DNA of 64,000 nucleotides from an uncultured Spirochaetaceae bacterium (GTDB lineage Bacteria; Spirochaetota; Spirochaetia; SZUA-6; DRHE01). The stretch is from NCBI GenBank assembly GCA_964627715.1, contig CAZVHJ010000018.1, positions 6,955-70,954 on the forward strand. The letters are read 5' to 3'. This document shows, in pieces, positions 1-64,000 of this stretch (within the stretch, counting starts at the first letter, position 1; every line of letters starts with the position of its first letter). The position numbers and the translations under genes are program-made. Below the pieces are notes generated by a model, which saw nothing but the letters and a program-made list of their open reading frames with translations, searched no databases and had not been told where the DNA came from.

Positions 1-324
1 TTCCATCGATGATCTTTGCTGCCATGCTAAACCTCTTCTCTTCAGTTTGTTTGATTTGTGTGTGCGCTAAAAATGACACGCTGATCTATATCGCAATAAT
101 GCGCCGTATCGGCTCACTTTTGCAAGCCCACGCAGAAAATTGATGGACAATCCGCGGCTGATCCGGGATATTCTGTACCTCGACCTCGAAAAGGAAGTAT
201 CGGACAGCTTGAACATTCCGTTTTTCCCTGCTATGGTTGGCGAAATCCGGCCTCGTCGGATTTTCATCTGTACTTGGCAAACGAACGATCTTGCGATTTC
301 TGAATCTGAAAGGAGAGAGGTACA

Positions 325-1332
325 ATGTTTATCGCTGTGGGAGAAAATATCCACTGCACCCGGATCTACAAGGTCGGCGGTACCTTCGTGAAAAGCCTGG
401 ATGAGAGCACCCATGTGGTCGCTTACCAGGAGGACGGCCAGGAGAAGCACCTTCCCATTGCCAAACGCTTCGTCGAGGCAAGCGACTGGAAGAACGGCAA
501 GGTTAAGCACGCCGCGGTAGCCATGTGGCAGGGACTGCACGGCAGTGAAGCCGAAAAGCAAGCCGGAGTGAATTACCTGCATTACATGGTTCGAAATCAA
601 GAAGCCCATGGCGCTTCGTACCTCGATCTGAACGTGGATGAGTTCAGCACCGACATCGGCGAGAGGGAAGAGCTCATCCGCTGGGCCGCAGATATCATCC
701 AGCAGGTTTCCACGGTTCCTTTGAGCATCGATTCCTCGAATGTCGAGATCCTGAAGGCGGGACTGGATGCCTGTCAGAGCGCCAAGGGCAGGCCCATGAT
801 CAACTCAGTATCCCTGGAGCGCAAGGAGGCGATCCGGGTCGCCAAAGACGCCGGTGCCGTAGTGATCGCAGCAGGAAGCGGGGAAACCAGCATGCCTGCC
901 AACAAGGAGGATCGGATCACCAACCTGAAGTCGCTGATCGCCCTGCTCGAAAAAACCGGCTTCAACTACTCCCAGATCTACCTCGATCCGCTCGTTTTTC
1001 CCGTGTCGGTAGACCCGAAGAATGGACTGATGATTCTCGAAACCATAGAAGAACTTCGTAAAGACTACGGCCAGGAGATTCACTTCGCGCCTGGCTTGAG
1101 CAACATCAGCTACGGCATGCCGAATCGAAAGTTGATCAATCAAGTCTTTACCTATCTTTGCATACAACGGGGTCTGGACGGCGGCATCGTGGATCCGATC
1201 CAGATCAACGATAATATATTGGCCGCTGTTGATCCCAAATCGGAAAGCTTTCAACTCACTGAAGCGTTTCTTACCGGCCAGGACCAGTTCGGAATGAACT
1301 ACATCTCCGCGGTACGGGATGGTCGTCTCTAA
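325..1332 (+). CDS. Pterin-binding methyltransferase (methyl-THF:corrinoid methyltransferase, AcsE/MeTr-like; could also be the MT-II of a demethylase system)
   Basis: 335-aa ORF with an AAAGGAGAGAGG RBS just upstream of the ATG. Motifs GENIHCTR, YLDLNVDE, SIDSS, MINSVS, YLDPLVFP and PGLSNISYGMPNR follow the order of the Moorella MeTr/MetH pterin-binding barrel. Confidence 0.85.
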   Translation: MFIAVGENIHCTRIYKVGGTFVKSLDESTHVVAYQEDGQEKHLPIAKRFVEASDWKNGKVKHAAVAMWQGLHGSEAEKQAGVNYLHYMVRNQEAHGASYLDLNVDEFSTDIGEREELIRWAADIIQQVSTVPLSIDSSNVEILKAGLDACQSAKGRPMINSVSLERKEAIRVAKDAGAVVIAAGSGETSMPANKEDRITNLKSLIALLEKTGFNYSQIYLDPLVFPVSVDPKNGLMILETIEELRKDYGQEIHFAPGLSNISYGMPNRKLINQVFTYLCIQRGLDGGIVDPIQINDNILAAVDPKSESFQLTEAFLTGQDQFGMNYISAVRDGRL

Positions 1333-1395
1333 GTTCTGACTGCCGCCGCGGCGGGGTGGACACCCTATAGCCCAACAAATCAGCCCGCCCTGCCG

Positions 1396-1513
1396 TTACT
1401 ACCTTAAATATTACTGAACATTACAATATTGGTAAATATTACCAAAAATACGTACAAAATTACCAAAAAAATAGATTAATTTACAAATTCAACTCTCTCT
1501 CATCCGCTATAAT
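1396..1513 (+). promoter_or_regulatory. AT-rich intergenic region with phased TTAC(C) repeats and a TATAAT box
   Basis: TTAC occurs at about 1396, 1411, 1421, 1439, 1460 and 1481. ATTACCAAAAA is repeated exactly at 1438-1448 and 1459-1469, 21 bp apart. GGTAA-N3-TTACC lies at 1431-1443 and TATAAT at 1508-1513. Confidence 0.4.
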
Positions 1514-1533
1514 TGGTCTGAAAGCAACCATTT

Positions 1534-2754
1534 TTGTCAGAAAAGGGTAGTAGATTGGCTTCAAAAAAGGTGTGTGTAGTCGGCGCCGGGATTTCCGGGA
1601 TCTCGGTGGCTAACGATCTTACCCAGGCCGGGGTCGATGTTTTCCTAGTGGATAAGAATCCCTATCCGGGTGGGCAATCTGTGTTCTACGGCTGTAAAGC
1701 TACGGATGAATGTGTCCGCTGCGGTGTTTGTCTGGTACGGGAGGCTGTGGCAACACTGAAGAACAAGACAGCGACGGAATGTTTTTTTTCCAGCCGCCCG
1801 GTCGCTCTTCGTTCCAACAACGGTTCTATGGAAATCGATATTCAATCATCGGCAAACTTAATCGATTGGCAGGCCTGTGTGGAATGCGGGCGCTGCGTGG
1901 ACGCCTGCCCGGAGCAGGCCATCCAGAAGGTTCCCGGATGGAAGTATTTCGTCAACGAGCAGTGTACAGCCTGTGGAAGGTGTGTCGATGCCTGCCCAGT
2001 CGGAGCGATCAGCCTGAAAAGATCGCAGGAACAGACAACCATGCAGGTAGACGGGATCGTTCTGGCAGCCGGATACCAACCCTTCGATCCAGCGATCAAC
2101 CGCAAATGGGGCTTTGGAACGAATCCGAGAGTGCTTACCGGCAGCCAGTTGGAAAACCTCTTCTTCGAAGAAAAGTACCTTCCGGTGAAGGCCCAGAACA
2201 TGGCCTTTGTTCAATGCGTGGGTTCCCGCAGCATCATGGAGGGGCAGAAACAGTGCAGCCGGGTCTGCTGCGCCTACGCTCTGCGCATGGCCGGCAGACT
2301 GAAGCAGGAATACCCCGATCTGAATATAGATTTCTACTACATGGACATCCAGCGGTTTGGGAAGAACTTCGATCAATTCTGGGATCAGATAAAGGGAAAG
2401 ATCAATCTTATTCCGAGCAATCCCATCAGCGTCAAGACCGACGATAGGGGTCTGCCTGTAGTACGCTACGAATCCCTGCCCGAACTGGCCTGTCGGGAAC
2501 AAAGCTACGATATCGTGGTGCTGTCTCACGGGATCAATCCGGCTCAGGATGCGGAAAAACTTGCCGATCTGTTCAATCTGGACCTGAACACGGCTGGGTT
2601 TCTCGTTTCCCCGGGAAACGGATCGGCTGGCACGAACACCGGCGGCATCTTCACAGCGGGGACCTGCAAAAGACCGATGCGCATCGACGACTGCGTTGAG
2701 GATGCGGCCGCTGTTTCCCACCAGGTAATGCAAAGTCTAGGAGTACAGGTGTAA
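1534..2754 (+). CDS. HdrA-like FAD/FeS oxidoreductase, N-terminal-type half
   Basis: Dinucleotide fold VCVVGAGISGISVA. Two ferredoxin-type CxxCxxCxxxCP motifs (CVECGRCVDACP, CTACGRCVDACP). HdrA core motif FVQCVGSR...CSRVCC. The TTG start at 1534 is uncertain; in-frame TTG 1555 or GTG about 1567 are alternatives. Confidence 0.75.
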   Translation: MSEKGSRLASKKVCVVGAGISGISVANDLTQAGVDVFLVDKNPYPGGQSVFYGCKATDECVRCGVCLVREAVATLKNKTATECFFSSRPVALRSNNGSMEIDIQSSANLIDWQACVECGRCVDACPEQAIQKVPGWKYFVNEQCTACGRCVDACPVGAISLKRSQEQTTMQVDGIVLAAGYQPFDPAINRKWGFGTNPRVLTGSQLENLFFEEKYLPVKAQNMAFVQCVGSRSIMEGQKQCSRVCCAYALRMAGRLKQEYPDLNIDFYYMDIQRFGKNFDQFWDQIKGKINLIPSNPISVKTDDRGLPVVRYESLPELACREQSYDIVVLSHGINPAQDAEKLADLFNLDLNTAGFLVSPGNGSAGTNTGGIFTAGTCKRPMRIDDCVEDAAAVSHQVMQSLGVQV

Positions 2755-2756
2755 CC

Positions 2757-4340
2757 ATGAGCAGTACCCAATCGATCGTTGCCGTCCTTTGCGACCACCA
2801 GTGCAGTCCCAATGGTCCTATTCAGGCTTCGCAACTGCAAAAGCGGCTGGCCGAGAGCAGCAGTATCGAGAAGCTCATCGTTTTGCAGAAAGCCTGTCAG
2901 GGTGGGGAAAAGAAACTTGAAAGTTTAGCAGGACAAAAGATCCTGTTTGCCGGCTGTCCCTATCTCGAAGAGAGTGGATTCTACACTCGGGCTGCTGAAA
3001 ATCTTGGTCTCAGCCCTGGTGAAATGTTGGTCACGGATGTAAAATCGACGGTTTTCGATCTCTATGAAAGCTCCGAAACCATCGAAGACAATCTGGTCGG
3101 CAGGCTGGAATCTCTCGCTCAGCTTCTTGCCGACAGCGTTGCTGTAAAAGAACATCCGGTCAAACTGAAACCGAATGTCCTGATCTTTGGCAGCGGTCTT
3201 TCTGGTCTAAAAGCCGCCATCGAGCTTTCCGGCGAGAAAACCTCGGTGGATCTCGTGGAAACGGAGGACCAACCGGTGGCTCCCGGCTGCCTGGCCGGAG
3301 CACTCGAGTTCCCCAAACAGATCGAAGATCTGACCGAGCAGGCCCGGAGAAGCGAGCACATCGCCTTCTTTCCTCACAACCGGATGGGCCCGATCCAAAG
3401 GGTGGAGAAGGGATTCACCGTCAGCTTTGACGGAGCACAGCGACGGGAATACGGCGCCGTAATCTACGCGCCCGAACGGATCGAAGCCCCCGCGGATGAG
3501 GTCGGTGCTTGGAACCTTACCCAGCTGTACAACCGGCTTATGGAGGGGCAATCGATCAAAGGAAAGATCGTGTTTCTTCTCGATCGGAAGGCCGAGACAC
3601 CGCCGGAGGTAGTGCAGGATGTTCTGACAGCCGCTAAGGCGATCAAGGAACGCTCCCATGCCGAGGTCTGGATTCTTCTCAAACAGGTGAGGGTTGCCCT
3701 GCCTGGACTGCAGGAGCTCTACGACTTAGCCAGAGAGATGGGTATCATCTTTGTCAGATATCAAGCACTACATCTGAAAAACGACTTTGGAGATTTCCAG
3801 ATCAATGGGAAGGATCCCCAAACCGGCGCTGCATTCCAAATCAATAAACCCGATCGGGTGATTCTGCCCGGGACAGGTGAGCTCTCCCAAGCAGCTCTAA
3901 AGGTGGCCACAACTCTGGGACTTCGATTATTCAACGACACTTACACCCAGCCCTACTCACTCTGGCGGCTGGTCAACGAGTCGAACCATCCCGGCGTACT
4001 GGTGTGCGGCAGTGCACGGGGAAACATGGATGCCGTCGGGGTGGCTGAGGACGCAGCCTCCGTTGTGCTGGCCCTCAAACAACGCTTGCATCCGGAGGGT
4101 ATTACTCCTGTAGAGCATCTGGCCTCGGTAGATAAGGACAAGTGCGCCTACTGCTTGACCTGCCTGCGAGTCTGCCCCTACGGCGCCATCGGAAAGAACA
4201 GTGAAGAGCGAGTCGCCCAGGTGATTACTACAGCCTGCCAGGGCTGCGGAGTCTGCGCCTCCGAGTGTCCGGCAGAGGCGATTACCCTGCGCAATCTCAG
4301 TCAGGAGAGTGTTCTGGCTGGAATGAACAAACTGCTTTGA
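2757..4340 (+). CDS. HdrA-like FAD/FeS oxidoreductase, C-terminal-type half
   Basis: ATG lies 2 nt after the previous stop. Contains VLIFGSGLSGLKAA, VLVCGSARG and C-terminal CAYCLTCLRVCP plus CQGCGVCASECP clusters. It resembles the second module of the 1491-aa HdrA fusion downstream. Confidence 0.7.
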   Translation: MSSTQSIVAVLCDHQCSPNGPIQASQLQKRLAESSSIEKLIVLQKACQGGEKKLESLAGQKILFAGCPYLEESGFYTRAAENLGLSPGEMLVTDVKSTVFDLYESSETIEDNLVGRLESLAQLLADSVAVKEHPVKLKPNVLIFGSGLSGLKAAIELSGEKTSVDLVETEDQPVAPGCLAGALEFPKQIEDLTEQARRSEHIAFFPHNRMGPIQRVEKGFTVSFDGAQRREYGAVIYAPERIEAPADEVGAWNLTQLYNRLMEGQSIKGKIVFLLDRKAETPPEVVQDVLTAAKAIKERSHAEVWILLKQVRVALPGLQELYDLAREMGIIFVRYQALHLKNDFGDFQINGKDPQTGAAFQINKPDRVILPGTGELSQAALKVATTLGLRLFNDTYTQPYSLWRLVNESNHPGVLVCGSARGNMDAVGVAEDAASVVLALKQRLHPEGITPVEHLASVDKDKCAYCLTCLRVCPYGAIGKNSEERVAQVITTACQGCGVCASECPAEAITLRNLSQESVLAGMNKLL

Positions 4341-4368
4341 GTTCATTTTGACAAAAAGGAGTCTGGAA

Positions 4369-4761
4369 TTGGCTGATTCGATCCTGATCATACACTGTGC
4401 GGAGGGAGCCAAAAAAGCTTTGGCTCGGATGTCCGAGGAAGGTCATAAACTCCCGCCTCGGTTCAAGACCTTCGAGCTGCCCTGCACGGGAAGCGTGAAT
4501 GAAGTCCTGCTCATGGAAAATCTGCAGGACGGCTCGACCGGGATTGTTGTGCTCGGTTGTCGAAAAGAAAACTGCAAACATATGGACGGCAACCTCAAAG
4601 CTGAGCGCAAGGTGGCGCGAGTGAAGAAACTTCTTTCCGAGGCAGGAGTAGAGGGGAAGTTTGTCGAAATGGTTTTTACGGCTCCGGATGAAGGAAAGAG
4701 GCTTCATAACACCCTGCTTGGATACTCCCGAGCAGCTGATGCAAAGGGAAAGAGAAAATGA
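4369..4761 (+). CDS. mvhD: MvhD-like hydrogenase iron-sulfur (delta) subunit, divergent copy
   Basis: Motifs LPCTG and VVLGCRKENCKH are MvhD-type. AGGAG at 4357-4361 lies 7 nt before the in-frame TTG at 4369; the ORF track starts at TTG 4348. Confidence 0.7.
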   Translation: MADSILIIHCAEGAKKALARMSEEGHKLPPRFKTFELPCTGSVNEVLLMENLQDGSTGIVVLGCRKENCKHMDGNLKAERKVARVKKLLSEAGVEGKFVEMVFTAPDEGKRLHNTLLGYSRAADAKGKRK

Positions 4762-5420
4762 TCGTTGCCGAACAAAAACCGATACAAGAAATTCTGGCGA
4801 TGCTCCCCGAGCAGAAGAAGGTGCTGGTCGTGGGCTGTGACACCTGTGTGACCGTCTGCCTGGCCGGGGGTGAAAAAGAGGTCAAGGTCTTGACCGCTGC
4901 TCTGCGAATGGCTAAAAAACCCCTGGCGGAGGTAACCGGAATCTCTATAGAACGCCAGTGCGATGGAGAGTTTATCACCGAAATCAGCGAACAGGCGGCC
5001 CAGTATGATATCATCCTGTCGATGGCCTGTGGCGCAGGCGTGCAGATGGTGTCGGATTTCTTCCCCGAAAAGGCAGTCCTACCAGCCGTAAATACCCTGT
5101 TCATGGGCTCGAATGAGGGAACCGGGTACTGGCTGGAGCGCTGTCTCGGCTGTGGGGACTGTGTGCTTGATCTGACCGCGGGAATCTGCCCTCGAACCCG
5201 TTGTTCCAAGGGACTGATGAACGGACCCTGTGGGGGATCGGAAAATGGCAAGTGTGAGGTTGATCCGGAAAATTTGGACTGCGGCTGGAATCTGATCTAC
5301 CAGCGGCTCAAGAGCCTGAACCGCCTGGACAGCCTGATGGCGATTCAACCCCCCCAGGACTGGTCGAAATCCCACGACGGCGGACCGAGAAGACTCATCA
5401 GGGAGGATGTCAAGCTGTGA
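4758..5420 (+). CDS. metV: MetV-like methylene-THF reductase C-terminal-domain protein
   Basis: ATGA start/stop overlap with mvhD. The Cys-rich C-terminus CLGCGDCVLDLTAGICPRTRCSKGLMNGPCGGSENGKCEV...CGW is typical of MetV partners of acetogen-type MetF. Confidence 0.75.
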   Translation: MIVAEQKPIQEILAMLPEQKKVLVVGCDTCVTVCLAGGEKEVKVLTAALRMAKKPLAEVTGISIERQCDGEFITEISEQAAQYDIILSMACGAGVQMVSDFFPEKAVLPAVNTLFMGSNEGTGYWLERCLGCGDCVLDLTAGICPRTRCSKGLMNGPCGGSENGKCEVDPENLDCGWNLIYQRLKSLNRLDSLMAIQPPQDWSKSHDGGPRRLIREDVKL

Positions 5421-6367
5421 GAGAGCTCAAATCTGAAAGCAAACTTGAAAAGCTATTGGCCAAGGGCGAGTTCGTCGTCACCGGAGAGCTGGGTCCCCCG
5501 AAGAGTGTAGACATGAGCGTACTGGATAAGAAGGTCGAAGCCCTGCGCGGTGCTGTGGATGCTGTGAATATCACGGACAATCAGACGGCAATCGTACGCA
5601 TCTCTTCGATCGGCACGGCCTTTTATATCATGAACAGAGGACTGGAACCGGTGGTGCAGATGACCTGTCGGGATCGCAACCGCCTGGCCATCCAGGCGGA
5701 TCTGCTCGGTGCTTATCTCAACGGAGCCCGGAACCTGCTCTGCCTGACCGGGGATCATCAGAGCTTCGGTAATCATCCCCAGGCCAAGCAGGTTTACGAC
5801 ATCGACTCAATACAACTGATCCGGATTGTGAAGCAGATGCGGGACGATAAGACTTTTCAATGCGGCGATGAGATCCGCAACAATACAAAGTCGGAGATCC
5901 ATGAGCCCCGCTTCTTCATCGGAGCGGCGGCCAATCCCTTCGCGGATCCCCTGGAGTGGCGGGTGAGCCGCGTGGAAAAGAAGGCCGCTGCGGGAGTTGA
6001 TTTCGTCCAGACCCAGTGCGTGTACGATATGGACTGTTTTAAGCAATGGATGGACGAGGTAGTCGCTCGGGGTCTCCACGAAAGGATCAAGATCCTTGCT
6101 GGAATCACCCCGATCCGCTCCCTCGGTATGCTGCGCTACATGAAGAGCAGTGTAGCCGGTATCTCGATTCCCGATTCCCTGGTAGAGCGCTTCGAAAACA
6201 CCGCGGATGTTAAGGAAGAGGGAAAACAGTTCGCCCTCGAGCAGATTGAGATTTTCCGTCAGATGGAGGGTGTAGCAGGAGTGCACATCATGGCCATCGA
6301 GGCGGAACGAACTGTCCGGGGCATCGTGCAGGATTCGGGATTGCTCCCCAGGCCGCAGGCGGCGTAG
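5417..6367 (+). CDS. metF: 5,10-methylenetetrahydrofolate reductase (acetogen/anaerobe type)
   Basis: GTGA overlap with metV. 316 aa with VTGELGPP, NITDNQTA, MTCRDRNR, LCLTGDH and DFVQTQCVYD motifs of the MTHFR TIM barrel. Confidence 0.85.
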   Translation: MRELKSESKLEKLLAKGEFVVTGELGPPKSVDMSVLDKKVEALRGAVDAVNITDNQTAIVRISSIGTAFYIMNRGLEPVVQMTCRDRNRLAIQADLLGAYLNGARNLLCLTGDHQSFGNHPQAKQVYDIDSIQLIRIVKQMRDDKTFQCGDEIRNNTKSEIHEPRFFIGAAANPFADPLEWRVSRVEKKAAAGVDFVQTQCVYDMDCFKQWMDEVVARGLHERIKILAGITPIRSLGMLRYMKSSVAGISIPDSLVERFENTADVKEEGKQFALEQIEIFRQMEGVAGVHIMAIEAERTVRGIVQDSGLLPRPQAA

Positions 6368-6470
6368 CCGCGAAAGCAGGCCGATTGAAGAATAACTTGA
6401 GCCGGTCGGTCCTCCGCGAGGAAGGTGCCGAGCGGCTGAGAGAGAAAATTGAACCTTTTGGAGGAAAACG

Positions 6471-6962
6471 GTGGCTGACATCGTAATGACAGAGCTGGAC
6501 AAGGATTTCAAATACGAGGTGGCATCCCGGCCGGGAGCGAGTTTTTTCAAGCGCTGCTTTTCCTGCGGCACCTGCACTGCTTCCTGCCCCGTTTCTGAAA
6601 TAGACGAACGCTTCAATCCCCGCCTGTTCATTCGCCAGGCATTGCTGGGAGAGAAGAAAAAACTGCTCTCTTCGGAACTTCTGTGGTACTGCACCCAATG
6701 CTACACCTGTTTTGCCCGCTGTCCTCAAGACGTGCGTTTCACCGACGTCATGGCGGTGTTGCGGGATATGGCCGTTGAGCAGGGATACGTACCCAAGGAT
6801 ATGCGGGAGAGGGTGAAGCAGGTGGATGTCCTGGCTCAGGAGATTCGCCACGGGCTTGCTGAGGTGCTGTGGACCACCGCTAAAAAGAAAGATCCGGCTG
6901 AGATCGAGAAAACCGTAAAGAGCAAACTGGCCAAAGGCCTGAAGGAGTTACAGCAGTCATGA
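6471..6962 (+). CDS. hdrC: HdrC-like 4Fe-4S dicluster protein
   Basis: GGAGGA RBS and GTG start. CFSCGTCTASCP and CTQCYTCFARCP motifs in a roughly 160-aa protein, as in heterodisulfide reductase subunit C. Confidence 0.75.
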   Translation: MADIVMTELDKDFKYEVASRPGASFFKRCFSCGTCTASCPVSEIDERFNPRLFIRQALLGEKKKLLSSELLWYCTQCYTCFARCPQDVRFTDVMAVLRDMAVEQGYVPKDMRERVKQVDVLAQEIRHGLAEVLWTTAKKKDPAEIEKTVKSKLAKGLKELQQS

Positions 6963-9900
6963 GTCAAAACGGCAGCGGCTCGGTTCTGGTTGTTGGAGGA
7001 GGCATTGCCGGAATCCAGGCCTCCCTCGACCTGGCCGATGCGGGCTTTCGGGTAAACCTGGTCGAATCCTCTCCCACGATCGGCGGCGTCATGGCCCAGT
7101 TGGACAAGACTTTTCCCACCAACGATTGCTCGATGTGTATCATGAGCCCCAAACTGGTTGACTGCGCCCGGCACCTGAATATCAATCTGTTGACCCTATC
7201 TGAAGTCAAGTCTGTGTCCGGGCAGCCGGGGGATTTCACAGCCAAGGTTCACCGTAAAGCCCGGTACGTGGACGAGGACAAATGTACGGGTTGCGGAGAG
7301 TGCGAGAAGTACTGCCCCGTTCCTATGCCCAATGAGTTCGACGAAAAGCTTGGAATCCGGCACGCCATCTACCGCCCCTTTCCCCAAGCCGCACCCAACG
7401 TGTTCGCCATCCAGAAAAAGGGCAAGAGCCCCTGCAGCGCCGCCTGTCCGGCGGACTGCAACGCCCATGGCTACGTTTCGCTGATCCGAGAGCGCAAATT
7501 CAAGGAGGCCCTTCAGCTGATTCGCGACCGCATCCCTCTGCCCGCCGTATGCGGGAGGGTCTGCGGGCTGTGCGAGGATGAATGCAACCGCAACAACCTC
7601 GATCAAGCCGTCGAGATTCGAGCCTTGAAACGGTTTGCCTCCGACTGGGAGATGAATCATCAGGAGGAAATGGCGGAATACCTCGAAGCTGCCAGACCAA
7701 CGGGAAAGAAAAAGGCAAAAGTTGCGATTGTGGGTTCCGGACCTGCCGGTCTGACCGCCGCCTACGACCTGGCCAAGCTCGGCTACCAACCGGTGGTTTT
7801 TGAAGCTCTACCTAAAACCGGCGGGATGCTTCGCTACGGCATTCCTCAGTATCGCCTGCCCGATGAGGTTCTGGACTACGAGGTAGGAGTCATCGAAAAG
7901 GCGGGTGTCGATATCAGAACAAGAGAAGCTTTCAGCAAGAGCACGACTGTGCAAGGCCTGCGCAAAGAGGGCTTCGAAGCGGTGTTTCTTGCTGCGGGAA
8001 CCCAGAAGAGCCGTAAACTTTTTATCGAGGGTGAGGAGCTCGAAGGTATTCTTCCCGCCCTCGATTTTCTAAAAGCTGCAGACAACGGCAAATCATCTTC
8101 CGCAGTCGAGGGCAAAATCGTAGCCGTCATCGGCGGAGGCAACACCGCCATCGACTCGGTACGTACCGCCCGCAGGCTGGGAGCTAAAGAAGCCCTTCTG
8201 ATCTATCGACGTACCAGAGCAGAGATGCCTGCGATAGCCGAAGAAGTGCAAGCTGCCGAGGAAGAGGGAATCAAACTTTACTTTCTCCTGGCGCCGCAAA
8301 AGATATTGGGGAAATCCGGGAAGGTCACAGACCTTGTTTGTACGCGTATGCGTCTGGGAGCTCCAGACGCTTCGGATCGACGGCGACCCATTCCCGTGCC
8401 GGGTCAAACCGAAAGCATTCACGTGGATGTGATCATCTCGGCTCTCGGTCAGGAAGTGGACACGGCCTTCATAGACGCCGAGGGCGCTAAGCTCGACATG
8501 GTGAAGGGTCTCATCAAGGTCGACCCGGTGAGTTTACAGACCAGCATACCCGGTGTATTCGCCGGTGGAGACGTGGCTGGCGCGGGAGGATACGTGGTGC
8601 ACGCCATCGCCCACGGACACACCGCGGCGCAGTCCATAGACCGCTATCTGAGTAAAAAAGATCTCCACGAAGGGCGTACTCCGGAACCTACCCCGACCGC
8701 TCCCATGCCGGAGGAATTCCACGAGAAAAAGCCTCGTGTCCCTGTACCAATGCTCGATGTAAACAAGCGGATCAGTAATTTTGCCGAGGTTGAGCTGGGT
8801 TTGAGCGAAGAGCAGGCCGTAGAGGAGGCCAGCCGCTGCCTGAACTGCGGCGTGTGCTGCGAGTGCCAGCAGTGCGTGGCCCACTGTGAAGCCGATGCGA
8901 TTGATCACACCCAGAAAAATGAAGAACTTGAGCTGAAAGTCGGAGCCGTTCTGGTCGCCGCGGGCTGTGAAAAATACGATCCCAAGGCCATGTACCACCT
9001 TGGCTACGGGAAATACCCGGATGTTGTAACCAGTATCCAGTTCGAGCGCATCCTCTCCGCTTCCGGTCCCTTCGGAGGACATATTCAGCGGCCTTCCGAC
9101 GGAGTGCTTCCCAAGAAAGTGGCCTTCATTCAGTGCGTGGGTTCTCGAGACCCGGTAGCGGGGAATGATCACTGCTCCTCGGTGTGCTGCATGTACGCCA
9201 TCAAGGAAGCTGTGATCGCCAAAGAGCACGAACACGAGATCGAACCCACGATCTTCTACATGGATATCCGCGCCCATGGCAAAGATTTCGATCGCTACTT
9301 CGAGAGAGCCAAGAGCGAATACGGAATAAAGTTCACCCGCGCCCGGGTATCCGGGGTTGTGCGGGATGAGGCAACGGGCAAACTGCTGCTCGAATACGAG
9401 AACGAGGCAAACGGAATAGCCCATGAAGAGTTCGACCTGGTGGTGCTGTCAATCGGTTTTCAGGGCGGCAGCAGCCTGCGAGAGCTGGGTCGGAGCCTGG
9501 GAGTGCCCCTGAACCGCTACGGCTTTATCGCCACTGATCCCTTCAACCCGGTGGAAACGAAGGTGCCGGGGATCTTCATCTGCGGCCCTGCCCAGGAACC
9601 GAAAGACATCCCGGAAACCGTCATGCAAGCATCCGCGGGCGCTGCAGCTGCCGCCGAGACCCTTGCGGGAAACCGCTGGAGCGAGGTGCTGGAGAAGACC
9701 TATCCGGAGGAACGGGACGTAACCGCCGAACCTCTGCGGGTTGGAGTGTTTGTCTGCCACTGCGGCATCAACATCGGAGCAACCGTACAGGTTCCCGAGG
9801 TGGTGGAGTACGCCAAAACCCTGCCCGACGTGGCCTATGCGGAGGCCAACCTATACACCTGCTCCCAGGACACCCAGGCTCATATCCGAGACATGATCGA

Positions 9901-11434
9901 TGAACATGGCCTGAACAGGGTCATCGTGGCCTCCTGTACTCCCAGGACCCACGAACCTCTGTTTCAGGAGACGATCCGGGAGGCGGGCCTGAACCGTCAT
10001 CTCTTCGAAATGGCCAACATCCGGGATCAATGTTCCTGGATCCATATGGGTCTTTCTGCAGAGGCAACGGAGAAAGCCAAGGACCTGCTGCGAATGTCAT
10101 TAGCCAAGGTACGGCTGGTGGAGCCGTTGCCGACCATCCCTCTGGATGTTCAGCAAAGCGCCCTGGTTCTAGGCGGCGGTCCCGCCGGAATGTCTGCAGC
10201 CCTGTCCCTGGCCAATCAGGGATTCCCCGTACACATCGTCGAAAGGCAGAACAAGCTCGGCGGCAATCTGAACAAGGTTCTGTCCACCATAGAGGGTCGG
10301 GACACACAGGTGCTGCTGGACAAGATGCTGAATCAGATCGAAGAATACAAAAACATCACCGTACATCTGGGAACTACGATCGAAGCGGTGGAAGGATTCG
10401 TCGGTCAATTCAAGACACGGCTCAATGGAAACGGCAGCGGCAGTCAGGAAATCGAGCACGGCGTTGTGATCATCGCCACGGGAGCCCAGGAATCCAAACC
10501 CACCGAATATCTGTACGGGCAGGACAAACGGGTACTGACCGGCCAGGAGCTCGAAGAGCTGCTGCACAAAGCGGCGCCGGATACACTACCCAAACGGGTT
10601 GTCTTCATCCAGTGTGTGGGCTCTCGGGAAGAGGGTCACATGTACTGCAGCCGGGTTTGCTGCCGACAGAGCATCAAGAATGCCCTGACCTTGAAGAGGA
10701 AACAATCAGAGGCGGAAGTGTACATCCTGTTCCGGGATATGCGTACCTACGGTTTTGCCGAACGCTACTACCAGGAAGCCCGGGATGCCGGGGTGATCTT
10801 CCTGCGCTACCAACCGGAAGCCAAGCCGGTGGCAGAGATTAGGGGCGACAAGCTTCAGATCTCGGTCAAGGATATCCAGAGTGCAGAAACAATCGTAATT
10901 ACCGATCCTGATGCCGTGGTACTGGCGGCAAGAATCGACGCCGAGGCGGGTAACGAAGGCATCTCCCAGGCGTTCAAGGTACCCCTTAACCAGGATGGAT
11001 TCTTCCTCGAAGCTCATGTCAAACTGCGTCCGGTGGATTTCGCCACCGAAGGGGTATACCTGGCGGGTATGGCTCACAATCCCAAAACGATCGAAGAATC
11101 CATCGTCCAGGGCCGCGCCGCCGCCGCCCGGGCAGCTACGATCATCGCCAAAGACAAATACCTGGCTGAAGCAACGATCGCTGCAGTGAACGAAGATCTG
11201 TGCGACGGCTGCGGCATTTGCGTGGGGGTGTGTGAGTACAACGCCTTGGAAATCGAGGAAAAGCCCGACCAAATGCAGGCGGAGCCTTCCCGCAGGACCA
11301 AGATTGTGAAACTAAACGAAGCGGCCTGCAAGGGCTGCGGCTGCTGCGTGGCTGCTTGTCCAAGCGGTGCGATGGAGCAGAAGGGATACAAGAATGAACA
11401 GATCATGGCGGAAATCGACGCCGCCCTGCTCTAA
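6959..11434 (+). CDS. HdrL-type giant HdrA fusion (HdrA module + inserted GltD/NfnB-like NAD(P)H oxidoreductase + second HdrA module + ferredoxin domains)
   Basis: 1491 aa with an ATGA overlap with hdrC. VLVVGGGIAGIQ and the TNDCSMCI HdrA signature. GltD-like stretch at about aa 155-565 (VAIVGSGPAGL, GGMLRYGIPQYRLP, VIGGGNTAIDS, GVFAGGDV). FIQCVGSRD...CSSVCC appears twice. Terminal motifs CDGCGICVGVCE and CKGCGCCVAACP. Confidence 0.85.
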   Translation: MSQNGSGSVLVVGGGIAGIQASLDLADAGFRVNLVESSPTIGGVMAQLDKTFPTNDCSMCIMSPKLVDCARHLNINLLTLSEVKSVSGQPGDFTAKVHRKARYVDEDKCTGCGECEKYCPVPMPNEFDEKLGIRHAIYRPFPQAAPNVFAIQKKGKSPCSAACPADCNAHGYVSLIRERKFKEALQLIRDRIPLPAVCGRVCGLCEDECNRNNLDQAVEIRALKRFASDWEMNHQEEMAEYLEAARPTGKKKAKVAIVGSGPAGLTAAYDLAKLGYQPVVFEALPKTGGMLRYGIPQYRLPDEVLDYEVGVIEKAGVDIRTREAFSKSTTVQGLRKEGFEAVFLAAGTQKSRKLFIEGEELEGILPALDFLKAADNGKSSSAVEGKIVAVIGGGNTAIDSVRTARRLGAKEALLIYRRTRAEMPAIAEEVQAAEEEGIKLYFLLAPQKILGKSGKVTDLVCTRMRLGAPDASDRRRPIPVPGQTESIHVDVIISALGQEVDTAFIDAEGAKLDMVKGLIKVDPVSLQTSIPGVFAGGDVAGAGGYVVHAIAHGHTAAQSIDRYLSKKDLHEGRTPEPTPTAPMPEEFHEKKPRVPVPMLDVNKRISNFAEVELGLSEEQAVEEASRCLNCGVCCECQQCVAHCEADAIDHTQKNEELELKVGAVLVAAGCEKYDPKAMYHLGYGKYPDVVTSIQFERILSASGPFGGHIQRPSDGVLPKKVAFIQCVGSRDPVAGNDHCSSVCCMYAIKEAVIAKEHEHEIEPTIFYMDIRAHGKDFDRYFERAKSEYGIKFTRARVSGVVRDEATGKLLLEYENEANGIAHEEFDLVVLSIGFQGGSSLRELGRSLGVPLNRYGFIATDPFNPVETKVPGIFICGPAQEPKDIPETVMQASAGAAAAAETLAGNRWSEVLEKTYPEERDVTAEPLRVGVFVCHCGINIGATVQVPEVVEYAKTLPDVAYAEANLYTCSQDTQAHIRDMIDEHGLNRVIVASCTPRTHEPLFQETIREAGLNRHLFEMANIRDQCSWIHMGLSAEATEKAKDLLRMSLAKVRLVEPLPTIPLDVQQSALVLGGGPAGMSAALSLANQGFPVHIVERQNKLGGNLNKVLSTIEGRDTQVLLDKMLNQIEEYKNITVHLGTTIEAVEGFVGQFKTRLNGNGSGSQEIEHGVVIIATGAQESKPTEYLYGQDKRVLTGQELEELLHKAAPDTLPKRVVFIQCVGSREEGHMYCSRVCCRQSIKNALTLKRKQSEAEVYILFRDMRTYGFAERYYQEARDAGVIFLRYQPEAKPVAEIRGDKLQISVKDIQSAETIVITDPDAVVLAARIDAEAGNEGISQAFKVPLNQDGFFLEAHVKLRPVDFATEGVYLAGMAHNPKTIEESIVQGRAAAARAATIIAKDKYLAEATIAAVNEDLCDGCGICVGVCEYNALEIEEKPDQMQAEPSRRTKIVKLNEAACKGCGCCVAACPSGAMEQKGYKNEQIMAEIDAALL

Positions 11435-11449
11435 GGGAAGAGGAAAACA

Positions 11450-11905
11450 ATGAGCGAGAGTTTTACGCCGAAAATACTTGTATTCTGCTGCAACTGGTGC
11501 GCCTACGCCGGGGCTGACCTGGCCGGCGTCAGCAGACTGCAGATAACACCACACTTCCGGGTCATCCGAACGCTCTGTTCCGCCCGAGTGGATCCCGAGT
11601 TTATCCTTCACGCCTTCAAGCAGGGAGCCGATGGGGTCATGGTGCTCGGCTGCCATCCCGGCGACTGCCACTACATTGGAGGCAACTACCGAACCCGGCG
11701 GCGCATGGCCCTGCTCAAGCTGATGCTCCAGCAGTTCGGCCTGAACAAGGACCGTTTTCACCTGGAGTGGGTTTCCGCCGCCGAAGGTGAGAAGTTCGCT
11801 CAAGTGGTAAACAGTTTCGTGGAGCGGGTCACCCAGCTAGGTCCCAGCCCGTTCCGAAAGCTGAAAGAAGAAAAGAAAACGGAAGCGGTTGCAGCCGTCC
11901 AATAG
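11450..11905 (+). CDS. mvhD: MvhD, methyl-viologen-reducing hydrogenase delta subunit
   Basis: Canonical ILVFCCNWCAYAGADLAG and VLGCHPGDCHY motifs. Confidence 0.85.
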   Translation: MSESFTPKILVFCCNWCAYAGADLAGVSRLQITPHFRVIRTLCSARVDPEFILHAFKQGADGVMVLGCHPGDCHYIGGNYRTRRRMALLKLMLQQFGLNKDRFHLEWVSAAEGEKFAQVVNSFVERVTQLGPSPFRKLKEEKKTEAVAAVQ

Positions 11906-11921
11906 GAGGGACGAATAGATC

Positions 11922-12929
11922 ATGGCCGAAAAAATCACGATAGCACTGAAACGTGGAGCGTCCTGCGTGGGCTGCGATATCGCCATCGTCAACTTCAACG
12001 AAGAGCTGTTCACTCTTCTCGAGGTGGCGGATATAGTCTTTGCGCCCACTCTTCTCGATGTAAAATACGATGATCTCAAGAAGATGCCGGACAAGTCCAT
12101 CACCATCGGTTTCTACCACGGAGCTGTCCGGAACTCTGATAATGAAGAACTCGCCCATGTCATGCGTCAGAAGTGCCAGATCCTCATCGCCTACGGAGCC
12201 TGCGCCCACATGGGAGGGATTCCAGGATTGGCCAATGTATCGACAAAACAGGCGATCCTGAACAAGGTCTACAAGGAGACCTTTTCAGTGGTAAATCCCG
12301 AGGGCACACTGCCCCTGGAAAAGATGCAGGATGAGGCAGGCCACGAGCTGACCTTGCCCAGGTTTTACGACCAGGTTATGGCGCTCGACGACGTGGTGGA
12401 CGTCGACTACTTCGTCCCGGCCTGCCCGCCGACACCGGACATGAACATGAAGATCCTCGGTGTTGTGAAGGCCTTTGTCACCGAAGGCAAGCCCTTGCCG
12501 CCGAAAGGTACGGTGATTGCATCGGAAAAGACCCTCTGCGACGAGTGCAAGCGGGAACGGGGGGAGAAGGTCGAGGTGGACCGGCTGTACCGGGTGCACG
12601 AAAAAGAATTCGACCCGGAGAAGTGCTTTCTCGACCAGGGGATCATCTGCCTGGGGCCGGCCACCCGAGCCGGCTGCGGCGCGGTATGTACTGAGACCAA
12701 TATGCCCTGCCGTGGCTGCATGGGACCGACCGCCGCGGTGACCGAACAGGGCGCCTCGATGCTCTCCGCTCTGGCTTCAGTGTACGGCCTGACAGACAGG
12801 GAGAGTGAGATGAGCGAAGAGGAGATCGATAAGTTGATGAGCAACATCCTCGATCCTCTGGGCTGTTTTTACAGGTTCAGCCTGCCAAAGTCACAGCTGG
12901 GAAGAGTCGTCAGCGATACGAAAGGATAA
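11922..12929 (+). CDS. mvhG: [NiFe] hydrogenase small subunit, Mvh/F420-non-reducing type (cytoplasmic, no Tat signal)
   Basis: 335 aa with GASCVGCDIA near the N-terminus, no RRxF twin-arginine leader and C-terminal Cys clusters (CDECK, CLGPATRAGCGAVC, CRGC). Confidence 0.8.
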   Translation: MAEKITIALKRGASCVGCDIAIVNFNEELFTLLEVADIVFAPTLLDVKYDDLKKMPDKSITIGFYHGAVRNSDNEELAHVMRQKCQILIAYGACAHMGGIPGLANVSTKQAILNKVYKETFSVVNPEGTLPLEKMQDEAGHELTLPRFYDQVMALDDVVDVDYFVPACPPTPDMNMKILGVVKAFVTEGKPLPPKGTVIASEKTLCDECKRERGEKVEVDRLYRVHEKEFDPEKCFLDQGIICLGPATRAGCGAVCTETNMPCRGCMGPTAAVTEQGASMLSALASVYGLTDRESEMSEEEIDKLMSNILDPLGCFYRFSLPKSQLGRVVSDTKG

Positions 12930-12933
12930 GAGC

Positions 12934-14433
12934 ATGCCACAGATCTGGGACGAAACGCATAAGACAGACCGCCGGGTCATCCATATCGAGCCGGTCACCC
13001 GGCTGGAGGGCCACGCAAAAATAGATATCTTTCTCGACGAAAAGGGCAACGTGGAGGAAACCTACTTCCAGGTTGTCGAGTTGAGAGGGTTCGAGGAGTT
13101 CTGCAAGGGCCGTCCTGCGGAGGAGATGCCCCGCATCGTAACCCGTCTGTGCGGGGTCTGTCCCTGGCCGCATCATCTCGCCTCCAGCCGTGCCCTGGAC
13201 GTGCTGTTCGACGCCCCCCCGCCGCCTACGGCTCACAAGATCCGGGAGCTAGGCTACTGCGCCCACATGCTGGAGAGTCATCTGGAACACGTATACGCTC
13301 TGGGTCCGGCTCCGGATTTCGTACTAGGTCCGGCGGCGGACCCGATGAAGCGCAACGTCCTCGGTGTGATCGAAGCGGTGGGGCTGGAGACTGGCACCTC
13401 CGTGATCAAGCACCGTGGATACGCGGTGGAGATCGAGAACATCATCGGGGGCAAGTCGACTCACCCGGTCTTCAGCATCCCGGGAGGCGTTTCCCGTCCA
13501 ATGACCCGGGAGCAGGTCGATCGGATCCGGGAGCTGGCGGACAAGTTGGTGGATTTCACCGAGTTCACCCTCACCGTAGTGGACGATGTGATCCTGTCCA
13601 ACAAAGACTATGTGGATATCATTTTGAACAAGGACCTCTACTATCACAACTCCTACCACATGGGCATGGTAGACGACAACGGAAAGCTGGCCTTCTACGG
13701 CGGCAAGATGCGCATCATGAGCCCGGAGGGAAAGATCGTCGACAACTTCACGGAGAACGAGTACCTCGATTACGTGGCCGAACACACGGTGCCCTGGTCC
13801 TATCTGAAGTTCCCCTACCTGAAGAAGGTCGGTTGGAAGGGACTCACCGATGGGGTAGACTCAGGTCTGTACCGGGTGGCGCCCCTGTCCCGGATGAACG
13901 TGGCCGACGGCATGGCCACCCCCAAGGCCCAGGCGGCCTACGATCGCTTTTTCGAAACCCTGGGACAGAAACCGGTCCAGAACTCCCTGTCCTTTCACTG
14001 GGCACGGGCGATCGAATGCGTTTACGCGGCGGAACGGCTGCAGCAACTGGCAAACGATCCGGAGATCCTCGGCAAGGATTACCGCACGATCAGTACCACG
14101 GTTGCCGGCGAGGGTGTCGGCATCGTGGAGGCGCCGCGGGGTTCGCTGTTCCATCACTACAAGAGCGATGAGAAAGGGTTGATCATCGATCTGAACCTGA
14201 TCGTGGCCAGCGCTCAGAACTACGGAGCCATGAACCTGGACATCCGTAACGTGGCCAAAACTCTGATCAAGGATGGGCAGATCTCAAACGGAATCCTCAA
14301 CATGGTGGAGATGGGCTTTCGCTCTTACGATCCCTGTTTCTCCTGCGCCACCCATGCGGCCATCGGACAGATGCCGATGGAGCTGGTGATCCACGACAGC
14401 ACGGGCGAGGAGATCCGACGGATCCGGCGTTAG
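12934..14433 (+). CDS. mvhA: [NiFe] hydrogenase large subunit, Mvh type
   Basis: Motifs EPVTRLEGH and RLCGVCPWPHH (N-terminal Ni ligands). C-terminal DPCFSCATH is followed by a 24-aa extension that would be removed by the protease. Confidence 0.9.
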   Translation: MPQIWDETHKTDRRVIHIEPVTRLEGHAKIDIFLDEKGNVEETYFQVVELRGFEEFCKGRPAEEMPRIVTRLCGVCPWPHHLASSRALDVLFDAPPPPTAHKIRELGYCAHMLESHLEHVYALGPAPDFVLGPAADPMKRNVLGVIEAVGLETGTSVIKHRGYAVEIENIIGGKSTHPVFSIPGGVSRPMTREQVDRIRELADKLVDFTEFTLTVVDDVILSNKDYVDIILNKDLYYHNSYHMGMVDDNGKLAFYGGKMRIMSPEGKIVDNFTENEYLDYVAEHTVPWSYLKFPYLKKVGWKGLTDGVDSGLYRVAPLSRMNVADGMATPKAQAAYDRFFETLGQKPVQNSLSFHWARAIECVYAAERLQQLANDPEILGKDYRTISTTVAGEGVGIVEAPRGSLFHHYKSDEKGLIIDLNLIVASAQNYGAMNLDIRNVAKTLIKDGQISNGILNMVEMGFRSYDPCFSCATHAAIGQMPMELVIHDSTGEEIRRIRR

Positions 14434-14480
14434 GCGGGCGCAACGCCCGCGGTTATTCCCCCGGCCCCGAGTCACGCAGA

Positions 14481-14951
14481 ATGGCCAGCACCCTGATCCT
14501 CTACCTGGGAAACCCGATCGTGAAAAACGATCAGGTGGGCCTGATCGTCGGCGCCCAGATCGCATCTCTTTTCTCCTCAAACCCCGAGGTAGATGTTCAG
14601 GAGTTCAGCGGTTCTCCTATGGATCTGGTATCCGACATACAAGGATACGATCGATTGATTCTCATCGACTCGACCTCAACGGGGAAGAGGACGATCGGCT
14701 CGGTAACCCTGTTCGGGGAAGAGGAGTTTCTATCGAACAGAGGGGATGTCTATTTGCACGGAATGAATCTTTCTGAAGCCCTGATCCTTTGCCGCCGTAT
14801 GCAGCTTCCCTTTCCCAAAGAGTTGCACCTGATCGGCATCGAAGCAGGCGCCATCTACGAGTTCGGTGAAATCTTATCCGCGGAACTTCAGGACAAGCTT
14901 CCCCAGATAATCCCTGAGGTTCGTCGGATTGTGGAAAAACTAATAGAGTAG
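14481..14951 (+). CDS. Hydrogenase maturation endopeptidase (HyaD/HybD/FrhD family)
   Basis: 156 aa with ILYLGNPIVKNDQVG, LILIDS and HGMNL motifs, immediately after the large subunit. Confidence 0.8.
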   Translation: MASTLILYLGNPIVKNDQVGLIVGAQIASLFSSNPEVDVQEFSGSPMDLVSDIQGYDRLILIDSTSTGKRTIGSVTLFGEEEFLSNRGDVYLHGMNLSEALILCRRMQLPFPKELHLIGIEAGAIYEFGEILSAELQDKLPQIIPEVRRIVEKLIE

Positions 14952-15053
14952 TCGAGGGCGCTTCAGTTTTCTCCCATGACTTCGTTGTCGTACTCCACCT
15001 CGAAGCGCAGCTTGTGTATTGAAGTAGATATAACCGATTGAAAAGGAAAATAC

Positions 15054-16070
15054 ATGACGGGTCTGGAAAGAACGCAAAAGGCCATGCGAATGGAGCCCAT
15101 CGATCGCATTCCAACGTTCCCGATTCTCATTGCTCCTGCTTGCCAACTCATAGGGGTCAAGCAGCGTGATTACTCACTCGATCCTGATGTGATGGCAGAC
15201 ACCTTGTTGAAAGCGAGAGATCTACTCGGCGCGGATGGAGTATACGTGTCCCGGGACAACTGGGTTTATCACCAGGCTTTGGGGGGAAACCTGATCTTTC
15301 CCGAGGATGAGGAGTCATACAGTAAGGAGCCAATTCTCGATTCGATCAAGGAGTTTCGCAAGTTGCAGATTCCGGATCCCGAAATTGCACCAGGAATGAA
15401 AACACTGCTTTCCGCAGCTAGGAAAGTCGTAGGGAAGGTCGGCGGTCAGTACTACATTCAGGCCAATATCGATTGCGGACCTTTTAGTCTTGCTGCAGTC
15501 TTGCGGGGTGCTCAATCGTTCTTACTGGACCTGGTAACGGAGGATGAGAAAGATCTCCACGAGTTCCTGGACTTCTGTAGCGAAGTAGTAATCGCCTATG
15601 GACGGGCGATGATTTCCACCGGGGTACACGGGATACAGTACGGAGACTCTACGGCGAGTTTGATCAGCCCCGAACACTACGAGAGATTTGTCCTGCCCTA
15701 CCAGCAGAAATCCGTTGACGCCTTAACGGGGAAAGACTGCGACATATGGATCCACATATGCGGTAATACCGAGCATCTCCTGCACTTTTTACGACCGCTC
15801 AATTTCCAGGGATTTGAGGTGGATGCAAAGGTTGAAATGGTGACGGCACGGAGACTCCTTGGAGACCGTGTCGCGATAAAGGGGAATCTGGATACGACTT
15901 TCTTACTAAAACAAAGCCCGGATGAGGTTTACGAAGCGACTCAACAAATCCTGCGCAGTGGGAACTTCAAAACCGGGATCATTATGTCTCCGGGCTGCGG
16001 AGTGCCCCGGATGACGCCCCTCAATAATCTACGAGCAATGGTGCAGGCTTGCGAAGATTACAAACTCTGA
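15054..16070 (+). CDS. URO-D-fold protein (MtaA/CmuA-like methyltransferase family), paralog P1
   Basis: 338 aa. N-terminal ERTQKAMRMEPIDRIP. HICGN (H-x-C-G) plus a later SPGCG Cys, resembling the MtaA-type Zn motif H-x-C...C. Confidence 0.75.
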   Translation: MTGLERTQKAMRMEPIDRIPTFPILIAPACQLIGVKQRDYSLDPDVMADTLLKARDLLGADGVYVSRDNWVYHQALGGNLIFPEDEESYSKEPILDSIKEFRKLQIPDPEIAPGMKTLLSAARKVVGKVGGQYYIQANIDCGPFSLAAVLRGAQSFLLDLVTEDEKDLHEFLDFCSEVVIAYGRAMISTGVHGIQYGDSTASLISPEHYERFVLPYQQKSVDALTGKDCDIWIHICGNTEHLLHFLRPLNFQGFEVDAKVEMVTARRLLGDRVAIKGNLDTTFLLKQSPDEVYEATQQILRSGNFKTGIIMSPGCGVPRMTPLNNLRAMVQACEDYKL

Positions 16071-16122
16071 CCATTTGCAAGCAGATAACAATTCGAATCC
16101 ATCTCCAGCTTAGCTCCCACGG

Positions 16123-17223
16123 TTAAAACGTCAGTTCTGTAAGCTGAAAATACTCCCGGTATGCGTTTACCATCGCTAGATAATTTTTTAAGGGAACGCT
16201 ATCTGTAATTGCATTACTGGCCGTGAAAATATGTCCCCCCTGTCCCCAGCCGGCTTCAAGAACTTCAAACGTTAGTTTTTTTATGCCCTCTGGCGTTTCA
16301 AAACTCAGGACATTGCCACAATCCATATTCCCGAAAAAAAGAATCCTGTCTCCAAAGCGGTTTTTTAGTGTTCCCAGATCCATTCCGGCGCTCATATCGA
16401 TTTCCAGATAGGCATCAACCTCGCAGCCAAACAGGAAATCGTCGATTACAGGCCAGATATCTCCATCCGTCGCGTTGACCGAATATGTCCCCGCCTCTCT
16501 GAGGCGTCGCGCACATATCCGAACCTCGGGAACGATGAACTCTCTGTAGGAATCGGGAGAAATCAGAAGGCGCCTACCGGCGAAATCTCCACCGATTCCT
16601 ACCATATCAATGCCGATCTCTATATAATCATCGATTACTTTGATTGCTCTTTGAGTCGCCAAAGAGAAATGTTGTTTCGCTACCTCCGGATCCAAAACCA
16701 TCACCTGCATAAGGTCTGCGTCGGTCCAAATCCCGTGAAAATAGGCCGGAGCCAGAATCGGAAGATCCAGATCTCTGCTCTTCATTTCTTCCCGAACGAA
16801 CTCATAAACGAGGTAACAGTCGCGGGGCAGCTCTCCCATCATAGATTCAGAAACCCGCAGGTTCCGCTCTCGAAGGCGCTCTACAGGGTCCCCTTTCTCT
16901 TTCAACTCGAAATGGCTGCCCAATTCATCCAGCGGGTCGTAGAGGTACGTTTCTCCCGGCACGGGGTTCGGGCTTAGACACAGCAGGTCATGCCCCAATC
17001 TCGAGGAAAGTTCCACCCGATCTCGGGCATACCGATGAAGCATACGTTCGAAACCGGCAGATTCGGCCGCGGCCAGCCATGGTTGCATCCCGCCAAGATA
17101 CTCCACGAAGGATCTGCCTAGAATTTTCTCCGCCACCGGCGGGAGTAAAACATATTCAAAAAAAGGGGTTCGGTCCGGTTGCTGGTGTTTGAAAGAAGCC
17201 CCTACTCGCTGTCGGGATGTCAT
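16123..17223 (-). CDS. URO-D-fold protein, paralog P2 (lacks the H-x-C motif)
   Basis: GGAAAGGA RBS 5 nt before the ATG at 17223; the ORF track ATG at 17241 abuts the ROK stop codon. N-terminal MTSRQRV...QPDRTP. NATDG occupies the H-x-C-G position. Confidence 0.7.
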   Translation of the reverse strand: MTSRQRVGASFKHQQPDRTPFFEYVLLPPVAEKILGRSFVEYLGGMQPWLAAAESAGFERMLHRYARDRVELSSRLGHDLLCLSPNPVPGETYLYDPLDELGSHFELKEKGDPVERLRERNLRVSESMMGELPRDCYLVYEFVREEMKSRDLDLPILAPAYFHGIWTDADLMQVMVLDPEVAKQHFSLATQRAIKVIDDYIEIGIDMVGIGGDFAGRRLLISPDSYREFIVPEVRICARRLREAGTYSVNATDGDIWPVIDDFLFGCEVDAYLEIDMSAGMDLGTLKNRFGDRILFFGNMDCGNVLSFETPEGIKKLTFEVLEAGWGQGGHIFTASNAITDSVPLKNYLAMVNAYREYFQLTELTF

Positions 17224-17241
17224 ACATGTCCTTTCCTGCAT

Positions 17242-18441
17242 TCACTGAGTGAAGTAATCGTGCAGAATAACACTGCTGATGCCTTGAACGCGGATGTCGG
17301 ATTGTTCTTCCGAGTATACGATCTTCAAGAATTTTGCTATCTGCCGAAGACTTAAGTTCATCACAATTCTTTCGATCGTCTCGAAGAGAAATCGGTTTCC
17401 ATCTATCACAGGACCACGAAGAACGATCATCTCGGGATTAAAGATATTAGCTATATCCGCCAGTTTTTCCCCTAAATGACGTCCGGTTTGTTCGAAAACA
17501 TTACGGACCAGCCGGTCTCCGTTGTTGGCGGCTGTGACCAAATGCTCGATCTGCAGTTTTGAGAAATCATTATCACAGTACTTGAGTACTTCGCTGTTCA
17601 CGCCTTGATGGAGGCCATCTCTGACTGTAGAAAGGATGTACTGTTTGGAGCTGATCGTCTCCAGACAACCGGTGTGCCCGCAAAAACAGAGTTGGCCATT
17701 GTTGATGGCGTGGGTATGCCCGAACTCTCCTGCGTAGTAGCTGTTCCCCGCATATATTTCACCGTTTACGATGATTCCCATCCCTATTCCTTCACCCAAC
17801 CACACGCAAAGGAAATGTTCGATCCCCAAACCGCGCCCGTAATATTTTTCTCCGAGAGCACAGGCGTTGGCATCATTCACCAGAAAGCAGGGAATGTTGT
17901 ACTTCCTTTCAATTAGCTCTTTCAATGGGACGTCGTACCAGTTTTTGGCGAAAAGGTATTCATGGGATATACCCTGCTTTGGATCAATATATCCCCCCAA
18001 GCCTATACCGATCCCAAAAATCTTTTTCTCAAACTTTGAAGCCTCAGATACCAAACCGTCGAGCAGCTGCAGTAAGGCTGCGATCAACTCATCTTTGTCT
18101 ATACCAAAAAAAAGGGGGATCGAGCGCTGTGAGAGGATTTCACCTATCGTATTTATTAACACGCCTTTCATCTCCGAAACATCAAGCACAACCGCTATGT
18201 TGATACCCACCGCAGGGTTAAGTTCGATGAAGGTCGATCTTCTACCGCCGGTCGATAATTCCCGGTCTGTTTCCTGAATCAATCCAAGCTCCATCAGGAT
18301 CTTGATGTATTTCACTATTGAAGAAGGGCTCAGCCTTAGAATTTCTCCCAACCGGTTTCTGATTATCCTCTTGTTGTTCAGAATAGACTTCAGGATAGTG
18401 CTCATCCTGCTCTTCTGAATCGGCGAATATTCTGAGAACAT
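17242..18441 (-). CDS. ROK-family transcriptional regulator
   Basis: N-terminal winged HTH (RNRLGEILRLSPSSIVKYIKILMELGLI). ROK sugar-kinase-like core with the Zn motif HTHAINNGQLCFCGHTGCLE. Confidence 0.85.
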   Translation of the reverse strand: MFSEYSPIQKSRMSTILKSILNNKRIIRNRLGEILRLSPSSIVKYIKILMELGLIQETDRELSTGGRRSTFIELNPAVGINIAVVLDVSEMKGVLINTIGEILSQRSIPLFFGIDKDELIAALLQLLDGLVSEASKFEKKIFGIGIGLGGYIDPKQGISHEYLFAKNWYDVPLKELIERKYNIPCFLVNDANACALGEKYYGRGLGIEHFLCVWLGEGIGMGIIVNGEIYAGNSYYAGEFGHTHAINNGQLCFCGHTGCLETISSKQYILSTVRDGLHQGVNSEVLKYCDNDFSKLQIEHLVTAANNGDRLVRNVFEQTGRHLGEKLADIANIFNPEMIVLRGPVIDGNRFLFETIERIVMNLSLRQIAKFLKIVYSEEQSDIRVQGISSVILHDYFTQ

Positions 18442-18456
18442 GGTCGTATCCGGTAT

Positions 18457-19323
18457 CTATCCTTTCAAGGCACCCGCTGATATCCCGCTGATAAAATCCC
18501 TCTGCATCAACCACATGATCAACAAAACGGGAAATACAACGACGCATCCCATCGCAGCCATAGGTCCCCAGATCAAAGCTTTGTCCGTGATGAAACCCGC
18601 TATAAGCACGGTCAGCGGTTTTGACCTGTTTACAGTGAGAATGACGGCATAGAGAAACTCGTTCCAGCTATAAACAAAAGTAAGCATCCCCGTCGCAATT
18701 AAGCCGGACTTTACCATTGGTGTTGTAACGTACAGATATCTCTGCGGCAAGGTGCAGCCGTCCAACATGCTCTGTTCTTCCACTTCGAAGGGAGCCTCCT
18801 GGTAGAAACCGATCATCAGGAGAATCACAAGCGGAAGATTGAAGCTGGTGTTCATAATGACAAGGGAGAGAACGTTATCCATCAGCCGGAGGGAACGAAT
18901 GATATAGAACACAGGGACCGCAACGACGATAGCCGGATACATCTTTTGAACGAGAAACCAGCTGGCAAAGACCCCTTTTATCCTGCGGGGAAGAGCTCCG
19001 TTGATAAGAGCATATGAAGCCATGCTTCCGAATACTACGGTAAAGATCGTGGCTCCGGATGCAATCATGATCGAATTTATCAATCCTTTGAAAACTTCAT
19101 ACTTCTGCACGATATCGAGAAAATTCTGCCCTGTTATGCGGGAGGGAAACATAACTGGAGGATTGGAGAAATAGTCCTGCTCCAATTTGAAGGCATTGGT
19201 GATCATCCAGTAGAAAGGAAAAAGGATCACGATAAAGAGAATGACCAGGATGATGATCCGCGTAGGGAACCCGATGAAGTTGCTTAGATAACTCTGTCTG
19301 ACTCTTCTTGAACCAAGTCGCAT
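18457..19323 (-). CDS. Carbohydrate ABC transporter permease (MalG-like)
   Basis: The real start is the ATG at 19323, 2 nt after the upstream stop. The ORF-track N-terminal extension to 19767 overlaps the upstream permease in another frame. Multi-TM protein with an EAA-like loop (EEQSMLDGCTLPQRY). Confidence 0.85.
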   Translation of the reverse strand: MRLGSRRVRQSYLSNFIGFPTRIIILVILFIVILFPFYWMITNAFKLEQDYFSNPPVMFPSRITGQNFLDIVQKYEVFKGLINSIMIASGATIFTVVFGSMASYALINGALPRRIKGVFASWFLVQKMYPAIVVAVPVFYIIRSLRLMDNVLSLVIMNTSFNLPLVILLMIGFYQEAPFEVEEQSMLDGCTLPQRYLYVTTPMVKSGLIATGMLTFVYSWNEFLYAVILTVNRSKPLTVLIAGFITDKALIWGPMAAMGCVVVFPVLLIMWLMQRDFISGISAGALKG

Positions 19324-19325
19324 AG

Positions 19326-20231
19326 TTATCCCAGCCTCTTTAACTGAAAGCTTCTCAGGCGAATAAACACCCCGGCGATCAGTGACATGGCGATGATGAA
19401 TAAAATCGCCGTAGCAGATGAGTAGCCTACGTCGAGGAATTTTATTCCTTGCCTGTAAATATAGGTCGGCAACATCTCGGTTGCGTTGCCCGGACCTCCC
19501 TGAGTCATGACAAAAACCACGTCGAATATCTTGAAAGCATCGATGAAGCGAATCATGGCAACGATGATAATTACAGGCGACGTTATCGGCAGCACCACTT
19601 TTGTAAACACTTTCCATGGAGAGGCGCCGTCCACCCGCGCAGCGTCCAGGAAACTTTGGGGAATCGACTTGATGGATGAAAGCACCAACAGGGCTACGAA
19701 CGGAATAAACTGCCAGCAGTCTACAAAAACCACGGTGTATAGAGCGATGCGGTAGTCGCCGATCCACGACACCGGCGGGAGCCCCACAAAACTGAGCAGA
19801 TAGTTCACCACCCCGTAAGTCCTGTCAACCATCATCCGCCACAGCGTTCCTGAAGCTACGGGGGCTATGATCATGGGAACCATCAAAAAGGTTGTAAGTA
19901 CCCGGCTCATCCTGTTGTCGTCGGAAAGCATCATGGCCACCATGACTCCGATTACCAGCTCAATAGAAACAGAGAGCAGAGCAAAAAGAATATTGTTTGT
20001 CAGAGATTTAATAAAAATCTCGTCCCGAAACATGTTGAAGTAATTCTGCAGCCCGATGAATGCCGGTCTCGATGTGGCAATCGTCAGCTTGTAACGATGA
20101 AAGCTTAATACCAATCCGTATCCGAGGGGAATAAAAGCGGCAATCATCAGTACTACTACAACGGGCAGAAGAAACGCCCAAGACCAGATCCGGTCGGATG
20201 TGGTTTGGTGAATGCGTCTGGAAATCAGCAT
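19326..20231 (-). CDS. Carbohydrate ABC transporter permease (MalF-like)
   Basis: 301 aa with six predicted TM stretches and an EAA loop (LDAARVDGASPWKVFTKVVLP). Confidence 0.85.
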   Translation of the reverse strand: MLISRRIHQTTSDRIWSWAFLLPVVVVLMIAAFIPLGYGLVLSFHRYKLTIATSRPAFIGLQNYFNMFRDEIFIKSLTNNILFALLSVSIELVIGVMVAMMLSDDNRMSRVLTTFLMVPMIIAPVASGTLWRMMVDRTYGVVNYLLSFVGLPPVSWIGDYRIALYTVVFVDCWQFIPFVALLVLSSIKSIPQSFLDAARVDGASPWKVFTKVVLPITSPVIIIVAMIRFIDAFKIFDVVFVMTQGGPGNATEMLPTYIYRQGIKFLDVGYSSATAILFIIAMSLIAGVFIRLRSFQLKRLG

Positions 20232-20310
20232 CGATTTCTCATCCTCCTAAAACGGTTAGACCTCTCATAAAGAGAGGTCTAACCATTATAATCAATAGTC
20301 CAAGAGGACT

Positions 20311-21606
20311 CTACCTTCCTGTGTTCTTCACTCCCGGAGCAGGTGGATACTCCTCCAGAACCTTGGCGAGACCGGCCTCCATGAACTGCACCGACCTCTC
20401 CAGGTCCCACTGTCCGGTAACGTAATTGGCCACCGCGTCTCTGATTGTAGTCTCTGCCATCGTGCCGGCGGGGATCCGCCACCAGATGATCGCGCCCTGA
20501 TCGGAAGCTTTCTTGTGGGGATAGAGCTTGTCGTTCTTTACCTCCGGCTTCTCCCAGACAGACTGCCTGGAGGGCAGGATTGAGTAATCCGTGAAATTCT
20601 TGAGCTGTTTCTCCGCACTGGTGTAAAACTTTATCCACTCCCAGGCCGCATCTTTGTTTTTGGCCGCCTTGGGGATGCCGATGTCCCAGGAGGAGAGTAC
20701 AGTCACTCCATTTTTCGCATACGGTATGGGAGCGATTGCCCACTTATTCACAACCTTTGATTTCTCAGGGTTATCCCCATTAGGAGCAATGGACAGGGTC
20801 GGCCAGGAGAAAGCAATACCTGCATTACCGTTGAGGAAGGCGGCGTCCGATTCGGGCAGACCCCAAGCTGGAGCGGCAGGATCTGCGTAGTCAAACCATC
20901 GTTTCGTGATCTTCAGCGCTTCCCGTGTTTCCGGAGAATCTAAAGTAAGATTCCAATTCTCGTCAGCCCAGCGACCGCCGAGAGACCACTGCACCATCAT
21001 CCATAGACCACTGAGCTGTTCCTTCAAACCGGGAATGGCGATTGCATAGAGGTTTGGGGGATCGTGGATTTCCTCACAAACCTCAAAAAAATCATCCCAG
21101 TTCTCTGGAAACTCGTCTATCAAATCCGTACGGTAAGCTAAAGTTTGAGGTGTGTTGGAAAAGGGGAAGCCCATGATTTTTCCAGCCCACTTCCCGGACT
21201 GCTCCCAAAGCCCCGGCAAAAAGTCCGAAGTGTCGAAGTTATCCCGTTTGATGTAGGGCTCAAGGTCCTCCATGAAAGGCTCAAACTCACCGTCCCACTG
21301 ACAGGCGGGCGTGACAACATCGTATGTGCTGTCTTCCGTGGACAGGGCTAAACCCATTTTTTCATACAGAGTGAGGTACGGGAAGTCAACAACTTCAATC
21401 TCGCAGCCTGTTTTTTCTGTGAACTCCGCCGAATACTTTTTGGCGGCCTCAGCATAGGTTGCCGAGAAATAGAGTACGGTAATTTTCTGACCGGCGAAAG
21501 GCTTGCCCTCGACTGCTGTGGATGGTTCCTTCCCTCCCCCAGCGAAGGCGACAGTGGCAAGACCAACTACCAATACGATGGTTATCAGTATCTGGATCTT
21601 TTTCAT
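20311..21606 (-). CDS. Carbohydrate ABC transporter substrate-binding protein (family 1)
   Basis: AAGGAG RBS before the ATG at 21606. Signal peptide MKKIQILITIVLVVGLATVAFA|GGG. About 430 aa, W/Y-rich SBP-like sequence. Confidence 0.85.
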   Translation of the reverse strand: MKKIQILITIVLVVGLATVAFAGGGKEPSTAVEGKPFAGQKITVLYFSATYAEAAKKYSAEFTEKTGCEIEVVDFPYLTLYEKMGLALSTEDSTYDVVTPACQWDGEFEPFMEDLEPYIKRDNFDTSDFLPGLWEQSGKWAGKIMGFPFSNTPQTLAYRTDLIDEFPENWDDFFEVCEEIHDPPNLYAIAIPGLKEQLSGLWMMVQWSLGGRWADENWNLTLDSPETREALKITKRWFDYADPAAPAWGLPESDAAFLNGNAGIAFSWPTLSIAPNGDNPEKSKVVNKWAIAPIPYAKNGVTVLSSWDIGIPKAAKNKDAAWEWIKFYTSAEKQLKNFTDYSILPSRQSVWEKPEVKNDKLYPHKKASDQGAIIWWRIPAGTMAETTIRDAVANYVTGQWDLERSVQFMEAGLAKVLEEYPPAPGVKNTGR

Positions 21607-21739
21607 TGAAAAACTCCTTTTATAATTTTGGATTCTTTGGGTAGCTTCCCTTAAGGCTCTACTCGTGCCGGGACTGGCGCGAATCGAATTTTTCATAGAC
21701 ACCTCCTTGTCTCTGAAATGCTCTGTTGGGATGACTATG

Positions 21740-21768
21740 ATTTTAGAGGCTCATCAGCAAGTTGTCAA
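21740..21768 (-). promoter_or_regulatory. Sigma-70-like promoter for the SBP/permease/ROK operon
   Basis: Read on the minus strand: TTGACA (21768-21763), 17-nt spacer, TAAAAT (21745-21740). Confidence 0.55.
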
Positions 21769-21816
21769 TACTTTTTTCATTTATTCAATTATGTATCCAA
21801 TTTTAATTATATTTTA

Positions 21817-21845
21817 TTGACAGAATGAAAATATCACCCTAATAT
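21817..21845 (+). promoter_or_regulatory. Sigma-70-like promoter for URO-D P3/epimerase
   Basis: TTGACA (21817-21822), 17-nt spacer, TAATAT (21840-21845), about 50 nt upstream of the ATG at 21897. Confidence 0.55.
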
Positions 21846-21896
21846 ACTTAAAAATATTACACTAATTATTTTAACGACGAGGATTTATACGGGGGA

Positions 21897-22928
21897 ATGC
21901 ATTCAAAAGCGAAAATAATTGAAAACGCTCTTCTAAAACAAAAAACAAGCCGCTTTCCCTGCTTTCCCTTAATCGACATAGCCTTTGCCTCTTCCTACTC
22001 AGGACAATTGATGCGGGAGGTTCAATTAGACCCCAATCTTCACGCAAGTGCTTTGAGCAAATGCGCTGTGGAATTACCCGTAGACGGCGTATACATCAAT
22101 CTCTGTCTAGATGCCGGTCAGGGGGATCGAATCAGCGACAGTGAAAATAAACTCGACGAGTCACTTAATCTCGTGATTCCGGAGAATGATGTGCTATCCA
22201 TATCCTCTACAGAAATCACATCCCTCGATGACGAGAGAGTCATTAAAGCCGAGCTTTTCCATCCCGGTATATTGGCCACATTCAACAAAATCGATGATAA
22301 CATCAAGGCCAATTATGCAGTTGCAGTAGGAGTAACCGGAACATTCTCTCAGGTTGCCTTTCTGGCCGGAATATCGGAATTCATGATGGCGCTTCTCGAT
22401 CAGCCCGACATCGTACACCAGGTCCTTAAAAGACGGCACCAGATCGTCATCCGGCAGGTGCAGGAGCTCTGCGCTGCCGGGGCCCGCTTCATTTGGATAG
22501 GAGAGGGGCTGGGGTCCGGAAGTTTGATCAGCCCGGATCAATATCGAGAATTTGTGTTACCCTATGAGATTGAAATTGCCGAAGAGATACGGAAAAACGG
22601 AGCGTTGTCGCTACTTCATATTTGCGGGAATGTCACTAATGCTCTTCCCGATATAGCGAAGTGTTCTGCGGATGGTTTTGACCTGGATTATCCCGTGGAC
22701 CTGGCCGTTGCTTTCGAAATGCTACTGCCGGATGTTACCGTAAAAGGAAATATCAATCCACGGCTATTCATGAAAGGCTTCTCTGATCAGCTAAAACAAT
22801 CCTGTCTCCAGGCAAAAGACATTGCTGCAGATAGAATCGGTTACATAATGTCTACCGGGTGTCTGGTACCCAGAGACTCGGCGACGGAATCATTCCACAT
22901 CATGGCGGAAGTCTGCAGGTATGACTGA
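21897..22928 (+). CDS. URO-D-fold protein, paralog P3
   Basis: 343 aa with LLHICGN (H-x-C-G) and a later STGCLVP Cys. Overall collinear with P1. Confidence 0.75.
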   Translation: MHSKAKIIENALLKQKTSRFPCFPLIDIAFASSYSGQLMREVQLDPNLHASALSKCAVELPVDGVYINLCLDAGQGDRISDSENKLDESLNLVIPENDVLSISSTEITSLDDERVIKAELFHPGILATFNKIDDNIKANYAVAVGVTGTFSQVAFLAGISEFMMALLDQPDIVHQVLKRRHQIVIRQVQELCAAGARFIWIGEGLGSGSLISPDQYREFVLPYEIEIAEEIRKNGALSLLHICGNVTNALPDIAKCSADGFDLDYPVDLAVAFEMLLPDVTVKGNINPRLFMKGFSDQLKQSCLQAKDIAADRIGYIMSTGCLVPRDSATESFHIMAEVCRYD

Positions 22929-22933
22929 ATCCA

Positions 22934-24142
22934 ATGATGAACAAAGGGGAGAGGTTCATGAATAAAAAACGAATGCAGAGTTTGAGTGAGCACTTTTACA
23001 CGGAACTGGTAAACAACACGATGCCGTTTTGGATCGAGCACGCCACTGATAAACAATACGGAGGTTTTGCTACGTTCCTCGATCGGAAGGGAGAGATACT
23101 CAGTCCGGATAAATCCATGTGGGTGATGGGTAGAATCAGTTGGGTGCTTTCCAGGCTCTACAACGATCTCGAACACAGAGAGGAATGGCTTACCCTTGCC
23201 CGCCGTGGTATTGAGTACATCCGCAAGTACGGCTTTGACAAAGACGGAAGGATGTTCTACGCGGTGACGCGGGATGGAAAACCACTACGTAAAAGAAGAT
23301 ATCTGTTCACAGAGACCTTCGGGGTCATCGCTCTTGCCGAATACGCTCGGGCATCTGATGATGATGGCTGCCTAAGACTTGCTAAGAAGACGATGGATCT
23401 GATTATTGATCTGTACAACAAACCAGGCGCACTGGAACCTAAGTTTTATCCCGATGCCCTGAAAACCCGGGGACATTCCATGGCCATGATCCAGATAAAC
23501 ACACTCCAAGTACTGAGGAGCGCCGACAAGAACGGGATGTACGATGCCCGGATTGACAATGCGATCGAAGAGATATTTCGCTATTTTGTCAAACCCGAGA
23601 AGAAGGTGCTCCTCGAGACTGTCGGCGAAAACGGCGAGTACCTCGGAACCCTGCCGGAAGGCCGTTGCGTGAACCCGGGCCATGCAATCGAGACGGCCTG
23701 GTTCATCATGGAGGAAGGCCGGCAACGGAAAGACATAGAATTGGTAAAACGGGCTTTGCCCATACTGGATTGGTCCCTCGAATTGGGATGGGACGCCAAA
23801 CACGGTGGGATTCTCTATTTTGTTGATATCGAGGGAAGACAGCCCATCCAGCTGGAATGGGATATGAAGTTATGGTGGCCCCATAACGAGGCAATCTATG
23901 CCACTCTGCTGGCCTACGCTCTCACGGGTGAAGAGAAATATTCAAGCTGGTTCGAAAAAATACTCGGCTGGTCTTTGAAACACTTCCCCGATAAAGAACA
24001 CGGGGAATGGATCGGATATTTGCACCGTGACGGAACTCTGGCTCTCGATCTAAAAGGAAATTACTTCAAAGGTCCCTTCCACCTGCCACGGCAACAATTG
24101 TTCTGCCACCTGTTGCTAAAAGAGATGCTGTCGAAAGCGTAA
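22934..24142 (+). CDS. N-acylglucosamine 2-epimerase (AGE) superfamily sugar epimerase/isomerase
   Basis: About 400 aa, (alpha/alpha)6-barrel-like, with PFWIEHATDKQYGGF, NPGHAIETAWF, WWPHNEA and GEWIGYLHRDG motifs. Alternative ATG at 22958 follows GGGGAGAGG. Confidence 0.8.
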   Translation: MMNKGERFMNKKRMQSLSEHFYTELVNNTMPFWIEHATDKQYGGFATFLDRKGEILSPDKSMWVMGRISWVLSRLYNDLEHREEWLTLARRGIEYIRKYGFDKDGRMFYAVTRDGKPLRKRRYLFTETFGVIALAEYARASDDDGCLRLAKKTMDLIIDLYNKPGALEPKFYPDALKTRGHSMAMIQINTLQVLRSADKNGMYDARIDNAIEEIFRYFVKPEKKVLLETVGENGEYLGTLPEGRCVNPGHAIETAWFIMEEGRQRKDIELVKRALPILDWSLELGWDAKHGGILYFVDIEGRQPIQLEWDMKLWWPHNEAIYATLLAYALTGEEKYSSWFEKILGWSLKHFPDKEHGEWIGYLHRDGTLALDLKGNYFKGPFHLPRQQLFCHLLLKEMLSKA

Positions 24143-24205
24143 AAAAAGCTTTACAACTCACTTTTGATCTGCTATGCTATCATTAATCATCCTTGGGAGG
24201 GGAAC

Positions 24206-24382
24206 ATGGATAGCGGCAAAAAAGAGCTTCTCAAGAAAGCCGTGTCGCTGCACGGCAAAATCCTGCCGACGCGGACGCGGAGGTCTCTTGAGGAATGTTT
24301 CACAACCGAAGAGTCCAAACTCATATTCTGGTTCAACGACGAGACAGGGACAACCAAGGTGCTCATCAAGGAGCAAGCCTAG
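24206..24382 (+). CDS. Small hypothetical protein (58 aa)
   Basis: GGGAGGGG RBS 5 nt before the ATG at 24206. No recognisable motif. The stop overlaps the convergent symporter stop. Confidence 0.4.
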   Translation: MDSGKKELLKKAVSLHGKILPTRTRRSLEECFTTEESKLIFWFNDETGTTKVLIKEQA

Positions 24383-26028
24383 GTGGGTTTGGCAACCTTC
24401 CGAGACCCCTTCGGTTTGCGCCCTCTCGCTTCTCGTAATATGAATACCTTGTAGACTACGCTGAGGATGATCCCCAGACCTATATAGTACCAGACCCAAA
24501 GGGGCAGCCCGATAACAAGCATGGGCTGTCGGTTCCAGGCCCAGAAGTCATTGCCTAGTATGAACAGTGCCGCGAAAACCAGCACCCAGGGCCAAACGCC
24601 GGGGTGGACCGGAGCGACAACACCCGTGTTTTCTCCGGGTGGGTTACTTAGAAGGCTGACGGCAATGAATACGAGAGTCGTTGCTGCGAGAATAGGGACA
24701 ACCGGAAGAATCCCCGGAGCGCTTAACAGCTTGAAGTAGAAGGCCAATACCAGCCCTTCCCCGGCAACGATGCTGGCCGCCGCTGCGTACCGATTGGCCC
24801 TCTTCCAGTACAGACCTCCGATCACAGTCGGTGCAAGCACCACCAGCCCGTTGAAAGTGGTTTTGCTGATAAAATCCAGGATCGTCTGCGGCGGCTTGAC
24901 GGCTATTAAAAATCCCAGCGCTCCGAGAAGCACGATGACTCCTTTTTCTTTCAGTATTTCCCTCTTTTTGAAACGGACGAAGTCTACCGTGATCAAGGAC
25001 GTCAGGGTGAGCAGCTGGGAATCCATGGTGGACATCAGCGCTGCCAGACTACCGGTGATGAGCAAAGTGCTGACAAAGACTCCAGCGAAGCGTTGCAGCA
25101 GCAGAGGAAAAACAGCGTCGGATTCGGCGGGAGAAAGATTGGCGAAGGTGTGCCTGCCCAGCACCCCAATAGACACGGTCAGGAAGAAGAGAAAGGTCGT
25201 GATCAAGGGATAGAGGACCACCGTAGTTTTGAGAGACTTCTCATCCTTGGCTGCGATGAAACGCTGGAAGAGCTGCGGAAACATGGGATCGGCGAAGAAC
25301 CAGAGGAAGAGGTAGCCGAACCAGATCCCGAACAGCATCGATCCGTCCTGACCCGGTCGGGCGAACAGGGCTGGAAAAGAAGCGTAGACCTCTTCGTGAG
25401 CCCTCACGAATCCCCCGCTTTTACGAAAGATGATAATGAAGGCGGCCAGAGTAAAACCAATCATCATCAGGGCCTGGATCAGGTCCGTCCACACAATCGA
25501 GCGCATTCCCCCCAGGGCAACGTAGACCACGATGAACGTCGTGATCAGTAGGGCCCCGGACAGGTAAGGGATCCCAACCAGAGCATTGAGGGATTTCCCG
25601 CTGGCTATGGCTTGAATGGCGATATACGGCAGAGTGAACACGATCATGACGATGGAGAAAAGCTTCTTCAACCATGGGGCCCCATAACGATCGGTAATGA
25701 AGTCGGAAGGGGTGATATAGCCCCGCTCTTTGGACAACGAAAGGATCCGTTTCCCGATCAACAGGAAGGACAGAGCCATGAATCCGGTGCCGAAGCCCAT
25801 GACCGGGTAGAAGGCATAGCCGATCCTGTATCCCGCGCCGGATAGCCCGAAGATGGTAAAGGCGCTGAAATTGGTGGCCGCCATGGTGAAAAAGAGCAGA
25901 AGCCTGCCCACCCCTCTGCCGGCCAAAAAAAACTCAACCTTGTTTGTAGACGCACGTTTTCGAAACACGATCCCGATGATCAGGGTGATAGCCAGATACG
26001 CAAGAATAATACTCAGCCGCTGCCACAT
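24379..26028 (-). CDS. Sodium:solute symporter family (SSF) transporter
   Basis: About 549 aa with 13 or more hydrophobic segments and SSF-like patterns (FFLAGR, GGMRSIVWTD). The ATG at 26028 is preceded by GGAGGGA. Confidence 0.8.
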   Translation of the reverse strand: MWQRLSIILAYLAITLIIGIVFRKRASTNKVEFFLAGRGVGRLLLFFTMAATNFSAFTIFGLSGAGYRIGYAFYPVMGFGTGFMALSFLLIGKRILSLSKERGYITPSDFITDRYGAPWLKKLFSIVMIVFTLPYIAIQAIASGKSLNALVGIPYLSGALLITTFIVVYVALGGMRSIVWTDLIQALMMIGFTLAAFIIIFRKSGGFVRAHEEVYASFPALFARPGQDGSMLFGIWFGYLFLWFFADPMFPQLFQRFIAAKDEKSLKTTVVLYPLITTFLFFLTVSIGVLGRHTFANLSPAESDAVFPLLLQRFAGVFVSTLLITGSLAALMSTMDSQLLTLTSLITVDFVRFKKREILKEKGVIVLLGALGFLIAVKPPQTILDFISKTTFNGLVVLAPTVIGGLYWKRANRYAAAASIVAGEGLVLAFYFKLLSAPGILPVVPILAATTLVFIAVSLLSNPPGENTGVVAPVHPGVWPWVLVFAALFILGNDFWAWNRQPMLVIGLPLWVWYYIGLGIILSVVYKVFILREARGRKPKGSRKVAKPT

Positions 26029-26059
26029 GGTTCCCTCCATTTTTGCGGCTCCACTCGGT

Positions 26060-26108
26060 GGTAGAAAAAGAAAGCCACCCAGAGCTGCAGAACGGGTCTG
26101 GATGGCTT
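26060..26108 (-). terminator. Terminator-like hairpin + U-tract inside the symporter 5' leader (possible attenuator)
   Basis: Minus strand: AAGCCAtCCAGA-13 nt loop-TCTGGgTGGCTT followed by TCTTTTTCT, ending about 30 nt before the start codon. No minus-strand gene lies upstream that it could terminate. Confidence 0.45.
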
Positions 26109-26367
26109 CTTCATCAGCCTAGAGCATAACCCGAGAGATTCGTAGTGATTTGCCTTAGTATAGCGGGTCATCGCGGGGCTGACAAGGGCGGTTCTGGGCA
26201 TTTGGGGTGCCGGGGATGTGTTGACCTACCATACCTTCCACCCTGGCATCCGACCGTATTGAGACTAACAGTCGTTATCATTTCCCCACAATTCAGATAA
26301 CGTTGTACCCGGCCGCGAGGTTCCCACCGGCAACTGTCAGCAAGGCGTCGTCGACCGAAAGCGATTC

Positions 26368-26640
26368 TTGAGGTGCCGCGGCAGTTCATCCGGGTTGTTC
26401 TACGGCATATTGATACAGATGTATTACGACGATCACAATCCGCCGCATTTCCATGCGATCTATAGTGCCTACAAGGCCGTGATCGCTATTCAGGACTTCG
26501 CCATACTTGAAGGAGACCTGCCTCCTAAGGCCGTTGGTCTAGTGATGGAATGGGCAAGGGAGCACAAGAACGACCTGCTGAAGGAATGGGATCTGGCCAG
26601 AAAGAAGCAGTCCCTGTTTCAGATCGAACCCCTCGAATAA
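26368..26640 (+). CDS. DUF4160-family protein
   Basis: FYGILIQMYYDDHNPPHFHAIY is the signature N-terminus of the DUF4160 family. The start codon is uncertain. Confidence 0.7.
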   Translation: MRCRGSSSGLFYGILIQMYYDDHNPPHFHAIYSAYKAVIAIQDFAILEGDLPPKAVGLVMEWAREHKNDLLKEWDLARKKQSLFQIEPLE

Positions 26641-26653
26641 TAGGAGAGACGAC

Positions 26654-26881
26654 ATGTTCTTCGACGTTACGGAAGCACAATACATCGATAATTACAGGAT
26701 AAGGTTGAGCTTTGAGGATGGGTCTACCGGCATCGCCGATCTTTCTGACTACCCTAACGAAAACAATGTTTTTCGCTCGTTCCTCGGCATGAACTATTTC
26801 AGAGACTTCCGAATCGAGTACGGGACTATTCCGAGGCGCTTCACCATCTGTCAGCAACAAATGAAGACAATAGGCTCGTAG
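26654..26881 (+). CDS. DUF2442-family protein (C-terminus apparently aberrant)
   Basis: VTEAQYIDNYRIRLSFEDGSTGIADLSDY matches the DUF2442 pattern. The tail after EYGTI diverges from what I recall of the family. Confidence 0.6.
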   Translation: MFFDVTEAQYIDNYRIRLSFEDGSTGIADLSDYPNENNVFRSFLGMNYFRDFRIEYGTIPRRFTICQQQMKTIGS

Positions 26882-27400
26882 AACCACAGCAGCAGCGCTC
26901 TGCCTTTGTTAGTCTGTGGGGATGAAGGCGAGAAGGAGGATCTGCTGCCTGTTCTTCTTCGGATTCGATCAGATAGCGCTTAAGCGTCTCGGCAAGACAA
27001 GGAGAGGTCAGCCCGGAAGATAGAAACGACTCGAGGTCTTCCATGATCGGGATCGGCGGGACCCCCCCCACACAGCGAAAGGTATCCCGGGTCATAAAGA
27101 TGGACTGGTCCCCGTAAGGGGTGAAGGACAGACGCTTACGGCCGTTGAGGTAGGCCAGCCAGGTATTTAACAGAGGGCTAGCGCCAATCACCCCCAAGGA
27201 GAAGGCTCCAGCGTCCTGGCTACCAGACCAATCCCTGCTTTAGGAAGAATCGTATCCACGTGCATTATTTCGCTGTCTTCTATCCCCCGAAGCTTACGGA
27301 GATGCGTGAAACAAGCGTTGATATTTTCACACTCTTTATATACGGGGATGACGATCGAGCATCGGGGAGGAGGATCGATGAGCGTCAACTCACTGCCTCC
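26841..27400 (-). pseudogene. Fragmented family-2 glycosyltransferase remnant
   Basis: The N-terminal piece CSIVIPVYKECENI...EIMHVD and the C-terminal piece TPYGDQSIFMTRDTFRCVGGVPPIPIMEDLE lie in two different frames. The central catalytic portion is missing. Confidence 0.45.
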
Positions 27401-27468
27401 GCTCCGGGATGATCCAGATCTTCTCAGGTGGAAGGGAAAAGGCGACCCGCCTACCCTCCAAAGCGGCG

Positions 27469-27819
27469 TCAGAATCCGCAGGAGCGATAACCTCCCATTC
27501 CGCGCCGTCCGATGCACTCGATTCCACCCGGAGCTCCCCAATAGAACTGGTGACCCGCCGGTTCTCCTTGAATCCGGCGAGAAAACTGTTGTTGCCGAAA
27601 AATGTGGCGATCCTCCGATTTGCAGGTTTTTCCTAGAACTGTCTGCGCTCCCCGATCTGCTGTATCTCTCAGTGTCAAAGCGCTTGTCACCGCCAGAGTC
27701 ACCACGATCCCGGTTGCCAGCACGGAGACGAAGACGGTCAGCAGGAGGGAAGGTTCGCCAAGGCGCCGGTTGCCTTGAAAGAACTCGGGTCTATAGAGTT
27801 TCTTGGCCAGATAGAACAT
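27469..27819 (-). CDS. Hypothetical small membrane-anchored protein (possibly another gene remnant)
   Basis: One N-terminal TM stretch (LLLTVFVSVLATGIVVTLAV). Overlaps the 3' end of the upstream regulator by 29 nt. No motif recognised. Confidence 0.25.
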   Translation of the reverse strand: MFYLAKKLYRPEFFQGNRRLGEPSLLLTVFVSVLATGIVVTLAVTSALTLRDTADRGAQTVLGKTCKSEDRHIFRQQQFSRRIQGEPAGHQFYWGAPGGIECIGRRGMGGYRSCGF

Positions 27820-28771
27820 GGGAGGAACCTGCTCGTTTCTTGACCAGGCGGTTGGCCAGCTTCACCGCTTCATCAGCGCTGCGGGCAAAGCCATCCGCCT
27901 TCACTTTCTTGCAAAGTTCCGCATCTTGATTGAAAGGCCTGCCTCCAACCAGGATGACAAGATCCTTCAGACTCTCGGCGGCCCGGATCGATCGGATGGC
28001 CCGGGCGATCGATTCCACGTTGAAAAACATCGTGGCCGAAAGGGCGAGCAGATCGGCCTTGTGATCCACAACGGTTTTGACCATATCCTCGTTGCAGAGA
28101 TTGCTGCCCAGGAAGAAGGTCTTCCAGCCATCCATCTCCAAAAAATCTGCGACCATGCGGACCCCGATATCGTGGAACTCACCGCACACGGCCATGGCCA
28201 GACACACGGTTTCTATCTTCTCCCGGGAAGCGGCTGTGATATAGGGATACAGCTGAGACATGATGAGCTGGGTGGAAGCGGAAAAGTAGTGTTCCGTGGC
28301 AACGTCCACTTGATTCTGCATCCACATCAACCCAATTTCCTTGAGGGTGCGCTCGAATACGGTCCTGTAGATCTCCCCTACTTCACGTCCCTCCTTCACT
28401 GCATTGTGCACCAGATTGCTCGCCTCCTCCCGCTTTCCGGCCAGCAGAAGATCCAGGTACTGTTTTGCCAGAGGACTCATGGGCGGGAGGGTTTCTTCCT
28501 CTTCTCTGTAAAAGCCACTCTGGTACTGTAGGTCCTGGACTGCCCGATTCACATCGCTCCTGCCCATCAGATAATCCAGAGACACATTGAAGTAATCTGC
28601 TATCCGGTGCAGGATTCGTTCGTCAGGAAAACGAGCCCCCTGCTCATAGTTGGCGATCGTTGTTTGCGCTACTCCCAGAGCGTCCCCCAGGTCTTTTTGA
28701 CGCAGATTCGCAACGGTACGGAGCTCGCGCAATCTAGAAGCCAAGTCCGTCATGCCATCAAGATAACACAA
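27791..28771 (-). CDS. XRE-type HTH regulator fused to a CarH/LitR-like B12-binding module
   Basis: Cro/C1 HTH (LRQKDLGDALGVAQTTIANYEQG). Helical-bundle motif W-x9-E-H (WMQNQVDVATEH). Rossmann-type B12 motif EFHDIG...SAT...VGGRPF. Alternative ATG at 28753. Confidence 0.8.
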   Translation of the reverse strand: MCYLDGMTDLASRLRELRTVANLRQKDLGDALGVAQTTIANYEQGARFPDERILHRIADYFNVSLDYLMGRSDVNRAVQDLQYQSGFYREEEETLPPMSPLAKQYLDLLLAGKREEASNLVHNAVKEGREVGEIYRTVFERTLKEIGLMWMQNQVDVATEHYFSASTQLIMSQLYPYITAASREKIETVCLAMAVCGEFHDIGVRMVADFLEMDGWKTFFLGSNLCNEDMVKTVVDHKADLLALSATMFFNVESIARAIRSIRAAESLKDLVILVGGRPFNQDAELCKKVKADGFARSADEAVKLANRLVKKRAGSSHVLSGQETL

Positions 28772-28831
28772 TTCGAGTAACGAATCAACCGCAAGCGGAA
28801 TAATAGGCGGGTATTATTTCGATTCGTGATT

Positions 28832-29287
28832 TCAACAGAGCTCCGGAGTGAGAAACCAGTGCAACAGCCACGAGCCGGCGCTACTTTCCAGACAGACCAT
28901 ACCCGCCGAGGGAAGATCGAGCAGGTCCTGTTCGGTACCGAGCAGCAGAACGGAGATCAGTTTACCCAGCTGAGGAAGATGCCCCACGATCACCAGATTG
29001 GAGTCCCGTCGCTCCAACTCCTCAACCAGCGGTGGCAGCGGATCGTTGGGGTCCAGACCGCTTCGGGCGTGCACCCGCTCCTCGATTCTCAAGCCGGCGG
29101 CAAGTATGGCGGCGGTTTGCTCCGCTCGAGTTTTTCCACTGTGCCAGATCGCATCGATTTGAGGTTCGAGTCTGGAAAAGACCTGGGAAACCGCCTCGAC
29201 CTCTAGACGACCACGGGCGCTTAAGCCCCGCCCCGGATCTTCGTGCTTGGGTTTTGCATCACCGTGACGAAGAATATACAGAAACAT
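28832..29287 (-). CDS. sixA: Phosphohistidine phosphatase SixA
   Basis: MFLYILRHGDA...LSARG...VIVGHLP motifs of the histidine phosphatase superfamily; SixA-sized at 151 aa. Confidence 0.8.
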   Translation of the reverse strand: MFLYILRHGDAKPKHEDPGRGLSARGRLEVEAVSQVFSRLEPQIDAIWHSGKTRAEQTAAILAAGLRIEERVHARSGLDPNDPLPPLVEELERRDSNLVIVGHLPQLGKLISVLLLGTEQDLLDLPSAGMVCLESSAGSWLLHWFLTPELC

Positions 29288-29596
29288 CTACCACTCCGTC
29301 GAGTCGGTTGGAGCTACAGGGGCGCAGGCGGTGCTTTCTCGCTTTCTAGCCATCATGGGCTCCACAGCTTCGCGCCATTCCTGATAATGGGCAGTCTCCT
29401 TGTGGTCCTTGGTCGCCTGCTCATCCCGGTAGACTTCGTAGAGAATGAAGTGATCCGGATCGGATTCAGACTGCAATACATCGAAACGCAGAACCCCCGG
29501 CTCCTGGATCGAACCCTGTCTGTTCTTTACCGTGGCTCCTTTGAACTCCTCGATACTCTGCTCTTTCACGTAGACATCAATAATCCGGACGATCAT
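29288..29596 (-). CDS. Antibiotic-biosynthesis-monooxygenase (ABM) domain protein
   Basis: 102 aa, ferredoxin-like ABM pattern (FDVLQSESDPDHFILYEVYRDEQATKDHKETAHY). Confidence 0.75.
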   Translation of the reverse strand: MIVRIIDVYVKEQSIEEFKGATVKNRQGSIQEPGVLRFDVLQSESDPDHFILYEVYRDEQATKDHKETAHYQEWREAVEPMMARKRESTACAPVAPTDSTEW

Positions 29597-30672
29597 TATC
29601 CGCCTCCAAGGGAATACTGCTCTTTGAACGCGTCTAGTTTCTGCAGATACCTCTCCCTCAGTCTGTCCCGCTCCTGCTTTGGCAGAAAGCTGGCTTCAAT
29701 CGCGTTCAGATTCAATCGAATCAGATCCTGAAGGGTGAAGCCGAAGTACTCAACAGCCTTGATATAGTCGTCGGTAAGGTCCGTATTCTGTATAAAGGGG
29801 TCATCCGAGTTCAGCGTGACCGGAACACCTTTTCTGTACAAAGCTCCTATCGGATGATTTCTCTCATCTTCCCAGGAACCTGTCTGGTAATTGGAGGTGA
29901 TGCACAACTCAAGGACGATCCCCTTCTCTATGAGGAAATCCTGAAGCAACGGATCATCGATTGTGCTGGTGCCGTGACCGATTCGAGCGGCGTGAAGGTT
30001 GCGAATCGCCTCCCAAATCTGCTCGGAGGAACTGACCTCACCTGCATGAATCGTAGATTTATACAGCCCGTCGGACTCGATCAAATCGAAGAAATCCCGG
30101 AATTGCTCCGGTGGAAAGTTGATCTCGTCACCTGCAAGGTCGATCCCGACGATTTCCGGTATCTGAAGTGCTTTCAATCGATTGTACAGGCCGATCATCT
30201 CCCAACTGGTTTGCTTGCTCCGGTTGAAGGTCAGAAGGTAGCGGATCTTCAAGCCCACTTCGGCGGCTGCTTTATTGCCGGCTTCTACGATCAGCTTGGT
30301 GATCTCAGATCGGTCGAAATCATTCTCCAGGGCAAAGTGTTCCGGGGAAAAGCGCAGCTCGCAGTAGCACAATCCATCTTGAACAAGCTCTTTTACCGAG
30401 TGGTAAGTAATGAAGTACACGTCATCAAATGTACGGTACCAGTCGTTTCGAAACTTGGTCAGAAAAGCGAGAAAGTCCGGACTGGAATCTTTGGGGAATT
30501 GTACTTCTTTCTTGAACGCCTCGAAGTCGCTTGGTCGTTCGAGGTTGTTCTTCAATGATAGCTCATGCAGTTTATCGACGGGAAATGTTCCCTCCAGGTG
30601 TCTATGCACTTCAATCTTAGGCAAGTTCTTCATCACCGCTTTTTGTAGCAGCCTTTTCTTTTCGTTGCTCAC
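29596..30672 (-). CDS. add: Adenosine deaminase
   Basis: PKIEVHRHLEGT, IDLAGDE, IHAGE, RIGHG and NSDDP metal and catalytic motifs. Confidence 0.9.
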   Translation of the reverse strand: MSNEKKRLLQKAVMKNLPKIEVHRHLEGTFPVDKLHELSLKNNLERPSDFEAFKKEVQFPKDSSPDFLAFLTKFRNDWYRTFDDVYFITYHSVKELVQDGLCYCELRFSPEHFALENDFDRSEITKLIVEAGNKAAAEVGLKIRYLLTFNRSKQTSWEMIGLYNRLKALQIPEIVGIDLAGDEINFPPEQFRDFFDLIESDGLYKSTIHAGEVSSSEQIWEAIRNLHAARIGHGTSTIDDPLLQDFLIEKGIVLELCITSNYQTGSWEDERNHPIGALYRKGVPVTLNSDDPFIQNTDLTDDYIKAVEYFGFTLQDLIRLNLNAIEASFLPKQERDRLRERYLQKLDAFKEQYSLGGG

Positions 30673-30785
30673 GGTTTTTACTCTTATCTCCCCTCCCCTG
30701 TACTTGTTGGTACGAATATGAATTCAATTTCCCACAAAGTAATATAAATTTAATACAAAAGATCAATTCTTCAAGAGAATTTTAT

Positions 30786-30835
30786 TAAATAAAACACAAA
30801 ACCCCTCTCGCCGGATAGAGCGAAAGCGGGAGAGA
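30786..30835 (-). terminator. Rho-independent terminator after the small Cys-protein gene
   Basis: Minus strand: CTCTCCCGC-loop-GCGAGAGGGG followed by TTTTGTGTTTTATTT. Confidence 0.6.
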
Positions 30836-30868
30836 TTTTGTGAAATTAAAAGTGTGAAAGGGTTCTGG

Positions 30869-31072
30869 TTACAGGGAATCCGGATCGCAGAGGTAGTCGG
30901 CGCTGTTCGAGACTCTCCCGCACTGTTTGCAGACGTATTTCCCGTTACGTACCAAGTCTTTGTAGTCTGACAGATTTGTCTGTATATAATTCATTACGTG
31001 AGCAACGCAAAGGTGCTTGCCATGACCCTTGTGGGGACCCTCTACTTCACTCAACGGAAACCATTCAGCCAT
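30869..31072 (-). CDS. Small Cys/His-rich hypothetical protein (67 aa)
   Basis: AGGAGG RBS 7 nt before the ATG at 31072. Contains HKGHGKHLC and CKQCG...C. Followed by its own terminator. Confidence 0.5.
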   Translation of the reverse strand: MAEWFPLSEVEGPHKGHGKHLCVAHVMNYIQTNLSDYKDLVRNGKYVCKQCGRVSNSADYLCDPDSL

Positions 31073-31211
31073 CGTTAATCCTCCTGATGCATGAGATAAA
31101 TACAATGGGAATATACAACCCCAAGGAGTTCATTGCAAGGGCAATGCTTACGACGAGGGTCAGGATTACCGCTCCTGAAACTCCCCAAAACCCCACATAA
31201 CTCCTCGTTTC

Positions 31212-31240
31212 TTGTCACGGCCAAGGATTTCCTGTAAAAT
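31212..31240 (+). promoter_or_regulatory. Sigma-70-like promoter immediately upstream of valS
   Basis: TTGTCA (31212-31217), 17-nt spacer, TAAAAT (31235-31240). The ATG at 31249 lies only 8 nt after the -10 box and no SD is visible. Confidence 0.5.
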
Positions 31241-31248
31241 GTGCGGCC

Positions 31249-33900
31249 ATGATGAAGGCTATTGAGCTAGCCACAGAATATGACCCAAAGGACTTCGAAG
31301 ATCGACTATACAAGTTCTGGTTGGATAACAACCTGTTTGCGCCGAATCTGGATAAAAAGGCCCAGCCTTATGTGATTGTGATACCCCCACCGAACGTAAC
31401 CGGGGTCCTGCATATGGGACACGGCTTGAACAACAGCCTTCAAGATGTGTTGATTCGTTATCACAGGATGTCGGGTGAGCCTACTCTCTGGCTGCCGGGA
31501 TCCGATCACGCCGGAATCGCTACCCAGGCCGTGGTGGAAAAACAGCTGCGAGAGCAGGGCATCTCTCGGGAGCAGATCGGTCGGGAAAAGTTCGTGGAGG
31601 AAACCTGGAAGGTCACCAACAAACACCACGATATTATCGTACAGCAGCTGCAAAAGATCGGTTCATCCTGCGACTGGCAGCGCGAACGCTTTACCCTGGA
31701 TGAAGGTCTTTCCCGGGCAGTGCGGGAGGTGTTCGTGAGCCTTTACGAGAAGGGCCTTGTTTACAAGGGGAATTATCTGGTCAATTGGTGCTGGTCCTGC
31801 GGCACAGCGATCTCGGATGATGAAGTTGAGCACGAGGAGATCGAAGGCCGGATGTACCACTATCGGTATCCCCTGGCGGATGGAAGCGGATCTATAGAAA
31901 TTGCTACCACTCGTCCGGAGACGATGCTGGGAGATACCGCGCTGGCAGTCCATCCCGATGATAAGCGGTACAAGCACCTGGTGGGGAAACACGCACTTTT
32001 ACCCCTCACCGACCGGCAGCTTCCCATCGTCGCTGACACCTATGTGGACATGGAGCTCGGTTCCGGAGTCGTGAAGGTCACTCCGGCCCACGACCCCAAC
32101 GACTACGAGATCGGCAAACGGCACAATCTACCGAGAATCAATATTCTCAACCCTGATAACACCCTGAACAGCAACGTCCCGCAAAGCTATCGAGGCCTCA
32201 AAGTCGCCGAGGCTCGGAAAAAGGTGGTTCAGGACATAAAAAAGGCAGGACTGTTTATCCGCGATGAAAAGCACATGCACACCGTGGGTCACTGTTACCG
32301 CTGCCACAGTACGATCGAGCCCTACCTTTCAGACCAGTGGTTCGTACGCATGCGTCCCCTGGCCGACAAGGCCCTCGCTGCCTGGGAACGGGGGGAAGTC
32401 CAGTTTTACCCGCGGAAATGGGAGAACACCTACGTACACTGGCTGCGGAACATCCGCGACTGGTGCATATCCAGGCAATTGTGGTGGGGTCATCGCATCC
32501 CGGTCTGGTACTGCGAGGCTTGTGGCCAGATGACCGTCTCTCGGGAAGATCCTTCCTCCTGCCGGAACTGCTCGAGCACGGATATCCGACAGGATCCGGA
32601 TGTACTGGATACCTGGTTCTCCTCCGCTCTCTGGCCCTTCTCTACCCTCGGGTGGCCTGATCGAACCGAGGATTTGAAAAGCTTCTATCCGACTTCAACC
32701 CTGGTGACCGCCTACGAGATCATCTTCTTTTGGGTGGCCCGCATGATCATGATGGGACTCGAGTTCATGGAAGAGGTTCCCTTCCACGATGTGTACATAC
32801 ACGGTCTGGTGCGGGACACACAGGGGAGAAAAATGTCCAAGTCTCTGGGCAACGGAGTCGATCCCCTGGAAGTCGTGGATGAATACGGTGCCGATGCCCT
32901 TCGTTTTACCCTCGCCTTCCTGGCTGCTCAAGGCCAAGATATCCTGATGGACAAGGAGAGCTTCAAACTGGGCAGCAAGTTTGCTAACAAGATCTGGAAC
33001 GCATCCCGCTTCATCCTGATGAATCTAGAAGACCGCAATCTACTTGAGGAGGCTCAGCTTAAGCTCGACGAGGAGGACCGCTGGATACTGCACAGGTTGA
33101 ACCTGGCAGCCCAGAGCTCCCGAACAGCCCTGGATCAGTACCGTTTCAATGATGCCGGGCAGACCGTATATGAGTATTTCTGGAACGATTTCTGCGACTG
33201 GTACATCGAAGCCGCGAAACTCGTTTTAGACTCCGATGATGCGGCAGAGAAGGACAGAAAAATTACGCTCTGCCTGAACATCCTGGAAGAGTCGCTGCGC
33301 CTGCTGCACCCCTTTCTCCCCTTCGTGACCGAGGAAATCTATCAGAAACTGCCCGTGCACGGTCAGAGCATCGTCACCGCCTCCTATCCGGAGTTTTCAG
33401 AACACCGAATAGACCAGGAGGCCCAGGATCGTTTTGCCCTCCTACAAGAGCTCGTACGGGCTGTTCGCACCCTGCGTAGTGAGTTCACCATACCGGCGGG
33501 GAAAAAGATCCCGGTCACTGTGAAGACTGTGAAAGATGATTCTCCCTGGCAGGTGTTCAACGAACAGAAAGATCTGATATCCCTGCTCATAGGCTCGGAA
33601 AAGCTGCAAATAACGGGTGGGGCAGTCAAGAGGGAGGGAAGCATCCCCGCCGTAGGTTCGGGCTTTGAGGCCTTTGTCTATATCAAAGATGCTATAGACC
33701 TGGATAAGGAGATGGAAAAACTAAATAAAGAGCTCCGAAATCTGGAAGAGGCGCTGGAACGAACCAAAGGCAAGTTGGCCAACCAATCCTTCTTGAAAAA
33801 GGCTCCTGAAGATGTTGTGCAGAACGAGAGGGGCAAGCAAGAAGAGCTCCAGCGGAGGAAAGATAAAATCGCCGGCTATATAGAAGATCTAAAGGCCTAG
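31249..33900 (+). CDS. valS: Valine--tRNA ligase
   Basis: 883 aa with PPPNVTGVLHMGHGLN (HIGH), KMSKSLGN (KMSKS), a CP1 editing region and a C-terminal coiled coil. Confidence 0.95.
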   Translation: MMKAIELATEYDPKDFEDRLYKFWLDNNLFAPNLDKKAQPYVIVIPPPNVTGVLHMGHGLNNSLQDVLIRYHRMSGEPTLWLPGSDHAGIATQAVVEKQLREQGISREQIGREKFVEETWKVTNKHHDIIVQQLQKIGSSCDWQRERFTLDEGLSRAVREVFVSLYEKGLVYKGNYLVNWCWSCGTAISDDEVEHEEIEGRMYHYRYPLADGSGSIEIATTRPETMLGDTALAVHPDDKRYKHLVGKHALLPLTDRQLPIVADTYVDMELGSGVVKVTPAHDPNDYEIGKRHNLPRINILNPDNTLNSNVPQSYRGLKVAEARKKVVQDIKKAGLFIRDEKHMHTVGHCYRCHSTIEPYLSDQWFVRMRPLADKALAAWERGEVQFYPRKWENTYVHWLRNIRDWCISRQLWWGHRIPVWYCEACGQMTVSREDPSSCRNCSSTDIRQDPDVLDTWFSSALWPFSTLGWPDRTEDLKSFYPTSTLVTAYEIIFFWVARMIMMGLEFMEEVPFHDVYIHGLVRDTQGRKMSKSLGNGVDPLEVVDEYGADALRFTLAFLAAQGQDILMDKESFKLGSKFANKIWNASRFILMNLEDRNLLEEAQLKLDEEDRWILHRLNLAAQSSRTALDQYRFNDAGQTVYEYFWNDFCDWYIEAAKLVLDSDDAAEKDRKITLCLNILEESLRLLHPFLPFVTEEIYQKLPVHGQSIVTASYPEFSEHRIDQEAQDRFALLQELVRAVRTLRSEFTIPAGKKIPVTVKTVKDDSPWQVFNEQKDLISLLIGSEKLQITGGAVKREGSIPAVGSGFEAFVYIKDAIDLDKEMEKLNKELRNLEEALERTKGKLANQSFLKKAPEDVVQNERGKQEELQRRKDKIAGYIEDLKA

Positions 33901-33948
33901 CCGCAACCTTTGGCCGTGTTCCGCTGTCCTATTACGATGCAGGGTTAG

Positions 33949-34374
33949 ATGGTTATTGCAGGTTTGATTCGATCGAGCTGGATCGGCAGCACCGCCCTCC
34001 AGGAAACAACGAGGCAATGGCCTGGATTGGGTTCCGCCGCCCAGATCCTGATCGCCTCGATTCCCGTTGTCGCGGTTGCGCTGCTGGCGGTTCTTACCTT
34101 CTTTTTCATCCTCTGGGACTACAAAAAGCACCGTGTAATGATAGAGCGGGGAATCACTCCCAAACCGAGAAACATCGACGATAAGCTGCTTCTGATAGGG
34201 ATCGTGTCTCTTTTTGTAGGAATCGGACTGCTGGTTTTCTTCGGCCTGAAAACGGGCTTGAGTAATTCCCTCCTGGGCGGTATCATTCCTACAGCATCCG
34301 GGATGGGTATAATTACCTACTATATCCTGATCCAACAGGTGAAGAAGAAGAGGGAACGTGGGAAAAGTCAATGA
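33949..34374 (+). CDS. Hypothetical membrane protein
   Basis: Three or four hydrophobic stretches. Overlaps the sigma-factor start by 17 nt. Confidence 0.45.
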   Translation: MVIAGLIRSSWIGSTALQETTRQWPGLGSAAQILIASIPVVAVALLAVLTFFFILWDYKKHRVMIERGITPKPRNIDDKLLLIGIVSLFVGIGLLVFFGLKTGLSNSLLGGIIPTASGMGIITYYILIQQVKKKRERGKSQ

Positions 34375-34927
34375 CAACCTCTTGGTGAGCCGTATCCTCG
34401 AGGGGCAGATCGATGCCTACCGAGAAATTGTGGCTCGCTATCAAGCCCGGGTCTTCTATATCGGGTTGAAATTTTTTCATAACCGTCATGACGCCGAAGA
34501 TTACGCCCAAGAGGTCTTTCTCAAGGCTTTTGAAAAGCTCCAAAGCTTTAAAGGGGAAGTTCCCTTCTCCTCCTGGCTCAATAAAATCGCCTACAATATG
34601 GCCGTGAACCACTATCACAAACGACGCCGCACTCACGTCGAGGTGGCTCTGCCTGTTGAGCCCCGCGACACTTCCATTGGTCCGGAAGCCCGCCTCTTGA
34701 GAAACGAGCTTCGAGAAAGAGTCAGGAAGGTGCTGAAAAAGATTCCCGACATCTACAAGCCGGTTATCAACCTGCACTTTTTTGAAGGATTGAGCTATCC
34801 GGAAATCTCCCGAGTCTTGAGCATTCCCGTAAACACGATCAAGTCCCATGTATTCCGGACAAAACAACTGCTCCGCAGCCGCCTCGGAGTGTATGTTCTC
34901 AGCTATCTTGAGGAGGGAGTCATCTGA
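34358..34927 (+). CDS. ECF-type RNA polymerase sigma-70 factor
   Basis: Region 2 (DAEDYAQEVFLKAFEKLQSF, SWLNKIAYNMAVNHY) and region 4 (EGLSYPEISRVLSIPVNTIKSHVFR). The GTG start is uncertain. Confidence 0.8.
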   Translation: MGKVNDNLLVSRILEGQIDAYREIVARYQARVFYIGLKFFHNRHDAEDYAQEVFLKAFEKLQSFKGEVPFSSWLNKIAYNMAVNHYHKRRRTHVEVALPVEPRDTSIGPEARLLRNELRERVRKVLKKIPDIYKPVINLHFFEGLSYPEISRVLSIPVNTIKSHVFRTKQLLRSRLGVYVLSYLEEGVI

Positions 34928-35301
34928 TGAACCGGCGTCATGCAGCTCAAAGCCTGGATAGCATCGAACCGAAACCGGGCTTGAAAAGGGATATCACCGC
35001 ATATCTCGGCAAGGTCGGGTTCGTCGAACGTGTCATGACGGATATCTTGGAAGTTCCCGGGAAGACACGTAAAACACTTCTCTGGGCAAGCTTCTGTCTG
35101 TTCAACCTTTTTCTGCTGGTCCTCTTCGGGACCAATCAATCCTTCATTGTGGAGTTTTTCGCACTCCGGGAGGAGCTAGGTCAATTCTTCTTTCTCTTTC
35201 TCGGAATCACCCTGCTCGGCGGCCTTATTGGACTGGTGTTGGTAAGTGATATATCCTGGCTGAAGGATTATCTCTCGAAATCCGATTCTTTCGACGATTA
35301 G
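34927..35301 (+). CDS. Putative membrane anti-sigma factor
   Basis: TGATGA coupling to the sigma gene. Two TM segments. Called from position only. Confidence 0.4.
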   Translation: MNRRHAAQSLDSIEPKPGLKRDITAYLGKVGFVERVMTDILEVPGKTRKTLLWASFCLFNLFLLVLFGTNQSFIVEFFALREELGQFFFLFLGITLLGGLIGLVLVSDISWLKDYLSKSDSFDD

Positions 35302-35303
35302 AA

Positions 35304-36218
35304 TCAGCGACCTATAGGTGCCCCCTCCTCGACACTGTGAGTGACCACACTCTCCGGTGGAACATCTCGAGTGATCCACACGTTCGCTCCGATCACCGAG
35401 CCGCGTCCTATGGTGACCCTGCCCAGGACCGTAGCTCCTGAATAGATCACTACGTCATCTTCGACCACAGGATGTCTCGGGATTCCCTTGATCGGCTTGC
35501 CGTTTGCATCCAGTGGAAAACTCTTGGCACCCAGGGTGACTCCCTGGTAGATGCGTACTCTTTCACCGATGACACAGGTCTCTCCGATGACCACCCCCGT
35601 CCCGTGATCTATAAAGAACTCCTCCCCTATCTTGGCACCAGGGTGAATATCGATTCCGGTCAGACTGTGAGCCCTCTCTGTAATAATCCTGGGTATCAGG
35701 GGCGCCTCGAGACAGTACAGCTCATGAGCCAGGCGATAGTAACTGACCGCCAGTATACCGGGATAACAAAAGATCGCCTCGTCGGTGCTCTTGGCTGCAG
35801 GATCCCCGTAGTAGGCGGCACGTACATCCGTACCCAGGATGTGCTGGACCCCGGGCAGACGTTGTAGGAACTCCGTTGTGATCGCTTCCGACTTTTCCAG
35901 ACAGGCCGGGCACTCGAAACCGTGGTGATCACATTCGAAGCACAGACCACGCTTGATCTGTTCCAGCAACACCTTGAGGATACGGTCCAAAGCGGCGCCG
36001 ACGTGAAAACGCATGTTTTCTTCTGTCAGCTCCGAAATACCGAAGTAGCCCGGAAATAGGACAGAGCGCAGAGCCTCTGCGGCTTCTATGACTCGATCCC
36101 TGGAGGGCAGGAGCCGCCCTCCTTTTCCCTTCCAGGAGAGCATACCGTGCTCGGAATCGCAGAGACGGTTCACCACCTCGGCGAGTATATTCTGCTTAAT
36201 ATTCAGTTTATTCTCCAT
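35304..36218 (-). CDS. cysE: Serine O-acetyltransferase (long form)
   Basis: DPAAKS...YPG SATase N-terminal domain and hexapeptide repeats (IDIHPGAKIGEEFFIDHGTGVVIGETCVIGERVRIYQGVTLG). Confidence 0.85.
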   Translation of the reverse strand: MENKLNIKQNILAEVVNRLCDSEHGMLSWKGKGGRLLPSRDRVIEAAEALRSVLFPGYFGISELTEENMRFHVGAALDRILKVLLEQIKRGLCFECDHHGFECPACLEKSEAITTEFLQRLPGVQHILGTDVRAAYYGDPAAKSTDEAIFCYPGILAVSYYRLAHELYCLEAPLIPRIITERAHSLTGIDIHPGAKIGEEFFIDHGTGVVIGETCVIGERVRIYQGVTLGAKSFPLDANGKPIKGIPRHPVVEDDVVIYSGATVLGRVTIGRGSVIGANVWITRDVPPESVVTHSVEEGAPIGR

Positions 36219-36265
36219 ACATCACCCCAGTACAAAATACTGTAAAAGTCGACCCAACGGCCAGT

Positions 36266-37252
36266 TCAGGGAGTTTCCCACCGACCCGAGGTTTCGGAGC
36301 GAAATAGTGCGTCGAGCACCTTCTGATTGGCCACCGCATCCTCTCCAGGAGTCGGAACCGGAAGATCCTTTCGCAGGGCAACAGAAAACGCCTCGACCTC
36401 CAGACCGTACTGGTCCGCCGCCGACAATTCCGGCCTTCTCTCGCCGACCGGGGTGCTCACCGTCAGAACCGGCGGTACATCCGGATACATGTTGAAGGGG
36501 ATTTTAATGTGTATCCTGCCGGCGGCGCCGTGGATGTCTACCGCCTGGGCACAAAAGCCCTGCGTGCCGACCGTAAATACAGATCGCCCGTGTCCGAAAT
36601 CGAGGATCGCCGAGGTCAATATGTCGGTCTTGAAATCCGGATCCCGGGTGAACTGACCGATGACCCTCTCAGGTTCCCGGTCGAATATGAACCGGGGAAC
36701 TGAAACCGCGTAGCAACCGATATCCATCAGGCCTCCGCCTCCCATATCCAGCTTGTTCCTGATATTCTCGGGATCCTTCAGATCGTAGGCGTAGTAGGTA
36801 TGCACGGCCAATACCTCGCCGATTTCTCCCAATTGCACCAGTTCTTTCGTCCGCCGCCATTGGGGATGAAATCGATACATGAACGCTTCCATTAGACGCA
36901 CCCCGGCTTTGGCGGCGTACCCGACGCAGGCGGCGGCTTCAGCGGCGTTGAGAGCGAGAGGCTTTTCACAGAGAATATGTTTTCCCGCGTCCGCGGCCTT
37001 GCGGATCCATTCCGCATGGAGGTGGTTTGGGAGGGGAATGTAGACCGCTTCGATATCCTGGTCGGCGAGCAGCTTGTCGTAAGACCCGTATGATTTGGGA
37101 ATCCCAAATGTGGCTGCCACGACTCGCGCCTTCTCCTCACTCCTGGAGGCGATGGCTACGACCCGCAGCAGATCCGATTTCGACAAGGGCGGCAGAACCT
37201 TCTTCGTGAAGATATTGGCAACACCGAGCACACCCCAACGTACAGCTTCCAT
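36266..37252 (-). CDS. Gfo/Idh/MocA-family NAD(P)-dependent oxidoreductase
   Basis: VRWGVLGVANI Rossmann N-terminus and the EKPLA motif. GGAGAGGA RBS 5 nt before the ATG at 37252. Confidence 0.8.
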   Translation of the reverse strand: MEAVRWGVLGVANIFTKKVLPPLSKSDLLRVVAIASRSEEKARVVAATFGIPKSYGSYDKLLADQDIEAVYIPLPNHLHAEWIRKAADAGKHILCEKPLALNAAEAAACVGYAAKAGVRLMEAFMYRFHPQWRRTKELVQLGEIGEVLAVHTYYAYDLKDPENIRNKLDMGGGGLMDIGCYAVSVPRFIFDREPERVIGQFTRDPDFKTDILTSAILDFGHGRSVFTVGTQGFCAQAVDIHGAAGRIHIKIPFNMYPDVPPVLTVSTPVGERRPELSAADQYGLEVEAFSVALRKDLPVPTPGEDAVANQKVLDALFRSETSGRWETP

Positions 37253-37455
37253 GTTTATCCTCTCCAAGTAAGATTTTTTTCAAGTATAGGAACTGCGGAC
37301 CGAAGACACAAGAGCGAAGAGAAGGGCAACGCGATGAAACGTTGACGAATCGCAGAATTCCGACCGAGGCCTGGAGAATTTGACTCAGGCTCTTCAATTT
37401 TCTTATTTTATATTTGATATTCGTCCTTCCATCCGCGCCATCACAGGAGACAGTT

Positions 37456-40035
37456 ATGAGATTTGACAAGTTTACCATCAAAGCCCAGGAAGCAGTCCAA
37501 GCTGCGGAATCTTCGGCCCACAGGTACAATCATTCCAGCCTGGATACCGATCATCTGCTCCTGGCACTTATGGAACAGAGGGACGGCGTGATTCCTCCGC
37601 TGTTCACCGCACTGGGCGTACAGAGCGCCGGGCTTCGCTCGGATTTGGAGAACCAGCTGGCCAAGAAGCCGAAAGTCTACGGGGACAGCTCGCAGACCCA
37701 CCTGTCCCCCCAGGCGAACAAGGTGCTCCACAACGCTGAGATGGAGGCAAGCAACCTCAAGGACGAGTACATCTCCACGGAACATCTACTATTGGCCCTG
37801 CTCGACATTCAAAGCGACACCCGGGAGCTTCTGAGAGGCCACGGAGTGCAGAAGTCCGCTGTGCTTGACGCTTTGCGGCGGATCCGGGGAAGTCAGCGGG
37901 TCACCGACCAGTCTCCGGAGGATAAATATCAGGTTCTAGACCGATACTGCAGGGATTTGACCGATCTGGCCAGGAAAGAGAAGATCGATCCGGTGATCGG
38001 GAGGGACGAGGAAATCCGCCGGATCATGCAGGTGCTCTCCCGCCGCACCAAGAACAATCCCGTCTTGATCGGGGAACCCGGAGTCGGTAAAACCGCAATC
38101 GTCGAAGGGCTGGCCCGCAGAATCGTTTCCGGGGATGTTCCCGACTCCTTGAAGAACAAGCGGGTGCTGGCTCTGGACCTGGGTGCCCTGCTGGCGGGAG
38201 CCAAGTTTCGGGGAGAGTTCGAGGAGCGCCTCAAGGCGGTGATCAAAGAAATCGTAGAGGCTGAAGGGAATATATTTTTGTTCATCGATGAGCTTCATAC
38301 CCTGGTGGGCGCAGGAGCTGCGGAGGGCGCCGTGGACGCCTCGAATCTGCTCAAACCAGCCTTGGCCAGGGGAGAGCTGCGGGCGATCGGTGCTACCACC
38401 CTTGATGAGTACCGCAAACACATCGAGAAAGACGCCGCTCTGGAGCGTCGTTTTCAGCCGATCTATACTTCGGAGCCCAGTGTGGAGGACACGATCGCTA
38501 TCTTGCGCGGACTGAAAGAGCGCTACGAGGTGCACCACGGGGTTCGGATCAAGGACGAAGCGATCATCGCCGCAGCAATTCTTTCCGATCGCTACATCAC
38601 CAGCCGCTTTCTGCCCGACAAGGCCATCGATCTGGTCGACGAAGCGGCCAGCTGTCTCAAGATGGAGATCGAGAGCCAGCCCACCGAACTGGATCAGATC
38701 GAGAGGCGGATTCTGCAGCTGAACATCGAGAAACAGGCCCTGGCCAAGGAAACCGACGCCGCTTCCAAGGAGAAGAGCCAGGAGATCGACAAGGAGCTTT
38801 CGGAGCTCAAAGGCAAGCGGGATGCCATGCAGCTGCAGTGGCAGAACGAAAAGAAGATCATCGAAGAGATCAGAGTCTTGAAACAGAGGCTGGAGGAGCT
38901 CAACATCGAGGAAACCCGCTACGAGCGGGAAGGAAACCTGAACAAGGCGGCGGAGGTGAAGCACGGCCTGGTACCTGAAACCGAAAGAAAATTGGCCGAA
39001 AAAACAAAAGAACTGGAGAGCTCTCAGGGTGAGTCCAGGCTGCTGCGGGAAGAGGTTTCCGAAGAAGACATCGCCCGCATTGTCAGCCATTGGACGGGCA
39101 TTCCCGTCTCCAAGATGCTCAGCTCCGAGAAAGTCAAGCTTCTCAAGCTCGAGGAGATCCTCTCCCGCCGGGTGGTGGGCCAGGAACCGGCGATTCGGGC
39201 CGTGTCCGACGCCATCCGTCGCAACAAATCGGGACTCTCTGATATCAACCGCCCTCTGGGTACTTTCATCTTCATCGGTCCGACCGGGGTCGGGAAAACC
39301 GAGCTGGCCAAGACTCTGGCGGAGTTTCTCTTCAACGACGAGAAAGCCCTGACCCGGATCGACATGAGCGAATACATGGAGAAGTTCGCCGTAAGCCGCC
39401 TGATCGGGGCTCCCCCCGGCTATGTTGGCTACGAGGAGGGAGGTCAGCTGACCGAGGCGGTGCGCCGTCGCCCCTACTCGGTGATCCTCTTCGACGAGAT
39501 CGAAAAGGCCCATCCGGATGTATTCAACGTCCTGCTTCAGCTACTGGATGAAGGCCGGCTGACCGACAGTCAGGGACATATCGTAGATTTCAAGAACGCG
39601 ATCATCATAATGACCTCCAACCTGGGAAGCCAGCTGATCCAGCAGGCCGAGAATATCGGCGACATCAAGGATCAGATCATGGAACTGCTCAAGGCAACTT
39701 TCAAGCCGGAGTTCCTAAACCGGGTGGACGAGATCATCACCTTCGACCGGCTGGGCAAAGAGGAAATTTTGAAGATCGTAGATATTCAGCTCAAGGTGCT
39801 GGCCAAACGACTCGAGGAACAGAATATCACGATCACGGTCAGCGACAAAGCAAAGGCGCACCTGGCGGAGGTTGGATTCGATCCGCTGTACGGGGCGCGG
39901 CCGCTCAAGCGCACGTTGCAGAACCTGGTTCAGAATCCATTGGCCAAGAACATCATCGCCGGTGAGGTTCGAGGGGGCAGCAAAATCGTCGTCGATGCGG
40001 GTAAAGATGGTCTGGTATTCCGCAAACAAAACTAA
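37456..40035 (+). CDS. clpB: ATP-dependent chaperone/disaggregase ClpB
   Basis: Clp-N repeats, two AAA+ modules ([18 protein letters not shown]) and a long middle coiled coil. The ATG at 37456 follows CAGGAGA. Confidence 0.95.
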
Positions 40036-40086
40036 CAGCTCTCTGTTCATCTTCCAGCAAACTACTCCCCGCTGTATACTGGTGGC

Positions 40087-40509
40087 ATGATCTGGGCTTA
40101 CCGCCAGGAAGAACCGCAGCAGGACAGCAACGCCTGGTTGGAAGAAATCCTTCGCAGTCAACAGGTGGAAGAAGAGAAAAAGGACGAGAACCTCTACTGC
40201 TTCATCTGCGGCGAGATCATTACCCAGACTCACAACTGCATCCCCGTGGAAGGCGCCCACAGACACACCTTCACCAATCCGGGAGGATACGTTTTCGAAA
40301 TCGGCTGTTTTCGGGAGGCCCAGGGCTGCGAACAGACAGGAGAGTTCACTGATTTCTACTCCTGGTTCAACGGCTACGCCTGGCGCTACGCCGTGTGCCG
40401 CAGCTGTCGTGTTCATCTTGGCTGGATCTATCGGGGACCAGATACTTTTTTCGGCCTGGTACTGGACCGCCTTCTATCTTCCAAGGAGTCCTTTCCCTCC
40501 GAGTCCTGA
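40087..40509 (+). CDS. Single-domain cereblon-like (CULT/thalidomide-binding-domain) protein
   Basis: CFICGE...CRSC Zn site plus the aromatic-cage pattern SWFNGYAWRYAVCRSCRVHLGWIY. Compare human CRBN, recalled as FSWFPGYAW...C..C...IGWKF. Confidence 0.7.
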   Translation: MIWAYRQEEPQQDSNAWLEEILRSQQVEEEKKDENLYCFICGEIITQTHNCIPVEGAHRHTFTNPGGYVFEIGCFREAQGCEQTGEFTDFYSWFNGYAWRYAVCRSCRVHLGWIYRGPDTFFGLVLDRLLSSKESFPSES

Positions 40510-40517
40510 GTGCTGCT

Positions 40518-41221
40518 TCAGGAAGGGAGATTTCTGCGACGTTCCTCTTCCCTTCGTTTCCGCCTGTCCAACGCCTTTTTCTGAATGAACAGCGACCAGA
40601 GTATGAAGAAGACCGTGAGGACCACGAACACGAGGGAGATCGGTCGGGTGAAAATGGGGAGCACCGACCCGTCGCTCAGGATCAGCGCTTGTATAAGAGA
40701 GGTCTCCAGCAGACCGCCCAGGATATAGCCCATTATCAGCGGAGCCACGGGAAAATTGAACTTCTTCATGATGTAGCCTAAAACCCCGAAGAAGATCATC
40801 ACGTACACGTCGAAGAGATTGCTGTTCACGGTGTAGGAGCCGGCGGCACAGATGATGATCACGACGGGGAAAAGAACTGCCCGGCTGACGGACAACAGCT
40901 TGGTGAACAGGTGTAGACCCATAAATGCGATAAAGAAGTGCAGGATATTGGCCACGATCAAGCCGATGAACACGGCGTAGATGATATCCCCGGATTTATT
41001 GATCCACCGTAGGTTCCCCCTTTGTAAACCCCCAAGAGCAGACTAATTCCGGCAACCGGGGACATGTAGAAGGTGATCGGCAGCAGCAGAGCTACGGTCA
41101 TGGGCACGTTGAGACCCGGAATCGCGCCTATGGTTATCCCGATAAACAGTCCCGCCGCCACGACGAGCAAATTTTGAAAAGTGAAAAACAGCTGCGCCGC
41201 CGGAAGCAGGTGCTCAAACAT
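40518..41221 (-). pseudogene. tctA: tctA (tripartite tricarboxylate transporter large permease) with internal deletion/frameshift
   Basis: An 87-aa N-terminal piece (GAIPGLNVPMTVALLLP...YKGGTYGGSI) and a 151-aa C-terminal piece (SYTVNSNLFDVYVMIFFGVLGYIMKKFNFPVAPLIMG) lie in different frames and overlap at 40958-40973. About half of a roughly 500-aa TctA is absent. Confidence 0.7.
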
Positions 41222-41309
41222 GACAGATCCTTTTTATAAAGAATTTCACAAACAAGATCTTCGGCGCATGATTAGCCCCAAACTCAAGCCCGATGCAGCG
41301 CTCCATCCC

Positions 41310-41723
41310 TCAGTAAAGGATCCCGTGAGGTAGAGGGATCCGAAACAGGAGCTCGAAGAACAGCCAGATCACGACCGGCACGGCGACCATGCTGATCGCG
41401 ATCTTGAGGATACTGCGGGAGCCGAACAGGTAGGCGCAGATCCCGACGAAGACCCCACTGGTTACGACAAAACCGAGACGGGGAAAGACAACGGTGTAGA
41501 GGATCAGCAAAACCACGGACAGTCCGACCCGAAACACAACAACCCGGGACAGATCCGGGGGCGCATCGCGCCTGGAGCTGAAAAATCCCTGCACCATCAA
41601 CACCGCACCCATGATCATGATCAAGATCGCCAGCACGGCGGGAAGAACTAGACTAAGGCTTCGTAGCGGCCGGCAGAGTGGAAGATACCTCCACCACTGG
41701 TGTAGAAGCTCTCGTCGAGCCAA
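41310..41723 (-). CDS. tctB: TctB-like small transporter subunit
   Basis: Small hydrophobic protein upstream of tctA. The annotated start overlaps the upstream gene by 76 nt, so the true start or integrity is uncertain. Confidence 0.5.
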   Translation of the reverse strand: MARRELLHQWWRYLPLCRPLRSLSLVLPAVLAILIMIMGAVLMVQGFFSSRRDAPPDLSRVVVFRVGLSVVLLILYTVVFPRLGFVVTSGVFVGICAYLFGSRSILKIAISMVAVPVVIWLFFELLFRIPLPHGILY

Positions 41724-42940
41724 TACATCCCCCCTTTAGGTTCGAGCCAGGAGGCTCCGGCACAGGGGTGATCATGGATCAGGGTTTCCCAGTTTTTGTA
41801 GTTCTGCGCTCCATTGGATTCCAAAATACCGGAGGCAAGTCCGGGGAAAGGGGGTAGATGGGCGGCCACATTTCTGTTCCAGTCCAGCAGCATGGGCACA
41901 CAGGCGGAGTCGGCTACGAAGCTCGGCACTCCCTGTTTGTGGGCCTCTGCTGCCATGAGGATCGACATGCTCAGAGTCTTGCCCGCCGGCTTCAGGGCGA
42001 CCGCCCTATAGCCCAACGCGATCTTCCGGCGCATATCCTCGATGCCGTGGAGGGACTCATCCGCGGCAACCCGGACCGGGAGATCGTGCGCATCGAACTC
42101 ACGGTCATCGGGGAAGGGTTCCTCCAGGAGAACGACCTGATCCAGGGCGCCCATCTTCTCCAGCCCCGATAACAAAGCAAGAAGGGTCTCTTTGTCCTCA
42201 TAGCGCCCGTTGGCATCGAGGTAGTAGGCCAAACGGCCGCTGTCGGTCTGCTCCGTTCGTTTGTCCCGAAGCAGCTTGTGGAGCTGCTCGAGCCGGTCCA
42301 GGTCCTTCTCCAGCATCTGCCGCTGGCTACCCGCCTGACCGATCTTGATCTTCAGCAAGAAGTGTCCCTCCTCGACCAGATCGAGCAGCTCCCCGGAAGG
42401 CAGATTGTAGGTAATCAGGGGAATGCGGGCTACCGCCCTCTGCCTCGCAGGAAATGCGCTGCGAAGCTCTAGTGGGATCAGCTCGGAAAATACTTTGATT
42501 CCCTCAGTCACAGCGCGCAGTTTCCAAAGCGCAAAATCCAGGGAAACTGCGGAATTGAGGGTGAAAGTCAGCCGTAGATCAGCCCGGCAGGTTACCGCCT
42601 GGCCGAACTCGTGTAGCTGGGGAATAAGCTCCTGAACCGCCGCAATGGGATCGGGAAATACTTTTCCTCTGATAAGCTGAACGGCCCGTTCTGCCATGAG
42701 AGCCATGACCAGATTGCCCCCGGTTTCGGAATACGAGGAAAACACAGCAGGATCAGACCAGAGAACCGCGTTACCGCCGATGGCGGTTTGCCGTTTTTCG
42801 CAGGTATCGCCGCTGCCCTCAGCCGGATACAGTGAAGTGATGTTCAACCATTTTTCGTTGAAGGAATCGCCTTTGAAGTGAAAAGGCCTCAAGAATGGCT
42901 CCCGCTGGATCGCAAAACCGTAGCTCTGGAAACGAATCAT
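41648..42940 (-). CDS. Enolase-superfamily enzyme (MLE-subgroup-like racemase/cycloisomerase)
   Basis: LLKIKIG (KxK), YLDANG, LLEEPFP and VAADES metal ligands plus ALKPAGK (second Lys). The ATG at 42940 lies 9 nt downstream of the upstream stop. Confidence 0.7.
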   Translation of the reverse strand: MIRFQSYGFAIQREPFLRPFHFKGDSFNEKWLNITSLYPAEGSGDTCEKRQTAIGGNAVLWSDPAVFSSYSETGGNLVMALMAERAVQLIRGKVFPDPIAAVQELIPQLHEFGQAVTCRADLRLTFTLNSAVSLDFALWKLRAVTEGIKVFSELIPLELRSAFPARQRAVARIPLITYNLPSGELLDLVEEGHFLLKIKIGQAGSQRQMLEKDLDRLEQLHKLLRDKRTEQTDSGRLAYYLDANGRYEDKETLLALLSGLEKMGALDQVVLLEEPFPDDREFDAHDLPVRVAADESLHGIEDMRRKIALGYRAVALKPAGKTLSMSILMAAEAHKQGVPSFVADSACVPMLLDWNRNVAAHLPPFPGLASGILESNGAQNYKNWETLIHDHPCAGASWLEPKGGMYWLDESFYTSGGGIFHSAGRYEALV

Positions 42941-42951
42941 TTCATTTTCTT

Positions 42952-44454
42952 TCAGCCGACCCAAATCGGGCTGGACCAGGCCCACTGGTTGTTGTGCTGG
43001 CGGGCACGGATAAAGTACATATCACCGCCCTCCTGTTTATCCCGGCCTCTGTCCTGCCAGTGGATTTTGGAAGTGTATTCTTCGCCTGAAACCAGACGAT
43101 GAAGCACAAAGCTCTCCGTTGTAAATACTCCTGTAAACTCTACCGCGTTCTCCAGAATCAGATCGGCTACGGGAACCACGAAACGCTTCTTGGCAGGTTG
43201 GGAAAACTCCAGGATGAGTTTAGCCGACGTATCCGCCTCCAGTTCGAGAACCAAGGATTTGGTCGGATCCTCCAAATAGGCCTGCTTGCGGGAAGTGAAG
43301 GATTTCAGGTGCAGATCCATGTCCGAAAGCCGAGCCAGCTGGTCACGAAGATCTTCATCGAAAGGTCCGGATTGGAAGTGCTTTTCCACTCCGACAAACT
43401 TGCCTCCTTCGATACCGATCCTGACATCCCACTGGCAGATTCTCTCCATGGCCAAAGCTGCCCAAGGTCCCCAACCATATTGAAAGCGGCACTTAGCCCG
43501 CCCCGGAAGCTTCAAGGGCGAACTGATCAGATCCCCAGGAAAGAAGCGTTGAATGGTCCTGCCGTTCCGCTCAAGTTCGATCATCTCCAGGGAATCGGCT
43601 CCCTCGACAGAAACCTCGACGCTCCGGTCCGGAGTGTAAGGCAGTTCCATTCCCATAGGTTGACCGTTCAGGGTAACGGCCAGTCCGATTCTGTCTCCCG
43701 TAACCGCTACGGTCCTGCGGGCACGAAGCGCTTCGTTCAGAGAAACGCGCTTTAGATCCTCCGCCCACACGCCGACCAAACCCTCTCCGTAGGCGCCGGG
43801 AAAGCCAAAATGATCGTCTGTGGAGGCCACAAAGCCGAAGCGCAATCCTCTGGCTAATTGATACTCGATCGTCTGGGACACCGAGCGGCCGCTGTTGGAA
43901 TGAAGAATCATCGGGTAAGGAGCTCGATCGGACATGGTACAGCCATGTTCGGAGAATACCTCCACAAGCGGGCTGACCCGAGGATCGAAGTGCTGCCAGT
44001 TGTATCCCCTCCACCCGAGCTTATAGCCCACATGATGGGGAATCGCCAGAGCGCCTTTGTTCCTGGCGAATTCGAGCAGCTTGTCTGCGGAATCGGGAAG
44101 AAACAGATCCGGTTGATCCTCCGGAAAAATCAGACAGTAGTCTCCAAAAGCACTGGAGTGCCACTCGTAACCGAGGAAGGCGACAAAACCGTCGCCGTTA
44201 GCTTCTCGAATCAGTTTTCGCGTCTTCGGCCAGTGCTTCGTATGAGCTTCGAAGCCCTTTACCCAGTGCATGTGCCGTTCTCCCGGCATGATCGGCATAT
44301 CGTGCCAGGAGGCATGTCCGGTAAAGGCAAAGAAATCCAGATGCTCCTGGGCAACCTCGATGGACCGTTCAAGGGAACCCTTAGCGTATCCCACGGCGTT
44401 GTGATTGTGAAGATCCCCCCAGAAGAGCTTGTACTTCTTGTTTAGCAGAAACAT
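42952..44454 (-). CDS. His-rich metallohydrolase-like protein (PHP/DUF3604-like N-domain + beta-rich C-domain)
   Basis: WGDLHNHN, FTGHASWH, GYEWHS, IPHHVG, FSEHG and STDDH motifs occur in the order expected for a PHP-type trinuclear site. The family name is from memory only. Confidence 0.5.
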   Translation of the reverse strand: MFLLNKKYKLFWGDLHNHNAVGYAKGSLERSIEVAQEHLDFFAFTGHASWHDMPIMPGERHMHWVKGFEAHTKHWPKTRKLIREANGDGFVAFLGYEWHSSAFGDYCLIFPEDQPDLFLPDSADKLLEFARNKGALAIPHHVGYKLGWRGYNWQHFDPRVSPLVEVFSEHGCTMSDRAPYPMILHSNSGRSVSQTIEYQLARGLRFGFVASTDDHFGFPGAYGEGLVGVWAEDLKRVSLNEALRARRTVAVTGDRIGLAVTLNGQPMGMELPYTPDRSVEVSVEGADSLEMIELERNGRTIQRFFPGDLISSPLKLPGRAKCRFQYGWGPWAALAMERICQWDVRIGIEGGKFVGVEKHFQSGPFDEDLRDQLARLSDMDLHLKSFTSRKQAYLEDPTKSLVLELEADTSAKLILEFSQPAKKRFVVPVADLILENAVEFTGVFTTESFVLHRLVSGEEYTSKIHWQDRGRDKQEGGDMYFIRARQHNNQWAWSSPIWVG

Positions 44455-44653
44455 CCGAGCTTACTCCTTCCCCTGTCCTTCCTCCCCCAAAATGGACGGT
44501 GCGGGTTGCAGTTATTTCGTTAAGGTACTGAATTTCACCGCCCTCGGAAAAGGTCTCCGGCTTCGATCCGACGGCGAAGGAAGTGAGTCCTGTTGCTGCT
44601 GATCCGTTGTTATGAAGAGGATATTCTTGATCTTGCTCATTGGTTATGCAACC

Positions 44654-45595
44654 TTAGGACTGGTGAACGAAAAGGATCTCCAAGACGGCGGGAATGAGGA
44701 CGGTGAATACCGGTATGGAGGAAAGCAACAGCAGGTTAAAGAAGTCGTTGGCACCCAGCATGCTCCAGCCTGCGATTATCGTGCTGCCCATCCCGATAAC
44801 CAGCAGCGTGGCAATCTTCGACAAACGCTGACGCAGGCGCATGAACAGTGCCGCGGACAGACTCAGGAGCAGGAGGGCCAGAACCATACTTCGATCCCAC
44901 TGATGCACCGTTAATCCCCGGGTAAAGAGGACCTGTCCTACACCGTCGATCGCGGCGATCCAAATGCCCAGCAATGGAAGAGGAAGGAGCATAAAGGAAA
45001 CCAGGAGCCAATCCCGCCTCAGGATCCGCAAAACCACAGCAAGCACGATCCAGAAGGCCACTCCGTACAAACCGAGAAACAGGAGAAGCCTGACATGTTC
45101 GGAAGACACACCGGAGCCGATCACCAACTTGTAGATGGAGAGATACACGAAATTGCGGGAAAGAAACACCACCGCCAGAACCGGTGCAAAGGCACACCCG
45201 ATCCAGGGATACAACCAATTCGGTTTGCCTTTCAGCCAACCAAGCAGGGTAACCATGAGCAGAACAGAGAAGGCTGTAACAAGAGCAGTAGGCTGAGACC
45301 ATAGATGGGTAGCAAATAAACCCGCGCCCAGAAGGGCGGGTTGAGCCGCGAGTAGAGCCTCCAGCCAGCTGCCTCGGCTGTGAGCTTCGTACAGTAGCTT
45401 GGCCACCTTGCGTGGTCTTCCAAAGGAACAGATCGCCTGCTTGGTTGCATCCGCTTCGGTGAAGCCCTCTATCTGCAGCTCCTCTACCTTGTCTTGGAAA
45501 TATGTCTCCAACTCCCCGATGACCTTATTTTCAGTGTTCGGATCGAGATGGAGATTAGATCTGATTTGATTTAGATACGCCTCGATCGCCTGCAT
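44654..45595 (-). CDS. PadR-associated membrane protein (permease-prefix/DUF1700-like N-terminus)
   Basis: Soluble N-terminus AYLNQIRSNL...ELETYFQDKVEELQIEGFTEADA...FGRP followed by 6 or more TM segments. Lies 23 nt downstream of padR. Confidence 0.6.
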   Translation of the reverse strand: MQAIEAYLNQIRSNLHLDPNTENKVIGELETYFQDKVEELQIEGFTEADATKQAICSFGRPRKVAKLLYEAHSRGSWLEALLAAQPALLGAGLFATHLWSQPTALVTAFSVLLMVTLLGWLKGKPNWLYPWIGCAFAPVLAVVFLSRNFVYLSIYKLVIGSGVSSEHVRLLLFLGLYGVAFWIVLAVVLRILRRDWLLVSFMLLPLPLLGIWIAAIDGVGQVLFTRGLTVHQWDRSMVLALLLLSLSAALFMRLRQRLSKIATLLVIGMGSTIIAGWSMLGANDFFNLLLLSSIPVFTVLIPAVLEILFVHQS

Positions 45596-45618
45596 CGGTG
45601 GCCCACTGCCTCAAGACA

Positions 45619-46002
45619 TCAAGCGTTTTCCGGTCTGAGGATCAGGTTCATGGCCTGGGAAAATTTGAACCACATGCTGATCCTGTTCAGCAAGACTTCT
45701 TCTCCTTTTGCGGTGATTCTGTAGTAGCGCCTCTGCTGCCCGTTGGGCTGAACCTGCCACTCTCCCTGGATCAGCCCGTCGCTTTCCAGCTTATGCAGGG
45801 CAGGGTATACGGTACCCTCTCGGAATTTAAAAAAACCCTCGCTTCTGTGCTGGATCTCCTTAATCAAACGGTAACCGTGAATGCGACCGGATTCGTTGAT
45901 CAGGTACAGCAGGAGAGAATCTGTATTGCCCCTCAGCAGCTCTCGATCGTACTCCAGGGCTTGTGTTTTCTGCCGCAGTTCTTTCCGTGGTCTGTGTTTC
46001 AT
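45619..46002 (-). CDS. PadR-family transcriptional regulator
   Basis: GYRLIKEIQ...REGTVYPALHKLESDGLI...RRYYRITAKG. GGAGGGAGAT RBS directly before the ATG at 46002. Confidence 0.85.
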   Translation of the reverse strand: MKHRPRKELRQKTQALEYDRELLRGNTDSLLLYLINESGRIHGYRLIKEIQHRSEGFFKFREGTVYPALHKLESDGLIQGEWQVQPNGQQRRYYRITAKGEEVLLNRISMWFKFSQAMNLILRPENA

Positions 46003-46148
46003 ATCTCCCTCCTCTTCCAATTGTACTATATATTCAAACATATTCCATAGCTACTGTATACACCGCTGTCTTGGAAATTCGCTCAGTCGCTCCCGCGCGG
46101 CAGTTTCAAAGGGTGAGCAAATCGGCTAAGCTGTCGTCGAGGGAGAAA

Positions 46149-46823
46149 ATGAAGAAGTACTCTGCTGTCATCTTTGATATGGACGGGACACTACTCAACA
46201 CCCTGGAAGATCTGGGGGATTGCATGAACCTGGTCCTGGCTCGAGCCGGCTACGCTGCCCATCCCATCGACGATTTCAGGTATTTCGTCGGTGATGGCAT
46301 GGAGAATCTGGTACGACGGGTCCTTCCGGAACAACGGCGAGATGAGGCGACGATTCGACAAATCCAAACGGCGATGGAGGAGGAGTACGGCAAGCACTGG
46401 GCGGACAAGACTGACCTGTATCCGGGAATTTCCGCCCTCCTCGATGAGCTGACGAAACGGGAGATCAGAATGGGCATCCTGTCCAACAAACCCGATTCCT
46501 CTACCAAGGTGATCGCCGAACGCTACTTCAGAGATTGGCAGTTCGATCCCGTGTTCGGTGCCAGAGATGGGGTACCGAGAAAACCGGATCCCGCAGCGGC
46601 GCTTGAGATCTGCAGGCATTGGGAACTGGGACCCTCGGAGGTGCTTTATGCCGGAGATACCAACACGGATATGCAGACCGCTCGACAGGGGGGGATGTTC
46701 GCCGTCGGTGTTCTCTGGGGCTTCCGTTCAAAGGAAGAGCTAATCGAACACGGCGCTCAGGAGCTGGTCGCCGCGCCCCAAGAGATGCTGCCCTTCTTTC
46801 GTGACGGAAGACAGCCCGATTAG
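46149..46823 (+). CDS. HAD-superfamily phosphatase (phosphoglycolate-phosphatase-like)
   Basis: VIFDMDGTLLNT (motif I), ILSNK (II) and YAGDTNTDMQTA (IV). The ATG at 46149 follows GGGAGAAA. Confidence 0.8.
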   Translation: MKKYSAVIFDMDGTLLNTLEDLGDCMNLVLARAGYAAHPIDDFRYFVGDGMENLVRRVLPEQRRDEATIRQIQTAMEEEYGKHWADKTDLYPGISALLDELTKREIRMGILSNKPDSSTKVIAERYFRDWQFDPVFGARDGVPRKPDPAAALEICRHWELGPSEVLYAGDTNTDMQTARQGGMFAVGVLWGFRSKEELIEHGAQELVAAPQEMLPFFRDGRQPD

Positions 46824-47533
46824 ATCCCCCGAACCTCGCAACTGCCAAACAGATCCGCGATCTGGCTGCGGAGCTCCCTTAGAGTTTCCGCGCTGAAGGG
46901 CGATTCATCCCGATAGAGAGGATCTAAAGCCCTCTCGGGGACGAACTGCTGAAGTACGAAACGGCGATGGCCCTGAAGCTGACGAGCCAGATACAGGAGA
47001 TCCTCCCGATTGTGGATCTTCGGAACCAGAGTACAGCGAAGCTCGATCTCCACCTTCGTCATCTTGAGGAGCTCGAGAGTAGCTCTGATCTTCTCGATCC
47101 AATCCTGGTCTCCCTCGGCCAGACCTGCGGCTTTCTGGTAGGCCGGCCAGGTGATCGGCGCTTTGACATCCATGGCAACATAGTCTACAAGACCTTCTTC
47201 GAGAAGTCTTTCGATCATATCCGGATTGGTGCCGTTGGTTTCCAAGCCCGTACAAAGACCAAGCACCTTGACTTCTGCCAGGAACTCAGGGGTTGCTTCG
47301 TTCAGGGTAGGCTCACCGCCACTGATCACCAAGGCCTGATAAAGCTCTCTGTTTATTCTCAAATACTGCAGCACGCTTTCTCCGGGAAGATCCGAAAGCT
47401 CCCCCGGTCGTTGTACCAGATCCGCGTTGTAGCAGAAGGGACAGCGGAAGTTGCAGCCTCCTGTGAACAAAACCGTGGCGATCTTACCGGGGTATTCGAT
47501 GAGAGAGGTCTTCTGCCAGCCTTTAAAAGTCAA
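46820..47533 (-). CDS. nrdG: Anaerobic ribonucleoside-triphosphate reductase activating protein (radical SAM)
   Basis: GGCNFRCPFCYN CxxxCxxC cluster, GGEPTL, and position directly after nrdD. Confidence 0.85.
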   Translation of the reverse strand: MTFKGWQKTSLIEYPGKIATVLFTGGCNFRCPFCYNADLVQRPGELSDLPGESVLQYLRINRELYQALVISGGEPTLNEATPEFLAEVKVLGLCTGLETNGTNPDMIERLLEEGLVDYVAMDVKAPITWPAYQKAAGLAEGDQDWIEKIRATLELLKMTKVEIELRCTLVPKIHNREDLLYLARQLQGHRRFVLQQFVPERALDPLYRDESPFSAETLRELRSQIADLFGSCEVRGI

Positions 47534-47548
47534 TGCGAGAGGTATCGT

Positions 47549-49804
47549 TTATAGAACCGCCGAGTTGTTATGCGCCGGCACCGGTTCCAGGGTATGGGTC
47601 TGCCCATCCACGGACTCCACAGATTCGTCTTCCGAGACGGCGCCTTCCACGAACTCCGCACCCATTGTCTGTTGCTCGAGTTGCCGGTCGTAGGTCCGCC
47701 TGTCGCTGAACTCCACCTGTTTTCCCGGATTCCACTGATCCACCGGGCGCAGGTACCCTACGGAGCGGGACCAAACCTCGCAAGCTTCCCCGCATTTCGG
47801 ACAGGTGCGCTGCTCGCCCCTGAGGTATCCGTGCTGTTCACAGATGCTGAACGTGGGTGTGAGGGTATAGTAGGGCAGATGAAAGTTTTCGGCGATCGTC
47901 TTTACCAATATCTTTGTGGCTTTCACCGCAGGCATCTTTTCGCCCAGAAACGCGTGTAGGACGGTTCCCCCGGTGTACCGGCTCTGCAGCGGGTCCTGAA
48001 GTTTGAGGGCTGCGAACACATCGTCGGTGAAACCGACGGGAAGCTGGGTGCTGTTCGTGTAATAGGGTGCGCGGAAATCCTTACCGTTTCGCCCAGAGGC
48101 TGCATACACATCCTCGCTGTACACTTTGATTTCCGGGAAGAGCTTCTTATCGATCCGGGCCAGTCGAAAACTCGTGCCTTCCGCCGGCGTCGCCTCGAGA
48201 TTGAAGATGCTGTTCGTTTCGGCCTGAAAGTCTGACAGTTTTGCCCGCATGAAGTCCAGAGCCCGCACCGTAAACTCCACTCCTTCGGGCTGGGTAAGGT
48301 CTAAGCCGAGTAAATTGTACACGGCGTCGTTCATTCCGATGATCCCGATGGTGGAGAAGTGGTTCTTCCAGTAGCTGCCGAAACCGGCTTTGATATTGCG
48401 CAGGTAAAACCGGCTGTAGGGATACAAACCTCTGTCCGTGAACTTCTCCAAGATTTCCCGCTTGATGATCAGACTCTCCTTTGCCAGTTCCATCCTCGTG
48501 CCCAGGATTTCCAGGAACTCCTCCTCGGAATCCGCCTCGTAACCGATCCTTGGCAAATTGAGAGTCACGACACCGACGGACCCGGTCAGAGGATTGGAGC
48601 CGAACAGTCCACCGCCACGCTTCTGCAGCTCCCGCTTGTCCAGGCGCAGACGGCAACACATGCTGCGAACATCGTCCGGTTTCATGTCGGAGTTGATAAA
48701 ATTCGAGAAATAAGGAATTCCGTACTTGGCGGTCATCTCCCAGACGGGATCCAGTTCCGTGCTCTCCCATGGGAAATCGGGGATAACGTTGTACGTGGGG
48801 ATTGGAAAGGTAAAGGGTCGACCGGTGGCATCCCCCTGGCACATGGTCTCGGCAAAGGCCCGGTTGAACATATCCATCTGTTCCTGGAACTCGCCGAATG
48901 TTTTATCTTTGATCTCGCCGCCGATAACCACGGGCTGTTTTTTAAGATACTCGGGAGCCTTCAGGTCGAGGGTTATATTGGTGAACGGTGTTTGAAATCC
49001 CACCCGGGTCGGAACGTTCATGTTGTACAGAAATTTCTGTACGCATTGCTTCACCATCTCATAGCTCAAACCGTCATAGTAGATAAACGGAGCCAACAGG
49101 GTGTCAAAGTTGGAAAAGGCTTGGGCGCCGGCGGCTTCACCCTGAAGCGTGTAGAGGAAGTTCACTACCTGCATCAAAGCTACGTCGAAGTGCCGCGCCG
49201 GGTTGGACTCCACCTTTCCCCGTACACCCCGAAATCCTTCGATCAAGAGATCCTGCAGGTCCCAGCCGACGCAGTAGGGGCCGAGAGTTCCCAGATCGTG
49301 GATGTGAAACTCCCCACTGATATGGGCATCCCGGATCTCTTTAGGGTATACGCTGTTGAGCCAGTAGTTACAGACAACTTTCTGGGTAATGTGCACATTG
49401 AGGCCCTGCAGGGAGTAGGTCATGTTGCTGTTCTCCCGCACCCTCCAGTCCATCTCGTCGAGATAATCATCGATGATGGTAATATCTCGAAGAAGTTTGG
49501 TGACTTCGCGAATATTTTTATGCTGTTCCCGGTAAAGAATGTAGGCCTTGGCGACTTTTGCATGTCCGTTCTCGATGAGGATCTTCTCGACGATGTCCTG
49601 GACATGTTCGACGGAAGGAACACTTCCGTCTTCGTACTTGCGCCGTATACCTTTGACTACCTGGTCGGAAACTTTTATCGCCTTTTCGAAATCTCGTCCG
49701 CCTACGGCTTGAACAGCGGCCCAGATCGCATTGGTGATCTTCCCCTGGTCAAAGGCTTCGACTTCTCCGTTTCTCTTCCTGATAAATTCCACTTTGCGTA
49801 ACAT
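47549..49804 (-). CDS. nrdD: Anaerobic (class III) ribonucleoside-triphosphate reductase
   Basis: N-terminal ATP-cone, C-terminal Zn ribbon CEQHG...CPKCG, and glycyl-radical motif SRSVGYLRP. Confidence 0.95.
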   Translation of the reverse strand: MLRKVEFIRKRNGEVEAFDQGKITNAIWAAVQAVGGRDFEKAIKVSDQVVKGIRRKYEDGSVPSVEHVQDIVEKILIENGHAKVAKAYILYREQHKNIREVTKLLRDITIIDDYLDEMDWRVRENSNMTYSLQGLNVHITQKVVCNYWLNSVYPKEIRDAHISGEFHIHDLGTLGPYCVGWDLQDLLIEGFRGVRGKVESNPARHFDVALMQVVNFLYTLQGEAAGAQAFSNFDTLLAPFIYYDGLSYEMVKQCVQKFLYNMNVPTRVGFQTPFTNITLDLKAPEYLKKQPVVIGGEIKDKTFGEFQEQMDMFNRAFAETMCQGDATGRPFTFPIPTYNVIPDFPWESTELDPVWEMTAKYGIPYFSNFINSDMKPDDVRSMCCRLRLDKRELQKRGGGLFGSNPLTGSVGVVTLNLPRIGYEADSEEEFLEILGTRMELAKESLIIKREILEKFTDRGLYPYSRFYLRNIKAGFGSYWKNHFSTIGIIGMNDAVYNLLGLDLTQPEGVEFTVRALDFMRAKLSDFQAETNSIFNLEATPAEGTSFRLARIDKKLFPEIKVYSEDVYAASGRNGKDFRAPYYTNSTQLPVGFTDDVFAALKLQDPLQSRYTGGTVLHAFLGEKMPAVKATKILVKTIAENFHLPYYTLTPTFSICEQHGYLRGEQRTCPKCGEACEVWSRSVGYLRPVDQWNPGKQVEFSDRRTYDRQLEQQTMGAEFVEGAVSEDESVESVDGQTHTLEPVPAHNNSAVL

Positions 49805-49862
49805 AGTTCCCCTCCCAGTCTGAGCAAATCACCGTTGTTGCAGCTTTTTCTTTAAGCCTGCT

Positions 49863-50315
49863 TTAGACTTTCTTTAGTGTCCTCAGCTCCTTCTCAAACG
49901 ACTTGAGATCGGTGAACTCCCTGTACACCGATGCAAAGCGGATGTAGGCCACCTTATCGAGAGCCTTGAGCCGATCCATCACCAGCTCCCCGATGACCTG
50001 AGCCGGAACCTCCCGACTTCCGTAGTTGTACAGTTCCGCCTCGATCCCACTGACCCGCTTCTCGATTTCCTCGCGCGGGATCGGCCTCTTCTCACAGGCC
50101 TTGAGCAATCCGGCCAGAAGCTTGTCCCGGTCGAAGCTTTCCCGCCGCCCATCCTTCTTGATTACCGACACACCCGTCCACTCGATGCGTTCGTATGTGG
50201 AGAAGCGCCGCCCGCAGGACAGACATTCTCGTCTGCGCCTGATCGTATCGAGTTCTTCGAGGTTACGCTTATCCACCACCCGCGTCTTCGGGTGCCGGCA
50301 GAACGGGCATTTCAT
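49863..50315 (-). CDS. nrdR: Transcriptional repressor NrdR
   Basis: MKCPFC...RRRRECLSCGRRFSTYE Zn ribbon plus ATP-cone. Confidence 0.95.
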   Translation of the reverse strand: MKCPFCRHPKTRVVDKRNLEELDTIRRRRECLSCGRRFSTYERIEWTGVSVIKKDGRRESFDRDKLLAGLLKACEKRPIPREEIEKRVSGIEAELYNYGSREVPAQVIGELVMDRLKALDKVAYIRFASVYREFTDLKSFEKELRTLKKV

Positions 50316-50323
50316 ACCCTAAA

Positions 50324-50377
50324 TCACAAGATATTGTGCTCCTATTATATCTGAAACCACAAGATACGCAAGTATCT
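50324..50377. promoter_or_regulatory. Tandem NrdR-box-like sites upstream of nrdR-nrdD-nrdG
   Basis: tCACAAGATATTGTGc palindrome at 50324-50339. An identical CACAAGATA 9-mer recurs 33 bp away at 50358-50366, inside the AGATAC-GCAA-GTATCT inverted repeat at 50362-50377. Confidence 0.6.
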
Positions 50378-50515
50378 CCTAACAGATTTCTAATAAAAAA
50401 GTACTAGAATACGATTTTTGTTAGTATGACTGACTAACAAAAATTTAGAGCCCACCGGGACGGGGTAGCGGATAGGGCTTTTGCTTTTCTGCAAAATACA
50501 CTATCCTCTCATCTT

Positions 50516-51235
50516 ATGTTCGGCCCGTTCATCTTTCCTGAAGCGGTCAGCAACAATTTGCTGATCAGACTTTTAGTCGCTTGTCTCCTTGGCGCTGTAA
50601 TAGGTTTCGAGCGAGATATCCACGGCCGCGCCGCAGGTTTGCGCACGAACATGCTGGTCAGCATGGGGGCTGCCCTGTTCATGCTGATCTCCGTGGCTGT
50701 GGCGGAAAGCTTCTCCGGTGGCCCCGAAAGCACCGGCCTGCGAGTAGATCCTAGCCGTATCGCTGCTCAGATCATCACCGGTATCGGCTTTCTCGGTGCC
50801 GGGGCAATCATCAAAGAGGGGTTCAATATTCGAGGTCTGACTACCGCAGCCTGCCTCTGGGTGTCTGCCGGAGTCGGCATGGCTGCCGGAGCGGGTTTTT
50901 TCGAAATGGCCATCGTCGTGACCCTGATTGGCCTGTTTACCCTTGTGGTTGTGAACAGATTTGAGAAGGTGTACGCCAAGGACTCCTACCGAACACTGGA
51001 AATCACCGCGGCAAATGACGCTGATATCTCCGGGTTGATTGAAGTGGTCAAACGGAAACACCTGAAGATTCTGTTCTTGGATTTCAGCAGAGACTATAAG
51101 ATGAATCGAATAGTCATCACCTTTACGATTCGCCTCTTCCATAAAGGGGTAACCGACAAGCTCGCCCATGGGATCGTAAAAGATCTGGAGAACTCCGGGT
51201 ACCCGATTCACAAACTCAAATGGGGACACGAATGA
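50516..51235 (+). CDS. MgtC/SapB-family membrane protein
   Basis: LLGAVIGFERDIHGRAAGLRTNMLVSMGAALFM signature and a C-terminal ACT-like soluble domain. Confidence 0.85.
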   Translation: MFGPFIFPEAVSNNLLIRLLVACLLGAVIGFERDIHGRAAGLRTNMLVSMGAALFMLISVAVAESFSGGPESTGLRVDPSRIAAQIITGIGFLGAGAIIKEGFNIRGLTTAACLWVSAGVGMAAGAGFFEMAIVVTLIGLFTLVVVNRFEKVYAKDSYRTLEITAANDADISGLIEVVKRKHLKILFLDFSRDYKMNRIVITFTIRLFHKGVTDKLAHGIVKDLENSGYPIHKLKWGHE

Positions 51236-51555
51236 AAACAATAAAAAACAAGATCCTGATACATCGGGATTTGCTGAATCGGGATTGCCAGGCTGGCATT
51301 GGCAATACGGAAGGCCAGCTGCAGTTTCGCTATGCCGTACATATTGGTTATTACCAAAATGGCGGAACCAAACACAAACAGGGCAATCACCGGCAGAGTC
51401 AGATTCCCCCTGAAGATTCGTAGTACCGCTCCCATGAAGGGCCCCACCTAGAAATTGGAAAGAACATAGAACAGGCCGGCTAAGCGCGAGGACAGACCCG
51501 CGGTAGCGTTCTGACCGCCGCTGACAGATCGCCAGAGTCACGCCCCAACTGTACA

Positions 51556-52068
51556 TCAGCCCCAACTCTCGTAGTGCACAAGTTCTACAGTGGGTTTGCG
51601 CTTTTTCTCTCCCGGCCGATCGCTGGGATACCCCAGGGGTGTGAAGACAATCGGCTCGACTGATTCGGGCAGCTTCAAGATCTGCCGGGCCGCTTGAGCG
51701 TCAAAGGCCCCGATCCAGCAGCTTCCCAAGCCCTGATCGGTCGCTGCCAGGATCAGATGGTCCATGACAATCGCAGCATCTATATCGCAGAAGCGCTTTC
51801 CGTCGGTCCGCACCCAACATCTGTCGGTAAGGCCGCACAGGGCGATTACAATAGGGGGTTGGACGAACCAATCCCTTCCGTAGATTCGCTTCAGCTCCTC
51901 CTCCCGGCCATCGGTATGTATGACCAGGATCCTGAAAGGTTGGCGATTAGCTGCGGTTGGAGCCAGACGAGCGGCTTCGAGTACTTTTGCCAATACCGGA
52001 TCCGGGACCGGATCACGCTTATACGCACGGACGCTGTATCGCGCCTGAATCAGCTCTTGAAATTCCAT
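51556..52068 (-). CDS. Nitroreductase-family FMN oxidoreductase
   Basis: RYSVRAY...LEAARLAPTAANRQPFR signature; 170 aa. Confidence 0.8.
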   Translation of the reverse strand: MEFQELIQARYSVRAYKRDPVPDPVLAKVLEAARLAPTAANRQPFRILVIHTDGREEELKRIYGRDWFVQPPIVIALCGLTDRCWVRTDGKRFCDIDAAIVMDHLILAATDQGLGSCWIGAFDAQAARQILKLPESVEPIVFTPLGYPSDRPGEKKRKPTVELVHYESWG

Positions 52069-52158
52069 GACGGTTTCTCCCTTCGAATCTGTTCTTCACC
52101 ACACCCTTCTTTATTGCTCGATCGCCTTCTTATAGATCGTCCCTTCTGGACCCATCAT

Positions 52159-53961
52159 CTATCCGTACAGCGGCCCGAAATTCGTACAGGCCCGGTAATC
52201 CGCACCTTCTGAATCCATGCCGAAGGCCGCCCAGGCGCTGGGACGATAGATCGTCTCCACGTTGTGCATACACACAGGAATACGCAGCATCGAAGCCAGA
52301 GTGATCAGCTCTGCCCCGATATGTCCGTAGCTGAAGGCTCCGTGGTTTGCCCCCCAATTGGCCATCACCGAGTAGACATCGGCGAAGGGTTCTTTGCCGG
52401 TGAGCCTGGGCACGAACCAGGTAGTCGGCCAGGTCGGATTGGTACGGACATCCAGAGCATCGTGGACCTTGGCGGGAAGCTCGGCAGTATGACCTTCGGC
52501 AATCTGTAAAACCGGTCCCAAGCCTCGTACCAGGTTGATCCGGGACATGGTTATGGGCATACCCCCCTGGGTCAGGAAGTCGGTGGAGTAACCGCCTCCG
52601 CGGAAGTACCCCAGATCGGCGGGCCGCCATTCTGTGACCTCGAGGCATTTCTTCACCTCTTCGGGGGTGATCTCCCAGAAGGGCTTGATCACGGGTTTCC
52701 CATCCCGGCTCATTTGTCCGGTTCCGTCCAGGGCGGCGGGTCCTGAATTGATCAGATGGATGATTCCTCCTTCGGCCAATCCTTTGGGAGCAACTCCGGT
52801 GACTCGTTTGATCGCCTCGGCGCTCCAGTAGGTACGCACATCGGCAAAAATCTGGGCGGTGCCCGTAAGCAGATATCCGAACAGCATGGACACGCCGTTG
52901 AGACTGTCATTCTCCGTGGCCAGGATGTGGGGCTCCCGAATGCCGTTCCAGTCGAAAGAGGAGTTCAGAATCGCCTCCATGAAATCCCCGTTGGGAAAGT
53001 GATCCGTCCACTGGCGCTGTCCCTGAAAACCCGCTGCCAGGGCGTTGTGACCGAGCGCCTCTTCGCCGAATCCCAACTCGGCGAGGCGGGGATTGCCCAC
53101 CATCAGGTCCCGGGCGATCAGAGTCATCTGGACTACCCTCTCCCAATCTTTCGACTTTTGGTCGCGGGAGCGCTGCTTATCCGGCGGGTTGTCGTCCCTA
53201 CCCTCCTTACAATTGTCCTTGACCCAGGCCATGGCCCGCTGGAATTCCTCTCTGTCGTAGATCTCCTCTTCGAAACGGCGCACGAACTCGCTCATATCGA
53301 CATATTCATTACGCATGCCGAGATAACTTTGGAAGAAATCTTCCTGAACGATCGACCCGGCGATTCCCATGGACACCGAACCGAGAGACAGGTAGCTCTT
53401 CCCCCTCATGGTCGCAACAGCCAGACCGGCTCGCACAAAGCGAAGGATCCTCTCCCGGACGTCTTCGGGAACAGATGTGTCCCCCGAATCCTGGACATCC
53501 CGGCCGTAAATACCAAAGGCAGGCAATCCCTTCTGGTTATGGGCCGCGAGCACTGCAGCCAGGTAGACCGCACCGGGCCGCTCCGTGCCATTGAACCCCC
53601 ACACCGCCTTGGGCATCAGAGGATCCATATCCATGGTTTCGGAGCCGTAGCACCAGCAGGGAGTGACGGTCAGGGATACACCCACTCCTTCCCGGGCGAA
53701 CTTCTCATGTGCCATGGCCGCTTCCGCTACCCCGCCGATGCAGGAATCGGCGATCACGCATTCCACCGGAAGGCCGTTGGCCTGGCGCAGACTCTCCGTG
53801 ATGATCCGGGCTGCCGTCTTAGCCATTACCATGGTCTGGTTTTCCAGACTTTCCCGCACACCTCCAAGCCGGCCGTCGATGGCAGGGCGGATACCGACTT
53901 TCGGCATGCTTCCCTTCAATCGGTTCTGGGGCGGATTCATCTTCAAATGTTCCGTTGCCAT
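52159..53961 (-). CDS. fucI: L-fucose isomerase
   Basis: Collinear with E. coli FucI as I recall it ([47 protein letters not shown]). GGAGGA RBS 4 nt before the ATG at 53961. Confidence 0.9.
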
Positions 53962-54016
53962 ATCATCCTCCAAATATCGTTTTTCAAGCAAATTGCGTTC
54001 TCAGCCGCTGTATCCC

Positions 54017-55135
54017 TCAAGAATAGACGCACTCCCGGGCTGCCTCGGCGTAGGCCTGGATGTTTGCCACCGGGGTTTCGAAGAAGTGGTCGGTGCAGGA
54101 GAGTATGTAGCCGCCATCGTACCCCACCTTCTCAAACAGTGTGTGCACCTGATTGCGGATCGTATCGTGAGTTCCCCGGGTCAGGACGTTGAACTGATCC
54201 ATGCCCCCAATCAAAGCCAGCCGGTTGCCGATTTTCTCTTTGTAGTCCCAGGGCTCCTGGTTGCCGCCGATCGAGGGGGCGGCCAGGGTCTCGGAGGCGT
54301 CGCAGCCGTTGGCCACGATATGCTCCTCGATGCCAAAAGTTCCCCCGCAGGTGTGATAGGTGACCTTGAAACCGAGGCTGTGGAGGGCGTCGTGCATCTT
54401 GCGATCGTAGGGCAGGCAGAACTCCTCGTGCAGCCCGGGCGAAATCAGAGTAGAGGAGGCAGAACCGCCTCCGGTCTCTACCAGATCGAACTTGGCGCCT
54501 TTCATGCTTTCGATGAACTCAAGCTTCTTGTTCAGAAGGATCTGAAGCAGCTGGTGCACCCAGTCAGGATAATCCGTAGCTTTGAGGATCAGCTCGGTGA
54601 TGTCCATCAGGCAGGCGGCGTGCTGCCAGCAGCCGGCCTGATCTCCCCAGACAAATCCGCGGACGATGCCGGTATCCGCTACCCTGGTGTAAAACTCATC
54701 CAAGGGCTTCAGATCCAGCGTGGGTACGGGCATATACTTGCGGATCAGCTCGAGATCCTCCTCCTTCTTGATCAGATACTCTGTGATCCAGGTGGTCTTT
54801 CGGTCCCCCCCGGTCTTGTAGGTCAACACGCCTTCCGGGGTGGTGATTGTATGGTGGTTGATGCGGTTGTCCGGATCGTCGGAGATCACCGCCACCTCGT
54901 CCCGCCACTCCGGCGTGGAAGCCTTAGTGTAATCGGCATCCACCAGCCAGAACTGACCCATGTCTTCGAAGTATTGGATCTGCCCGTCCATCCCGAACTT
55001 TTGGAATGCCTCGACATCGCTGATTCCGTCGAGATACTCGTCGAGATGGTAACCCTGCCACTGATGCACGGAAACCGGCAGCCGATCCGGCTTTTCTTTA
55101 TTTAGGGCACACATCAAGCGTTCTTTGGATGTCAC
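54017..55135 (-). CDS. URO-D-fold protein, paralog P4
   Basis: AGGAGGA 5 nt before the in-frame GTG at 55135, giving N-terminus (M)TSKERLMCALNKEKPDRLP like the other paralogs. YHTCGG (H-x-C-G) and a later LSCTDH Cys. Confidence 0.75.
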   Translation of the reverse strand: MTSKERLMCALNKEKPDRLPVSVHQWQGYHLDEYLDGISDVEAFQKFGMDGQIQYFEDMGQFWLVDADYTKASTPEWRDEVAVISDDPDNRINHHTITTPEGVLTYKTGGDRKTTWITEYLIKKEEDLELIRKYMPVPTLDLKPLDEFYTRVADTGIVRGFVWGDQAGCWQHAACLMDITELILKATDYPDWVHQLLQILLNKKLEFIESMKGAKFDLVETGGGSASSTLISPGLHEEFCLPYDRKMHDALHSLGFKVTYHTCGGTFGIEEHIVANGCDASETLAAPSIGGNQEPWDYKEKIGNRLALIGGMDQFNVLTRGTHDTIRNQVHTLFEKVGYDGGYILSCTDHFFETPVANIQAYAEAARECVYS

Positions 55136-55145
55136 TTCAATCCTC

Positions 55146-56012
55146 CTATCCCTTAACCGCTCCAAGGGTCAAGCCACGCAGCAACTGCCGTTGCACAATG
55201 ATCACAAAGATAATCGCCGGAATGAGCATCAGCACTGACATTGCGCACATACCCCGCCAATCCGAGACGAACTCACCGGTAAAGTCGAACAGACCCACCG
55301 GAAAGGTTTTCGAGGCGGTGGTCCTGCTGACCACACTGGCAATCGCAAACTCGTTCCAAGAGGTGAGGAAGGCGAATATGCCGCTGGCCGCCAACCCCGG
55401 TCCCACCAGGGGAAGCTCAACCCGGAGAAAGGCCGTCCACTTGGAACAGCCGTCGATCAGAGCCGCATCGTTGAGGCTCTCCGGGATCTCCCCGATGAAC
55501 CCGGCCATCAACCAAGCGGTAAACGGCACGTTCAGGGAGGCGTGGGCTAGAACCAATCCAAGGGATGTGTCGGCCAATCCCATCCGGGTAAATAAAAAGA
55601 ACAGAGGCAGGCTCAGCGCAATCCCCGGTATCGCCCTGGCCAGCATCAAGGAGAGAAAGATGCCATTCCTTCCTTTGAATTTAAAGCTGGAAAAGGCGTA
55701 GGCCGCCAGAGTGCCGATGACCAGGGCCAGGGCGGTGCTAAAGACTGCGGTAATCAGAGAGTTGCGCAGGTAGGCGCCGAAGGGGACATTCTCGCCAAAG
55801 GCGAATCGTTCCGGATTGACCCCAAAACCTAAAAGCGCCAAGTAGGAGTCGAAGTTGAAGTTCCTCGAGATCCATACCGGAGGACGGGTGTTGATCTCAA
55901 TGTTAGGGCGCAGCGAGGTAGAAATCAGCCAGAGTACAGGTACGAAGAACAGGCCGAGTACGATTCCAGTCGTGATTTTCGAAGAAATGTAACGATGGTG
56001 TTTCATGCTCAT
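55146..56012 (-). CDS. Carbohydrate ABC transporter permease (MalG-like)
   Basis: 288 aa, 6 TM segments, EAA loop (LNDAALIDGCSKWTAFLRVELP). Start overlaps the upstream stop. Confidence 0.85.
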   Translation of the reverse strand: MSMKHHRYISSKITTGIVLGLFFVPVLWLISTSLRPNIEINTRPPVWISRNFNFDSYLALLGFGVNPERFAFGENVPFGAYLRNSLITAVFSTALALVIGTLAAYAFSSFKFKGRNGIFLSLMLARAIPGIALSLPLFFLFTRMGLADTSLGLVLAHASLNVPFTAWLMAGFIGEIPESLNDAALIDGCSKWTAFLRVELPLVGPGLAASGIFAFLTSWNEFAIASVVSRTTASKTFPVGLFDFTGEFVSDWRGMCAMSVLMLIPAIIFVIIVQRQLLRGLTLGAVKG

Positions 56013-56944
56013 ACGCCCCTCACTCTCCGCGTCTTGATGAGCTGCTTGAAAAAATAGAAGGTAAAGGCAATCGCAATCAGTACTGTGATGTAGCTCATCG
56101 CGCTACCGATGGCGAAGTTCTGGCTGGTAAAAGCCAAGCGGTATACATAGGTCCAGATCAGCTCAGTACGGTGGGCCGGACCGCCTCCTGTCATGATGCT
56201 GACCAGGTCGTAGGCTCGGGCTACATCCAAAGAGCGGACCGCCAGAGCGATGTAGATGAATGGTGCGACCGAAGGCACGGTCACGTGAATGAACTTCTGC
56301 CACTCCGTGGTTCCGTCCACCTCCGCCGCATCGATGATGTCGGGGGAAATCGACAGGATTCCAGCCAGGAAAATGATCACCATAAAAGGAGTACTCATCC
56401 ATATTTCGGCGACCAGTATTGTGATAAAACCGAGGGGTTTTTGGATGAGCCAGGGGATGATCATCGGCTCCTGAAAGATCTCGAACAGGATATTGTTCAC
56501 CAGGCCGACCTGATCGTTGAAGATCCACTTGAACTGAAATCCAACCAGGATCGGTGCAAACATCATCGGCATCATCAGGATGGTCCGCAGGATACCCTGC
56601 CCCCGCACCACGTGACTCATCGCGTTGGCGATAAAGAGTCCCAACACCAGTTCCACGTTTACCGTGATCATGATGTACAGCACCGTTCGTCCCAAAGCGG
56701 GTAAAAACACGGAATCCTGAAACAGCAGAACGTAGTTACGAAAACCTACGAATTTTGGAGCGGACTGGCTGACCAGGGTGAAATTGGTGAAGCTCAAGTA
56801 CAGGGAGTAGATCATCGGAAAGGCGATGACGAATATGATGAGCGCCGCTGCCGGAAGCAAGAGGAAAACCGGCAGGCGCCTCTCCTCCAGCATCACGGAG
56901 GAGTGCTTTTGTTTTTCTTTGTTCTGTTTCTCTTTGGCAACCAT
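56009..56944 (-). CDS. Carbohydrate ABC transporter permease (MalF-like)
   Basis: 311 aa with EAA loop (IIDAAEVDGTTEWQKFIHVTVP). GGAGAG RBS. Confidence 0.85.
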   Translation of the reverse strand: MVAKEKQNKEKQKHSSVMLEERRLPVFLLLPAAALIIFVIAFPMIYSLYLSFTNFTLVSQSAPKFVGFRNYVLLFQDSVFLPALGRTVLYIMITVNVELVLGLFIANAMSHVVRGQGILRTILMMPMMFAPILVGFQFKWIFNDQVGLVNNILFEIFQEPMIIPWLIQKPLGFITILVAEIWMSTPFMVIIFLAGILSISPDIIDAAEVDGTTEWQKFIHVTVPSVAPFIYIALAVRSLDVARAYDLVSIMTGGGPAHRTELIWTYVYRLAFTSQNFAIGSAMSYITVLIAIAFTFYFFKQLIKTRRVRGV

Positions 56945-57040
56945 GGAGCTCTCCGGTTTTAGGATGATTCTCGTAAACGAACAAGATCAGGTATCGGACG
57001 ATTTTTAATATCGCCCGATACCTTTTACGTACTACAAAAC

Positions 57041-58330
57041 TTAGTAGTAGCCTCTTTCCTTCATCATCGCTTCCACTTTGGTCGCCGCTTCATTCAGACC
57101 TGCCTTGGGGTCTTTGTCTCCCAGGATGATGGCCTGAACGATCGGATATACTATGTCGGAGGCGGGTAACCATTCCGCCACCAGGGGCGGGGTGCGGAAG
57201 TCATTGGCGGCCTGAAACTGAGCCAACTCAAGGCGTTTGGTATCCAGCTGGTTGCCGGCCGCTTTGGCGTCGGCGATAATCTTGTCCCACACCGAGTTGC
57301 GGGTGACCAAAAAGCCCAGGTTGGCCTCGGTCATCTGGCTGTCGGCACTGGTGATGAACTTGATGAAGTCCGCCGCCGTCTCTTTCTGCTGACTGGCTTT
57401 GGTGATGGAGAAGCTGTGTTGTCCAGCCCAGCCGCCGTGAATACCGGCATTCCCCCTAGGCTGGCGGGCGATGTCGAACAATCCGGCGGCCTTCGAGGCT
57501 GAAGGATCTTGGAAGTAGCTGTACCAGCCGTACCACTCGGTGTACATCACTATATTGCCGGCTACCCAGTTCTTGGCCACGTCCTCCCACACGAAGCTGG
57601 TCATGCCGGGCGGCATGGCACCGGCCTTATACAGATCCTGGAACATGGTAGCGGCCTTTACTCCACCGGGAGCATTGAAACCGGGCTTCCAGTTCTTGTC
57701 GAAGAACTCGGCGCCTTCGCAGGTCGATACCTCGTAGAACCGACCGGTCAGAGCTTCCTCTTTTCCAGCGAACTCCGTAGCATACACTCCAGCTGGCAGG
57801 TTCGGCTGCACTTTCAGAGCAGTGGCCTTGAACTCGTCCCAGGTTTCCGGAACTGTCAGGCCAAAATCCTGGAACAAATCGGTGCGGTAGTGCAGGCAGC
57901 TGATGTCGAAATGCCGCGGGATGATCCACAGCTTACCGTCCCGCTTGCCCGAATTGAGGATCATGGGGATGAAATCCTTCAAATCGTCCGTGCTGAAATA
58001 ATCATCCAGGGGTACAATCCCGTCTGCCTTGATATACTGGGTGAAGAAACTGGAGTGGTCCCAGCACACATCGTAGTCCACGGATCCGGCAGCGAAATCC
58101 GTCTTCAACTTCTTGTCGATCTGGAAGCCGTCTCCCTTGTAGACGATCTCTACTTTCATGCCCGTCTTGGCTTCCCACTTGGGGATCTCCTTGTAGAGCT
58201 CTTCATAATTCGCGCCGCCGATAAAGGCGCACTTCAGAACTGAGGGCGCCGCCGCTTCCTGTTTTCCGCCTGCAAAGGCAAAGCCGGCAACAAGCAGCAG
58301 AGCCAATGTGAGTGTTGGGAGTTTTTTCAC
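57041..58330 (-). CDS. Carbohydrate ABC transporter substrate-binding protein (family 1)
   Basis: AAGGAG 6 nt before the GTG at 58330. Signal peptide (M)KKLPTLTLALLLVAGFAFA|GGK. Confidence 0.85.
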   Translation of the reverse strand: MKKLPTLTLALLLVAGFAFAGGKQEAAAPSVLKCAFIGGANYEELYKEIPKWEAKTGMKVEIVYKGDGFQIDKKLKTDFAAGSVDYDVCWDHSSFFTQYIKADGIVPLDDYFSTDDLKDFIPMILNSGKRDGKLWIIPRHFDISCLHYRTDLFQDFGLTVPETWDEFKATALKVQPNLPAGVYATEFAGKEEALTGRFYEVSTCEGAEFFDKNWKPGFNAPGGVKAATMFQDLYKAGAMPPGMTSFVWEDVAKNWVAGNIVMYTEWYGWYSYFQDPSASKAAGLFDIARQPRGNAGIHGGWAGQHSFSITKASQQKETAADFIKFITSADSQMTEANLGFLVTRNSVWDKIIADAKAAGNQLDTKRLELAQFQAANDFRTPPLVAEWLPASDIVYPIVQAIILGDKDPKAGLNEAATKVEAMMKERGYY

Positions 58331-58448
58331 ACTTTTCTCCTTAAAATTTTTTTTCGTGGAAGCAGATGAGGCACAGGCGATCATCCGTTTCCCGTTGTAC
58401 CCACAATTTGTACCTTCATCACCTCCTCTCATTACAAACAACCGGCCC

Positions 58449-59507
58449 CTACCTGTAGGTACCGTACTCGGCGATGGTATCGAACATGGTCAAGACGTTC
58501 TCCAGGGGCGTTTCCTCCAGAATGGTATCGTGGCTAGCACCAGCCACGAAACCGCCACCCGGCTTCATGATGTCGATGACCTCTCTCGTCTTTTTACGGA
58601 CCAGCTCTGGAGTGCCCTTGATCAGGACATGGTGGGAGTCGATACATCCGTTGAACAGGATCCTGGCCCCGAACTCAGCCTTGAGGGAAACCAGATCCAT
58701 ACCCACACAGGAGGACTGGACCGCATGCAGTCCGTCCAATCCGGCTTCGATCATCGCCGGGATCAACGGTGCGAACCCGCCACAGCAGTGGAGCATCACT
58801 TTCAGATTATACTGATGACCCAGATCGATCAGCCGCTTCAAGTGGGGAAGGAGGAACCGTCGGAACAGCTCTTCTCCTACTAACGGCCCCATCTGACTAC
58901 CGAAATCATTGCCGATGAAGAAAATGTCGATCGCCTCTGCCGCGGCCTCAAAGGTTCTTCGGCTTACTTCGAAATAGAAATCAACGATACGAGTAAGCAA
59001 TGTATCGACAAAGTGAGAGTCGTCGTACAACTTGTAGTAGAAATTCTCCATCCCCACCAGATCGATGGCATCATGCCAGTAGGGAGCCCACTCACCGCCC
59101 AGGATTGCATACTTCCCCTCGTACAGCAGCGCATCATCCATCATGTGGGAAATACTGATCCAGTCGGGATCCGGCCAGGCGTATTCCTCGAGCTCCCGCA
59201 GAGTAGCTTCGGCCAGGGGATGGGAGCGGGGCTGACCATAGCCGATCCCGCTGCGCTCGATACCGAAGGGGGTGCGGTAGATCGAACCCTCGCTGAGATG
59301 CTCCACCGGGCTGTAAGCTTCCGGTCCGGCATATCGGGAGAAGACCCTGCGGAAATCATCGTGGAATCGAATTCGCAGAGCCTCATCGTCAAGCCCGAGT
59401 TCAAGCTTGGCCTTGTCCCAGAACTCCTGCGATGCGCCACACCAGGTGGGAACTCGATCGGGCTCCTCGTGGGCAAAAGCCGCCTTAACTCTTTCCCGCG
59501 AGGTCAT
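58449..59507 (-). CDS. URO-D-fold protein, paralog P5
   Basis: MTSRERVKAAFAHEEPDRVP N-terminus. LHCCGG (H-x-C-G). C-terminal PGGGFVAGASHD, with His where P1/P3/P4 have Cys. Confidence 0.75.
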   Translation of the reverse strand: MTSRERVKAAFAHEEPDRVPTWCGASQEFWDKAKLELGLDDEALRIRFHDDFRRVFSRYAGPEAYSPVEHLSEGSIYRTPFGIERSGIGYGQPRSHPLAEATLRELEEYAWPDPDWISISHMMDDALLYEGKYAILGGEWAPYWHDAIDLVGMENFYYKLYDDSHFVDTLLTRIVDFYFEVSRRTFEAAAEAIDIFFIGNDFGSQMGPLVGEELFRRFLLPHLKRLIDLGHQYNLKVMLHCCGGFAPLIPAMIEAGLDGLHAVQSSCVGMDLVSLKAEFGARILFNGCIDSHHVLIKGTPELVRKKTREVIDIMKPGGGFVAGASHDTILEETPLENVLTMFDTIAEYGTYR

Positions 59508-60550
59508 GCAATACCCCCATCCTTTTCTCGAACGGTCGATTCCCTGACGACAAGTTGGCAGGGGACCTTTGTACTGATTTTGGGGATCTTCTTTTTTTCG
59601 ATGAGCTTCATCAACAGCCTGTACGTTTGTTCGGCGAGCAGGCTTGTGGGCTGTTGTACAGAGGTAATGGGCACCCGCAGGTATTTGGTATAACGCTCAT
59701 CTCCGTAGCCGGCGACCAGGATATCTCGAGGAACCTTGATATCCTGCTCCCATAGAGCTACGAGAACGCCCAGTGCGATCTCGTCGTTTACACCCATAAC
59801 CGCCTCTACGCCCTGCAGCGCTCCATCTGCAATAAGCCGCCGGGCAATCTTGTAACCATCTTCCTGAAAGAATCCGCTCTCGAGAAACAGACGCTCATCT
59901 ACAGGAATCTTGTGTTCGCGGAACGCCTTCCAATAGCCGGCGATACGTTCGATAGTGACGCTGGTTTCTTTGTCCCCGCAGAGAAAGAGAATTTTACGGG
60001 CACCCTGCTCGATCAGGTGATTGACCAGGAGGTAACTGCCCTGCACGTCATCGCTGGTTACCGAATAAAAAGGCTTGTCGATAAAGTAACGATCGAGAAG
60101 GATCAGCGGGATGTTGCGGCTGCGGATGTCCTCGAGAAGCCCCAGGTTGTGCTGCCCCTTAGCCGGGGCTACGACAATTCCATTAACCCTCCGGGAGAGG
60201 ATCATTTCAATGGCTTTACGTTCCGGTTCCGGGTCCTCGTAGCTGTGGGCCAACAGGATGTCGTAGCCGGCTTCATCTAGCCTCCGACTCAGGTGATAGC
60301 AGATCTCATTAAAGAAGATCTGCATGATGTCCGGGATCAGCAGTCCGATGACCCGGCTGTCCTTCTGTACCAAATGACGGGCTAGAAAGTTTGGTCGGTA
60401 ATTTAGTTCCTTGGCTAAAGCGAGGATCTGTTGCTTGGTTTCCTCGCTAATATGGATTCCCTCATCTGCCTTGCCGTTGAGAACCCGAGACACCGTGGCT
60501 ATGCTCTTGTTGGCACGCTTGGCAATATCTGCCAGGGTCGCGTAGGGCAT
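59504..60550 (-). CDS. LacI-family transcriptional regulator
   Basis: ATLADIAKRANKSIATVSRVLNGK HTH plus a periplasmic-binding-protein-like core. Its start and stop codons overlap the flanking URO-D genes. Confidence 0.9.
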   Translation of the reverse strand: MPYATLADIAKRANKSIATVSRVLNGKADEGIHISEETKQQILALAKELNYRPNFLARHLVQKDSRVIGLLIPDIMQIFFNEICYHLSRRLDEAGYDILLAHSYEDPEPERKAIEMILSRRVNGIVVAPAKGQHNLGLLEDIRSRNIPLILLDRYFIDKPFYSVTSDDVQGSYLLVNHLIEQGARKILFLCGDKETSVTIERIAGYWKAFREHKIPVDERLFLESGFFQEDGYKIARRLIADGALQGVEAVMGVNDEIALGVLVALWEQDIKVPRDILVAGYGDERYTKYLRVPITSVQQPTSLLAEQTYRLLMKLIEKKKIPKISTKVPCQLVVRESTVREKDGGIA

Positions 60551-61776
60551 TAGACTACCGCCTCGAACATGGCAACGATATTCTCCGGGGGCACCTCCGG
60601 GAGGATGTTGTGAACCGTGTTGAAGACGAACCCACCGCCCGGAGTAAAGATCTCCAGCCGCCGCTTCACCTGTTCCTTCACTTCCCGGGGCGTGGCCCGA
60701 TTCAGAACATGACGGGTATCGACTCCACCCCCCCAGAACGTCAGATCTTTGCCGAACTCAGCCTTCAGTTTGGCCGGTTCCATATTTCTCGCATTGGTCT
60801 GTACAGGATTAATGATCTCAAAACCTGCTTCGATCAGGTGCGGGAGCAGCTCGTAAATCGATCCACAGGTATGGAGGAAGGTGTGCATTCGACTGTGCTT
60901 TTTTACGAAGTCGCACAATTTGGCGTGCCGGGATTTGAACAGCTTCTCATAGATCTCCGGCGGCATGAAAGGTCCCTGATCCATTCCCAGGTCATCCCCG
61001 AAGCGGGCGATGTCCACCAGATCCCCAACGGCGGTGCAGACCTTTTCCAGAAAGGAGAGATGCTGCTCCATTAGCGCATCGAGCAGCCGTTCCACGTTAT
61101 ACTGATCCGCTACTAGGTCCATCAGGAAGTTGTCCAATCTCCTCAAGAAACTCCCCCATTCGAAGAGATTGCACCCAACCACGATCATCAACGCCTGATC
61201 CATCGAATCTTTGAGCTGCAGAGTGCGGTTGCGAAGGGTCTTCCAAAAATCCGGTTCTGAAGCGTGATCCCAGGGACTGTGAACCAGGGCTGCCCAGAGG
61301 ATCTTGCCCATCTCCTCGGAAAGATTCTCGAAGGAGTCAGGATAGCCGTTGAGATAGGGGAAATAGGTCTGATCGAAGAATGTACCCTTGGACGGCATCT
61401 TCGCAATCACCTGCCCGCCGACCGAGGCTTCCCAGCTTCCGTCGGACTGCAGGACAGGTTGAAACCAGGACGGATACTGAGCTTTGCTACCGTCGGCCAA
61501 CTCAACGTCGTACCAGTCCGAATCCGCAGTGTTGAAGGTGCGACCGATATCCACAACATCGATTCCGAAGCGCTCCAGGATAAAATCCTCCGGCTGGGCG
61601 AGCTGCTGCACCACGTCGTACACCCGAGTGTGACCGCGGGTCTCACCCAGGTGAGCCTTCAGTCGACCATAGGCAATAGCCGAAATGCCGGAGCTTGGAG
61701 TGGAACCCAGATCCACCGGTACTCTATCCGGTTCCCTGTGGTCAATAGCGGCAAGAATCCGTTCCCGCGAAGTCAT
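60550..61776 (-). CDS. URO-D-fold protein, paralog P6
   Basis: AGGAGA 6 nt before the ATG at 61776. MTSRERILAAIDHREPDRVP, LHTCGS, and C-terminal PGGGFVFNTVHN. Confidence 0.75.
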   Translation of the reverse strand: MTSRERILAAIDHREPDRVPVDLGSTPSSGISAIAYGRLKAHLGETRGHTRVYDVVQQLAQPEDFILERFGIDVVDIGRTFNTADSDWYDVELADGSKAQYPSWFQPVLQSDGSWEASVGGQVIAKMPSKGTFFDQTYFPYLNGYPDSFENLSEEMGKILWAALVHSPWDHASEPDFWKTLRNRTLQLKDSMDQALMIVVGCNLFEWGSFLRRLDNFLMDLVADQYNVERLLDALMEQHLSFLEKVCTAVGDLVDIARFGDDLGMDQGPFMPPEIYEKLFKSRHAKLCDFVKKHSRMHTFLHTCGSIYELLPHLIEAGFEIINPVQTNARNMEPAKLKAEFGKDLTFWGGGVDTRHVLNRATPREVKEQVKRRLEIFTPGGGFVFNTVHNILPEVPPENIVAMFEAVV

Positions 61777-61797
61777 CCCCAATCTCCTGTTCGACCC

Positions 61798-62967
61798 TCA
61801 AACCAGTTCCGGAATGTCGTATTCGCCGAGATTCAGCGGGTATTTGCCGTACTCCCTCACCAGCTTGACCACATAATCGTAGTTCTTTCCGGATACGTTG
61901 CTGGGAACCGAATGATCGGACTGGAAGATAAAGCCTCCCCCCTTGGCGGCGTTCAGTTTCCTCAGAACCATCTTTTTCAACTCCTCCTCGCTCGCCTCAG
62001 CCCAGACCTGGACGTCCATGTTGCCGCAGAATCCGATTCTATGGCCGTAGGTTCGGCGAAGCTCTACCACGTCCAGTCCCGCTTTCGCCTCCAAGGGATT
62101 GTAGGCATCCACACCGATCTCTATGAAATCCTCGAATATCCGACTGACATTTCCGCAACCGTGATAAATCACCGGCAGCCCGCTTTCATGGCAGACGTCG
62201 ACAATCGCCTTCACACCGGGTTTGAAATGCTTGCGCCAATACTCGGGGGAGAACAGCATATCGTTTCTGTAGGCTACATCCCCCCAAATCACAATTCCGT
62301 CAAGCAATCCATCAGCTGCCTGGATCTGGGCCTTGGTAAGCTCGAGATTGAACTCGTTGACTCGTTGGACGAAAGCGGCCAGCTCTTCAGGATACAGACC
62401 GATCCAGAGCATGACATTTTCACTTCCGATGATCCGCCATAACTCCTCGTGGCCTTCACAAACCGAGCCGTACACGGGGAAATTAGGGTGAAGAGCTTTC
62501 ACCGTGTCGATCCAGGCCGGAAGGTCCCGGGCAAAGCCGTCTCCAACACCGGCCAGTTGGTTGTCCCCGCCCTTCAGGTACCGCCGATCGTCCCAGGGGT
62601 GGTCGAACTCGAAAGCCCGCATCTTCTCGATCGTATCCGTTTCGAACTTGAGAAAACGGGGCATGGGATCGGCGAACTTCTTCTGAATCACCGCCTCAAA
62701 CCCTGTGCGAACAACCACCTCCTCCTCGTTCTCGCTGATAATCTCGAAGCTCTTGATGTGGGGATCCATGTTGGGAATGGTTACGATCCAGTCCAGGTCG
62801 TAGTAAGTATAGATGTCGGTATCCGCCGGCAATCCCAGCTCCTCCTGCCAGCGCTTGATGAAGCTACCCCAGAAAAAATCGCTGATAGGAACCCGGTCCG
62901 CCTCTTCATGCTGGAGGGTTTTGGTCATCCGCTCTAGTTTCTCCCGGCATTTCTGCGTTCGTTCCAT
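61798..62967 (-). CDS. URO-D-fold protein, paralog P7
   Basis: GAGGGGGG RBS before the ATG at 62967. HEEADRVP, YHGCGN, and C-terminal KGGGFIFQSDHS. Confidence 0.75.
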   Translation of the reverse strand: MERTQKCREKLERMTKTLQHEEADRVPISDFFWGSFIKRWQEELGLPADTDIYTYYDLDWIVTIPNMDPHIKSFEIISENEEEVVVRTGFEAVIQKKFADPMPRFLKFETDTIEKMRAFEFDHPWDDRRYLKGGDNQLAGVGDGFARDLPAWIDTVKALHPNFPVYGSVCEGHEELWRIIGSENVMLWIGLYPEELAAFVQRVNEFNLELTKAQIQAADGLLDGIVIWGDVAYRNDMLFSPEYWRKHFKPGVKAIVDVCHESGLPVIYHGCGNVSRIFEDFIEIGVDAYNPLEAKAGLDVVELRRTYGHRIGFCGNMDVQVWAEASEEELKKMVLRKLNAAKGGGFIFQSDHSVPSNVSGKNYDYVVKLVREYGKYPLNLGEYDIPELV

Positions 62968-63006
62968 GAATCCCCCCTCGATCAGTCGAATAATCAAACC
63001 TTATAC

Positions 63007-63051
63007 GTTAAACGCTTAACATAATTCTAACCAATTCTGCCTGGTTGTCAA
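63007..63051 (-). promoter_or_regulatory. Sigma-70-like promoter with overlapping LacI-type palindromic operator
   Basis: Minus strand: TTGACA (63051-63046), 16-nt spacer, TAGAAT (63029-63024). Three nt downstream lies the 14-bp palindrome GTTAAGCGTTTAAC (63020-63007; 12 of 14 positions symmetric, central CG). Confidence 0.55.
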
Positions 63052-63105
63052 GTTTTTTTCTAACCCCAACCGCCGGTTAAGTTCCGGTATCTTTTTGCTG
63101 ATTCC

Positions 63106-63429
63106 CTAATCGGTGTGGAAAACCTCTTCCATCTCAGCCCACCACTCGCCCTCGGTCCTTGTCTCCAGAGGCTCCTGCATGGGCATCATGATATCCCACC
63201 ATTCCTGGGTTTTCGGATCTGCCGCCATCTTCACCATATCCGCAGCAAAATCCGTACCGACATACTCAAAGTAGGCGAACAGATAGCCACCCTTGTGAAA
63301 GATCGAGTAGTTGCGAATGTTGCACTTCCGAATCATCTCGAGTATTTCCGGCCAGACTTCCGCGTGGTACCTCTTGTACTCCTCCAACTTCTCCGCTTTC
63401 ACCCGGATGAGTTGTCCGTGTCTCTTCAT
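63106..63429 (-). CDS. rhaM: L-rhamnose mutarotase
   Basis: About 107 aa with MKRHGQLIRVKAEKLEEYKRYHAEVWPE...NYSIF...LFAYFEY...WW, characteristic of RhaM/YiiL. Confidence 0.85.
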   Translation of the reverse strand: MKRHGQLIRVKAEKLEEYKRYHAEVWPEILEMIRKCNIRNYSIFHKGGYLFAYFEYVGTDFAADMVKMAADPKTQEWWDIMMPMQEPLETRTEGEWWAEMEEVFHTD

Positions 63430-63489
63430 AGTCAATTCTCCTCTCTCAAACTAAATACCTTCAACCTCACGACGCCCTGTCGAGACAGG

Positions 63490-64000
63490 TCACGTCCGAT
63501 CACTGGTCGCCCGTTCTGCAAGCATCCTTAGAATCTGTCCGGCAGCACCGCGAAAAATGAACTGCGCTTCGTGATCCAGACCTGTTGGCTGGTTGTTGAT
63601 GATCGCGACCTTCCCCTCATGATGACGGGTTTCTCCCGGGATTCCCGCCGCTGGATACACCTGCAGGGAGGTTCCCACGGTTATCAGCAGATCTGCCATC
63701 CCGGCCTCAGCAAAGGCCCGCCGCGTCTCCTCCTCAGGCATAGCCTGGCCGAAGGAGATAGTGGCCGGCTTCAGCCATCCGCCGCAGTCATCGCAGCGGG
63801 GGCATTCGGTGGATGGGTCCGGATGCTTGTCAAAAAAGAACAGCACCTCCTCCCACTCAAAACGCTTTCGGCACTGCAGACAGGTGATGTAGGCACTACT
63901 GCCGTGAAGCTCGATCACCCTGTCCGCAGGGATACCAGCTTTCTGATGAAGTCCATCGATATTCTGGGTGATCATGGTTTTCAAGTACCCCGCCTCGAAC
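63490..64000 (-). CDS. cobB: Sir2-family NAD-dependent protein deacylase (5' end outside window)
   Basis: TQNIDGLH, HGS, Zn ribbon CLQC...CPRCDDCGG, and VGTSLQVYPA. The reading frame stays open to the window edge. Confidence 0.8.
   Translation of the reverse strand, partial: FEAGYLKTMITQNIDGLHQKAGIPADRVIELHGSSAYITCLQCRKRFEWEEVLFFFDKHPDPSTECPRCDDCGGWLKPATISFGQAMPEEETRRAFAEAGMADLLITVGTSLQVYPAAGIPGETRHHEGKVAIINNQPTGLDHEAQFIFRGAAGQILRMLAERATSDRT

Follow-up and report, generated by a model that had tools for sequence, protein, structure and literature searches.

Four URO-D-fold proteins of a spirochaetal L-fucose operon as candidate oxygen-independent sugar demethylases

Locus B of an uncultured Spirochaetaceae bacterium combines genes for sugar uptake and L-fucose isomerisation with four genes for proteins of the URO-D fold, and raises the question of what these proteins contribute to the use of a sugar. 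We analysed it within a window of 64,000 nucleotides (the whole stretch of DNA under study). Counting a nitroreductase-family gene, the locus extends over 51.5–63.4 kb on the minus strand, and all ten genes of the original prediction are found in the predicted order. The first encodes a RhaM-family mutarotase that is FucM-like (L-fucose mutarotase type; 63106..63435, probable ATG at 63429) and is followed by a promoter and palindrome, and then by P7 (61798..62997), P6 (60550..61782), a LacI-family repressor (59504..60550; LacI HTH and Peripla_BP_3/1 domains), P5 (58449..59507), a CUT1 substrate-binding protein (SBP; 57041..58441, SBP_bac_1 122 bits), two ABC permeases (56009..56944 and 55146..56012, both BPD_transp_1), P4 (54017..55165) and the L-fucose isomerase FucI (52159..53991), all on the minus strand. 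The ORF coordinates bear out the short overlaps predicted at 60550, 59504–59507 and 56009–56012, the last being the 4 nt shared by the permease genes. Judged by homologs of the same length, P7 probably starts at ATG 62967 (389 aa) and P4 at ATG 55132 (371 aa). The nitroreductase-family gene (51556..52068, minus strand; PF00881 97.6 bits) lies 90 nt 3' of FucI on the same strand, has the same place in two related loci (L094 and L095), and may be the last gene of the operon.

A sigma-70-type promoter, TTGACA-16-TAGAAT (63024..63051, minus strand), lies between the mutarotase and P7 genes as predicted, matches at 11 of 12 positions, and is the best promoter match within 51.4–64 kb. Just 3' of its -10 box is the imperfect palindrome TGTTAAGCGTTTAACG (63006..63021, minus strand), for which this is the sole match in the window at up to three mismatches; at least one match was present in 12 of 100 shuffles. 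Every base of the promoter and of the palindrome is conserved in L094–L097, four related loci that include one (L097) with divergent flanks. The palindrome is a candidate operator to which the LacI protein may bind; the best NCBIfam match of this protein is RbsR, at 239 bits and under the cut-off of 382. A terminator-like hairpin with a 14-bp stem between the SBP and permease genes (56989..57023, minus strand) could serve as an intra-operon attenuator or stabiliser.

The enzymes of the locus point to L-fucose. FucI exceeds both NCBIfam equivalog cut-offs (1094 bits against 775, and 1071 against 850) and, by these scores, is a true L-fucose isomerase. The mutarotase had been taken for a rhamnose mutarotase, an assignment that has to be revised: it scores 121.6 bits with Pfam rhaM and only 48.9 with the YiiL equivalog (cut-off 99.6), and its nearest solved structure is the L-fucose mutarotase 7BYU (E 5e-34, compared with 4e-6 for E. 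coli YiiL). The nearest solved relatives of the SBP bind trehalose/maltose, sorbitol or sulfoquinovosyl-glycerol, and such matches do not indicate its ligand. Locus B has the FucI equivalog in common with E. coli-type fucPIKUR and a FucM-like mutarotase in common with the non-phosphorylating FucM pathway (PMC11199699), but differs from fucPIKUR in using an ABC system in place of the FucP importer, in its four additional URO-D genes, and in that FucK, FucA and FucU are not encoded in the window. As predicted, no fuculokinase, aldolase, glycoside hydrolase or ABC ATPase, including one for the CUT1 importer, is present among the annotated ORFs of the window. The proposal that locus B is an operon under LacI-type control that imports and catabolises a 6-deoxyhexose of the L-fucose type is supported.

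P4–P7 are URO-D/MtaA-like, and all score above the Pfam URO-D (PF01208) gathering score of 23.9, with 85.9 (P4), 94.6 (P5), 78 (P6) and 77 bits (P7), the model being matched over the C-terminal two thirds or less. The operon has four such genes, as had been proposed, but the window as a whole has seven. Pairwise identity among the four is merely 20–33%, and orthogroup searches with P4 and P7 place these two in separate conserved orthogroups; on sequence grounds the four represent old orthogroups rather than a local expansion. In NCBIfam they match best to methyltransferases of the MtaA/CmuA type and not to HemE, at 43–83 bits and far under the curated cut-off of 235, whereas the hemE equivalog model, with a cut-off of 303, gives 21–28 bits and does not match P4. 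MtaA (4ay7) is the only PDB sequence match of P5 (E 2e-6), and an AF2 model of P7 (pLDDT 82.5) superposes on the UROD and MtaA folds with TM values of about 0.6–0.68, with MetE structures the next-best matches. The H-x-C metal motif of MtaA is retained in P4–P7, and an N-terminal DRVP motif is common to the paralogs and MtaA. Throughout the P7 family, and in the paralogs as well, H-x-C and a His at the third-ligand position are near-invariant (P6 has HTC and the His), so that the third zinc ligand of MtaA is changed from Cys to His, as in HemE. HemE, whose structures are equal-best Foldseek matches, has this His at the GHG-equivalent position; it differs in its haem synthesis context, as against sugar catabolism for the paralogs, and to our knowledge lacks the H-x-C. 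In addition to their low scores and the His substitution, the paralogs differ from MtaA, MtbA and CmuA in a beta-rich insertion of 60–100 residues in the N-terminal half, and in occurring in bacteria without a coenzyme M context.

The nearest characterised relative, MtaA, functions as an MT II with a zinc-bound thiol as methyl acceptor, and the paralogs might be methyltransferases of this kind: either MT II-like, unloading a methyl-corrinoid onto a thiol or other acceptor, or MetE-like, transferring the methyl group from a small donor straight to a zinc-activated thiol with no corrinoid protein involved. The MetE fold matches agree with this, as does a near-invariant Glu in P4 about 20 residues past the H-x-C, a spacing that we take to equal that in the MetE and MtaA zinc sites, and in two related loci (L147 and L150) P7 holds the place of mtaA in a CP-MtaB-MtaA set (CP, corrinoid protein). 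However, four different MT II enzymes would have no obvious purpose in one sugar operon, most P7 loci are without MtaB or another MT I to serve, and the conserved context is fucose catabolism rather than thiol or methionine metabolism. Acetogen-type MT II enzymes, moreover, are pterin-binding proteins (PMC13391211), of which the window already has one. We consider such a role distinctly unlikely.

The genomic context of orthologs was followed in 160 loci, 80 centred on P4 and 80 on P7. Relatives of P4 occur in 460 species genomes, the best 80 being 70–92% identical and drawn from at least 12 phyla; P7 has 5755 homologs at E<=1e-10, of which the top 120 have 75–94% identity and, for the most part, a length of 389 aa. 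A fucose marker gene (GH29 fucosidase, FucI, FucU or mutarotase) lies within 10 kb in 32 of 80 P4 loci and 51 of 80 P7 loci, and a mutarotase ortholog is 0–400 nt from P7 in 42 of 80. FucI linkage itself is confined to relatively few loci, among them a compact LacI-FucI-mutarotase-P7 operon (L178) and four loci (L089–L092) in which FucI-ABC-mutarotase-P7-P4 adjoins a microcompartment (BMC) gene cluster that may serve fucose or rhamnose use. Orthologs of P6 (69–74% identity) are present in three loci (L006, L058 and L080), and orthologs of P5 (at least 50% identity; 61–76%) in 11 P4-centred loci. Linkage of URO-D genes to mutarotase, fucosidase or FucI therefore recurs across phyla, and the proposed functional tie of the paralogs to the fucose operon withstands this comparison. 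The view that four paralogs in one sugar operon are highly atypical does not, as multi-URO-D arrangements are typical of such loci.

Around P4, GH29 fucosidases (14–15 loci) and sulfatases (13) dominate, with FucI in 5 and FucU in 3 of the 80 loci. This would suit removal or rearrangement by P4–P7 of some other decoration (an anomeric methyl as in a methyl fucoside, an acyl or another alkyl group) on fucose set free from sulfated or differently decorated fucans, in which case the methyl-ether reading would be mistaken in detail, and action at O1 would free a single anomer, which would explain a dedicated mutarotase. We know of no chemistry of this kind for the URO-D fold, nor of methyl fucosides as abundant natural substrates, and the corrinoid components described below indicate a one-carbon (methyl) unit, leaving this explanation very improbable.

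The mutarotase is the strongest conserved partner of P7, and in Planctomycetota it is duplicated, with one copy per URO-D gene. A simple demethylase model would not lead one to expect such tight pairing, which fits an enzyme that uses a specific anomer of a free sugar. P4–P7 could accordingly be corrinoid-independent and catalyse another reaction on one mutarotase-supplied anomer of free 6-deoxyhexoses, as a metal-dependent isomerase or epimerase feeding uncommon deoxyhexoses to FucI, as a fuconolactonase analogue or as a decarboxylase. GFO/IDH/MocA dehydrogenases near P7 (17 of 80 loci), the HemE-like third-ligand His, the lack of corrinoid genes in most loci, and the presence of the P4 family in often-aerobic lineages (Solibacteraceae, Pirellulales and Nitrospirales MAGs) are all in keeping with this, and the last also counts against demethylation. 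Nonetheless, chemistry of this sort is, as far as we know, without precedent in the URO-D fold, HemE models stay under cut-off, an isomerase would be redundant with the FucI of the operon, and RACo-P7-CP, CP-MtaB-P7 and URO-D-CP-P4 arrays in several sub-lineages of the same orthogroups are left unexplained. A corrinoid-independent function is, in our judgement, unlikely.

These arrays belong to six related loci in which a P4 or P7 ortholog stands in an operon-like arrangement with a corrinoid protein, the activase RACo and/or MtaB. The gene orders are URO-D, CP, P4 ortholog (77% identity), GH29, GH29 (L012); DUF1638, RACo, P7, CP (L148); RACo, an unrelated gene, P7, CP, MtaB, URO-D (L136); and GH29, URO-D, GH38, CP, MtaB, P7, with a mutarotase gene within 27 nt of P7 (L147). 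MtaB and P7 are side by side in L150, and L093 has four URO-D genes, a mutarotase, an ABC system and a CP. The corrinoid-linked P7 loci are spread over three separate P7 sub-lineages, each of them closest to ordinary P7 genes with a mutarotase or RhaT link, and each of the four CP genes found in the scan of 160 loci is no more than 2.1 kb from the query gene (P about 0.007 for random placement in the flanks). The corrinoid protein homologs form a large family, and two other contexts inspected were without a URO-D gene, which weighs against demethylation. The idea of methyl transfer thus gains from the six loci, but in about 96% of the 160 no corrinoid protein, activase or MT II is found near P4 or P7.

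In favour of methyl transfer, the window itself has genes for a pterin-binding methyl-THF:corrinoid methyltransferase and for a full MtaA-like protein. It encodes no methyl-carrying corrinoid protein or activase, and the one B12-binding protein in it is an HTH regulator resembling CarH, with an ExHxxG motif. The suggested hand-off of the one-carbon unit to the MetFV/folate genes 0.3–15 kb away is not upheld, as the MetFV link is not conserved in related loci: none of the 160 loci has a pterin-binding methyltransferase near P4 or P7, and none of the 80 P4 loci has a MetF near P4.

The original interpretation holds in part. We tentatively favour the reading, to which we give a little short of an even chance, that locus B is a LacI-repressed operon that takes up a sugar derived from L-fucose and begins its breakdown, with P4–P7 as corrinoid-dependent, MT I-type sugar O-demethylases. 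From the family, its metal site and its neighbours we infer methyl transfer, its direction, the metal, the substrate and the methyl fate as follows. The compound, conceivably an O-methyl-fucose or O-methyl-rhamnose, would enter through the CUT1 ABC system with an ATPase encoded elsewhere. P4–P7, as four distinct lineages each perhaps with its own substrate or position specificity, would act as substrate-specific MT I methyltransferases that pass the sugar O-methyl group to a Co(I) corrinoid protein encoded elsewhere in the genome, the ether oxygen being polarised by the His-x-Cys...His metal site. The FucM-like mutarotase would then equilibrate the anomers of the demethylated L-fucose, FucI would convert L-fucose to L-fuculose, and a shared MT II would discharge the methyl-corrinoid, possibly to tetrahydrofolate. 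Several observations count against demethylation by P4–P7: the low MtaA/CmuA scores, the third-ligand His, and the failure to find a cobalamin riboswitch when one was looked for. An alkoxide also leaves far less readily than a phenolate.

Among known systems the closest in fold and gene organisation are the three-component corrinoid O-demethylases (PMC13222342, PMC13391211, PMC8630106), whose catalytic MT I subunit is a UroD-like TIM barrel, as are P4–P7, and which likewise have many substrate-specific paralogs per genome. Apart from UroD, the URO-D-fold enzymes in PMC13222342 are corrinoid methyltransferases (MtoB, MtvB, OdmB, VdmB, CmuA and CdmB). The three-component systems include a corrinoid protein and RACo, and some P4 or P7 ortholog loci have one or both adjoining, but most differ in having no adjacent corrinoid gene. 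Each MT I is specific for its substrate, but the corrinoid protein and MT II may be common to several of them and have their genes elsewhere (PMC13391211), a precedent for unlinked parts. MT I enzymes are known to act on aryl methyl ethers, chloromethane and similar compounds, whereas the carbohydrate context of P4–P7 implies aliphatic ethers, and in the literature searched we found no corrinoid enzyme for a carbohydrate methyl ether. The same physiological role as proposed here is filled in marine Bacteroidota by a P450 that is reported to strip the O-methyl group that blocks catabolism of 6-O-methyl-galactose (PMC6292453, PMC10033563); it differs in depending on O2, in releasing formaldehyde, and in its unrelated fold and cofactors. 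Their ties to fucose genes, together with the few ties to B12 carriers in related genomes, make P4–P7 credible candidates for oxygen-independent methyl removal from sugars, and, if this is so, sugar methyl ethers would plausibly form a new class of substrates for these B12-dependent methyltransferases.

Locus B, the fucose-type operon at window 51.5-63.4 kb, lies in a region (50-64 kb) where minus-strand genes follow one another without a break in the ORF map, and we identified the encoded proteins using Pfam and NCBIfam. A RhaM-family gene (63106-63435), here called the mutarotase, is located at the head and is followed by P7 (61798-62997), P6 (60550-61782), a LacI-family regulator (59504-60550), P5 (58449-59507), an SBP_bac_1 binding protein (SBP, 57041-58441), two BPD_transp_1 permeases (56009-56944 and 55146-56012), P4 (54017-55165), the L-fucose isomerase FucI (52159-53991), and a nitroreductase-family gene (51556-52068), all on the minus strand; P4 to P7 are the four URO-D (PF01208) paralogs. 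Homolog lengths point to true starts of P7 and P4 at 62967 and 55132, giving proteins of 389 aa and 371 aa, respectively. Apart from the added nitroreductase gene, this content and order agree with the original prediction, as do the 1-nt and 4-nt gene overlaps seen in the ORF coordinates, and, also as predicted, no fuculokinase, aldolase, glycoside hydrolase or ABC ATPase was found among the annotated window ORFs. FucI has the complete three-domain architecture of its family (Fucose_iso_N1, N2 and C domains), and scores 1094.1 bits with NF008220 (cut-off 775) and 1070.8 bits with TIGR01089 (cut-off 850). The SBP and both permeases would belong to a CUT1 importer, for which the window has no ATPase gene; shared MsiK-type ATPases are common for CUT1-type carbohydrate ABC importers.

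Several other features of this part of the window were observed. A strong 14-bp stem-loop (56989-57023, minus strand) is positioned between the SBP gene and the first permease gene. A nitroreductase gene also follows FucI in L094 and L095, two syntenic loci (L-numbers denote related loci from other genomes or metagenomes, centred on a P4 or P7 ortholog). A 330-aa minus-strand ORF (50573-51565) was rejected as a gene, as it has no family match and overlaps a real gene of the MgtC family (50516-51235, plus strand) that is conserved in L004 and L026. At 41648-44454 on the minus strand, the coding region of an enolase-superfamily (MR_MLE_C) protein extends over the start of another, whose 500-aa product has only a faint DUF3604 match; these could be a sugar-acid dehydratase pair, which by its position is unrelated to locus B.

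The mutarotase had been predicted to act on rhamnose, and its RhaM-family membership is confirmed by a score of 121.6 bits to the Pfam rhaM domain; the rhamnose type is not, as it scores 48.9 bits with the YiiL/RhaM equivalog TIGR02625 against a cut-off of 99.6, and is far closer to the L-fucose mutarotase FucM (PDB 7BYU/7BYW; E 5e-34, 119.8 bits, and identity to 7BYU at 56 of the 106 residues aligned) than to YiiL of E. coli (E 4e-6). Sequence comparison thus indicates that it is FucM-like, and FucM is the mutarotase of a non-phosphorylating fucose pathway (PMC11199699).

The sequence in the region that best matches a promoter, TTGACA-16-TAGAAT (63051-63024, an 11/12 match), is between the mutarotase and P7, and an imperfect palindrome, TGTTAAGCGTTTAACG, directly follows its -10 box. 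Neither the promoter nor the TGTTAAGCGTTTAACG palindrome varies in four related loci, one of which, L097, has divergent flanks. The regulator contains a LacI HTH and a periplasmic-binding-protein fold as is typical of LacI-family members, and the conserved palindrome is a candidate operator for it.

All four paralogs exceed the PF01208 gathering threshold of 23.9 (P4 85.9, P5 94.6, P6 78.0 and P7 77.0 bits), with matches that cover profile positions ~94-161 to ~345, the C-terminal two thirds or less. They are not true HemE proteins, as P5, P6 and P7 score only 21.3, 28.4 and 24.3 bits with TIGR01464 (cut-off 302.95) and P4 has no hit; the best curated matches are to the MtaA/CmuA-type methyltransferases, although these too are far below the TIGR01463 cut-off of 235.4 (P4 83.1, P5 71.8, P6 43.1, P7 43.0). 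When PDB was searched by sequence, neither P4 nor P7 gave a match, P5 weakly matched MtaA (4ay7) and P6 very weakly matched a HemE. In an AlphaFold (AF2) model of P7 (pLDDT 82.5, pTM 0.85), confidence is low over stretches of a beta-rich insertion (residues ~60 to 150), and a Foldseek search of PDB with this model returned nothing closer than UROD and MtaA, which top the matches about equally (E ~1e-11 to 1e-12, TM 0.56-0.68). The model indicates that P7 is a UroD-type (beta/alpha)8 barrel.

Alignment to 4ay7 shows that an H-x-C motif is retained in all four proteins (HTC in P4 and P6, HCC in P5, HGC in P7), and that the distal zinc-ligand Cys of MtaA is a His in each. H269, C271 and H352 (P7 numbering) are near-invariant over the P7 family and all of the paralogs, and a metal site is therefore plausible, though it differs from the canonical one of MtaA. 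The P4 clade has H260 and E281 as near-invariant residues. It is conceivable that P4-P7 carry out methyl transfer in the manner of MT II, a component of corrinoid methyltransferase systems, or of MetE, whose structures are the next Foldseek matches of the P7 model after UROD and MtaA; we consider this improbable.

The original prediction counted four URO-D paralogs, which is correct for locus B; the window as a whole has seven URO-D genes, the other three being at 15054-16070, 16123-17241 and 21897-22928. The first of these encodes a full-length MtaA/CmuA-like protein in which the three zinc ligands of MtaA, H-x-C and the distal Cys, are complete, and is the last gene of a plus-strand methyl-branch module (325-16070) that encodes, in order, a pterin-binding methyl-THF:corrinoid methyltransferase, two HdrA-like proteins, MetV, MetF, a 1491-aa HdrA/NfnB-like fusion, MvhD, the small and large subunits of a NiFe hydrogenase, and a maturation protease. 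The other two (A1 and A2) belong to locus A (16123-24142), another sugar ABC locus, which also encodes a ROK/NagC-like regulator, an SBP with two permeases, and an AGE-family 2-epimerase. The H-x-C motif is lost in A1, and A2 retains H-x-C...C by alignment with the 15054 protein. Mutual identity among P4-P7 and the two locus A proteins is 20-33%, and P4 and P7, the two that were searched, are separately conserved orthogroups, so we reject a recent local duplication of one gene as their origin.

Metagenomic homologs of P4 and P7 number in the thousands (3922 and 5755, respectively, at E<=1e-10) and span a dozen phyla. Among the best 120 P4 homologs, identity is never below 72% and the length is 371 aa in nearly every case, and the best 120 for P7 are 75-94% identical. 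The P4 clade is tight, with 83 clusters at E<=1e-30 at the 50%-cluster level, the next full-length relatives being at 51-44% identity. Where these relatives are named, they are called 'uroporphyrinogen decarboxylase' or 'hypothetical protein'. An exact-sequence look-up of the window P4 returned no record, and the plasmid collection searched contains no homolog of P4 or P7. A scan with one genome per species located P4 relatives in 460 genomes, and we compared the best 80 loci (70-92% identity), which derive from Spirochaetota, Atribacterota, Bacteroidota, Acidobacteriota, Planctomycetota, Nitrospirota, Hydrogenedentota, Chloroflexota, Calditrichota, Omnitrophota, Aminicenantes and Ignavibacteria; the P7 comparison set contains 80 metagenome loci (67-89% identity). 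Because the closest P4 relatives are in Spirochaetales and Spirochaetaceae MAGs, the host is very likely an anaerobic spirochaete, which NrdD and the Hdr/Mvh/MetFV genes fit.

Orthologs of the window genes, counted at 50% identity or more, recur near P4 at different frequencies in its 80 loci: the mutarotase in 21, P7 in 17, P5 in 11, FucI in five (spirochaetes only) and P6 in three. L006 is fully syntenic with the window, and the close relatives L004 and L026 have the order SIR2-P4-FucI-FucU...NrdD, with a URO-D gene between P4 and FucI in L004; locus B therefore corresponds to an expanded version of a P4-FucI-FucU core. In five Planctomycetota loci (L033, L047, L055, L059 and L062, at ~10000-14200) the array is P4-mutarotase-P7-mutarotase-P5, in which each of two URO-D genes is preceded by its own copy of the mutarotase, and a CUT2 monosaccharide ABC system follows in four of the five, the contig ending first in L055. 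De novo clustering of all neighbours revealed further families near P4, including GH29 alpha-L-fucosidase (15 loci), sulfatase (13), glycerate kinase (11), ABC ATPase (10), nitroreductase (10, of another subfamily than the one in the window, so that no weight is given to a nitroreductase link), a Gate-domain protein (nine), GntP permease (seven) and a GH106-like protein (six); one Bacteroidota locus additionally has LarA, MFS and GFO/IDH/MocA genes.

The P7 loci present a related picture. The mutarotase is 0-400 nt from P7 in 42 of the 80 loci, mostly by ~30 nt or less, and other neighbours are a GFO/IDH/MocA dehydrogenase (17/80), a RhaT-family symporter directly upstream of P7 (7-9/80), GH29 (8/80) and GH38 (8/80). 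L178, from a Spirochaetes MAG, has a minimal operon of LacI-FucI-mutarotase-P7. In L089-L092, an array of FGGY kinase-LacI-PfkB-FucI-SBP-permeases-mutarotase-P7-P4 adjoins a microcompartment (BMC) gene cluster, which we infer to serve fucose or rhamnose use; a similar array is present in L179. The FucI link occurs in a rather small number of loci, most of them spirochaetal. One or more fucose markers (GH29, FucI, FucU or mutarotase) lie within 10 kb in 32 of the 80 P4 loci and 51 of the 80 P7 loci. Linkage of these URO-D orthogroups to L-fucose-type sugars is thus conserved across phyla, and the assignment of the P4- and P7-type orthogroups to fucose catabolism is solid.

Same-strand arrays that combine P4 or P7 orthologs with corrinoid machinery are a minority, about 6 of 165 loci. 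In L093 the order is a LacI-URO-D fusion, two URO-D genes, the mutarotase, P7, a creatininase-family protein, an SBP, two permeases and a corrinoid protein (CP) of 211 aa with B12-binding_2 and B12-binding domains; the fusion is a single 741-aa ORF (5062-7287) that joins a LacI-family regulator (HTH and periplasmic-binding fold) to a URO-D domain. L147 contains GH29, URO-D, GH38, CP, the methanol:corrinoid methyltransferase MtaB (PF12176, 537 bits) and P7, with the mutarotase 27 nt or less from P7. L148 has DUF1638, a reductive activase (RACo), P7 and CP; L136 has RACo, an unrelated gene, P7, CP, MtaB and URO-D; and in L150 MtaB, next to P7, is the sole corrinoid-system gene. Among P4 loci the tblastn count of corrinoid genes is one (longest-ORF gene calling hides real genes), in L012 from a Solibacteraceae MAG, which encodes URO-D, CP, the P4 ortholog (77% identity) and two GH29 proteins. 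The corrinoid-linked P7 genes fall into three sub-lineages, and their nearest relatives (81-85% identity) are ordinary mutarotase- or RhaT-linked P7 genes, so the corrinoid association is scattered through the orthogroup and not limited to a divergent branch. The 160 scanned loci contain four CP genes, all within 2.1 kb of the query (P ~0.007 for random flank placement). A decoration of fucose other than a methyl ether is also conceivable, although with CP, RACo and MtaB in these arrays we regard it as very improbable.

In about 96% of the loci there is no corrinoid gene within 10 kb of P4 or P7, and the window has no such gene, no reductive activase, and no cobalamin riboswitch, the last being absent also from nine related loci. 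The only B12-binding protein of the window (27791-28771, minus strand) was considered as a methyl-carrying CP and rejected; it has an XRE HTH fused to B12-binding_2 and B12-binding domains and an EFHDIG (ExHxxG) motif, and looks like a CarH-type B12-dependent regulator. In the reverse test, starting from the CP, the family proved to be large, and two other contexts inspected (CP-DUF1638 and GntR-CP-MtaB) lack a URO-D gene; the carrier is therefore not dedicated to P4/P7 loci. CP-MtaB pairs are present on two metagenome contigs (L177, 8001-10017, and L147, 7983-9999), the L177 pair adjoining a GntR regulator and a GH43-like gene, and the closest named homologs of the CP are in Bryobacterales (Acidobacteriota) MAGs. 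MT I components of O-demethylases and chloromethane enzymes are UroD-like barrels, with zinc in some and none in others (PMC13222342), and MT I is substrate specific while CP and MT II can be shared and encoded elsewhere (PMC13391211).

A simple demethylase model does not account for the dedicated mutarotase, which is duplicated with each URO-D gene in Planctomycetota. This feature, and the scarcity of corrinoid genes, could be accommodated if P4-P7 act without a corrinoid, on a single anomer of a free deoxyhexose, but given the CP, RACo and MtaB arrays this seems unlikely to us. The originally proposed demethylation fared unevenly: the fucose linkage and the corrinoid arrays favour it, and the hand-off of the C1 unit to the MetFV module found no support in gene conservation, as there is no pterin-binding methyltransferase near P4 or P7 (160 loci) and no MetF near P4 (80 loci), so that the hand-off rests on proximity in one genome.

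We propose that the LacI-controlled operon would handle a decorated L-fucose, with P4-P7 acting as substrate-specific corrinoid-linked methyltransferases that would make the sugar available to the mutarotase and FucI, a reading that is possible and that we hold tentatively. The more specific proposition, that the P4-P7 orthogroups are O2-independent, corrinoid-dependent O-demethylases of methylated L-fucose-type deoxyhexoses, each specific for a position or sugar, with MtaB running in reverse in some Acidobacteriota to give net ether hydrolysis to methanol, is somewhat doubtful. Oxygen-independent sugar demethylation by these orthogroups is an attractive claim, with genomic support that is real but thin.

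Pectin and the glycans of algae, mosses and bacteria contain methylated sugars, among them 2-O-methyl-fucose, 3-O-methyl-rhamnose and 6-O-methyl-galactose, and the methyl group keeps such sugars out of ordinary catabolism. Our literature searches found no report of URO-D-family genes in sugar loci or of corrinoid-dependent sugar demethylation, the O2-dependent P450 being the only sugar demethylation route that they returned, and the handling of methylated sugars by anaerobes and by sediment, peat or gut communities is a gap. What is new here is the tie of URO-D families to the catabolism of fucose and, for a small number of genomes, to corrinoid machinery, which gives them a directly testable function. 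If demethylation is correct, the cleavage of aliphatic (sugar) methyl ethers by Co(I) chemistry would have its first enzymes in P4-P7, carbohydrates would join aryl ethers, amines and methanol as substrates of corrinoid methyltransferases, the wrong annotation of a large block of genes would be put right, and glycan degradation would be coupled to C1 and methanol cycling.
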